The position numbers and the translations under genes are program-made. The notes under the pieces were generated by a model. That model saw only the letters and a list, made by a program, of their open reading frames with translations. It was not told the DNA's origin and made no database searches. From the NCBI GenBank assembly GCA_035620615.1, contig DASPGM010000014.1, positions 21,226-53,225 on the forward strand: DNA of 32,000 nucleotides. Direction: 5' to 3'. The stretch comes from Nitrosopumilaceae archaeon (lineage in GTDB: Archaea > Thermoproteota > Nitrososphaeria > Nitrososphaerales > Nitrosopumilaceae). Below are positions 1 through 32,000 of this stretch, one piece after another (position 1 is the stretch's first letter; the number at the start of each line of letters is the position of its first letter).

Positions 1-294
1 ACAATCTTTCATTGATGCGACATTGCACCCTATGCCCCAATGATTTGGGCCAATAATTATGAACAAATCAATTGGATTGGAAGATATTTTATAAAAAGAA
101 TGGCAAGCTATAGGGCCCGAATAAACATAACCGGCATGTGGACAAATTATTCCAAAAATTTTTTCAGTGTTTTCTGATGGGGGAATTTTTCCTGGACCGT
201 ATGGATGTATAAAACAATCATGAACTAAACTTTTCAATTTTTTGGATTCGCCGGGATAGAACATTCCGGCTACTGCCGGTGTTCTTATCTGCAT
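1..294 (-). CDS. MEMO1 / AmmeMemoRadiSam system protein B family protein, N-terminal fragment (gene runs off the left edge)
   Basis: Own translation of the minus strand from ATG at 294-292: MQIRTPAVAGMFYPGESKKLKSLVHDCFIHPYGPGKIPPSENTEKIFGIICPHAGYVYSGPIACHSFYKISSNPIDLFIIIGPNHWGIG... The AGxFYP, CPHAGYxYSG and GPNH motifs are typical of the Memo family. The ATG shares base 294 with the uS2 stop codon. Not in the ORF track because it is truncated. Confidence 0.7.
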   Translation of the reverse strand, partial: MQIRTPAVAGMFYPGESKKLKSLVHDCFIHPYGPGKIPPSENTEKIFGIICPHAGYVYSGPIACHSFYKISSNPIDLFIIIGPNHWGIGCNVASMKDC

Positions 295-920
295 TATTCT
301 ATTTCCTCTTCTTCTGTAATTTTTGTTTCGAAATCATCGATTTCATACTTCATTTGGTCATCACTTTTAATTTCCCCTTTTCCTAATAGTATTTCACGAG
401 CTAATAGCCAGTAAATTGTAGCAAGAGATTTTCTTCCTCTATTATTAGCAGGAATTACAAGATCAATTTTTGAAGTAATATTATCCGTATTCGAAACGCC
501 AATTACTGGTATTCCGGCATTTGTAGCCTCTGTAATTGCTTGGGCATCAACCTGTGGATCAGATATGAGAACTAATTTTGGCTCAATATAATATGGTAAA
601 GAAGGATTTGTTAAAGTCCCTGGCATAAATCTACCTAGCATCTTAGTAGCCCCAGTAATTTCACAAAATTTTTCAATTGGTGTATTAGCATATTCTCTTC
701 CAGAACATACAATCACGTCTTCAATACTCACTCGATTGATAAATTTAGAGGCAGTTTGAATCCTTGCTAAAGTAATATCTAAATCCATCAAATAAAGTCC
801 TTCAGGACTAGCTTGTGTTACATAAGGAATCATGAATTTTGTCTTAACAGCTGTTCCAACCCTAATTCCAGTAGATAGGATTTTTTTCTTAATATCTGTA
901 ATTTCGTTTTGTTGGCTCAT
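294..920 (-). CDS. rps2: 30S ribosomal protein uS2 (S2)
   Basis: 208-aa ORF with archaeal S2 sequence features (YVTQASPEGLYLMDL, LVLISDPQVDAQAITEA, IPVIGVSNTDN) and an acidic C-terminal tail. Sits in the conserved rpoN-eno-S2 context. Confidence 0.95.
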   Translation of the reverse strand: MSQQNEITDIKKKILSTGIRVGTAVKTKFMIPYVTQASPEGLYLMDLDITLARIQTASKFINRVSIEDVIVCSGREYANTPIEKFCEITGATKMLGRFMPGTLTNPSLPYYIEPKLVLISDPQVDAQAITEATNAGIPVIGVSNTDNITSKIDLVIPANNRGRKSLATIYWLLAREILLGKGEIKSDDQMKYEIDDFETKITEEEEIE

Positions 921-929
921 ACTGCGTTT

Positions 930-2168
930 TTAAATTTGTGCCATACCGCGTATTAAATCATGCTCTGATAGTCGAATAAGCTCATTTAATTTGGCTATTC
1001 TTTCACCTCCCACAACACCTACTTTTAGCATTTTAGAGTTAGTTCCAATCCCTATATGTGAAATATGGGAATCTATGGATTCACCTGAGCGATGTGATGT
1101 GATTAAATTAATATTGTTTGATTTAGCTTCATCAGCAAATTCAAGTGCATCATAAAGGCTGCCTGCTTGGTTTACTTTTAGAATTGCTGCGTTACACGAT
1201 TTTGTTTTTATTGCTTTTTTTAGAATTTGAGTGTTAGTTACTGTAAGATCATCTCCAGTGATCATAGTATTAGGAAATTTGGATGTTAATTCAGCCATTT
1301 CTTCAAATGCTTCTTCATGTACTGCGTCTTCAGCATAAACTAGTTTGTATTTTTCAATAATATTAGACGTAAACTCAATTTGTTTTTCAGGAGTATTTTC
1401 AAAACCCCCTCTTTTATACTCATAAACCTTTTTTTGATTATTCCATTGTGTTGAGGAAGCAAAATCTACTCCTAAAGCTACTTCTTTACCCAAAGTATAT
1501 CCTAAATTCTCACAGGCCTTTGCAGAAAGTTCGAGAGCCTTTTCGTTGCCTAACTTTGGGGCCCATCCGCCTTCATCTCCTCTGCCATTAGTAAATCCTG
1601 GATCCTCTTTTTGTAAAATGTTTCGTAATTCTTTATGAATTTCTAAATTTGTTTCAATTGCATCTCGAATTGATTTTGATTCAATAGCACAAATTAAAAT
1701 CTCTTGTATGTCAGGTGTTCCTGGGCCTGCATGAGCTCCTCCTCCAAGAATGTTTCCTAAAGGAACGGGGAATCTGAATTTTTTTTCATTTGAAATCATC
1801 TGAAACAAGGGTTTATCGAAAGTCTTGGCTGCTGACTCTAATGATGCAATGGTAACTGCAAAGGCAACTGCACCACCTATCTTGGAATAATTTGGACTGG
1901 GATCTAAAGTACGTATTAAGTCATGAATTAATTTAAGATCTGATGGATCTTGTCCTAAGAATTTTTTTGAATTTTCCTTAATCACACGTAAACTTTTTTC
2001 AGGATTTTCATCTGGAAAACTAATAGCTTCATGTTTACCTACACTTGCTCCAGATGGTGCGCATACTCTTCCCATATGCGAATTATCAGAAATAACGTCA
2101 ACTTCAATTGTTTTATTTCCTCTACTATTGTAAATTAATCTAGCATTAACAGATGTAATTTTTGGCAA
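930..2168 (-). CDS. eno: Enolase (2-phosphoglycerate dehydratase)
   Basis: 412-aa ORF with enolase-typical segments (ARLIYNSRGNKTIEVDV, GDEGGWAP, GDDLTVTN, ILKVNQAGSL, SHRSGES). TTG start at 2168, 1 nt after the rpoN stop. Confidence 0.95.
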   Translation of the reverse strand: MPKITSVNARLIYNSRGNKTIEVDVISDNSHMGRVCAPSGASVGKHEAISFPDENPEKSLRVIKENSKKFLGQDPSDLKLIHDLIRTLDPSPNYSKIGGAVAFAVTIASLESAAKTFDKPLFQMISNEKKFRFPVPLGNILGGGAHAGPGTPDIQEILICAIESKSIRDAIETNLEIHKELRNILQKEDPGFTNGRGDEGGWAPKLGNEKALELSAKACENLGYTLGKEVALGVDFASSTQWNNQKKVYEYKRGGFENTPEKQIEFTSNIIEKYKLVYAEDAVHEEAFEEMAELTSKFPNTMITGDDLTVTNTQILKKAIKTKSCNAAILKVNQAGSLYDALEFADEAKSNNINLITSHRSGESIDSHISHIGIGTNSKMLKVGVVGGERIAKLNELIRLSEHDLIRGMAQI

Positions 2169-2169
2169 A

Positions 2170-2406
2170 CTACTCTAACTCAGATTGAACTTCAAGGTGT
2201 CTTCTTCGAATTGCTTCGTAAAAAGGAACAACTTGTTGAATTGTTTCAACTGAAGTTAACAACATTCTTCTACAACAATATCTTTCCATTCCCAAAGAGT
2301 TTAGGACTTTAGCTGGTTCTTCACCTGATTTTAATCGATTTTGATAATCTTCAAATTTATCAGCAATTAAATTTCCACAAGTGAAGCATCTTACTGGAAC
2401 AAGCAT
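2170..2406 (-). CDS. rpoN: DNA-directed RNA polymerase subunit N (Rpo10)
   Basis: 78-aa ORF MLVPVRCFTCGNLIADKFEDY...RYCCRRMLLTSV, carrying the zinc-binding CxxC...CC signature of archaeal RpoN/RPB10. Confidence 0.9.
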   Translation of the reverse strand: MLVPVRCFTCGNLIADKFEDYQNRLKSGEEPAKVLNSLGMERYCCRRMLLTSVETIQQVVPFYEAIRRRHLEVQSELE

Positions 2407-2428
2407 AATTTCGAAAAGTAATCAAGGA

Positions 2429-2437
2429 TTATAAAAA
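2429..2437. promoter_or_regulatory. TATA-like box (TTATAAAAA), possibly shared by divergent rpoN operon and tRNA-Leu
   Basis: The only strong TATA-like element in the 51-nt spacer. Its centre is ~26-27 nt from the rpoN ATG (2406) and ~25 nt from the tRNA 5' end (2458). Confidence 0.4.
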
Positions 2438-2457
2438 CCCTGCATGACAACTTCGTT

Positions 2458-2542
2458 GCGGGTGTCGCCCAGCCTGGCCAAAGGCGCTAGCTTGAGGGGT
2501 TAGTCTCTTAGGAGTTCATGGGTTCAAATCCCATCACCCGCA
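2458..2542 (+). tRNA. tRNA-Leu (anticodon GAG)
   Basis: 85-nt cloverleaf folded by hand. Acceptor GCGGGTG/CACCCGC; anticodon stem CTAGC/GTTAG with loop TTGAGGG (anticodon GAG); long variable arm; T-arm ATGGG-TTCAAAT-CCCAT; discriminator A; no encoded CCA. It is a GC-rich island in AT-rich DNA. Confidence 0.9.
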
Positions 2543-2549
2543 TTGATTA

Positions 2550-2564
2550 TTTTTGAATTTTTTT
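2550..2564 (+). terminator. Oligo-T tract (T5 gaa T7) downstream of tRNA-Leu, archaeal-type terminator candidate
   Basis: tttttgaattttttt starts 8 nt after the tRNA 3' end. Archaeal RNAP terminates at oligo-T. Confidence 0.4.
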
Positions 2565-2573
2565 AACAGAATA

Positions 2574-3191
2574 TCAATTTCCATTAATTTTATTAAGAGA
2601 ATTTATCAAATGTGCTCTCCTAATCTCTTCAGTAATAGCTGATCTAGCATCTTCAACCAATTTACGATTTACATCAAGTTTTCTCCTAGCTTCTTTTAGA
2701 ATTTTATCATACATTGCAAATGGATACAAATGTAAGTAGAGATTTTCCATTATTTCAAAAATATTAGTGGCTTCTTTAGATTTTCCTACTCTAATATTAT
2801 CAAAAACATATCTCTTTAATTCTCCTATCAGATCCATAAGCCCAAGTACGTAGGCTTCATCTGATACCTTTAGAGATTCTACCGATGGAATAGGCTTGTT
2901 CTCAATTATTGCCAAAAATGCGTAGGCCTCCACCAATTCTTGTTCTGGAGTTATTAGATATCGTTTTAATTCTGAATTTGCTTTTTTTCTATATGTAGAA
3001 AGTAACACACTTGCTTTATGAACCATTTTTTTAGCGGAATCTAAATCCCCTTTATGAGCAGATATAATTGATTGACTGCACAAAATTACAACATCCCTGG
3101 TATTTTTTATTAAATATTCTCGTGAATCCTGAGACGTAGCTAATGATTTTGCAACCTTATTTAATGAAGATTTAATGTTTTGTGAAGACAT
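2574..3191 (-). CDS. Translin-family protein (archaeal translin/C3PO-like)
   Basis: 205-aa all-helical-looking ORF. The segment DEAYVLGLMDLIGELKRY matches my memory of the translin/TRAX signature (Y.lGl.Dl.GEL.R). No search was run. Confidence 0.55.
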   Translation of the reverse strand: MSSQNIKSSLNKVAKSLATSQDSREYLIKNTRDVVILCSQSIISAHKGDLDSAKKMVHKASVLLSTYRKKANSELKRYLITPEQELVEAYAFLAIIENKPIPSVESLKVSDEAYVLGLMDLIGELKRYVFDNIRVGKSKEATNIFEIMENLYLHLYPFAMYDKILKEARRKLDVNRKLVEDARSAITEEIRRAHLINSLNKINGN

Positions 3192-3223
3192 ACTATATGG
3201 CCATTAAAACTGAGATAAAGTCG

Positions 3224-3242
3224 TTTGCCAAAGCCCTTAATT
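3224..3242 (+). repeat. Partial (core) copy of the repeated promoter-like module; core CCAAAGCCCTTAATT at 3228-3242
   Basis: The 15-nt core is identical to 4456-4470 and 5817-5831. It lies 50 nt upstream of the TTG start of the BNR-repeat gene. Confidence 0.6.
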
Positions 3243-3291
3243 CTAGACTAGCAAGTTCATAAATGGTTTAATTGAGAACTTAATACAAATT

Positions 3292-4389
3292 TTGTTGAAT
3301 AAAATAATTTTTCCTATGGTATTTTTACTAATTTTATTATTTAATCAAAATTATGCTCAAGCGGAAACTACGTGTAGTCAACAAAATTCAGGAATTCCTC
3401 CTTTTCAACTAAGGTCTGTTTTTTTCGTTGATTCAAACACTGGATGGGTAGTAGGAGGCGGTGGAACTGTACTCAAAACCACCGATGGTGGAACAACATG
3501 GATTCAACAAACATCTAATACCTCTCAAGAACTCAATTCTGTTTTTTTTGTTGATTCAAGTACTGGATGGGCAGTAGGTGATGGAGCTTTTGGCGTAAAT
3601 ATAATTAAAACAGTAAATGGTGGTACAACTTGGACTACCATAAACTCTGGCTTTCTTGGAACTCTTAATTCTGTTTTTTTTGTTGATTCAAACTCTGGAT
3701 GGGCAGTAGGTGGTGATGGAATACTACATACTACAAATGGTGGGAACACATGGAGTGCACAGTCAGCATTTCCAGGCTCATCTCTCGATTTTGTTGATTC
3801 AAATACTGGTTGGGCTGGAGGCGGTTCGATGGTAGCAAAAACAACAAATGGTGGTACGACATGGACTCCCCAAAGCACAGGCATAAGTATTTCAATCAAC
3901 TCTGTCGATTTTGTTGATTCAAATACTGGTTGGGTAGTGGGTAGTGCTCAAAGAATACTGAAAACAACGGATGGCGGTACAACATGGACTCTCCAAAACA
4001 TCGGTTTTTCTTTAGATCAACTGCGTTCTGTCGATTTTATTGATTCAAGTACTGGATGGGTAGTGGGTTATGATGCCTTAGCATCTAGTAACTTAATACT
4101 AAAGACCACTGATGGCGGTACAACATGGACTCCACAAACCTCTGGAACTACCAACTTTCTATGGTCTGTTGATTTTGTTAATTCAAGTACTGGTTGGACA
4201 GTAGGTGTAGGAGCATTAATACTCAAATGTACATCGTCGCTCCAAAATGGTCAAGTCATTGGTGGAAAAATAATTCCAATAGAAACAACTAGTTTAATCC
4301 TAGCAGGTGCTCAAATATTCACTTGGATGATTCCTGTTTTAGTATCTGGAATAGGAATTGGTTTGATAGTATTTAGAAAGAGAATCTAA
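3292..4389 (+). CDS. Secreted BNR/Ycf48-like beta-propeller repeat protein with C-terminal transmembrane anchor
   Basis: 365-aa ORF. N-terminal signal peptide (…LILLFNQNYAQA). About 7 repeats of SVxFVDSxTGWxVG…ILKTTDGGTTW (BNR-like SxDxGxTW-type motif). C-terminal hydrophobic helix followed by FRKRI. Start is TTG 3292 or ATG 3316. Confidence 0.8.
   Translation: MLNKIIFPMVFLLILLFNQNYAQAETTCSQQNSGIPPFQLRSVFFVDSNTGWVVGGGGTVLKTTDGGTTWIQQTSNTSQELNSVFFVDSSTGWAVGDGAFGVNIIKTVNGGTTWTTINSGFLGTLNSVFFVDSNSGWAVGGDGILHTTNGGNTWSAQSAFPGSSLDFVDSNTGWAGGGSMVAKTTNGGTTWTPQSTGISISINSVDFVDSNTGWVVGSAQRILKTTDGGTTWTLQNIGFSLDQLRSVDFIDSSTGWVVGYDALASSNLILKTTDGGTTWTPQTSGTTNFLWSVDFVNSSTGWTVGVGALILKCTSSLQNGQVIGGKIIPIETTSLILAGAQIFTWMIPVLVSGIGIGLIVFRKRI
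3409..4233 (+). repeat. Intragenic tandem repeats (~120-130 nt units) encoding the propeller blades
   Basis: Near-identical DNA stretches, e.g. gattttgttgattcaaatactggttggg at about 3787-3814 and 3907-3934. They also create the mirror ORF 3525..3899 on the opposite strand. Confidence 0.8.
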
Positions 4390-4434
4390 ATTATTAGAAA
4401 AACTATAGCTTCATTAAATTAATTTTAAGTCATA

Positions 4435-4470
4435 TTTTATACCCAAAACATATTTCCAAAGCCCTTAATT
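4435..4470 (+). repeat. 36-nt repeated intergenic module, copy 1 (ttttatacccaaaacatatttccaaagcccttaatt)
   Basis: 35/36 identical to 5796-5831. Contains TTTTATA and CTTAATT TATA-like elements and two CCAAA[AG]C half-sites 13 nt apart. Confidence 0.85.
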
Positions 4471-4510
4471 CATTTCTAAATTCTATGCCTAAATATTGAG
4501 TTTTTTCAAA

Positions 4511-4639
4511 TTAATTTCCATAGTAAAAAGGATGACAATCGCAACTACATCCAATAACACAATTCATTCTCTTACAGTCATCACATGCTTTTTTGGTATA
4601 AAATGAGTTGTTAGGATATTTGTAAAACTTTTTGTGCAT
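4511..4639 (-). CDS. Hypothetical 42-aa cysteine-rich micro-protein (MHKKFYKYPNNSFYTKKACDDCKRMNCVIGCSCDCHPFYYGN)
   Basis: Found by own translation; it is below the ORF-track size cutoff. Six Cys plus one His arranged CxxC-x4-C-x3-CxCxCH. A TATA-like TTTATAAAA sits on the minus strand ~25 nt upstream of the ATG (around 4661-4669). Coding status is unproven. Confidence 0.3.
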   Translation of the reverse strand: MHKKFYKYPNNSFYTKKACDDCKRMNCVIGCSCDCHPFYYGN

Positions 4640-4797
4640 ATTTTTTAAAAACCATTAATTTTATAAAAAGTTCTATATGTTTTTCTGAACAAAATAATTT
4701 TTCTTCATTTATTCTCATCTTTTCTCATTAATTTTTTAAAAAAATGTTCATACTGCACATAAGACAACTTTTGTCCCATTTATTTTAAATCAAGTTA

Positions 4798-5778
4798 ATG
4801 AATAGTATTGGTAAGGCAAAAAACAATTCATCAAAACGGTTGACGTTAGGCGAAATTGTTTTGTTTACAGTAGCATTTTCAATGATTACTGCAGCAGCAA
4901 CTTTTGGCTTAACTACTGACATCATGGCAAATGCAGCAAAACCACAAAAAGTAATCGAATACAGTAATGGGTATCCAAGTGGTGCTCATGAAAACCTGAA
5001 TATTCACGGCAAGACAGCAGACTATAATTGTGATTCTAGCCCAGGTGGAAAATCGGTATTCATACTTGAAAATGGTGACTCTACAATCCAATATGTCTCA
5101 AACAAGAAATCCTCTGTAACTGAACTAGTTGCAAACGATCCTTGTGATAGTGCATTTGATGGTGATCCTGTTGAGGTTCAGATTCCATCTGAAGAACAGG
5201 GTTACTATGTATTTGCTAGAGTACCTGGCAATCATCAAAACACTGGAGGACAAAGCTCTCTAATCATGGTACCAAACCCAAACATAGAGGCTTGTAATGA
5301 TACAGTAGAAGGAAATCCAGATTTTGGTGATCTTACTTCATGTCCTGACGATCCCTTAAACGAGGATCTGTTGGCATTGGGTTTGATTACATCAAATGGA
5401 GTCTATGATCTTGTAGACCAAGAGTTTGTACAAGTAGACAATTCTGGAAATGAGCAAGGCAAGGGTCAAGGCAAAAGCACAGCAGTTGACATTACTGGTC
5501 TATTTCTTTGGACAGGTGATGTATGTGATGATAGCTTTGACACCAACGGTGATGGAAGCATTACAGTTGATGATGTATTAGTTGACCTAAATGGCGATGG
5601 AGTAATTGATGACGCAGATTTGGCAATATACCTAGAGACTAATTGTACTCATTTTGATAGTGAATGGGTCTTTAGCGTAGCAGATTTGGTAGTTGTTGAT
5701 CACGAAATAACTAACGATGGTGTAAAATTGTTAAAACTTAGATTCTATCCAGTTTCTACAACTGAATTTAATAGATAG
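4798..5778 (+). CDS. Secreted/membrane-anchored hypothetical protein with paired dockerin/EF-hand-like calcium-binding loops
   Basis: 326-aa ORF. N-terminal hydrophobic segment (LGEIVLFTVAFSMITAAATFGL). DTNGDGSITVDDVLVDLNGDGVIDDADLAIYL matches the dockerin type I / EF-hand DxNGDGxIxxxD repeat pair. Confidence 0.7.
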   Translation: MNSIGKAKNNSSKRLTLGEIVLFTVAFSMITAAATFGLTTDIMANAAKPQKVIEYSNGYPSGAHENLNIHGKTADYNCDSSPGGKSVFILENGDSTIQYVSNKKSSVTELVANDPCDSAFDGDPVEVQIPSEEQGYYVFARVPGNHQNTGGQSSLIMVPNPNIEACNDTVEGNPDFGDLTSCPDDPLNEDLLALGLITSNGVYDLVDQEFVQVDNSGNEQGKGQGKSTAVDITGLFLWTGDVCDDSFDTNGDGSITVDDVLVDLNGDGVIDDADLAIYLETNCTHFDSEWVFSVADLVVVDHEITNDGVKLLKLRFYPVSTTEFNR

Positions 5779-5784
5779 ATCTAC

Positions 5785-5799
5785 TTTTTTCTTTTTTTT
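5785..5799 (+). terminator. Oligo-T terminator candidate (T6 c T8) after the dockerin-like gene
   Basis: ttttttctttttttt begins 7 nt after the stop codon. It overlaps the 5' end of repeat copy 2. Confidence 0.45.
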
Positions 5800-5831
5800 A
5801 TACCCAAAACCTATTTCCAAAGCCCTTAATT
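5796..5831 (+). repeat. 36-nt repeated intergenic module, copy 2 (ttttatacccaaaacctatttccaaagcccttaatt); likely promoter of nnrE
   Basis: 35/36 identical to 4435-4470. The CTTAATT element is centred ~27 nt upstream of the nnrE ATG (5855), the spacing expected for an archaeal TATA box with a leaderless mRNA. Confidence 0.85.
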
Positions 5832-5854
5832 TATGTACATTTTTTTGATTAACT

Positions 5855-6502
5855 ATGGAAATAACAGTAAAACAAATGATGCAAATAGAAGAGAATGGTC
5901 ACAAAATGGGATTCTTAAAAAAATTTATGATGGAAAACGCAGGAGCTGCTGCAGTTAGAAGATTGGAAGAGCAATATGGGAATTTGACTTCAAAAAATAT
6001 TCTAGTTTTTGCAGGTTTGGGAAATAATGGAGGAGATGCATTGGTAATGGGAAGGCACTTGGCTGGAAGAAATTCTAATATCACTATTGTATTACTTGGA
6101 ATGCCTGAAAAAATTAAAACAGAAGAGAGTAGATGGAATTGGGAAATTTTGGGAAAAATGAACTCAATTACATTAATTACAGATTCAAAAATTAATTTTA
6201 AACAAAAACCTGACATCATAGTTGATGGAATTTTAGGTACCGGGATTTCTGGAATAATTTCTGAACCTTATGCTTCTGCAATACAATTTATCAATGAATC
6301 ATCTGCATTAAAATTGGCAGTTGATGTACCCTCTGGGTTAGATCCAGATACAGGTAATACAAGTAATATCTTTGTCAAAGCAGATCTTACTATTACTTTT
6401 CATAAAATGAAAGTTGGAATGCCAAAACGAACAGATCTCTGTGGGAAAATATTTGTAGAAAAAATTGGAATTCCACCAGAGGCAGAGATTGGAGTATTAT
6501 GA
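5855..6502 (+). CDS. nnrE: NAD(P)H-hydrate epimerase (stand-alone YjeF N-terminal domain)
   Basis: 215-aa ORF with MENAGAAAV, FAGLGNNGGDALVMGRHL and DGILGTGISG, typical of the YjeF_N/NnrE domain. No fused dehydratase (YjeF_C) domain. Confidence 0.85.
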   Translation: MEITVKQMMQIEENGHKMGFLKKFMMENAGAAAVRRLEEQYGNLTSKNILVFAGLGNNGGDALVMGRHLAGRNSNITIVLLGMPEKIKTEESRWNWEILGKMNSITLITDSKINFKQKPDIIVDGILGTGISGIISEPYASAIQFINESSALKLAVDVPSGLDPDTGNTSNIFVKADLTITFHKMKVGMPKRTDLCGKIFVEKIGIPPEAEIGVL

Positions 6503-7110
6503 AGGTTCATCAAATTCAAGTTGGGAATATGGAGAATTTCACATATATTTTAGAAGATGAAGATTCTGGGGAAGCTATTATTTTAGATCCATCATGGAAT
6601 CTAGATGAAATAAAAAAAATAATCACACGCCATGACCTTAGGGTAAAATATATTGTAAATACACACCATCATTTTGATCATACTTTGGGAAATGAAGCAT
6701 TATCAAAAGAAACTGGTGCCAAAATACTACAACATGAGGCTTCAACTTTACCACACGATGAAGCTCTTACTGATAAACAAAAAATTAATTTTGGAAATTC
6801 TCAATTAATAGTTATTCATACTCCAGGACATTCAAAAGATAGTATATGTTTGGTTGGGGATAAAAAAATTTTTACAGGTGATACACTTTTTGTCGGAAAT
6901 TGTGGACGTGTTGATTTACCTGGAGGAAGTGCAAAAGAGCTCTATCATAGTTTATTTGATATTTTATACCAGCTGGATGAAAGTCTTGTAATATATCCTG
7001 GTCATAATTATGGATCAACCCCAATCTCCACAATTGCAAATGAAAAAAAAACAAACTTTGTACTACAAAAAAGAGAAGAGCAGGAATTTGTGGAGCTTAT
7101 GGGGCAGTGA
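6499..7110 (+). CDS. MBL-fold metallo-hydrolase (glyoxalase II-like)
   Basis: 203-aa ORF with the HxHxDH motif (NTHHHFDHTLGN) and downstream TPGHS and GD/GR motifs. ATGA start/stop overlap with nnrE. Confidence 0.85.
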   Translation: MKVHQIQVGNMENFTYILEDEDSGEAIILDPSWNLDEIKKIITRHDLRVKYIVNTHHHFDHTLGNEALSKETGAKILQHEASTLPHDEALTDKQKINFGNSQLIVIHTPGHSKDSICLVGDKKIFTGDTLFVGNCGRVDLPGGSAKELYHSLFDILYQLDESLVIYPGHNYGSTPISTIANEKKTNFVLQKREEQEFVELMGQ

Positions 7111-7117
7111 ATGTTAA

Positions 7118-8182
7118 ATGAATGATATTGAGATTCTTGGTAATCTTAATAGCGGTAAAGACTTTGTAAATTCAATTGAAAAAAAAAAATTTCTGTTCTC
7201 ACTTGTAATATCTTACACAGAAACCTGTGAAATTCCTGGAATTACCGTGGCAGGAGCAAATCCTGAATTTATAAAATATACTCCTCCAGCTGATGCAGAA
7301 TATCTTCATTATGGAAATTGCAAATGCATCGATACTATACCTATGACTCCTGATGGGAAACCCACTCCTGCAATTCTAACTAAGGTGGCCTTGGAAACTG
7401 CTAGTATCCCTCATGTAATAATTAATGCTGGAAGCAAAATTCTTCCAGAGGTACCATATTTTGAAACAGGTTTAGAACCTGGAAAAAATATTCGCGACGA
7501 AGTTGCTATGGATCGGTATTATGTATTGCGTGCCGTTGAACATGGGCGTATTATAGGTAGAACCCTTGGGTCGTTAACTGATTGTTTAATAATTGGTGAG
7601 AGTATCCCAGGGGGAACAACTACTGCTATGGCAGTGCTGAAAGCCTTTGATATTAATGCAAAGGTTAGCTCCAGCATGCCACAAAATCCACAAGATCTAA
7701 AAAACCATGTTGTTAATTCCGCATTAAGTAGATCTCGTTTAAACGATTCATATGATATCATTGCAAATATGGGTGATCCAATGATTCCATTAGTTGCTGG
7801 AATGTTAAGTACCGCTTCGCAAACTTGTAAGGTTATTTTAGCTGGAGGTACTCAAATGGCTGCTGTATTATCTCTTGGTAAATCTACTGGATATGATAAA
7901 AACAATGTTGCAATTGGAACCACCTCTTACGTTGTAAATGATAATTCTGCAAACTTCTTGGATACAATTGAGGAAATTGACAATATTCCAATCCTCTCCG
8001 TAAATCCAAAACTAGAAGATTCAAAAATTCAAGGATTGAAATCTTTCTCTCAAGGATTTGTTAAGGAAGGAGCAGGGGCTGGAGGCTCTTTAATTTCTGC
8101 TATTTTAAAAACTGGAATTAATTCACAAAAGCTATTAGAATTAACCGAAGACGAATACAACAGAATTATTACTTTACAGTAA
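7118..8182 (+). CDS. cobT: Archaeal-type nicotinate-nucleotide--dimethylbenzimidazole phosphoribosyltransferase (UPF0284/TIGR00303 family CobT)
   Basis: 354-aa ORF. TETCEIPGITVAGANPE and IGESIPGGTTTA resemble the archaeal CobT/UPF0284 family as I remember it. Confidence 0.7.
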   Translation: MNDIEILGNLNSGKDFVNSIEKKKFLFSLVISYTETCEIPGITVAGANPEFIKYTPPADAEYLHYGNCKCIDTIPMTPDGKPTPAILTKVALETASIPHVIINAGSKILPEVPYFETGLEPGKNIRDEVAMDRYYVLRAVEHGRIIGRTLGSLTDCLIIGESIPGGTTTAMAVLKAFDINAKVSSSMPQNPQDLKNHVVNSALSRSRLNDSYDIIANMGDPMIPLVAGMLSTASQTCKVILAGGTQMAAVLSLGKSTGYDKNNVAIGTTSYVVNDNSANFLDTIEEIDNIPILSVNPKLEDSKIQGLKSFSQGFVKEGAGAGGSLISAILKTGINSQKLLELTEDEYNRIITLQ

Positions 8183-9929
8183 CAGATTTTGCCAAATTTC
8201 TTGGATAATCAGGATCAGTGTCTTTTACAATGGCTGAATAATATGCCAGAAGTTGAATTGGAATAATTTCTATCATAGGAAACATCGCTTCTCCTATACT
8301 TGGAATTTCTATCCAATGATCATAAATCTCACTTTTTTTATCTGAAATTCCAATAATCTTCGCACCTCTTGCTTTGATTTCACTTGCACTAGTTAAAGTG
8401 TCAGTATAAGTAGAATCATTTGGATTAATTATTAATACATAAACGTTTGAATCCATTAGTGCCAATGGCCCATGTTTTAGTTCTCCACCTGGAATTCCCT
8501 CAGCATGAATGTATGTTAACTCTTTTAATTTTAGAGCAGCTTCAGATGCGATTGGATAATGAATTCCTCTTCCTAAAACGTAAATGTCACTTACATTCTT
8601 CAGTTCATTTGCTATAGACTGAATTTTTGAGTGATTTGAAAGAATTTTTGAAATTGAATCAGATATCTCCTTGAAATCTAAATTCAGACACCCATTACAC
8701 AATTTTTCTGTAATTTTATAAATTATAGCAAGTTGCGAGGTAAAACTCTTAGTTGCTGCAACACCTATTTCAGGGCCACAATTCATTCCAAGAAAAAGTG
8801 AGGATTCTTGCACTAGTGATGAATTTTTATGATTGGCAATGGACAAAATTTTTGCATTAGATTTTTTGGCAATGCCTACTGCTTCAAGAACATCTGCGCT
8901 TTCACCACTTTGTGAAATTGCAATAAAAATTGAGTTAGGTTCTATAGAGTCTGGTAGGGTAGAAAGCTCACTGGAAATAATTGATTCTATTTTTATTTTA
9001 GCGAATTTTGCCATTAGATATTTTGCAACTAATGCAGCATTATAGCTAGTGCCACTACCTGTAATGTATACAGTTTTTGCATGTTTTATAAAATCAGAAG
9101 TTTGTTCTATTGCAGATTGAGTTTTATTTCCTGCATGCAGTATAGTTTCAGGTTGTTCAGATATTTCTTTTAATGTAAAGTGAGCATAATCTCCTTTGTA
9201 TGCATCAGCAAATTCTTTTGAAATTTTTGTAACTTGATGTTTTACAGGCTTTCCTTCAAAATCACAAATCTGTATTCCTGTAGTATCAATAAAAATTAAA
9301 TTTCCATTATCAACATATATCGCATCATCTGTTTGTTCAATAAATCCCAAAACATCACTTGATAAAAAATAATCATTTTTTCCAATTCCAATAATCATTG
9401 GTTCATGAAATCTAGCCGCGGCTAGCAAACCGTTATCAAACATTGCTACAAACGCGTAATGGCCTTTTAATTTTGAAACCGTACTAATGATTGCTTTTTT
9501 AACATCTAAAGTTAGATCATAATTTTGTTGTAAGAGGTTTGATATTACTTCAGTATCTGTTTCACTATTAAATGTAAATCCATTTTTTTGTAAATCTTCT
9601 TTTAACTCATTATAATTTTCAATAATTCCATTATGCACAATTGCAACTTTTCCTGAATTACTTGGGTGTGGATGTGCATTTATCTGGGTCACCTTTCCAT
9701 GAGTTGCCCATCTAGTATGACCAATTCCGATATTTCCAGAAAGTTTATCAAGATTTACAGAATTATTTACCTCACTAACTTTTCCAACTCCTTTTCTAAC
9801 TTCTATTTTATGGTCAGAATTAGTGGCTACTCCTACACTATCGTATCCTCGATATTCCATTCGTTTAAGACCCTTCACCAAAATAGGGGCAGCAGAGCCT
9901 TTTCCATAGTAACCTATTATTGAACACAT
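8169..9929 (-). CDS. glmS: Glutamine--fructose-6-phosphate aminotransferase (isomerising)
   Basis: 586-aa ORF starting MCSIIGY (N-terminal nucleophile Cys2), with a glutaminase domain and two SIS domains (GSGTSYNA, GRGIHYPIA). Its 3' end overlaps convergent cobT by 14 nt. Confidence 0.95.
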   Translation of the reverse strand: MCSIIGYYGKGSAAPILVKGLKRMEYRGYDSVGVATNSDHKIEVRKGVGKVSEVNNSVNLDKLSGNIGIGHTRWATHGKVTQINAHPHPSNSGKVAIVHNGIIENYNELKEDLQKNGFTFNSETDTEVISNLLQQNYDLTLDVKKAIISTVSKLKGHYAFVAMFDNGLLAAARFHEPMIIGIGKNDYFLSSDVLGFIEQTDDAIYVDNGNLIFIDTTGIQICDFEGKPVKHQVTKISKEFADAYKGDYAHFTLKEISEQPETILHAGNKTQSAIEQTSDFIKHAKTVYITGSGTSYNAALVAKYLMAKFAKIKIESIISSELSTLPDSIEPNSIFIAISQSGESADVLEAVGIAKKSNAKILSIANHKNSSLVQESSLFLGMNCGPEIGVAATKSFTSQLAIIYKITEKLCNGCLNLDFKEISDSISKILSNHSKIQSIANELKNVSDIYVLGRGIHYPIASEAALKLKELTYIHAEGIPGGELKHGPLALMDSNVYVLIINPNDSTYTDTLTSASEIKARGAKIIGISDKKSEIYDHWIEIPSIGEAMFPMIEIIPIQLLAYYSAIVKDTDPDYPRNLAKSVTVK

Positions 9930-9966
9930 AATTTCTACCTAGTAATTGAAATATTTACAGATAAGC

Positions 9967-10566
9967 TTAATCTTTTGCTTGAACAGCCGAAGTGCCATCA
10001 CTTGATTCTTCAGGAGTATCTATTTCTGATTCATCAGTAGTTGGCTCTTCAATTTTTGTTTTCCCGTGTTTTTCCAACAGTTCTCCTAATGAAGAACCTG
10101 GGGCTAAACGAATTTGATCTTCCTCATTCATTCCAACCGAATACGATGGTACGTTTACAATCCTATCTCCAATCATAATATGACCGTGTACTACAGCCTG
10201 CCTTGCTTGATAAGGAGTTCTAAAAGAAAATTTCTTTTGAACTACTGTTTGTAATCTGCGAGATAACAAATCTGTCACCTGAAGGTTTAACACATCATCC
10301 AGAGTTGAATTCGCTTCTACTAATCCAACTTTAGATAACGACTTCATCAATATTGGTTCTTTTTCATCTCTTATTTCTTGTCTAAGCGCAAGTAAAGAAC
10401 GAGCTTGATGTCTCAATCTAGAAAGTTCTGTATGTGCTTTCCATAATTCTCGTTTTGTTTTTAATCCAAAAGTTCCTAATGTCTTTAATTCTTCCATCTT
10501 AAGATCATAATTGAGAGGATTTCTTGGTTTCTTCCAAGATCTTCGCGGATTTTTTGGATCTCCCAT
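9967..10566 (-). CDS. rps4: 30S ribosomal protein uS4 (S4)
   Basis: 199-aa ORF MGDPKNPRRSWKKPRNP… with an S4 RNA-binding domain (RRLQTVV…HGHIMIGDRIVNVPSY) and an acidic C-terminal tail. Confidence 0.95.
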   Translation of the reverse strand: MGDPKNPRRSWKKPRNPLNYDLKMEELKTLGTFGLKTKRELWKAHTELSRLRHQARSLLALRQEIRDEKEPILMKSLSKVGLVEANSTLDDVLNLQVTDLLSRRLQTVVQKKFSFRTPYQARQAVVHGHIMIGDRIVNVPSYSVGMNEEDQIRLAPGSSLGELLEKHGKTKIEEPTTDESEIDTPEESSDGTSAVQAKD

Positions 10567-10575
10567 CTATTTCAC

Positions 10576-11253
10576 CTATTTTTTAGCTCCGCCCTTAGTC
10601 TCTTTTGCTTTTTCTTTCCCTTCAGCTGGAGCTGCAGCCTTTCCTGCAGCTGGTGCAGTACTTTTTCCTGCAGCTGGAGCTGCAGTCTTTCCTGCAGCTG
10701 GTGTAGTACCTTTTCCTGCAGCTGGAGCTGCACTCTCAGCTGGAGCTGCGCCTTCAGCAGCTACTTCTGCACCTGGAGCTCCAGGCGCACCAGCTGGTAA
10801 AACTTTTCCTCCTTTTTGAACACCGACGGCTCCTCCTTTTCGACCAGAAGTACGTGTACATTGTCCCCTAACTTTTAAGCCATACATGTGACGGTAACCT
10901 CTCCAACTATAGATCCCCTTTTCTCTTTCAATATCATTTCTAACTGTAAGGGCAATATCTGATGTAATCAAATGAGACGTCTGCCCTGTTTCAGAATCTT
11001 TTCGCCTATTTAGGAACCAAGATGGAAATTTAGCTGAATTTGGATCCTTAATTATTTGTTCAATTGATTGAACTTGAGATTCAGTAAGATTACCAATATT
11101 ACTATTAGAGTTAATTTTTAATGAATCTAAAATTGCATTTGCAAAGTTATAACCAATCCCTCGAATTTGTGTTAGACCAACTATAATTTTTTTAGATCCC
11201 GGAATATCATTTCCTACAATTCTCACAATATGCTGATATTCATTTGCTGTCAA
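10576..11253 (-). CDS. rps13: 30S ribosomal protein uS13 (S13) with 73-aa Ala/Pro/Gly/Lys-rich C-terminal extension
   Basis: 225-aa ORF with a TTG start. The S13 body ([12 protein letters not shown]…GLTQIRGIG…[16 protein letters not shown]) is followed by the tail [12 protein letters not shown]…(PAAGKxxx)x5…KETKGGAKK. Confidence 0.9.
10606..10725 (-). repeat. Five tandem 24-nt (8-codon) repeats encoding PAAGK-xxx within the uS13 tail
   Basis: Repeating ttcctgcagctgg(a/t)g… units. Locally GC-rich in an AT-rich genome. Responsible for the mirror ORF 10511..10819. Confidence 0.85.
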
Positions 11254-11351
11254 GTATGAAGATTCAAAATTACCAAGATAAAAACCATACTAAGAATTTT
11301 ATCAAGAAAAAACAATTCTTTTCAAAAATATATCACAATTTCAGTAAATGG

Positions 11352-11359
11352 TATAAATT
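11352..11359 (+). promoter_or_regulatory. TATA-like box (TATAAATT) for the AAA+/VWA/wHTH operon
   Basis: Centred 26 nt upstream of ATG 11381, consistent with a leaderless archaeal transcript. Confidence 0.4.
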
Positions 11360-11380
11360 GTAAGAGCTCTAAAGTAGTTT

Positions 11381-13009
11381 ATGTTAGACACCTCAAGCAT
11401 TGTTGGACAAAGCTATAATTCCTCTCCAAAATACACTGAAATCCAAGCAGGATTACCTGAAGATTTTAAAGATATCAAAACCTTAGGTGATCTTTTAGCT
11501 ATTAATTACAAATTAGTTAGCGTAAAACAGCAACTTAGAAGAAATTTAATTTCTCTAATTAACTTGGGTAAGCCCAAATATCCTGGAATAATTGGTTTTG
11601 AGGATGATGTAATTCCCGCATTAGATAGAGCAATTCTTTCTTGCCATGATATATTTTTGGTTGGACAAATTGGTCAAGCCAAAACCAAAATTGTTGAAAC
11701 TATTTCTAAGAACCTATTATCCCCAATTCCAGTAATTAAAAATAGTATTACAAACGACTGCCCAATGGATTTACCTGAAAATGATTTGATATCATTACTG
11801 AATGATAAAGAACCAAATAATCTAAGTCCTAAATTCTATGTTAGTCCTGAAAGTGCTGAGAGAATACGTGATGATAAACTAGACACAGAAATAGTATGGT
11901 TGGAGGGAAAAAATAGATACAAGTATGTACTTGCAACTCCCGATATCTCAGTAAAAGATTTTGTTGGTTATATAGATGCAATTAAAGTTGCAAAAAAAGG
12001 AATTGAAATTTACAAAATTGATTCTTATTCACCAGGTCAGCTTATGCAGGCAAAACATGGAATATTTTGTATTGATGAATTACCAGTACTTGATCCAAGA
12101 AAACAAGTATCTTTACTTTCTGTATTACAAGAAGGTAGATTTACTACAGGTTCATATCCTGTAATCTTTGAACCAAAAATTTCTCTCTTTGCAACTGCAA
12201 ATCCAATTGATTATACTCATTCAGGGAAGGTAATCGAACCATTATACGACCGATTGAAAAGCCATATTCATACACATTATCCAAAATCAATTGATAACGA
12301 AATGTTAATTATTCTTCAGGAGGCAAAAATCCCTCAAACTATAATTTTTTCTCCAATATTAAAAATTCTTTCTACAATTATTCAAAACGCAAGAAAAAGT
12401 TTTGAAATAAATCAAGAAAGAGGTGTGAGTGTAAGACTTGGAATTCATGGACTAGAGTTACTTGTGGGAGAATCAGAAAGAGCACGTGCACTCTCTCATA
12501 AAATTACTGCAGTCCCAAGATTATCTGATATGTATTGTCTTAATCAAGTTGCAAAATTTGAACTTATTGAACAAGACGACACCATTGAAAATCGAGAAAA
12601 ATTCTTCAATAAATTAATCGACGACTCCATTCATCAAATCAGCATAGAATATCTGAATGAAAAGGATGCGACCCTATTAGAAGGAATAAAACAAGAATTT
12701 CAAGGAAAAACATTCCAAGTCTCACAGAAAATGATATGGAAAAATGGTCAAACTTCATACGAAAATCAACTTGATAATTTTAAAAATCTCAAACAACTTG
12801 TAGAATTAAAAGCTGAAAAAGTACATTCTGAACAAAAATTACTAATAGAAAAAACGGTTCCTTACAGTATAGAATCTAGCTCGTTGATAATCAATGAAGC
12901 AGGTGAAAGCGAATTACGCTCGGTTTTAACTGAAATTATTCTTGAAGGACTTCGGGGAACTACCCCAAAAATTCTCGAGCGAAAAGAAGCAGGATATGTC
13001 TCGGCCTAA
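11381..13009 (+). CDS. ChlI/BchI-like (Mg-chelatase subunit I / MoxR-related) AAA+ ATPase with N- and C-terminal extensions
   Basis: 542-aa ORF. Deviant Walker A GQIGQAKT (res 95-102), Walker B IFCIDE (228-233), LLSVLQEGRFT, sensor-1-like ATANP, Arg-finger-like YDRL, lid-like GVSVRLGIHGLELL. The ordering parallels ChlI. There is a ~125-aa insert between Walker A and B and a ~170-aa helical C-terminal extension. Confidence 0.75.
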   Translation: MLDTSSIVGQSYNSSPKYTEIQAGLPEDFKDIKTLGDLLAINYKLVSVKQQLRRNLISLINLGKPKYPGIIGFEDDVIPALDRAILSCHDIFLVGQIGQAKTKIVETISKNLLSPIPVIKNSITNDCPMDLPENDLISLLNDKEPNNLSPKFYVSPESAERIRDDKLDTEIVWLEGKNRYKYVLATPDISVKDFVGYIDAIKVAKKGIEIYKIDSYSPGQLMQAKHGIFCIDELPVLDPRKQVSLLSVLQEGRFTTGSYPVIFEPKISLFATANPIDYTHSGKVIEPLYDRLKSHIHTHYPKSIDNEMLIILQEAKIPQTIIFSPILKILSTIIQNARKSFEINQERGVSVRLGIHGLELLVGESERARALSHKITAVPRLSDMYCLNQVAKFELIEQDDTIENREKFFNKLIDDSIHQISIEYLNEKDATLLEGIKQEFQGKTFQVSQKMIWKNGQTSYENQLDNFKNLKQLVELKAEKVHSEQKLLIEKTVPYSIESSSLIINEAGESELRSVLTEIILEGLRGTTPKILERKEAGYVSA

Positions 13010-14345
13010 TACTGGAAATTTTGTATACTATCTAAGTGATGGTAAGAAAAAAAATACCAAATTTGAAAACACCCTTTCTGATAAGAAGCTAGGCGAAATA
13101 TTACATACACTCTCAAAATATTCAATGAAAGAAAAAACACCAGAATTTGAAGAATTAGAATCTATATTACAAAATTCCTTACATCAAAATGAAAACCAGG
13201 ATAATGAGATTAAAATGGAAAATGACAAAAATATTGAAGATGGCGGGGCTTCTTTAACAAAACTGCTGAAGGAAAAGGGTTATCTTCGTGAGGGAAAAAA
13301 ATGGTTAACCCATAAAGGATTTTTTAAAATTGGTGGAAAAATTCTTCACGATGTAATGAAGGAACTTAATTCTTCCGATGTGGGTTTGCATGAGACTAAA
13401 TTTATTGGCGGTGGTAATATCTTAATGGATACCACAAAAAAATTTGAACCAGGTAATGATTTTAAATTCCTTAGTGTACCTCAAACGTTACTTAACACCA
13501 TTAAAAGAATTTCCAAAATTAACCATCAAATTAATTTTCCAGTAGAAATAATTCTTGACGATCTTGAAGAATTTGAAACCTTTGAAGATGTACGAGTAGA
13601 TATAGTATATTGTATTGATTTAAGCTCTACAATGAAATATTCAATAGGAAAAAATGACTCAAGTAGAATTGAAGCTGCCAAAAAAGCCCTTTGGGGACTC
13701 TATATACTAAATAAAAAATTCTATCCAAATGATACAATCTCAATTGTGGGATTTGGTTCTATGGCATCATTAATTGATCCTTATGACATTCCATTTCTAA
13801 AAACATTTGATGCAAATGATGATTTTTTACATTATACAAATTACCAGGCTGCGTTAAGATTGGCTAGAAAAATTTTACAGAAAAGTTCTGCGGAAAATAA
13901 GAGAATAGTAATGATCACAGATGGACAACCTAGTGCTTGTTTTATTGATAACATTCACCAAAAAAATGATATTATTTCTGAGAAACCATACTCAAATTTC
14001 TATACGCCTAGTAAAGATGTTATATCTAAAATAAAAAAAGAACGAGATTTGAAACTCGACATAAACGAAGGAAGCCTGGTTTACCTTTGTTATAGATACA
14101 AGAAAGTAGACTCAAAGATAAATGATAGAACGATTATGGAAGCTAAAAAATGTAAGAGAGAGGCAATTAACATTGATACTATTGTGGTAGGTGAGGAAGA
14201 AGAACTTTTGAAATATGCCCAAGAACTTGAACAAAAATTAAAAGGAAAAACCTATCATATCAATCAGGAGAATATGGAACAAGTTCTAGTTCATGATTAT
14301 CTTACAAAAACCAGAAAAGTTTTAAGTTCTAAACAGATTTGGTGA
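12996..14345 (+). CDS. von Willebrand factor A (VWA) domain protein, ChlD/CoxE-like partner of the upstream ATPase
   Basis: MIDAS-like D-L-S-S-T at 13617-13631 (VYCIDLSSTM) and ITDGQPSA downstream. I prefer ATG 12996 (MSRPNTGNF…, 14-nt overlap with the ATPase gene) over the track's TTG at 12942. Confidence 0.75.
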   Translation: MSRPNTGNFVYYLSDGKKKNTKFENTLSDKKLGEILHTLSKYSMKEKTPEFEELESILQNSLHQNENQDNEIKMENDKNIEDGGASLTKLLKEKGYLREGKKWLTHKGFFKIGGKILHDVMKELNSSDVGLHETKFIGGGNILMDTTKKFEPGNDFKFLSVPQTLLNTIKRISKINHQINFPVEIILDDLEEFETFEDVRVDIVYCIDLSSTMKYSIGKNDSSRIEAAKKALWGLYILNKKFYPNDTISIVGFGSMASLIDPYDIPFLKTFDANDDFLHYTNYQAALRLARKILQKSSAENKRIVMITDGQPSACFIDNIHQKNDIISEKPYSNFYTPSKDVISKIKKERDLKLDINEGSLVYLCYRYKKVDSKINDRTIMEAKKCKREAINIDTIVVGEEEELLKYAQELEQKLKGKTYHINQENMEQVLVHDYLTKTRKVLSSKQIW

Positions 14346-14349
14346 TTTA

Positions 14350-14661
14350 TTGGAACCTACCTACAACAAAGAAAAGATTTTAGAATCTATTTTTGATCCT
14401 GAAACATCTGAAATTTTAGCAGAATTAGAAAATGGTGGAAAAGAATTACAATATCTGACAGACAAATTAAAAATTTCTGAAGATGAAATTTACGCAAAAC
14501 TATCTTACTTAATTGAACACAATTTTGTAAAAAAAGAAAAAACCAATAGCAAAATTATTTTTACAGCGAATGCAGAAAAATTAGCAGAACAGGTTGAACA
14601 AGATAATAATTTTGATAATGTAGTTGATGGATTAGCTAAAATGGATAGTTATCTTAATTGA
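14350..14661 (+). CDS. Small winged-helix (ArsR/TrmB-like) putative DNA-binding protein
   Basis: 103-aa ORF with a TTG start, 4 nt after the VWA stop. ILESIFDPETSEILAELENGGKELQYLTDKLKISEDEIYAKLSYLIEHNFVKKEK has the spacing of a wHTH. Assignment is by pattern only. Confidence 0.5.
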   Translation: MEPTYNKEKILESIFDPETSEILAELENGGKELQYLTDKLKISEDEIYAKLSYLIEHNFVKKEKTNSKIIFTANAEKLAEQVEQDNNFDNVVDGLAKMDSYLN

Positions 14662-15163
14662 ATTTTTCTTTTCGTTTATTTCGTATTAAATTAACTACAA
14701 TTCCACCCATTCCAATTAATCCTACAAGTATAATATAGAAACCTATAATCCCTACAGAAAGGATATTGCTATCTGGCATGTATCCAATTCCAGCAACAAT
14801 TTTTATTTGTTCCAACCCAGAATTTTCAATAGTAACCCTGTAGGTACCTTTTGAGTTGATTTCAAATCGTTCTTCTGTTGTTTCTTGATCAATTGTCTTT
14901 GACAAAATTTGACTTTCACTTGGTTCAAACACAGTTACATGAATCATATTTTCCTCATATTTTGATAAGAGAATCCCATACACTCCAGTTTCACTAAAAG
15001 CAGGATCAAGTTCTGCTGTTACATCCATTGAAGAACCAGATTCCAAATTTTCTTCTGTTATGGTCAAATTTTGAGTTGCTAATTGTGTACCATAAAATGA
15101 TAGTACCATCCCTATTCCAATCAGAAATCCAACAATTAATAAAAAAATTAATGGTTTTTCCAT
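14654..15163 (-). CDS. Hypothetical membrane protein (N-terminal TM, ~110-aa extracytoplasmic beta-rich domain, C-terminal TM)
   Basis: 169-aa ORF with hydrophobic helices at both ends and a KRKEKFN tail. Convergent 8-nt overlap with the wHTH gene. Confidence 0.6.
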   Translation of the reverse strand: MEKPLIFLLIVGFLIGIGMVLSFYGTQLATQNLTITEENLESGSSMDVTAELDPAFSETGVYGILLSKYEENMIHVTVFEPSESQILSKTIDQETTEERFEINSKGTYRVTIENSGLEQIKIVAGIGYMPDSNILSVGIIGFYIILVGLIGMGGIVVNLIRNKRKEKFN

Positions 15164-15241
15164 AGGATTTTTTGTAAATTCCGTTAGTTAAAACTTGGTT
15201 TTTCAAGGCTATTTGACGAACAATTGTTGAGGGTTTTATTA

Positions 15242-15278
15242 AAGTTAGATAAGGCTAAAAAAGTTAGTCTAGGCTAAA
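15242..15278 (+). promoter_or_regulatory. Two tandem 18-nt direct repeats (AAGTTAG-nnn-AGGCTAAA), 19-nt period, abutting the MCO promoter: candidate operator
   Basis: aagttagataaggctaaa (15242-15259) versus aagttagtctaggctaaa (15261-15278), 15/18 identical. The mismatches are confined to a central 3-nt spacer. The second copy ends at the TATA-like TTTAAATA (15279-15286). Confidence 0.35.
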
Positions 15279-15286
15279 TTTAAATA
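15279..15286 (+). promoter_or_regulatory. TATA-like box (TTTAAATA) of the MCO-ZIP operon
   Basis: Centred ~28 nt upstream of ATG 15311. Confidence 0.4.
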
Positions 15287-15310
15287 GGAAATCAATTAAA
15301 CTAATTTAAA

Positions 15311-16369
15311 ATGAAAAATTCTAAAACAAATTTCATGGTATTAATTTTAATTATTATAGGAGTCTTATCTTCTTTATATTTTGTAATTCCTGGAACCATT
15401 CAAGCACAATCTGAGGAAAAAACTTTCATTACTCATAATGGTGGCATCGTAAAAACTACTGGAGAAGTTTTGGATCCTTTGTATACAAGTTCAACGGTAG
15501 AATTTGATCCAATGAATTATCTTCGAGAATTTCACTACGGTCGAATTTCACAATTATCTGATGGAAATACACTTCGGGAATATACCATAATAGCTGAAGA
15601 TGATAAAATTATGGAAGTTTCACCTGGGGTATTCTATAATGTTTGGACTTTTAATGGAACTGTACCAGGACCTACAATTAGGGCAACAGAAGGAGACATT
15701 GTACGAATAAATTTTATAAATAATGGGTCAAAATCCCACACAATTCATTTTCATGGAATTCATCCTGCAGAAATGGATGGAGTCTTTGAACCCGTCGGTC
15801 CTGGAGGTGGCCAATTTACATACGAGTTTGAAGCTGGACCTGTAGGGGTTCACCCTTACCATTGTCATGTCATGCCTCTTGAAGAACACATTGTGCATGG
15901 ATTGTATGGAGTTTTCATTGTAGATCCAAAAGAGGGAAGAGCACCCGCTGATGAATTGGTTATGGTTCTTAACGGATTGGATACAGATTTTGATACAGAA
16001 AATAATTTTTATGCTGCTAACACAATTCCTTTTTACTACCAACACCATCCAATTCGGATTAACACTGACGAATTAATCAGAATCTATGTTGTAAACATGG
16101 TTGAATTTGATCCCATTAATAATTTTCATTTGCATGGAAATCTTTATTATTATTATCCAACTGGAACGGAAACCGTTCCCTCATTTTATACTGATATGAT
16201 TACACTATCCCAAACTGAAAGAGGAATAATGGAATTTGAATACGATTACCCTGGGAAATATCTATTTCATGCTCATAAAGTAGAATTCTCAGAAAAAGGA
16301 TGGGTTGGAATATTTCTGGTAAAAAACAATTCCACATCTAATTCTTTAGGGGTAGAATATGGAGGTTAA
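15311..16369 (+). CDS. Two-domain multicopper oxidase (type-1 Cu site in domain 1; four HxH motifs), secreted
   Basis: 352-aa ORF with an N-terminal signal/anchor. HFHG (HTIHFHGIH), HCH (HPYHCHVMPLEEHIVHGLYG), HLHG and HAH (FHAHKVE) supply eight trinuclear-cluster His plus the T1 Cys. Confidence 0.85.
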   Translation: MKNSKTNFMVLILIIIGVLSSLYFVIPGTIQAQSEEKTFITHNGGIVKTTGEVLDPLYTSSTVEFDPMNYLREFHYGRISQLSDGNTLREYTIIAEDDKIMEVSPGVFYNVWTFNGTVPGPTIRATEGDIVRINFINNGSKSHTIHFHGIHPAEMDGVFEPVGPGGGQFTYEFEAGPVGVHPYHCHVMPLEEHIVHGLYGVFIVDPKEGRAPADELVMVLNGLDTDFDTENNFYAANTIPFYYQHHPIRINTDELIRIYVVNMVEFDPINNFHLHGNLYYYYPTGTETVPSFYTDMITLSQTERGIMEFEYDYPGKYLFHAHKVEFSEKGWVGIFLVKNNSTSNSLGVEYGG

Positions 16370-17534
16370 CAAAACCTCCAAGGGGCAGCTTTTAGTCAGC
16401 GGGCTTGTCCCATTTGGATTGGTTATCATTTTAATCGCCTACATTTTTGGTCCAGGGGCTGAATTGCTTGACTTGGGTACACCTCTTCCAGAAATTACTA
16501 TAGAGCAGGTCTACTTTATGAAAGGAGAAATTCAAGTTAGTGTCCGAAACACTGGCCCAATTCCAGTTGAAGTTGTTATGGCCGATGTAAATGATAGAAT
16601 TCAACCTTCCGCAATAGAACCAGATAGGTTTTTGGATAGATTTGAAACTGCTTTAGTAAGAATTCCTTTTGAATGGAATGAAGCAGAACCCTACATAGTT
16701 GGATTAACAATTGAGGATGGAACTCGTTTTGAAAAAGAAATTCAAGCCGCAGCGTCTACACTAGAACCATCTGGAGATCTTATTAGATTTTTTGCAATTA
16801 TTGGAACTTATGTTGGTATAATTCCTGTTATGATTGGACTTCTTTGGCTTCCATTCATTAAACGAATAAGTAAAGCAAAATACAACTTCTTTTTAGCTAT
16901 TACAGTTGGTCTTCTATTATTTTTGGGAATTGATGCCATAGAGGAAGCTGTTGAAGTTTCAAATGAATTTCTAGCTGGTAGCTTTAATGGTGCATTGTTA
17001 ATAGCTACTGTGGTAATACTATCATTTCTTGCATTATATTATTCTGGAAATAAGCTTGTAGACAGAGTAAAGTCATCATCTTCTTCAAAACCTATTGCTT
17101 TAGGTTTAATGATTGCAATTGGAATTGGTCTACATAACTTTGGAGAGGGATTAGCTATTGGGGCTGCAGTGGGTCTTGGCCAAATCGCATTTAGCACATT
17201 TTTAATTGTTGGATTTGCTTTGCATAATACTTCTGAAGGATTTGCTATTGCCGCTCCTATGGCAAAAGGAAAACAAATGATTGGCAAGCTTTTTGGATTA
17301 GGATTAATTGCAGGAACCCCTGCAATTTTTGGCGCGTGGATTGGAGGATTTCTTTTTTCTCCGTTTACTGCAATAATCTTTCTTTCGATAGGTGCAGGAG
17401 CAATATTTCAAGTAATTATAGCAATTTTAAGATGGATCCAAGACGAAGGCGACAAAAGCCTATCTAGTGCATCTGTTGCAGCTGGGATTGGAATCGGAAT
17501 GTTGATAATGTATATTACCAGCATTTTAGTTTGA
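16359..17534 (+). CDS. ZIP-family divalent metal transporter with ~150-aa N-terminal extracytoplasmic domain
   Basis: 391-aa ORF with ZIP signature helices GLHNFGEGLAIGAA and LHNTSEGFAIAAP. Its ATG lies 11 nt inside the 3' end of the MCO gene, suggesting translational coupling. Confidence 0.85.
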   Translation: MEVNKTSKGQLLVSGLVPFGLVIILIAYIFGPGAELLDLGTPLPEITIEQVYFMKGEIQVSVRNTGPIPVEVVMADVNDRIQPSAIEPDRFLDRFETALVRIPFEWNEAEPYIVGLTIEDGTRFEKEIQAAASTLEPSGDLIRFFAIIGTYVGIIPVMIGLLWLPFIKRISKAKYNFFLAITVGLLLFLGIDAIEEAVEVSNEFLAGSFNGALLIATVVILSFLALYYSGNKLVDRVKSSSSSKPIALGLMIAIGIGLHNFGEGLAIGAAVGLGQIAFSTFLIVGFALHNTSEGFAIAAPMAKGKQMIGKLFGLGLIAGTPAIFGAWIGGFLFSPFTAIIFLSIGAGAIFQVIIAILRWIQDEGDKSLSSASVAAGIGIGMLIMYITSILV

Positions 17535-17541
17535 CAAAATT

Positions 17542-18894
17542 TTAAACTGGTTCAGGATGAATTGTTATTATTGCATTCTTAAACCTACTACGAATTTTCC
17601 TTTCAATCTGAGATGTTAAATCATGAACAGTCTCGATGGATAAATTTCTATCAAAAGAGCAATCAAAATCAATTTTTAGTACATCTTGATACTTTAAAGT
17701 AACAACTCGTCCAATTTTTTTTATTTGTGTAAATTCTTCAAGTAATTGGACTAGCATTTCCTTGGTTATTTTACCTTCAATTTTGAGCTTTTCAGGAATG
17801 GCCACAAAAGGTTCTAAGTGTATTGTGACATGATGAATTTTAGGAAGATTTTTCTGAATTTTTCCTTCTATAATTTCAGAAATTTTATGGGCATCTTCTA
17901 AATTCTTTTCCCTATCTACCATTACATGAAAACTTACAAAAATTTTACCTTCAGATGAATAGGATGAAATGTTATGAACATCTTTTACACCATCAATGGA
18001 CATTGCAATATCATTAATCTTTAATTCTTGAGGGACATTTTGCCAGCTTGGCTCAATTCGTATAGATGTCATTGAGTTTGATATTTGATTTTTTATGTTT
18101 TTTTCAGCTTCAGCGGAAATTTCATGAGCCTTATCAAAGCTAACATCTCCACGTAGTGTAATAGTGACATCGCAAAAAATCGTATCTCCTGATTTTCTCA
18201 TTAGAATTGGTCCAACTCCAATAACTCCTTCTGTGTTTTGTGAAATTTCTCTCACTTTGGCAACAAGTCCGGGTGAAATAATGTCAGTAAGATCCATTGC
18301 GGTACGATAAATTAATTTTAAGCTCAATACTACAAGCAAAATTCCTAAAACCAATGCTGCAATAAAGTCTCCTTGGAAAAATCCAACTGTTACAAGCAAA
18401 ATTCCACCAATTGCTACGATTGTCGAGCCAAGGTCCATAATTGCATGATAAAAATCAGCTTTTAGTGTTGTACCGCCAATTTTTTTTATAGATTTTTGTA
18501 AAAGAATAATTCTAAAAATATCAACTCCAATTGTGTATATTCCAGCTGTTATAGCTAAAACTCCTGGTAATATCTGAGGTTCTGGACTTGATAAACGAAT
18601 TATTGCCTCATAAATGAAAAAGGAGGCAATTAATAAAATTGCTATTCCTCCAAATAATCCTCCAAGTGATTCAATTTTTCCATGTCCATAAGTATGCTCT
18701 GCATCAGGAGGTTTTATAGCCCATTTTGCAGCTAGGAGAAGAACAATTGTTACAACACTATCTAAAAGAGCATGAACGCTATCGGTAATTAGACCAAGAC
18801 TATTAAAAATTAATCCAAAAGCCAGCTCTACTGCAAACGCTGACAAGATTGCAAAAAGAGAAATCGTAAGAACCTGAGTTTTTTGCAGAACCAT
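17542..18894 (-). CDS. Cation diffusion facilitator (CDF) family metal exporter with three tandem C-terminal cytoplasmic domains
   Basis: 450-aa ORF with six TM helices. HxxxD in TM2 (DSVHALLD) and TM5 (HAIMD). Three successive ~75-aa segments each end in an I/H-x-EP motif (SIRIEP, TIHLEP, TIHPEP). Confidence 0.9.
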   Translation of the reverse strand: MVLQKTQVLTISLFAILSAFAVELAFGLIFNSLGLITDSVHALLDSVVTIVLLLAAKWAIKPPDAEHTYGHGKIESLGGLFGGIAILLIASFFIYEAIIRLSSPEPQILPGVLAITAGIYTIGVDIFRIILLQKSIKKIGGTTLKADFYHAIMDLGSTIVAIGGILLVTVGFFQGDFIAALVLGILLVVLSLKLIYRTAMDLTDIISPGLVAKVREISQNTEGVIGVGPILMRKSGDTIFCDVTITLRGDVSFDKAHEISAEAEKNIKNQISNSMTSIRIEPSWQNVPQELKINDIAMSIDGVKDVHNISSYSSEGKIFVSFHVMVDREKNLEDAHKISEIIEGKIQKNLPKIHHVTIHLEPFVAIPEKLKIEGKITKEMLVQLLEEFTQIKKIGRVVTLKYQDVLKIDFDCSFDRNLSIETVHDLTSQIERKIRSRFKNAIITIHPEPV

Positions 18895-18956
18895 GGTTAC
18901 TTTACACTTTAGGGAGTTACTTATCTTATTACTAGTCTTCTAATTTAAGACAAATT

Positions 18957-21900
18957 ATGCGACAATGTTATTTGCCTGAAAGCCATTTCTTTCTATTACG
19001 AGTTAATTTGAATAAAATCGGTATCATAATTATAGGTTTAATGATATTTATCCCAATTTTTTCTGGGTTTCAAGCAGATGCAGCTCATAATCCGAATCTC
19101 TATGTTTCAGCTGAAAATTCAGATTTTGAAAACCATTTTGCAGGCTCTATGGTAATTGAAGTAGTTGTAACTGATCCAAATTATAGTGATGTGGGAAACG
19201 CAATGGGGGAACCAGATGTTACTCTAAATGGTAAGGATCTAAGGATGGTTCAAGCAACAGATGGAAAATGGTATGCATATTTTGCAAGTATAAAAGCAGC
19301 AAAAAATGCAGATCAATTAGTTTTAAATGCTGGTCCAGGGGCTATTGGAAAAAGTTTAGACTTTGGCGTTTTTTGCAGTAGTACGACTTCATCATCAGTT
19401 CTTGGAGTAAGTTTTTCTGACACTGAAGGAGTTTCAGTTCCAGGTCGTATTGGTCTATCAGATTTTACAAATGGTAATTCAGCCTTTACATCATGCACTT
19501 CATCTCCAACAGGTGGTAATGAAAATAATGTAGTTCGTAATCCTAGATCGATTAACACAAATCCTTCTGTATCTCCAGGACAAATTGGCATTGATATTGA
19601 TGCATGGCCAATCATTCAATTATTTTCTTTTAGTAATAGTGTAGAAATAAAATTTAATCGAGCAGGTGGAGTAGAAAAAACTGTTCTTTCATATGATGAT
19701 ATTCCAAATATTTCATTATCAACGGATAGAAATGGCTATCCAAATAACGCCGAAGTTTTCTTAACTATTAATGATATCCAATTAAACCAAGATCCTACAG
19801 ATGAAGATTCATGGACATTTAACATAAATTCTCCAGAAACAGCTTTTTATCAAGCATTCACCGAATCTGGTTCAGACTCTGGAAACAATAGTCCAGGTTT
19901 AATCAATTTAGTTCCACATCTCTCAAGTCTAGGATTTGAAGATAATGGAAAACTAGCTATTAATCTTGGAACTATTGCAAGGTTGAAAACTAATGACCAA
20001 CAACCAAGCCTTTCAGTCTCGGATACTATGAATACCTTTACTCAAATCGTCACAGTTGTAGAATCGGAACCCAATTCGGGAAAATTCGAAAATTTTGATT
20101 CCAGTAACGAGTCAACTATTGGAATATTAGGAAATGCCCCTAGAGGTCAGTCTGCTATTATACAATATGATGACAAGTCAACTTCAATTCTAGCAGGCCC
20201 TTCTACTGCATCTATATCAATGACTCCAAAAGGTGGTCAATTTAATGCAGGTCAGCAGGCTCCAGTAACAGTAGTAGATACTGATCAAAATTTTAATTCA
20301 GGTTCAAGAGACATCCTTAATGTTTTTCGAAGTACAGCAATTATTCCTACTTTACAGCTAGGCGAGCCTGCAACTCTTGAAAAAACATCCGGTCTGAAAT
20401 TCTATACTGTTTCTACTGACACTCTATCTGGGGGATTTTCAGTGGATTTTTCGGTTCCAGATAAAAATTCTGATAGACTAATCATTAACACTGCTCCAGT
20501 AGGTACAAGCGCCTTTGAAGTAATTTCTATGAACATGGGAATTACTGCTGGAACATTACAATCATTATTCATTAATAATATCTTACCAAATAATATTGGA
20601 ACAAATTGGTTAAACTTTGATCTAAAATCAATTGAACAACAATTAGGGGTTTCTTCATTTTCTGATACGAGTATATCATTACATTTTGGTGGATTACCTG
20701 GGACTGCAGTACAAATTCTAGATCCAGGGGATATCTCATCAGGAAGTGGTTTAATACAACTAGATGACGTAGATATAGTTGCAATAAATTCTGTTCCAAG
20801 TTCATCTTCTGTTTTTTTGGTGGTTAATTTTGATTCTTCTGATAATACTGTTTCTACAGGAATGATATCTAATGAAAAAGATAGTCAACCAATTGTAGTT
20901 GATTTTTTTTCGTTTGGACAAAAAAACAATCAGGATATTAACAATGCAATTTATCGATTTGAATTAGAAGAGACCGCAAATGATTCTGGAATTTTTGTTG
21001 GATCAATTGAATATTCAGTTACAAATCAGGTAAATATTTCAGATCCATCTTTAATCAAATCACTTAGAACTATCGATGATAGAATAAAATTTCTAGTTAA
21101 TAATAGATTGATAGATGAGAAGGGAATTAACATCGCATATTCTGATATTTCTGGAGTTGGCGTCATAATTAGTACATCATCAAAAACTGACATCAACACA
21201 AATTCGGGAACAGTTTCTTTTACATCTAATACTTATCGTTTTGGACAACCAGTTTTTTTTGTTTTAAAAGATCCTGATCTTAATCTAAAACATGATACCA
21301 TTGAATCATACCAAGTTGTAAATAATCCTAATTCACCTAATGTAGATACCGTTGGAACATCAAATGGCGAAATTCTAGTTGAAATCTTAATCAAAGATTT
21401 TCGGTATAAACGTTGTACAATAAATGGACTAGAACATGGAGGTCTTGCATCAACCGGATTTATTCTTGTAGAAACTGCACCCAATTCGGGAATATTTGAA
21501 GGAAGTTTTAAAATGCCCTCACAAATCTGTGATAAAACCGGCACTAAACTAATTTCTACAGCAGGTGGAAGCCTTGATGCCAAATATTATGACTTTAGAG
21601 ATTCTTCAGGAAAACAAAATATTTTTAGCTCAACTAGTCTCGGTTCCTCATCTATGGGAGAAAGCCCAACAAGCTTAAACTTTAAAAAATTTATAATTCC
21701 AGAGTATAGGAAAACTACTGATGTAATTCTCAGTGGCAAGGTAAATAATTACAATCAAGGCACAACCATCGACATTACTCTCTTTGGACCAGACCTGTCT
21801 TCAGAAAAATTTACTGCATTTGCAACAAAGAATGGAGAATTTAGAGGAGTTTTTACCTTGCATGACTATTCACTGCCTGGTAATTACAAATTAAGTGTGA

Positions 21901-22214
21901 GTTATCAAGGTATACATATTGGAGATGAAGAATTTCAGGTCTCAAAATATTTGGTTCCTGATTGGATAAAAAATAATGCAAGGTGGTGGTCTTCAGATCA
22001 GATCTCAGACTCTGAATTTATCCGGGGAATTCAACATCTAATAGATAAAAAAATAATTGTCATACAAAATTCTGTCAAATCTCAAAACGCTGTAGGGGAT
22101 GTTCCAATATGGATTAAAAATACTGCAAAATGGTGGTCTCAAGATATTGTTTCTGACGATGAGTTTGTTGCAGCTATAGAATTTTTTGTAAAAAATGGCA
22201 TAATAAGGCTATAA
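18957..22214 (+). CDS. Large secreted surface protein (unknown function) with C-terminal tandem Trp-rich 35-aa repeats
   Basis: 1085-aa ORF. The true start is probably TTG 19008 (MNKIGIIIIGLMIFIPIFSGFQADA/AHNP, a good signal peptide), because the TATA-like tctaatttaag at ~18939-18950 is too close to ATG 18957. Ser/Thr/Asn-rich, beta-rich composition. Confidence 0.8.
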   Translation: MRQCYLPESHFFLLRVNLNKIGIIIIGLMIFIPIFSGFQADAAHNPNLYVSAENSDFENHFAGSMVIEVVVTDPNYSDVGNAMGEPDVTLNGKDLRMVQATDGKWYAYFASIKAAKNADQLVLNAGPGAIGKSLDFGVFCSSTTSSSVLGVSFSDTEGVSVPGRIGLSDFTNGNSAFTSCTSSPTGGNENNVVRNPRSINTNPSVSPGQIGIDIDAWPIIQLFSFSNSVEIKFNRAGGVEKTVLSYDDIPNISLSTDRNGYPNNAEVFLTINDIQLNQDPTDEDSWTFNINSPETAFYQAFTESGSDSGNNSPGLINLVPHLSSLGFEDNGKLAINLGTIARLKTNDQQPSLSVSDTMNTFTQIVTVVESEPNSGKFENFDSSNESTIGILGNAPRGQSAIIQYDDKSTSILAGPSTASISMTPKGGQFNAGQQAPVTVVDTDQNFNSGSRDILNVFRSTAIIPTLQLGEPATLEKTSGLKFYTVSTDTLSGGFSVDFSVPDKNSDRLIINTAPVGTSAFEVISMNMGITAGTLQSLFINNILPNNIGTNWLNFDLKSIEQQLGVSSFSDTSISLHFGGLPGTAVQILDPGDISSGSGLIQLDDVDIVAINSVPSSSSVFLVVNFDSSDNTVSTGMISNEKDSQPIVVDFFSFGQKNNQDINNAIYRFELEETANDSGIFVGSIEYSVTNQVNISDPSLIKSLRTIDDRIKFLVNNRLIDEKGINIAYSDISGVGVIISTSSKTDINTNSGTVSFTSNTYRFGQPVFFVLKDPDLNLKHDTIESYQVVNNPNSPNVDTVGTSNGEILVEILIKDFRYKRCTINGLEHGGLASTGFILVETAPNSGIFEGSFKMPSQICDKTGTKLISTAGGSLDAKYYDFRDSSGKQNIFSSTSLGSSSMGESPTSLNFKKFIIPEYRKTTDVILSGKVNNYNQGTTIDITLFGPDLSSEKFTAFATKNGEFRGVFTLHDYSLPGNYKLSVSYQGIHIGDEEFQVSKYLVPDWIKNNARWWSSDQISDSEFIRGIQHLIDKKIIVIQNSVKSQNAVGDVPIWIKNTAKWWSQDIVSDDEFVAAIEFFVKNGIIRL

Positions 22215-22252
22215 TCGAGTCAACTTTTCTTTCATTTAATACATAAATACCC

Positions 22253-23356
22253 ATGATCCCAGATAAAATCCAACAAATGAGACGCTTAGGATACTCTATT
22301 TCACTAGTTTTATCATTTATTATAATATCCTATGGTGTCTCAGGGCCAGTTTTTGGTCAACTCAACCAAACTGAAAGTCAACAGAATTGTGGTCCTAATG
22401 AAATTTTTAGAGATGGACAATGTATTGCTGGTGTTGATCCAACTCCTGCAAACCCAAATTTACTTTTAGAACCTAAAAATAATCCAACTTTCATTCAAGG
22501 AAACAAAGTCATGATTTCTGGGAAAGTCAAACTAGATCCAATTCTTCAACATGCCGTTACTATTCAAATTTTAAATCCTGAAGGTAAGATTGTATCTATT
22601 GATCAATCTTTACCCCAGTCTGATGGTTCTTTTGTTTTTGAATTTATAGCAGATGGTCCTCTTTGGAAGACTTCGGGATCTTATGAAGTTAAAGCAAGAT
22701 ATGGTCCTGAAAAGGCAAGTATTAATTTTAATTTTAAGGGTGATATTACAACAGCACCTCCACCACCAAAATGTGGTCCTAATCAAGAGCTGGTAGATGG
22801 AATCTGTAAGAATAAAGAAACAACTCCACCACCCCCACCTCCACCAAAATGTGGAGCCAATCAAGAATTAGTCAATGGAATATGCATTGATAAGGAACCA
22901 GTGGTCACTCCACCACCCCCACCACCAACATGTGGCACCGGTACTCATTTAGAGAATGGAAAATGTGTTCCTGATGAAGAAAGAGGTGGATGTTTAATTG
23001 CAACTGCAGCATTTGGTACTGAATTAGCACCACAAGTTCAAATGCTAAGAGAAATTCGTGATAATGCCGTTCTTGGGACTGTATCTGGAACTGCCTTTAT
23101 GACCGGATTTAACACATTTTACTATTCATTTTCACCAACAATTGCTGATTGGGAACGTGAAAATCCAATATTCCAAGATGCAGTTAGAATCACCATAACT
23201 CCAATGCTGATGTCACTCTCGTTACTAAATCACGTCGATATAGATTCTGAGGCAGAAATGTTAGGTTACGGATTAAGTCTAATAATCTTGAATCTTGGAA
23301 TGTACTTTGTAGCACCAGCTATTGTAATAGTAAAATTAAAGAAAAGATTACAATAA
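22253..23356 (+). CDS. Secreted protein with beta-sandwich domain, Cys-hairpin/poly-Pro modules and CFI-box-like C-terminal membrane domain
   Basis: 367-aa ORF with a signal/anchor. Four CGxxxxLxxGxC modules separated by PPPPPP linkers. GCLIATAAFGTELAPQVQMLREIRDN…SPTIADW…NP…VR matches the archaeal C[FL]IATAA[YF]G…LRE[FI]RD C-terminal domain as I remember it. Terminal TM helix plus KLKKRLQ. Confidence 0.75.
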   Translation: MIPDKIQQMRRLGYSISLVLSFIIISYGVSGPVFGQLNQTESQQNCGPNEIFRDGQCIAGVDPTPANPNLLLEPKNNPTFIQGNKVMISGKVKLDPILQHAVTIQILNPEGKIVSIDQSLPQSDGSFVFEFIADGPLWKTSGSYEVKARYGPEKASINFNFKGDITTAPPPPKCGPNQELVDGICKNKETTPPPPPPPKCGANQELVNGICIDKEPVVTPPPPPPTCGTGTHLENGKCVPDEERGGCLIATAAFGTELAPQVQMLREIRDNAVLGTVSGTAFMTGFNTFYYSFSPTIADWERENPIFQDAVRITITPMLMSLSLLNHVDIDSEAEMLGYGLSLIILNLGMYFVAPAIVIVKLKKRLQ

Positions 23357-23402
23357 TTCCAGTTTTTCTTTAGGTTATTATACTCTAACAAATCAGGTTG
23401 TT

Positions 23403-23729
23403 TTGATGCATATAGAATATGAAGAATTTGAATCAATTGAAGATATTTTCATGTACATGTCTTCGGTAGCACCCCCGATGAAAAATACTCTACCCATAAA
23501 TTCTTACAAAGGTTATGTTTTCTCTTTTATTCCATTAAGTCATTCTAACGGAGATGTTTATCTTTTTATTTACACAAAAGGAAAACTTGAAGGGAGAATT
23601 TTAGAATTTGATACCAATTCACATTCTTATAAAAAAGTAGAATCAATTGAAAGAGCAGATAAAAATTATTTTATTGTTCTTCATCCAAAAAGAAATACAA
23701 TTGCAGATGTAGCTCTAGAAAAATTATAA
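23403..23729 (+). CDS. Hypothetical protein (108 aa)
   Basis: ORF only (TTG 23403 / ATG 23406), with no recognisable motif. Convergent 6-nt overlap with the radical SAM gene. Confidence 0.4.
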   Translation: MMHIEYEEFESIEDIFMYMSSVAPPMKNTLPINSYKGYVFSFIPLSHSNGDVYLFIYTKGKLEGRILEFDTNSHSYKKVESIERADKNYFIVLHPKRNTIADVALEKL

Positions 23730-25301
23730 TTTTTTAGTTTCAATCTTTGGCGCACTAACTGATCTACTCCGTGCATATTTTTCTACAATCTCATCAGGCA
23801 TTCTTCCATTGAATAGATCTTTACATAAACCACGTAAGTATCTCATAATTGCCCATGTTCCTGCTTTAATTATTCCATACATGAAAACTTTCATTGCTGG
23901 TCCATAAGTTTTATTCCTTAAAATAATTGGAATAATATCATTAATTACACGTAAATTATTTTCCCAGCACTTCCAAAATAACGTGAATTGGGCCTCATTT
24001 AGATTACCGAAATGCATTGAATTTTTCTCACTAAAATCTTGATAAAGTAAAGGTGCAACAAGACCTCTAAAGTTTGTAGCCCTAAAATCCTTCATCATAT
24101 CGATAGTGTATTGAACTTCATCAGGGGTTTCATCTGGCCATCCGATAATTATTGTCGCAGCTGGGAACCAATGATTCTCATTAAGAATTCTTGCTCCTTC
24201 TCTAACTACACTTCCCCATTCATCAGTTGAAAATGGCTTGGTTTTTACTCCTAGGTGTTTTTTAACCATACGTGGGGCTACTGTTTCAATTCCAAGATTT
24301 GTAGAAAGCCACCTTCCATTTTTTTGCATTTCATTTATTTCGGAAATATTTTGAAGAAGCTTCGGATCTGCTGCTACTGCTGAGAAGGTCATATGGGTAG
24401 TACCAATAAAATTGGGACCTAAACTTTTCAAACCTTTCCATAATTCAGTAATAGCGTCTCTGTTTGGTACAAATTCTCTGTTATCACATCCATAAAGTAA
24501 CATTTCATCAGAATGTAACCAAATTGAATCAAAACCATAATCTAGATTTATTTTTGCTTCATGCTTTAATCTCTCCAGAGGTAAATCTTTTTTTGATCTT
24601 TTATTTACATCACAAAAATCACAACCCCTTCCGCATCCTCGCATAGCCTCAATCAGTGAATTCACAGTGGGACCTTCAATAATTGGAATATTTTGAATAT
24701 TTTTCACAAAACAATGCATTAATTCAGGAGCATCTCCTTTCTCCAAATCATTAAATAAATCCAAGGCTAATTCATCTGCTTCACCAACAACTACAGTGTC
24801 TATTCCATGAATTTTCATTCTATCGGTTTTTGCAAGCTCCCATGCGCCATTTCCTCCTACAACTACCTTGAAATCATATTTTTTCTTTAATTGAATTATA
24901 TTTGCACACATTTTTTTGAACTTCATAGCTACATAAGATAATTTTTCTGGAGACATTGTTGTTGTAACAGGTGCCATACCAAGGGGATCCATTACATTAA
25001 TTCCTACCACTTTTGTTTCTGGACCTATGGATTTTTCAAGGTAATCTGGATTTGCTACAAAAACTTCATCTTTTTTGTATCCTTGTAGTAAAGCACTTTC
25101 TACTCGTCGTAAACCTACTTGAGCAACTTTTGCTTCCCCAGTTACAGGATCTGTCTCCACTGCTGGACAAAAAACCTTGTCAAAAACCCATTCAGGAAGT
25201 ACTTCATATGGTCCACACGCAATAAATCCATAAAGAAAATTTCCTCTATAGTTTGTCATCAAACTACGGTCTGCTGTTAGAACTATTCGCTTGCCTGACA
25301 C
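23724..25301 (-). CDS. Radical SAM enzyme with N-terminal B12-binding-like (Rossmann) domain
   Basis: 525-aa ORF with a GTG start. CX3CX2C motif MRGCGRGCDFCDV (24612-24635). The upstream KVVVGGNGAWELA…VVVGEADE segment resembles the cobalamin-binding-domain fold of class B radical SAM enzymes. Confidence 0.85.
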   Translation of the reverse strand: MSGKRIVLTADRSLMTNYRGNFLYGFIACGPYEVLPEWVFDKVFCPAVETDPVTGEAKVAQVGLRRVESALLQGYKKDEVFVANPDYLEKSIGPETKVVGINVMDPLGMAPVTTTMSPEKLSYVAMKFKKMCANIIQLKKKYDFKVVVGGNGAWELAKTDRMKIHGIDTVVVGEADELALDLFNDLEKGDAPELMHCFVKNIQNIPIIEGPTVNSLIEAMRGCGRGCDFCDVNKRSKKDLPLERLKHEAKINLDYGFDSIWLHSDEMLLYGCDNREFVPNRDAITELWKGLKSLGPNFIGTTHMTFSAVAADPKLLQNISEINEMQKNGRWLSTNLGIETVAPRMVKKHLGVKTKPFSTDEWGSVVREGARILNENHWFPAATIIIGWPDETPDEVQYTIDMMKDFRATNFRGLVAPLLYQDFSEKNSMHFGNLNEAQFTLFWKCWENNLRVINDIIPIILRNKTYGPAMKVFMYGIIKAGTWAIMRYLRGLCKDLFNGRMPDEIVEKYARSRSVSAPKIETKKL

Positions 25302-25392
25302 CGTCTAAAACTCCTTTTAGCATGATATAAATCATTTACGAAAAGTCTTATGACTAAAATCACTTATGTAGGAATAATGTGAAGAATTAATT

Positions 25393-26115
25393 ATGAAAGA
25401 CATTAGTGAGCCTCGACATTTAGAACCTCATATTAATGAGTCAAGCTCAATGCGTGATTTTATTTTTGGTTTTGGTGATGGAATAAATACTTCATTAGGA
25501 ATTGCTGCAGGAGTTGGTGGGGCTTCTGTTTCATCAGATCTAATAATTCTTGCAGCCCTAGTAGCTATGTTTACAGGGGCAAAGGCCATGGCAGTTCAAA
25601 ATTATTTAGCTGTTAAATCTCAACGAGAATTATTATCTTCAGAAATTAATCGAGAAAACTGGGAAATAGAAAATAAACCAGAAGATGAAAGAAAAGAGAT
25701 TGAGGATATCTACAAAGCTAAGGGTTTTACAGGAAATGATCTTAAAATGATTGTAGATAAAATCACTTCTGATAAAAAAGTCTGGTTAGACACAATGCTT
25801 AGAGAGGAATTAAATTTGAATTTAGAAATTCTTGGACATCCAATAAAAAGTGCACTACGAATGTTTGGAGCATTTTTAATTGGAGGCATACTTCCAATAA
25901 TTCCATTTTTCTTTAGTTCCGGATTTACCCCACTTTTTATTGCAATTGGAATGAGTCTTGCTGCCTCCTTCATCGTTGGTGCGGTTAAATCAAGAATGGC
26001 AAATACAAGTTTTCTTAAAGGAGGAATAGAAATGGCAGGTTTAGGAACCGGCATAGCATTAATTGGATATGGAATTGGTAGTGAATTATCTAGTCTTGGA
26101 ATAATTAATGTTTAG
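25393..26115 (+). CDS. VIT1/CCC1-family iron/manganese transporter
   Basis: 240-aa ORF. FGFGDGINTSLGIAAGVGGA, an acidic cytoplasmic helical insert (EDERKEIEDIY) and C-terminal TM helices are typical of the VIT family. Confidence 0.85.
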   Translation: MKDISEPRHLEPHINESSSMRDFIFGFGDGINTSLGIAAGVGGASVSSDLIILAALVAMFTGAKAMAVQNYLAVKSQRELLSSEINRENWEIENKPEDERKEIEDIYKAKGFTGNDLKMIVDKITSDKKVWLDTMLREELNLNLEILGHPIKSALRMFGAFLIGGILPIIPFFFSSGFTPLFIAIGMSLAASFIVGAVKSRMANTSFLKGGIEMAGLGTGIALIGYGIGSELSSLGIINV

Positions 26116-26887
26116 ATCTTTTAAGATTAACCCTATTTGCAATACTTGCAGCCATTGCACCAGCACCTATCCCATTATCAATATTTACAACTGCTAATCC
26201 AAGGGAACAACTTTGTAACATCGATGCTAATGTTGCAATACCTTTTTCTCCATAACCATATCCAACCGAAGTAGGTACTCCAATTACTGGTACATTAACT
26301 GATGATGAAACAAGTGTTGCTAAAGCCCCTTCCATTCCTGCAACTACTACAATCGAATCAACCTCGTTTTTAATAAATTCCTTGAGAGCAGGAAACACTC
26401 TATGTAAACCTGCAACTCCCACATCATAACTGCATATGCAATTACAACACATTGATTTACACATTAGCCTTGCTTCTTCGGCTACACCTATATCCGAAGT
26501 CCCTGCAGCTAAGATGCCTACTACTCCTTTATTTTTTTTCACGGGTTTTTTGTAAATAAAAATGGTTGATGAATTTTTTCCAATATCCACCTTAAATTTA
26601 CTTTTCTTAGAAAACTCTAATATTTTATTAATATCATTTTTTTTTAATCTAGAAACAAGCATAGAATTTGATTTTTTTAATACTCTTTGAATGATTTTTT
26701 TGGTTTCACTAAATTGTTTATGTTCTGCAAATATTACTTCTGGAATTCCATGTCGATGCTTTCTCCCAATATCAATTTTTGCAAAATCTTCAATTTTTTC
26801 TAATGAATAAAGTGATAATAACTTACGTGAATGGGATACCGTAATTTTCCCAGATTTTAATGAATTTAGAATATCATCTAATTCCAA
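26105..26887 (-). CDS. larB: Nickel-pincer cofactor biosynthesis protein LarB (NaAD carboxylase/hydrolase, PurE-like)
   Basis: 260-aa ORF with a TTG start. The PurE-like core VGILAAGTSDIGVAEEA…VVAGMEGALATLV…PVIGVPTSVGYG and the N-terminal extension are typical of LarB. Confidence 0.85.
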   Translation of the reverse strand: MELDDILNSLKSGKITVSHSRKLLSLYSLEKIEDFAKIDIGRKHRHGIPEVIFAEHKQFSETKKIIQRVLKKSNSMLVSRLKKNDINKILEFSKKSKFKVDIGKNSSTIFIYKKPVKKNKGVVGILAAGTSDIGVAEEARLMCKSMCCNCICSYDVGVAGLHRVFPALKEFIKNEVDSIVVVAGMEGALATLVSSSVNVPVIGVPTSVGYGYGEKGIATLASMLQSCSLGLAVVNIDNGIGAGAMAASIANRVNLKRSKH

Positions 26888-26923
26888 TGTGAATTTAACG
26901 ATTTATTTCAGTTAAAAATCTAA

Positions 26924-27838
26924 TTAGATGTTTAAATTCGAAATGGCATTTTTTACACTTTCGGCTGATTTTCTAAGGTCGTTTTTTTCTTCATTATTAA
27001 GTTCTAATTCAATAATTTTTTCAACACCATTTTTTCCAATTACGGCTGGAACTCCCATTGTAATATTAGAAAATCCATATTCCCCATCCAGTGCTGTTGC
27101 AACAGGGATTATTTTTTTTTGATCTCTTACTACCGCTTCTATAATTGTAGAAATTGCATTACCTGGTGCATGTATAGTGGCACCTTTTTGTTCAATGACT
27201 TTTGCAGCAACCTGTTTAGTATTTTGTATCAATTCATCAAGTTTATCTTTTGTAAGAAGCGATGTTAGAGGAATCCCAGATACTGATGAAAATCTAGTTA
27301 ATGGTAACATGTTTTCTCCATGTTCTCCTATTACTAAAGCTCGAATAGAACTTCGGGAATGTCCAGTTGCCTCATGAATAAATTGTATAAATCTTGAAAG
27401 ATCCAGCATATTTCCCATTCCAAATATTCTATTTCTTTTAAAACCTGAAACTTTGTATGCAACATGCGCCATAGGATCCAGAGGATTTGTTACTGGAACA
27501 ATCATAGAATCTTTTGCATATTTTTTTATATTCTCTACTACATCTTTTACAATACCAGTATTGATTTTCAGAAGATCCATTCTAGTCATTCCAGGTTTTC
27601 TTCCAGAACCTGCAACCACTACAACAATTTTAGAATTTTTCATCTCTGAATAATCATTAGAACCTTTTATTTCAACATCCATTCCTTTTTCAGATAACAT
27701 GTGATTCAAATCCATAGCTTCACCTTGGGGTAATCCTTTTACAATATCAAGCAAAAGAATTTCATCATCTAATTTCTTCAGAGCTGTAAAAAGGGCTGCA
27801 GCAGCCCCCACTTTTCCAGAACCAATTATAGTTATCAT
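26924..27838 (-). CDS. mdh: Malate dehydrogenase (LDH-like family)
   Basis: 304-aa [18 protein letters not shown] (Rossmann fold). The substrate-specificity loop [14 protein letters not shown] has Arg at the LDH Gln102-equivalent position, which indicates MDH. Catalytic IGEHGE. Confidence 0.9.
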
Positions 27839-27928
27839 GTCATGCGATTTTAATTCTCATTAATTAAATCTAGTGAATTTTAAATTCTATTCAAGAGAAT
27901 TTATATTCATTTTATTGATCTAAAAAAT

Positions 27929-29161
27929 ATGGTAATTGTAATAGATTCTCAGATTGCTGGAATATCTGGTGATATGTTACTTTGTGCTTTGGTGGATTTA
28001 GGTGCAAATAAATTAAAAATTATCAAAGCAATTAAAATCTCAGAAAAAAACATGAGCGGTTCTATCATTAAAAAAATTGATTTTTGTAAAGTAAAGAAAA
28101 ATGGAGTTGAAGCAACTGAATTAATTTTGGATATTGATGAAAAAACTCATGAGCGTAAAGGAACTGAAATTCAAAAATGTATTGAAAAATCAATAAATGA
28201 AATTGGACTTTCAGAAAAAGCTAAAAGTTTTGCAATTGCAAGTATTGAAACTTTAATGAAGGCTGAATCAAAGATTCATGGCTCTCCAATATCATCCGTT
28301 CACTTTCATGAAGCCTCAAGTATTGATACTGTGATAGATATTATAGGAACAGCAACTGCAATTGATGATTTAAAATTATTTGCGGAGGAATTTATTTCTA
28401 CTCAGGTAGCAGTAGGAGGTGGGACCTTAACTTTTTCGCATGGCACTACCTCTAATCCAGCTAGTGCAGTTTTAGAAATCCTGAAAAACTCTCAAATAAT
28501 GATCTCTGGAGGTCAAGTAAATGAAGAATTAACTACTCCAACAGGTGCAAGTATGTTAACCAATTTAACAAAGACATGTTTAGATTTTTACCCAAAAATG
28601 AGAGTAAATTCTATAGGTTATGGGGCAGGTAAGAAAAATTTTGACGGATTTTCAAACGTATTAAAAATAATTCAAGGTGAAAAAACTAAATTCTATCATC
28701 AAGACGTGGTTCAAATTTTAGAAACAAATGTTGATGATGTTTCAGGGGAATTACTTGGGAATTTAATTGAAAAAATTATGTCATTTGGAGCAAAAGATGT
28801 TACTATTACTTCAGCAATTACTAAAAAGGGTCGACCTACAAATCTTGTATCGGTTATATGTGATTCTGAATCAATGAACTCAATTATAGAATTATTGATT
28901 TCTGAAACAGGTACACTAGGTATACGAGTTCGTTCTTCGGAAAGATATACCGTCCCAAGAACAGTAGAAAAAATTCCTATAAAAATCGAGGGTTTAATTT
29001 TTGAGGTAAATTGTAAAATAGTCTATGAAGAGAATAAAATAAAAAATTTCAAGATTGAATATGATGATATCGTATTAATCTCTAAAACAATTAATCAATC
29101 CTTCAAAAAAACCGAGGAATTAATTCGAATAGCTGTTAAGGATAATTTGGGTCTTAAATGA
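27929..29161 (+). CDS. larC: Nickel insertion protein LarC (pyridinium-3,5-bisthiocarboxylic acid mononucleotide nickel chelatase, DUF111)
   Basis: 410-aa ORF. The N-terminus DSQIAGISGDMLLCALVDLGAN and the HFHEASSIDTVIDIIG motif are characteristic of DUF111/LarC. Confidence 0.9.
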   Translation: MVIVIDSQIAGISGDMLLCALVDLGANKLKIIKAIKISEKNMSGSIIKKIDFCKVKKNGVEATELILDIDEKTHERKGTEIQKCIEKSINEIGLSEKAKSFAIASIETLMKAESKIHGSPISSVHFHEASSIDTVIDIIGTATAIDDLKLFAEEFISTQVAVGGGTLTFSHGTTSNPASAVLEILKNSQIMISGGQVNEELTTPTGASMLTNLTKTCLDFYPKMRVNSIGYGAGKKNFDGFSNVLKIIQGEKTKFYHQDVVQILETNVDDVSGELLGNLIEKIMSFGAKDVTITSAITKKGRPTNLVSVICDSESMNSIIELLISETGTLGIRVRSSERYTVPRTVEKIPIKIEGLIFEVNCKIVYEENKIKNFKIEYDDIVLISKTINQSFKKTEELIRIAVKDNLGLK

Positions 29162-29958
29162 CAACACTAATTGATCTAATTAATTGGTTTAATGGTAAAA
29201 ATAGTGTACTAGTAGCGCTTTCTGGTGGAGTAGATAGTGCATTAGTTGCTTATGCAGCATTTCAAAATTTAGGAAATTCGGCAATAGCTGTCACTGCTGA
29301 TTACAAAACTCTTTCAAGAGATGAATTATCTTCAGCAAGAAACGTTTGTAATGAAATTGGAATTAAGCAAATAATAATTAATTATAATGAATTAGAAAAT
29401 GAAAATTTTGTGCTAAATGACAAAAATCGATGTTTCTATTGTAGAGACGAATTGGCAAAAAAACTGAAAGATCTTGCAATGGAACTTGGGGTGGAAACCA
29501 TTGTGGATGGAACCCAATCTGATGATTTAGCCGATTATCGACCAGGTATTAGAGCACTCAAATCAAATGGAATTCAAAGCCCATTATTAGAAATTCAATT
29601 TACAAAACAACAGGTTCGAGATGAAGCTAAAAGAATTAATTTATCAGTTTTTGATAGACCATCCAATTCTTGCTTAGCTTCTCGCATACCTTGGGGTCAG
29701 AGGATTAGTGCTGAGCGACTTGCTAGAATTGAGGTAGGAGAAACAATTGTAAAACAAACCCTTGGTGCAAATCAGGTCCGTGTAAGGGATTTTGATGGAG
29801 TAGCAAAAATAGAAGTTGCAAAAAATGAATTGGAACTTATTTCTAATAAATCCAAGATTAATGAAATAATTATTAAATTATTACAAATTGGTTTTAAATC
29901 AGTAATAATTGATCCAGAAGGATACAAATCTGGGAAGATCAATGTTTTAGTTGATTGA
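29158..29958 (+). CDS. larE: ATP-dependent sulfur transferase LarE (PP-loop ATP pyrophosphatase)
   Basis: 266-aa ORF with PP-loop ALSGGVDSALVA. Cys92/Cys95 (RCFYCR) and Cys172 (SNSCLASR). ATGA overlap with the larC stop. Confidence 0.9.
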   Translation: MTTLIDLINWFNGKNSVLVALSGGVDSALVAYAAFQNLGNSAIAVTADYKTLSRDELSSARNVCNEIGIKQIIINYNELENENFVLNDKNRCFYCRDELAKKLKDLAMELGVETIVDGTQSDDLADYRPGIRALKSNGIQSPLLEIQFTKQQVRDEAKRINLSVFDRPSNSCLASRIPWGQRISAERLARIEVGETIVKQTLGANQVRVRDFDGVAKIEVAKNELELISNKSKINEIIIKLLQIGFKSVIIDPEGYKSGKINVLVD

Positions 29959-31112
29959 TCTACCTAGATAATGCAGCATCAACACCTCTACATGAGCAGG
30001 TTTTTCACGAGATGGTTCCATTTTTACAAGAGCAATTTGGAAATCCTTCCTCTATTCACAAATTTGGTAGAACTGCACAAAGAGCACTTCAAAATTCTAG
30101 AAAGCAAATTGCCAAATTAATAAATGCTGAACCCAATGAAATTCTATTTACATCTGGAGGAACCGAATCAAATAATACTGCACTATTTGGATTTACTAAC
30201 CACGCAAAAGGAAACCATATTATTACTTCATCTATTGAACATGAAGCAATTTTAGAACCATGTAAGAAACTCCAAAAAGAAGGTTTTGAAATTACTTTTG
30301 TTCCTGTAAATGATTTCGGAATGATAAATTTATTCGATATTGAAAAATCAATTACACCTAAAACATGTCTTGTTAGCATTATGTTTGCAAACAATGAAGT
30401 AGGCACAATTCAACCAATCAAAAAAATTTCCAAAATATGTCATGATAAACATGTAATTTTTCACACTGATGCGGTTCAAGCAATTGGCAAAGTCAACGTA
30501 GATGTCAAAGAACTTGATATTGATTTGTTATCTTTATCATCTCATAAAATTAATGGTCCTAAAGGAGTTGGTGCTTTATACATAAAAAATGGAATTAAAC
30601 TAAATCCTTTCATTTTTGGTGGTGGCCAGGAAAACGGTATGAGATCCGGTACAGAGAATGTTGCAAGTATTGTTGGGTTTGGAAAAGCGTGTCAGCTTGC
30701 AATGGATAACATGTCTCAAAATATCTCTCACCTAACAAATGTTAGAAATTATTTAATCAAAAAAATAACCTCAGAGATACCTTTGGTTAGGTTAAATGGA
30801 CATCCAGACCAAAGGATAGCAAATAATGCACACTTTACATTTCTTGGTGTGAATGGAGAAGACCTTATTATCAAACTTGATGAAAATGGGATTGCAGCGT
30901 CTACCGGTTCTGCTTGCTCTGTTTTAGTACAAAAGGAATCTCATGTTCTAAAAGCAATGGGTTTCTCCCATGAACAAATTACTGGCTCTTTACGTCTAAC
31001 TGTTGGAATATCAAATACCAAATCAGAGATTGATAAAACTGTGGAAATTTTAAAAAATGTAGTAAAAGAACTCCGTGCATTTTCGCCACTTAAAGAAAAA
31101 TACAGTTTTTAG
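29955..31112 (+). CDS. Cysteine desulfurase (NifS/IscS-like class V aminotransferase)
   Basis: 385-aa ORF with a TTG start overlapping the larE stop (TTGA). MIYLDNAASTP, PLP-lysine SSHKINGPKGVG, catalytic Cys in STGSACS. Confidence 0.9.
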   Translation: MIYLDNAASTPLHEQVFHEMVPFLQEQFGNPSSIHKFGRTAQRALQNSRKQIAKLINAEPNEILFTSGGTESNNTALFGFTNHAKGNHIITSSIEHEAILEPCKKLQKEGFEITFVPVNDFGMINLFDIEKSITPKTCLVSIMFANNEVGTIQPIKKISKICHDKHVIFHTDAVQAIGKVNVDVKELDIDLLSLSSHKINGPKGVGALYIKNGIKLNPFIFGGGQENGMRSGTENVASIVGFGKACQLAMDNMSQNISHLTNVRNYLIKKITSEIPLVRLNGHPDQRIANNAHFTFLGVNGEDLIIKLDENGIAASTGSACSVLVQKESHVLKAMGFSHEQITGSLRLTVGISNTKSEIDKTVEILKNVVKELRAFSPLKEKYSF

Positions 31113-31122
31113 AAAAACACAA

Positions 31123-31941
31123 TTAATATGAATTTTTTAATGGTATACGGTATTTTGATGATACTAAAATAATTGAGATTATTCCCACTATTAGAACTAA
31201 CATTACTATGTTTCCAAATTCTGGAACTACGAAAGTTCCGATAATTTCAATATCTGAATCTCCATCTTCAAAATTTATTGTAATTTTTCTTAAATCTACA
31301 TTATTTTCATTTTCCTCATATGGTACTTCTACTCCATCAATTAGAATAATATAGCTATCATCTGTGTTATCATTCTTTTTTGCATCAATTGATTTTCGAG
31401 GCAAATCTAGGATGATAAATCCATCATCTTCAGTTTCTATGATGACAATTAATGCAAAAATTTCTGGATCAACAATCATGTCTTTTACTGTTGCTCCTTT
31501 TACTGTGTAGTGTATATCGAAAGTTCCATAACTTCCTGCATTTACCTCGAAAATATCTGTCGTCTCTCTAATCGAAAGTTTAGTGTGATATTCAAATTCT
31601 GTTTCAACCATGTAATTTGCACCATAAGACGCTCTAATGATATACGTTCCATCTTTTTGCCAATATGGCCCCTTAGCTAGCATTGTATGTGTATATTTTC
31701 CATCTTGGGCCACAGTAATCTGTGCAATATCAATTAAATTTCCTTCATAAAATATTTGTAATGTTACAGGAGTGTCAATTATAACTGCTGTAACATTTCC
31801 AGAAACAATAATAGCATCTCCTTCTTCATAAGATTTTTCAGAAGTTTTTACGGAAAGTAGTTCTGGAGTTTGTGCCAAAGCTGTAAATGTAGAAAAAGAT
31901 AATATCGCACACACTAGACATAATACGACTTTATATTTCAT
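31123..31941 (-). CDS. PEFG-CTERM sorting-domain surface protein
   Basis: 272-aa ORF with signal peptide …FTALAQ. Beta-sandwich domain related to those in the 22253 and 18957 proteins. C-terminus VVPEFGNIVMLVLIVGIISIILVSSKYR… gives the PEFG motif, a TM helix and a basic tail (31126-31224). Confidence 0.8.
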   Translation of the reverse strand: MKYKVVLCLVCAILSFSTFTALAQTPELLSVKTSEKSYEEGDAIIVSGNVTAVIIDTPVTLQIFYEGNLIDIAQITVAQDGKYTHTMLAKGPYWQKDGTYIIRASYGANYMVETEFEYHTKLSIRETTDIFEVNAGSYGTFDIHYTVKGATVKDMIVDPEIFALIVIIETEDDGFIILDLPRKSIDAKKNDNTDDSYIILIDGVEVPYEENENNVDLRKITINFEDGDSDIEIIGTFVVPEFGNIVMLVLIVGIISIILVSSKYRIPLKNSY

Positions 31942-32000
31942 AAAATCAAGAACTATCTTTTGTATATTTCCTTTACTATTTAATTGTGGATTTAAAATAA

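Follow-up and report, generated by a model that had tools for sequence, protein, structure and literature searches.

Genes 1 and 2 of the operon described here constitute, with a probability of roughly three in four, the ammonia-oxidising-archaeon version of a self-contained two-gene client-remodelling machine of the Rv0958/Rv0959 type. Homology, intact motifs, the fold of the AAA+ core, the conserved pairing of the two genes and the lack of a conserved client neighbour are shown directly, while the hexamer, the docking mode, the remodelling of a client and the role of gene 3 are inferred from them and from analogy. The operon, which includes a third, small winged-helix gene, lies in a 32,000-nucleotide stretch of Nitrosopumilaceae DNA, analysed as a whole and referred to as the window. 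All three genes are real, far beyond chance, and the description of a ChlI-like AAA+ protein, a VWA/MIDAS partner and a small winged helix in the first-pass annotation is borne out by Pfam matches and by the motifs present.

The AAA+/VWA pair and its family

The features of the operon and its surroundings are as follows.

11353..11359, forward: TATAAAT, candidate archaeal TATA box lying 22-28 nt ahead of the AAA+ start codon
11381..13009, forward: gene 1, 542-aa AAA+ ATPase of the ChlI/BchI-MoxR-LonB branch, as read from the ORF
11663..11686, forward: Walker A/P-loop G95-Q-I-G-Q-A-K-T102, with Ala before Lys (alignments)
12065..12079, forward: Walker B strand F229-C-I-D232-E233; E233, L234 and P235 invariant (n = 50 sequences)
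12200..12202, forward: sensor-1 Asn274 in the A-N-P motif; A273, N274 and P275 invariant (alignment)
12434..12436, forward: putative arginine finger R352 in the G-V-S-V-R motif; G348, S350 and R352 invariant
12996..14345, forward: gene 2, 449-aa VWA/MIDAS partner (Pfam VWA_2, 3e-9)
13617..13631, forward: MIDAS motif D208-L-S210-S-T212, invariant in 31 orthologues
13836-13838 and 13920-13922, forward: other MIDAS residues T281 and D309, invariant in 31 orthologues
13929..14105, forward: insertion in the VWA domain (residues ~312-370), directly after the TDG strand (alignment)
14350..14661, forward: gene 3, 103-aa acidic winged-helix protein with a TTG start
14626..14658, forward: extreme C-terminal tail of gene 3, D93-G-L-A-K-M-D99-S-Y-L-N103 (conservation)
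14654..15163, reverse: convergent 169-aa membrane protein (ORF), sharing 8 nt at its 3' end with gene 3

The genes are as tightly packed as first reported. The ORF of gene 2 opens at TTG 12942, and its start is ATG 12996, which fits the N-termini of the orthologues (NFVY[FY]L) and an independent 449-aa gene call and thus produces a 14-nt overlap with gene 1; gene 3 begins 4 nt past the stop of gene 2.

Gene 1 has a family-specific N-terminal segment and a helical C-terminal domain of ~165 aa. Its catalytic AAA+ residues are all invariant in an alignment of 50 archaeal and bacterial sequences, and the place of R352 in the ChlI-type motif order suggests that it serves as the arginine finger. The P-loop alanine, previously considered deviant, is a family trait, since GxxGQ[A/G]K[T/S] is kept across archaeal and bacterial relatives. 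Likewise, the extensions and the insertion between Walker A and B pointed out earlier do exist, but they are not special to this protein: both terminal extensions and most of the insertion are common to the bacterial relatives, compared with which only residues 3-30, 132-153 and 484-508 are archaeal-specific.

Among named families, Pfam AAA_5 matches gene 1 at 2e-8 and Mg_chelatase weakly, AAA_3 scores 21.7 bits, under its 27-bit cut-off, and the protein falls under the curated cut-offs of every named family, far under in the case of TIGR02030/TIGR02031. A profile of the gene 1 family matches ChlI (PDB code 8osf) at 1.5e-10 and LonB at 9e-10. The confident AlphaFold2 model (pLDDT 85, pTM 0.83) finds its best Foldseek matches in NorQ, BchI, the LonB ATPase and CbbQ, with ChlI and RavA also among the fold matches. 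Neither MoxR nor ChlI has anything corresponding to the N- and C-terminal domains; for the C-terminal domain the PDB offers no match, nor does the segment from the window match Pfam, and the scattered weak Pfam matches of this domain in a few family members are not meaningful.

The N-terminal region of gene 2 is helical, its middle part is homologous to the bacterial 'Rv0959_3rd' segment, and its C-terminal VWA domain closes on a near-invariant Trp. Its BLASTP alignments to bacterial partners (2e-33 and 1e-20 over ~345-360 aa) extend upstream of the VWA domain, and D208, S210, T281 and D309 are invariant between the two groups. The near-canonical DLSST motif noted at first is present, with Thr at the third position where the bacterial partners have the canonical DxSxS. 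The insertion after the TDG strand is ~30 aa longer than in bacterial relatives and might, by analogy with the finger of NorD, be a candidate pore-entering 'finger'. The core of the gene 2 model matches VWA folds (Rpn10, TFIIH p44/p34 and the MDN1 MIDAS domain, with MDN1/Rea1 matching weakly), and, given the low confidence of this model (pLDDT 50), both the finger and the docking by the C-terminus discussed below are proposed by analogy only. Gene 2 is not a DUF444/YeaH-type protein by Pfam, no CbbQ_C or VWA_CoxE domain was detected by Pfam in the gene pair, and the N-terminal AAA+ module by which ChlD and CobT-type D subunits are defined is missing from gene 2.

An exhaustive search recovered 1739 relatives of gene 1 among cluster representatives at E<=1e-3, most of them bacterial proteins of ~450-510 aa that are labelled 'magnesium chelatase' and come from many phyla; orthologues at 60-98% identity fill >100 clusters and 80 GTDB loci. 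In 51 of the 62 bacterial loci with room for one, the gene directly downstream on the same strand encodes a homologous VWA protein, the other 11 having no recognisable adjacent VWA gene; a VWA gene also comes after the AAA+ gene in 68/68 Nitrosopumilaceae loci with enough sequence. The pairing is also found in the Nitrososphaeraceae locus L167 and in loci L168 and L169; in L170, the closest of the non-archaeal relatives examined, no VWA gene is adjacent. In bacteria the VWA partners carry Pfam PF27098 (Rv0959_3rd) and PF27532 (Mb0984_helical), and PF27098 also matches the VWA orthologues from ammonia-oxidising archaea. Judged by homology, genes 1 and 2 thus belong to a very widespread, catalogued family of the Rv0958/Rv0959 type, and 'orphan' or 'undescribed system' was an overstatement for a large bacterial and archaeal two-gene family whose VWA partner is already in Pfam. 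Across the loci compared, no other neighbour conserved between lineages and no client gene, adjacent or conserved, was found beside the pair; in the literature searched, we found no function for Rv0958/Rv0959 and no demonstrated activity or client for any family member.

The winged-helix gene, the membrane-protein gene and the promoter

Gene 3 is an accessory confined to Nitrosopumilales: it is present in 68/68 Nitrosopumilaceae loci with room for it and in L169, and missing in L167, in L168 and in every bacterial locus compared. Its HTH matches are weak (ArsR/SmtB 6.6e-5; HTH_9, TrmB and Lrs14 ~1e-3), its pI is 4.5, its putative recognition helix, judged by eye, is acidic at its start, and an inverted repeat was sought in the promoter region of the operon and not found. 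These data do not lend support to the suggestion that the winged-helix protein regulates the operon; it is more likely to be a protein-binding adaptor or a client-like factor than a classical repressor. The tail pattern DGLxxxDxxLN shows conservation of 90% or more across 70 loci, and one may speculate that it acts as a docking peptide or a MIDAS ligand.

The convergent 169-aa membrane protein matches no family significantly. Its gene is found in 66/80 loci and in L169, and travels with the trio in Nitrosopumilales; in L033 and L075 it has been lost and gene 3 retained. The TATAAAT-like element recurs upstream of the AAA+ gene in related loci and may be part of the operon promoter; if so, its position 22-28 nt before the ATG would make the transcript leaderless or nearly so. 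The window also contains further cofactor and metal genes, namely LarB/C/E, VIT1, CDF and ZIP.

Alternative readings of the pair

It is unlikely that the pair forms a protein-quality-control or stress module akin to Lon/PrkA-type AAA+ proteins, in which the VWA protein would pick out damaged proteins for the ring to unfold or pass on. The archaeal LonB ATPase domain is almost as good a match to the family profile as ChlI, and Foldseek concurs; weak PrkA-AAA matches recur in relatives, a gene for a LonN substrate-binding domain adjoins the pair in 12/85 bacterial loci in two arrangements, and the M. smegmatis orthologue of Rv0958 interacts with ClpC1 (PMC10433963). However, the module in the window has neither a protease domain nor a LonN gene in or near it, gene 2 is not of the DUF444/YeaH type, the AAA+ proteins compared, from ten LonN loci, represent one bacterial clade (61-71% identical between sub-groups), and the ClpC1 interaction may only reflect that the protein is a ClpC1 substrate.

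The first-pass annotation had preferred a module dedicated to maturing, or inserting metal into, an ammonia-oxidiser copper enzyme, be it MCO1 or another, with the winged-helix protein as regulator, a proposal that we now regard as quite improbable. The operon does end ~650 nt from an MCO gene followed by ZIP, as had been described; MCO lies downstream in 29/55 informative Nitrosopumilaceae loci, in most of these together with ZIP, and the order AAA-VWA-wHTH-TM-MCO-ZIP is kept in L169, which is 52% identical, despite an inverted upstream block. Several characterised AAA+/VWA pairs, moreover, insert metals, e.g., NorQD (PMC13036017). Nevertheless, the trio persists with no MCO, ZIP or CDF nearby in 26/55 informative loci, which are all Nitrosotalea-type, L086 (79% identical) holds a different gene at the place of MCO, the pair occurs without MCO in L167 and L168, and MCO1 is reportedly missing altogether from Ca. 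Nitrosotalea devanaterra (PMC5817080, Table 1). The family is also abundant in bacteria that do not oxidise ammonia; three annotated bacterial neighbourhoods contain no MCO, and over 85 bacterial loci neither an MCO-like neighbour cluster nor a conserved metal gene recurs. Since synteny in Nitrosopumilaceae is conserved for >10 kb on both sides, MCO adjacency alone carries little weight, and the link of the trio to the neighbouring copper/zinc genes is weak. Absence of conserved linkage to metal genes in other genomes had been named at the outset as grounds against the copper proposal, and the MCO-ZIP linkage is indeed not conserved; the fallback offered with it, a chelatase-like motor with an unknown substrate, stands.

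There is very little likelihood that the pair represents the I and D subunits of a true class I Mg/Co/Ni chelatase with a CobN/ChlH-like subunit elsewhere in the genome. Such an assignment would agree with the best sequence and profile matches (ChlI/BchI and ChlD), with the public annotation 'magnesium chelatase subunit I' and with the other cofactor and metal genes of the window. The scores of ~15-50 bits, however, compare with cut-offs of 467-780 for BchI-ChlI, BchD-ChlD and the cobaltochelatase subunit, the family has N- and C-terminal domains that ChlI lacks, and the AAA+ module of D subunits is missing from gene 2. A Pfam scan of window ORFs turned up no CobN/ChlH-like gene, and none is among the genes called in seven annotated neighbourhoods that lie outside the window's own family (three bacterial loci, L167-L169 and L170). 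The earlier statement that the window has no such gene thus holds for the scanned ORFs; the first two ORFs (294-2168) are judged instead by their counterparts in the related locus L086, ribosomal protein S2 and enolase.

Archaea are not known to have sigma-54, which counts against gene 1 being an enhancer-binding-protein-like ATPase that regulates transcription with the winged-helix protein, a reading we find scarcely credible. Weak Sigma54_activat matches in Pfam, some NCBI records named 'sigma 54-interacting transcriptional regulator', divergent transcription of the operon and rpS13 in two families of ammonia-oxidising archaea and co-purification of MSMEG_5512 with RNA polymerase in AP-MS (PMC7092591) are outweighed by the lack of DNA association of MSMEG_5512 in that study, by the lack of a GAFTGA loop in gene 1, by the absence of a DNA-binding domain among the Pfam/NCBIfam matches of gene 1, by the acidity of gene 3 and the promoter without an inverted repeat, and by the rpS13 adjacency being broken in L169 and absent in L168.

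Proposed mechanism and comparison with known systems

As a client-remodelling machine of the Rv0958/Rv0959 type, the pair would work as follows. Gene 1 most probably assembles into a ChlI/MoxR-type AAA+ hexamer with a functional ATP site, and onto this ring the VWA domain of gene 2 most likely docks, possibly through its post-TDG insertion and its conserved C-terminal Trp. The intact MIDAS would grip an acidic residue of the client protein, and ATP hydrolysis would pull or twist the gene 2 adaptor and thereby remodel the client, perhaps in order to insert a cofactor, or to build or take apart a complex. This mode of action is that of NorQ/NorD, CbbQ/CbbO, RavA/ViaA and Rea1.

In Rea1/Midasin, an AAA+ ring with a MIDAS domain strips ribosome-assembly factors, the MIDAS domain engaging the centre of the ring and binding an acidic residue of the client. 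Unlike genes 1 and 2, Rea1 is one giant polypeptide with six AAA+ modules, and nothing beyond the local synteny with rpS13 points to a ribosome link here. CbbQ/CbbO, RavA/ViaA and CoxD/CoxE share the common logic of an AAA+ ring with a VWA adaptor acting on a specific client, but there is no Rubisco, CODH or LdcI/Frd context in the present case.

By sequence profile, the closest family is ChlI/BchI with ChlD/BchD, which has the same motif order as gene 1 and a VWA/MIDAS domain in ChlD; gene 1 differs in its distinct C-terminal domain and in scoring far under the family cut-offs, and gene 2 in having no AAA+ half, the ChlH/CobN gene also not being found. The best structural match of the AAA+ core is NorQ (Foldseek 7e-8, target-normalised TM 0.71-0.74). 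NorQ/NorD is a MoxR AAA+ and VWA pair that inserts non-haem iron into cNOR by a solved mechanism, in which the NorD VWA finger enters the NorQ AAA+ pore and the partner C-terminus docks onto the ring (PMC13036017). Both systems have a separate VWA partner, a MIDAS, a VWA insertion and a conserved C-terminus. NorQ, however, comprises ~255 residues in the solved chains, without the N- and C-terminal domains of gene 1, which shows no sequence-level NorQ membership (AAA_3 under cut-off) and has no nor genes nearby.

The closest likeness is to M. tuberculosis Rv0958 ('possible magnesium chelatase') and Rv0959 (VWA), likewise a two-gene operon with the AAA+ gene first, a tie drawn from Pfam family names, gene adjacency and annotation. 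Bacterial AAA+ relatives are 31-40% identical to gene 1 over nearly the full length, with the GQ[A/G]K[T/S] P-loop and both terminal domains in common, and their VWA partners are homologous to gene 2 outside the VWA domain too. The archaeal version is distinguished by three short additional segments in the AAA+ protein, by a gene 2 whose N-terminal region is shorter, whose MIDAS reads DxSxT where the bacterial partners have DxSxS, whose post-TDG insertion is longer and which has the C-terminal Trp, and by the winged-helix and convergent membrane-protein genes that accompany it in Nitrosopumilales only.

Operon layout and promoter region

Three tightly packed same-strand genes had been described at 11381-14661 in the first-pass annotation, and this arrangement is confirmed by the open reading frames. 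The genes encode a ChlI/MoxR-like AAA+ ATPase (gene 1), a VWA protein (gene 2) and a small winged-helix (wHTH) protein (gene 3), and are arranged with their immediate neighbours as follows.

10576-11253, minus strand: ribosomal protein S13 (rpS13), 225 aa, with a C-terminal tail of AAPAAGK-like repeats rich in Ala, Pro, Gly and Lys
22-28 nt upstream of the gene 1 ATG, plus strand: TATAAAT box, read from the sequence
11381-13009, plus strand: gene 1, AAA+ ATPase, 542 aa (ORF)
From ATG 12996, plus strand: gene 2, VWA protein, 449 aa, overlapping gene 1 by 14 nt
From TTG 14350 to 14661, plus strand: gene 3, 103 aa, 4 nt past the gene 2 stop
14654-15163, minus strand: membrane protein, 169 aa, with N- and C-terminal hydrophobic segments (ORF; no family match)

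The gene 2 reading frame opens earlier, at TTG 12942; the start at ATG 12996 fits the N-termini of the orthologues and an independent gene call. The trio is divergent from rpS13-rpS4, and on its 3' side it meets the convergent membrane-protein gene, which overlaps gene 3 by 8 nt. The short distance between the TATAAAT box and the gene 1 ATG suggests, as a reading of the sequence, that the trio is transcribed as a leaderless operon. No inverted repeat, sought as an operator for gene 3, is present in the promoter region of the trio, and an alignment across loci shows just two conserved elements in the rpS13-AAA+ interval, both of them TATA-like boxes, the alignment being noisy because start codons were chosen automatically. 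An element conserved across loci in this divergent intergenic region, GATAAAAACCATACT (11273-11295), reads TTTTTATC on the minus strand, where it forms a TATA-like box ~25-40 nt upstream of the rpS13 start. The repeat tail of S13 accounts for a local GC content of 0.41 and for a spurious ORF of 102 aa on the other strand; the protein measures 154-158 aa in the related loci L167 and L169, and 240 aa in L086.

A widespread AAA+/VWA family

The AAA+/VWA pair had been regarded as an orphan, a view that does not survive the database searches: HMMER finds 1739 relatives of gene 1 among 1.84 billion cluster representatives (E≤1e-3), 79 of which reach E≤1e-30, a homologous VWA gene lies directly downstream on the same strand in 51 of 62 bacterial loci (those of 85 with enough downstream sequence; VWA genes counted by tblastn), and the partner is catalogued in Pfam. 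The best-matching genome loci come from Nitrosopumilaceae/Thaumarchaeota genomes, with orthologues 60-98% identical to gene 1 in more than 100 clusters and in 80 GTDB species loci of Nitrosopumilaceae, and the AAA+ proteins of Nitrososphaeraceae are ~51% identical. Next below this archaeal group stand proteins of ~450-510 aa with 35-40% identity along almost their entire length (E 1e-45 to 1e-57), a profile of which retrieves thousands of bacterial proteins labelled "magnesium chelatase". These bacterial relatives span Bacteroidota, Ignavibacteriales, Calditrichota, Chloroflexota, Acidobacteriota, Deltaproteobacteria, Planctomycetota and Actinobacteria, and an actinobacterial 'magnesium chelatase' from Micromonospora is a relative of gene 1 at 9e-49. 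The family is very large, extending over many bacterial phyla and both major ammonia-oxidising-archaeal families examined, and database records routinely mislabel its members "magnesium chelatase" or "sigma-54 regulator".

Gene 1 carries the hallmarks of the AAA+ proteins of this family, i.e., a length of ~450-550 aa, the P-loop GxxGQ[A/G]K[T/S], the sensor-1 block ANP[ED]DYT and full-length homology. Features that had been singled out as peculiar to gene 1 are accordingly shared: the P-loop Ala before the Lys is a family-wide variant, and the N-terminal segment, the C-terminal domain and most of the Walker A-B spacer are common to bacterial relatives. Archaeal-only parts of the protein are residues 3-30, 132-153 and 484-508. 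In an alignment of 50 archaeal and bacterial sequences the invariant columns run from residue 55 to 524 and include K101/T102 (Walker A), D232/E233 (Walker B), N274 (sensor-1) and R352 (Arg finger), from which gene 1 is expected to be an active ATPase. Its Pfam matches are generic (AAA_5 2e-8; Mg_chelatase, MCM, Sigma54_activat and AAA_3 weak), and it scores far under every curated NCBIfam cut-off. PDB sequence searches with single proteins gave nothing useful; family profiles alone reached known structures, with the gene 1 profile matching ChlI (1.5e-10) and archaeal LonB (9e-10), and also BchI. The AF2 model of gene 1 (pLDDT 85, pTM 0.83) gave its best core superpositions with NorQ, BchI, the LonB ATPase, CbbQ and ChlI, and a separate profile of the helical C-terminal domain (~376-542) found neither a match in the PDB nor a meaningful one in Pfam.

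Gene 2 has its VWA domain at the C-terminus (Pfam VWA_2 3e-9), with conserved MIDAS residues (D208-x-S210-x-T212, T281 and D309). Directly past the TDG strand the alignment places an insertion that exceeds that of the bacterial relatives by ~30 aa, and the C-terminal residue is a near-invariant Trp. The AF2 model, computed from an input alignment of archaeal sequences only, is poor (pLDDT 50), and Foldseek assigned it a generic VWA fold and nothing more specific. The homology of gene 2 to bacterial partners extends beyond the VWA domain, as BLASTP aligns it with partners bearing PF27098 (Rv0959_3rd) at 2e-33 and 1e-20 over ~345-360 aa, a stretch that takes in the segment upstream of the VWA domain. 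PF27098 is itself listed for many ammonia-oxidising-archaeal orthologues, 52-77% identical to the window protein, and for the VWA partner in L169; VWA_2 is the sole listing for P0392, a protein from a Nitrosopumilaceae metagenome-assembled genome with 100% identity to the window protein, and for the relatives nearest to it.

The pairing is conserved as well. In all 68 Nitrosopumilaceae loci with enough sequence the VWA gene comes next after the AAA+ gene in the same orientation, and all three annotated bacterial neighbourhoods show the AAA+ gene and then a VWA partner with PF27098, one of them also with PF27532 (Mb0984_helical). Taken together, the partner homology beyond the VWA domain, the presence of PF27098 in archaeal orthologues and the conserved pairing lead us to regard the pair as probably the ammonia-oxidising-archaeal version of the module typified by the M. 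tuberculosis genes Rv0958/Rv0959. The tie to Rv0958/Rv0959 runs through annotation, the names given to the Pfam families, the adjacency of the genes and their size (at 1,392 bp, the orthologue of Rv0958 in M. marinum is typical for the family), and membership of the M. tuberculosis genes themselves is inferred from annotation and adjacency.

Genomic neighbourhoods and the proposed copper link

The reading preferred in the first-pass annotation was a maturation module for a copper enzyme, based on the multicopper oxidase (MCO) and ZIP transporter genes downstream of the trio. In Nitrosopumilaceae synteny extends more than 10 kb to either side of the trio, with the shared order YjeF, MBL, DBI_PRT-family phosphoribosyltransferase, glmS, rpS4, rpS13, trio and membrane protein, so that adjacency of the trio and MCO alone says little. 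Among the 55 loci with at least 5.2 kb beyond the AAA+ start, an MCO gene comes next in 29 (Nitrosopumilus-, Nitrosotenuis- and Nitrosarchaeum-like). Nitrosotalea-type loci, among them those of Ca. N. bavarica and Ca. Nitrosotalea sp. FS, make up the remaining 26 and have the membrane-protein gene (missing in two) followed directly by a homologue of the 1085-aa ORF of the window; Ca. Nitrosotalea devanaterra has been reported to encode no MCO1 (PMC5817080, Table 1). A different gene occupies the MCO position in L086 (79% identical), the Nitrososphaeraceae locus L167 keeps rpS13 and the AAA+/VWA pair with neither wHTH nor MCO, and L168 has the pair alone. The three annotated bacterial neighbourhoods contain no MCO or other metal gene next to the pair, and the neighbour clusters that recur over the bacterial loci include no such gene. 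A conserved linkage to metal genes is thus largely lacking in other genomes, the counter-case being L169, a 52% identical lineage in which the order AAA-VWA-wHTH-TM-MCO-ZIP is retained though the upstream block is inverted, which favours the link. On balance these distributions do not support a copper-enzyme maturation module, and the tempting connection of the pair to archaeal copper enzymes is removed; the fallback reading, a chelatase-like motor with an unknown substrate, holds.

The setting had also been described as rich in metal genes, and the window is indeed rich in metal and cofactor genes; these are, however, scattered.

2457-2543: tRNA-Leu(GAG), the single RNA gene found in the window (Rfam, ARAGORN)
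3292-4389: Ycf48-like BNR/beta-propeller protein (PSII_BNR 2e-33)
17542-18894: CDF efflux protein in which the ZT_dimer domain is duplicated
18957-22214: ORF of 1085 aa, without a match in Pfam or PADLOC and conserved in 50 of the 80 related loci
23724-25301: radical-SAM protein, 525 aa
25393-26115: VIT1 Fe/Mn transporter
26105-26887, minus strand: LarB, AIR-carboxylase-like (NPN set)
26924-27838, minus strand: lactate/malate dehydrogenase, alongside the NPN set
27929-29161: LarC, nickel-insertion protein (Pfam Ni_insertion 1.5e-106)
29158-29958: LarE-like PP-loop ATPase (NPN set)
29955-31112: class-V aminotransferase or cysteine-desulfurase-like gene (NPN set)

The stretch 26105-31112 resembles a nickel-pincer (NPN) cofactor gene set, the client enzyme of which is not obvious.

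A conserved third gene was sought around the 85 bacterial loci, and the only recurrent ones encode a LonN-domain protein and an MBL-fold hydrolase, the rest being lineage synteny. The gene with the LonN substrate-binding domain lies beside the pair in 12 loci (L082, L083, L143, L151, L153, L155, L157-L160, L163 and L165) in two arrangements, and the ten of these with AAA+ proteins compared form one clade, 61-71% identical between sub-groups; the MBL-fold hydrolase gene is next to the pair in three. The LonN product is a stand-alone Lon N-terminal-domain protein of ~210 aa, encoded immediately upstream or downstream of the pair, and the loci are GC-rich (0.56-0.66), L082 belonging to Vicinamibacterales. 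Past the pair in L167 (11193-13556), a second MoxR-like AAA+ gene (240 aa, AAA_3/AAA_5) is followed by one for a 530-aa protein without a Pfam match, and these two may constitute a second remodelling pair.

Mechanistic readings and comparison with known systems

For the function of the family, the literature searched on Rv0958/Rv0959, MSMEG_5512 and COG4867 yields screen hits only: co-purification with RNA polymerase, without DNA association (PMC7092591), a family member as ClpC1 interactor (PMC10433963), a transposon hit that lies upstream of the orthologue in M. marinum (PMC11237697), a locus of host-dependent fitness (PMC10468300) and a chelatase mention resting on annotation (PMC10774309). 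A search for literature on Nitrosopumilus chelatase or VWA proteins returned nothing relevant.

By homology and fold, gene 1 would form a hexamer of the ChlI/MoxR type, with gene 2 serving as the VWA adaptor of this ring. In the solved NorQ/NorD complex the ring pore receives a finger that the NorD VWA domain carries as an insertion, NorD docks with its very C-terminal end on a post-sensor-1 loop, and ATP-driven rotation remodels a linker, leading to metal insertion into the client (PMC13036017). The insertion past the TDG strand and the near-invariant C-terminal Trp make docking of gene 2 on gene 1 by a similar logic plausible by analogy, and the intact MIDAS suggests that the adaptor would grip an acidic residue of its client.

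Gene 3 had been suggested as the regulator of the operon. It gives weak winged-helix matches (ArsR/SmtB 6.6e-5; HTH_9, TrmB, Lrs14 and Csa3 at ~1e-3 to 1e-4). The protein is acidic (pI 4.5), and its putative recognition helix, placed by eye, starts with the acidic S-E-D-E-I-Y; together with a promoter free of inverted repeats, this acidity makes a protein-binding accessory more likely than an autorepressor, an assignment of low confidence. The C-terminal tail DGLxxxDxxLN is at least 90% conserved in 70 loci. The wHTH and membrane-protein genes have no bacterial counterparts and are both missing from Nitrososphaeraceae, and phmmer detects no similarity of gene 3 to the longer VWA partners of bacteria, from which it might have been split off. 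The membrane-protein gene is co-conserved with gene 3 in Nitrosopumilales and lost in L033 and L075. In the complete genome of Ca. Nitrosotenuis chungbukensis MY2 (L039, NZ_CP130341.1; ~9604-11300) the VWA and wHTH genes look frameshifted, and could be pseudogenes or reflect assembly indel errors.

A more far-reaching proposal, to which we give very little credence, is that the Nitrosopumilales pair recruited the acidic wHTH protein, the tail of which would act as MIDAS ligand or ring-docking peptide, making the trio a Rea1/Midasin-like machine that places a factor on, or extracts it from, a core assembly. Its targets could be the small ribosomal subunit or RNA polymerase, candidates suggested by the divergence from rpS13 in two ammonia-oxidising-archaeal families and by the mycobacterial homologue co-purifying with RNA polymerase, or else a membrane copper enzyme reached through the co-conserved membrane protein. 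The window sharpens the annotation of the family, and it provides testable features in the family P-loop, the insertion past the TDG strand, the C-terminal Trp of gene 2 and the conserved tail of gene 3. Identification of the client would matter equally for mycobacterial physiology and nitrifier biology.

Against known systems, gene 1 scores under the thresholds of the MoxR group (AAA_3 21.7 against 27 bits, bpMoxR 11.7 against 27, no CbbQ_C), and its fold resemblance to NorQ and CbbQ is real; gene 2 differs from the CoxE, NorD and CbbO partners in matching generic VWA_2 alone (E≤1), with no VWA_CoxE. For magnesium chelatase, gene 1 reaches 26.8 bits with TIGR02031 (cut-off 499.6) and is not reported for TIGR02030 at E≤1, for which its relatives score 15-52 bits (cut-off 467), and gene 2 has no AAA+ match, whereas a ChlD/BchD-type D subunit carries an AAA+ module N-terminal to its VWA domain. 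The lack of a ChlH/CobN-type subunit noted in the first pass stands for the window ORFs scanned, and no CobN/ChlH-like gene occurs in the annotated related loci. PrkA/YeaG is represented by faint or weak AAA_PrkA matches in relatives only, and the window has no PrkA C-terminal domain, DUF444 (YeaH) or SpoVR. The match to sigma-54 enhancer-binding proteins (Sigma54_activat) is confined to the Walker B-sensor-1 region of gene 1 (residues 218-293), which has no GAFTGA loop and no HTH_8. For anti-phage defence systems the PADLOC scan is negative: generic AAA/HTH similarities do not go beyond 1e-3 to 1e-4, and the VWA protein has none. Placed alongside these systems, the module is a new, lineage-decorated member of the AAA+ ring plus VWA adaptor kind, belonging to a catalogued, functionally uncharacterised family.

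Follow-up and report, generated by a model that had tools for sequence, protein, structure and literature searches.

The nickel-pincer nucleotide (NPN) is synthesized by three protein families, LarB, LarE and LarC. In Lactiplantibacillus plantarum, these are encoded together with a LarA-family client in the larA-larBCDE/larMNQO operons, and LarE is of the sacrificial single-Cys type. In Thermotoga maritima-type synthesis, LarC is a single fused protein, and LarE combines an SGGxDS PP-loop with a CXXC-C motif, which defines the [4Fe-4S], IscS-recharged LarE class (PMC9283937). Regarding the clients, LarA employs His108 and His174 in catalysis, Lys184 as tether and His200 as nickel ligand, and in malate racemases the loop that follows the second catalytic His reads Tyr-Lys, alpha11 has Gln-Lys and alpha14 has Lys. 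Outside the LarA family, the AKR-fold NphT and an NPAD-dependent ornithine cyclodeaminase (PMC13524815) set the precedent that larBCE in the absence of LarA points to clients with an NAD(P)-enzyme annotation. Moreover, Kerou et al. 2021 (PMC8397731) described LarA, together with larB and larC, in clades of ammonia-oxidising archaea (AOA) from sediments; literature searches on Lar proteins in cultured AOA found nothing relevant.

We analyzed a 32,000-nucleotide stretch of a Nitrosopumilaceae genome, hereafter called the window, in which larB, larC and larE are arranged around a malate dehydrogenase gene (mdh). The features of the locus are as follows:

26105..26887, minus strand: larB, NaAD carboxylase/hydrolase, first step of NPN synthesis
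26888..26923, minus strand: mdh-larB spacer, 36 nt, with a conserved T-run right after the mdh stop codon
26924..27838, minus strand: mdh, canonical LDH-like NAD-dependent malate dehydrogenase
27839..27928, no strand: mdh/larC divergent promoter region, 90 nt, with two family-conserved boxes
27929..29161, plus strand: larC, CTP-dependent nickel cyclometallase, a single-frame fusion of LarC1 and LarC2
29158..29958, plus strand: larE, ATP-dependent sulfur insertase with a PP-loop, [4Fe-4S] (CXXC-C) type
29955..31112, plus strand: NifS/IscS-type cysteine desulfurase, probable dedicated sulfur donor for LarE
31123..31941, minus strand: PEFG-CTERM sorting-domain protein (TIGR04296 match), a conserved downstream neighbour outside the pathway

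Both the open reading frame list and the nucleotide sequence agree with the layout described in an earlier, sequence-only reading of this DNA: mdh leads into larB on the same strand, and larC, larE and the desulfurase gene follow each other with overlaps, read directly as ATGA at 29158-29161 and TTGA at 29955-29958. The five gene identities given there match family models, the LarB/LarE/LarC pathway is complete and above curated cut-offs, and the window was confirmed to hold no LarA among its open reading frames by family models. In profile searches, LarB scored 243.3 bits with NF033503 (cut-off 175) and showed a PurE-like AIRC domain (PF00731, 61.5 bits), and LarC matched TIGR00299 (LarC1, 167 vs. 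a cut-off of 90), PF01969 (357 bits) and, in the same 410-aa frame as LarC1, NF052512 (LarC2, 118 vs. 50). LarE reached 255 bits with TIGR00268 (cut-off 150), its PP-loop SGGVDS spans residues 22-27 and its cysteine triad consists of Cys92, Cys95 and Cys172; on the basis of these SGGxDS and CXXC-C motifs, LarE is assigned to the [4Fe-4S]-dependent class. Judging from orthology to characterized enzymes, LarB would carboxylate and hydrolyze NaAD, LarE would insert two sulfurs, being re-charged by the translationally coupled NifS/IscS-type desulfurase, and the fused LarC would insert nickel. A genome search detected no NicO/HoxN-type nickel permease.

The desulfurase displays an Aminotran_5 domain (302 bits), with NifS and IscS as its best models: it is closest to NifS, at 512 bits and under the cut-off of 531, and passes the IscS-subfamily model NF002806 (344 vs. 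304). The genome has four genes with the class-V aminotransferase fold, this one included, and the highest-scoring of them lies on contig C3. The linked desulfurase gene keeps with larC-larE in family f3, as well as after relocation of the module, and it is probably the dedicated sulfur donor of LarE; the overlapping larE-desulfurase pair lends genomic support to the proposed mechanism of IscS-recharged [4Fe-4S] LarE. PEFG-like genes also stay beside the relocated larC-larE-desulfurase module, in three genomes. A radical-SAM neighbour was rejected as a lar partner, as it is adjacent within family f1 only and 129 kb off in f3.

We then focused on the user of the cofactor, for which the sequence-only reading had supposed that no LarA client existed. 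In this genome that supposition failed: a genome-wide search revealed a LarA homologue of 423 aa, encoded on contig C12 apart from the lar cluster, which retains the complete His/His/Lys/His set for NPN binding and catalysis. The protein scored 194.3 bits with Lar_N and 53.9 bits with LarA_C, and matched solved LarA and Mar structures with E-values from 3e-59 to 3e-46, the best being Mar2 (3e-59). In alignment to 2YJG and 6D6Z, its residues D69, R72, H105, H170, K180 and H196 correspond to D72, R75, H108, H174, K184 and H200 of LarA, and the position of the substrate-carboxylate-binding Lys298 is taken by Ile294 (in YQATI). It remained under every curated LarAH subgroup cut-off, namely 346 vs. 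500 and 317 vs. 462 with the malate racemase models NF052593 and NF052595, and 322 bits vs. 460 with the lactate racemase model NF033504. A malate racemase of the Mar2/LarAH6 or Mar1/LarAH5 type was therefore rejected, from the QF loop, TI in alpha11, Arg in alpha14 and these scores, and so was a lactate racemase sensu stricto, from a loop that reads QF instead of Phe-Phe and the missed NF033504 cut-off. The C12 protein is most likely a 2-hydroxyacid racemase/epimerase, predicted to be neither a clean lactate nor a clean malate racemase, and the cofactor in this genome most likely serves this LarA-family enzyme. As a separate observation, a contig scan with LarA as query returned four loci only.

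The alternative in which the pathway is an orphan in this genome, with an undescribed client from malate or 2-hydroxyacid metabolism as its sole user, draws on the absence of LarA from the window and from most AOA, on the hint given by mdh and on the conservation of the mdh adjacency at the order level. Nevertheless, we consider it unlikely, as the C12 LarA carries all NPN-binding residues, the clade has already been described as LarA-positive, and mdh does not depart from a canonical NAD-MDH.

To place the locus in context, the distribution of the genes was examined across AOA. Among the sampled genomes of four AOA families, LarB was found in 151/152 and LarC in 151/152, with identical distribution, and lar genes were found in 0/1 genomes of the non-AOA sister family f4. 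Within the Nitrosopumilaceae, larB is present in 144/151 family genomes and in 27/27 genera, and LarA in only 3/27 genera. Counted by genomes, LarA occurs in 1/126 of f1, 0/6 of f2, 0/17 of f3 and 0/3 of f5, that is, in 0/26 genomes of the three AOA families other than Nitrosopumilaceae, and the close congeners G015 and G040 have no LarA. Outside AOA, genomes G153, G174 and G195 are also lar-positive and LarA-negative, and G235 and families f6, f10 and f11 are relatives without lar genes. The larB dN/dS ratio ranges from 0.03 to 0.10 in LarA-negative genera and from 0.06 to 0.16 in LarA-positive genera; purifying selection on larB is equally strong with or without LarA. As the lar genes are universal and equally selected in LarA-less AOA, an additional client is likely. 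The earlier argument that larB and larC without LarA imply a further client thus holds at the level of the clade, where they are near-universal in LarA-less members and larB is under purifying selection, and a second NPN-dependent protein is probably present across AOA, this genome included.

Gene order was conserved as well. The arrangement mdh to larB with divergent larC was observed in 30/30 Nitrosopumilaceae family loci and also in three other AOA families, a recurrence that is not due to chance. Moreover, mdh adjoins larC and/or larB in nearly all inspected AOA loci, so that the mdh-lar linkage extends beyond one strain to all four AOA families; in genome G019 mdh is separated from the lar genes, and two non-AOA relatives have lar genes without an adjacent mdh. 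From these comparisons, the position of mdh looks like an ancestral gene-order feature of AOA. Its deep conservation between larC and larB, together with its absence from non-AOA lar loci, fits a functional tie and is a point against the scheme favored below.

The MDH itself is ordinary. In a profile search it scored 377 bits with NF004863 (cut-off 283), and the solved structures that match it best are MDHs (E 3e-89). The residues that define an LDH-like NAD-MDH (in LDH numbering, GxGxxG, Asp53, Arg102, Arg109, Asn140, Asp168, Arg171 and His195) are all present, as G6/G8/G11, D31, R80, R86, N118, D146, R149 and H173; of these, G6/G8/G11, D31, N118, D146, R149 and H173 were invariant in 51 sequences, and the loop GRKPGMTR is present with both Arg kept. 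No AOA-specific His or Lys was found in MDH. With a canonical mdh and a LarA devoid of the Mar2 substrate signature, the malate link that the neighbouring mdh had suggested in the sequence-only reading is weak.

It could be argued that the MDH within the locus is the conserved client and binds NPN, or NPAD as its adenine-dinucleotide form, instead of NAD, as described for some aldo-keto reductases and ornithine cyclodeaminases. NAD(P)-oxidoreductase annotations beside larBCE are a published lead to new clients (PMC13524815), and the lineage in which mdh joined the lar genes is also the one without LarA. We regard this as highly improbable: neither the dinucleotide pocket (GxGxxG, Asp31) nor the catalytic set varies, and the only conserved His, His46 and His173, are common to lar-negative outgroups. 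Furthermore, the lar-negative, amoA-negative sister G235 carries 12/24 AOA-specific MDH residues, the other nine outgroups having almost none, mdh has parted from the lar genes in G019, and this MDH is missing from lar-positive non-AOA genomes. Use of the nickel-pincer cofactor by MDH is thus unlikely. A second LDH/MDH paralogue, located on contig C16 and without Arg102 and Asp53, was also rejected as a client, as it is patchy (16/27 genera) and tracks neither LarA nor the lar genes.

The spacers suggest another basis for the position of mdh. The genes would form two back-to-back units around mdh that share the 90-nt spacer, in which an mdh-side promoter box (27858-27875) and a larC-side BRE/TATA-like box (27896-27913) are kept across the family. 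Family loci also keep a run of five to seven T just behind the mdh stop codon, which could represent an archaeal terminator, a TATA-like box approximately 30 nt upstream of the larB start, or a combination of the two. A palindrome at 27882-27902 was rejected as a conserved operator, because its left arm is limited to the three closest relatives and its right arm belongs to the conserved larC TATA box. Most likely, mdh has been kept in place because its promoter region is shared with, or needed by, the lar genes.

Other families were evaluated as sources of the second client. A LarA_C-like protein of 360 aa, encoded on contig C10, belongs to LarAH group 12, its N-terminus being common to the published Nitrosopumilus members NKOR_01295 and NSED_01400 (Dataset S2). 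Its presence in 114/114 high-quality family genomes and the resemblance of its C-terminal half to LarA_C and Mar2 would suit a general NPN client of AOA. Against this, residues 1-197 contain no His, and the catalytic His, the Ni-ligand His and the Lys tether are all gone; the protein is also frequent in lar-negative families (f6 8/8, f9 7/7, f11 10/12, f4 1/1), and missing residues were also the reason for Desguin et al. to leave out group 12, whose Nitrososphaera gargensis member showed no activity. It was rejected on these grounds, its role as the general client being scarcely credible. For DUF362, the sole match in the genome is LarA itself. Of two AKR genes, neither of them near the lar genes, one is a full-length match to NADPH-dependent AKRs of the ordinary type and the other a weak partial match, and neither was kept as a likely client; an NphT-like, NPN-dependent AKR would show the motif His144/Lys200 and no longer have an AMP pocket. 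An NPAD-dependent ornithine cyclodeaminase was rejected as well, since the OCD/mu-crystallin family (PF02423) gave no match at E <= 0.01 in this genome, which is 96.7% complete.

Accordingly, no candidate second client was found among the LarAH12, DUF362, AKR and OCD families, which would also be expected if LarA-less AOA kept their Lar proteins without any client protein, e.g., for moonlighting or to make a nickel-thiocarboxylate that acts as a free metabolite. However, the three lar genes and the desulfurase gene are retained together and conserved, as a complete cofactor would require, and known uses of NPN are all as enzyme-bound cofactor (PMC7583248, PMC13524815), which makes a role without a client distinctly unlikely.

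Altogether, we favor a scheme combining a complete NPN pathway, an ordinary mdh, the C12 LarA as user and an additional AOA-wide client, to which we attach a probability of roughly 70%. The odds appear even for a more specific proposal, by which all AOA, including this genome, would possess an NPN enzyme outside LarA and the known client families. The clade would have acquired this enzyme as it arose, at the time mdh moved in among the lar genes, and the enzyme may be connected with carbon assimilation at its malate/oxaloacetate branch point. AOA rank with the most abundant microbes of the oceans and of soils; if true, the proposal would mean a hidden nickel requirement in global nitrification, and the nickel-pincer enzymes, so far very few, would gain a new protein family. 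A genome with both the lar-mdh cluster and LarA, together with its LarA-less congeners G015 and G040, offers a natural comparison of LarA-dependent and LarA-independent use.

Compared with the described systems, the locus resembles Thermotoga maritima-type synthesis (PMC9283937) in its LarE motifs, its single fused LarC and a cysteine desulfurase as the expected sulfur source. It differs in that the desulfurase genes of T. maritima are distant from larE, whereas here the two overlap and move together, and in that the cluster is split around mdh. With the L. plantarum operons it shares the same three biosynthetic families and a LarA-family client, but LarA lies on another contig, unlinked, LarE is not of the sacrificial type, mdh and the desulfurase gene are embedded, and the window holds neither larD nor LarMNQO-type transporter genes beside the cluster. 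NphT and the ornithine cyclodeaminase (PMC13524815) provide the precedent for further clients, although this genome has no OCD gene and its two AKRs, ordinary or weakly matching, are encoded away from lar. Among solved structures and NCBIfam models, the C12 LarA matches Mar2/LarAH6 (PDB 6D6Z) best, and the two have the NPN-binding and catalytic residues in common, as well as a positively charged alpha14 residue; the C12 protein differs by QF instead of YK in the loop and by YQATI instead of YQAQK in alpha11, where the Lys298 equivalent is missing. Finally, the LarA that Kerou et al. 2021 (PMC8397731) described in the deep-sea sediment Nitrosopumilales clades NP-theta, -delta and -iota is likewise confined to few Nitrosopumilaceae lineages; the authors named larB and larC as its maturation system and left its substrate open. 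As far as the text shows, their paper covers neither the universality of lar genes in LarA-less AOA nor the embedded mdh nor the desulfurase coupling.

Curated models confirm every name that the sequence-only reading gave to the lar, mdh and desulfurase genes, the gene calls in the window being taken from a six-frame ORF list:

25393-26115 (+), VIT1-family gene, ORF list
26105-26887 (-), larB, NF033503, 243 bits against a cut-off of 175
26924-27838 (-), mdh, NF004863, 377 bits against a cut-off of 283
27929-29161 (+), larC, one fused frame, LarC1 167 against 90 and LarC2 118 against 50
29158-29958 (+), larE, TIGR00268, 255 bits against a cut-off of 150
29955-31112 (+), class-V aminotransferase (desulfurase), nearest models NifS and IscS
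31123-31941 (-), PEFG-CTERM protein, ORF list

The proposed layout also holds, with 36 nt between mdh and larB according to the ORF coordinates and, as read directly from the sequence, an ATGA overlap of larC and larE at 29158-29161 and a TTGA overlap of larE and the desulfurase at 29955-29958. The locus is a real and complete cluster for making the cofactor nickel-pincer nucleotide (NPN), and its architecture, with mdh embedded and the desulfurase coupled to larE, is typical of the clade. The window also encodes, at 22253-23356 (+), a 367-aa protein whose sole annotation is a CFI-box-CTERM sorting domain (NF041770, E 1e-19).

The adjacency of mdh and lar genes extends beyond this strain, as mdh->larB with divergent larC was found in 30/30 fetched loci of the Nitrosopumilaceae (f1), and the layout is identical in family f3 (desulfurase<-larE<-larC, divergent from mdh->larB). 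In f2 and f5, also families of ammonia-oxidising archaea (AOA), the divergent larC and mdh pair is retained, but mdh is separated from larB by an insertion of etfB, etfA and a gene for a 630-aa ETF:quinone-oxidoreductase-like flavoprotein, all on their strand (loci L064-L067, L074 and L076). The lar loci of two non-AOA relatives have no mdh, and that of family f9 is classical in layout and includes an ECF metal transporter (larB, then larC-larE-cbiM-cbiQ). Exceptions to the linkage exist: one genome (G019) has larB, larC and mdh at scattered positions, and in some genomes of genera g14, g15 and g16 larC has shifted to a distance of at least 10 kb. Two modules outlast cluster breakage, namely larC-larE-desulfurase with downstream PEFG-CTERM genes, and larB with a radical-SAM gene. 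The PEFG-CTERM genes, one to three in tandem, are convergent to the lar-linked desulfurase (31123-31941 (-) in the window; loci L101, L103 and L104) and stay beside their module on relocation. In G019 the radical-SAM gene is still 34 nt downstream of larB, although mdh has moved away. Its 525-aa, B12-binding-like product (23724-25301 (-) in the window) shows 87-98% identity between Nitrosopumilaceae genera and 74-78% with the proteins of other AOA families, has several paralogues in f2, and is absent from the non-AOA sister G235; no solved relative scored better than E 6e-4, and a lipid-ring or other clade-specific role can only be guessed at.

Within the 90-nt spacer between mdh and larC, two promoter-like boxes (27858-27875 and 27896-27913) are conserved family-wide. 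A palindrome with 7-bp arms (27882-27902) was discarded as a conserved element: only the three closest relatives have it, and its right arm belongs to the larC BRE/TATA-like box shared by the whole family. A conserved T-run in the mdh-larB gap may act as a terminator, as a TATA-like box for larB, or as both.

The claim that the pathway lacks a LarA client did not survive a whole-genome search with Lar_N and LarA_C, which recovered a 423-aa LarA gene on contig C12. Its best solved relatives are the malate racemase Mar2 (E 3e-59) and T. thermosaccharolyticum LarA (E 3e-57). In alignments to these, D69, R72, H105, H170, K180 and H196 correspond to LarA D72, R75, H108, H174, K184 and H200, which leaves the residues for cofactor binding and catalysis intact. 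For the substrate pocket there is no match among characterised groups: the loop following the second catalytic His reads QF, as opposed to YK in Mar2 and FF in LarA; alpha11 reads YQATI, so that the Lys298 equivalent is Ile; and alpha14 has Arg where Mar2 has Lys. Moreover, the protein fell under the cut-off of all curated LarA homologue (LarAH) subgroup models, the malate racemase model scoring highest (346 bits vs 500). Its nearest relatives, down to about 50% identity, make up a clade confined to the Nitrosopumilaceae; Chloroflexota come next, at 40-44%. Kerou et al. 2021 (PMC8397731) had already reported a LarA restricted to sediment clades NP-theta, -delta and -iota, naming larB and larC as its maturation system and leaving the substrate open. 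Taken together with the C12 gene, this leaves a pathway without a client unsupported for this genome. Judged by sequence, the NPN pathway here has a recognisable LarA-family client, whose substrate pocket is unlike that of any characterised group.

In 14/16 loci (L037-L051 of relatives; L005:6597-7925), LarA and a 442-aa HD-domain gene are convergent. On the opposite side, a weakly Nramp-like membrane protein, which may be a divalent-metal transporter, adjoins it in 10/16 loci, just upstream on the same strand in four; in the others it is divergent, and a small unannotated gene usually intervenes. In the genome under study a SNF2 helicase takes its place.

For the clade as a whole, the orphan pattern was borne out. 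Among 151 Nitrosopumilaceae genomes from 27 genera, LarB was above cut-off in 144 (27/27 genera) and Lar_N was found in 16, belonging to three genera (g1 6/9, g3 7/7, g12 2/2). In the class-wide sample, LarB and LarC each occur in 125/126 genomes of f1, 6/6 of f2, 17/17 of f3, 3/3 of f5 and 0/1 of f4, the corresponding Lar_N counts being 1/126, 0/6, 0/17, 0/3 and 0/1; AOA thus keep LarB and LarC mostly without Lar_N. LarC and MDH are likewise missing from the one f1 genome that has no LarB, a pattern suggestive of an assembly gap spanning a single locus. Families f2, f3 and f5 carry amoA, which is absent from the complete, lar-negative f4 genome (G235), and beyond the order LarB and LarC are rare. 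Family f9 shows the reverse orphan pattern, with Lar_N in 7/7 genomes, often multicopy, vs LarB and LarC in 1/7.

Relaxed selection was assessed by Nei-Gojobori dN/dS on within-genus pairs. Values for larB were 0.03-0.10 in LarA-negative genera vs 0.06-0.16 in LarA-positive ones, and 0.075 for a LarA-negative pair inside the genus of the studied genome; those for mdh were 0.02-0.10. As larB dN/dS is equally low without LarA, LarA cannot be what maintains the pathway in AOA. Since the pathway is kept across AOA without it, a further NPN client is likely, and is the simplest inference.

Several candidates for this client were set aside. A 360-aa LarA_C-like protein (C10:10297-11376; L006:5295-6377, -) is universal in the family, but has no His in residues 1-197, and is common in lar-negative families (f6 8/8, f9 7/7, f11 10/12). 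It is the published LarAH group 12, excluded by Desguin et al. because catalytic and NPN-binding residues are not conserved; its N. gargensis member showed no activity. The protein lacks every LarA catalytic residue, is conserved across most of the class, lar-negative families included, and appears as a 'transcriptional regulator' in some sources. No ornithine cyclodeaminase family member was found in the genome, the sole DUF362 match is LarA itself, and of two aldo-keto reductase genes one looks like a standard NADPH enzyme and the second gave only a weak match. A second LDH/MDH paralogue (contig C16) lacks the malate-specifying Arg102 and the NAD-specifying Asp53, but its distribution is patchy and follows that of neither LarA nor lar. 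Both LDH/MDH-family genes adjoin a convergent VIT1-family gene (25393-26115 (+) in the window; C16, L083:1192-2789), with 42% identity between the VIT1 proteins and 33% between the dehydrogenases, possibly an old paired duplication.

According to a 2026 paper (PMC13524815), nickel-pincer enzymes can be encoded beside larBCE by genes with an NAD(P) oxidoreductase annotation; an NPAD-dependent ornithine cyclodeaminase is also cited there. The window MDH was therefore tested directly as the client. That it plays this part is very improbable: its dinucleotide and catalytic set is complete and it aligns with solved MDHs at E 3e-89. Comparing 41 AOA MDHs with 10 from lar-negative relatives, the 24 AOA-specific positions are conservative changes that introduce no new His or Lys, and the sole conserved His residues, 46 and 173, do not vary in the outgroup either. 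In addition, G235, without lar genes and amoA, has 12 of the 24 AOA-specific residues, and this MDH is missing from most lar-positive non-AOA genomes.

Regarding sulfur supply, LarE combines an SGGVDS PP-loop with a CXXC-C triad, the signature of the [4Fe-4S]-dependent, non-sacrificial class that is recharged in vitro by IscS (PMC9283937). The genome has four class-V aminotransferase-fold genes, among them the desulfurase overlapping larE; a copy of the family on contig C3 scores higher. The overlapping desulfurase remains with larC-larE in f3 and after relocation. It is most likely a dedicated sulfur donor, a role assigned by inference. In T. maritima the desulfurases are encoded far from larE (PMC9283937), whereas here the desulfurase gene overlaps it.
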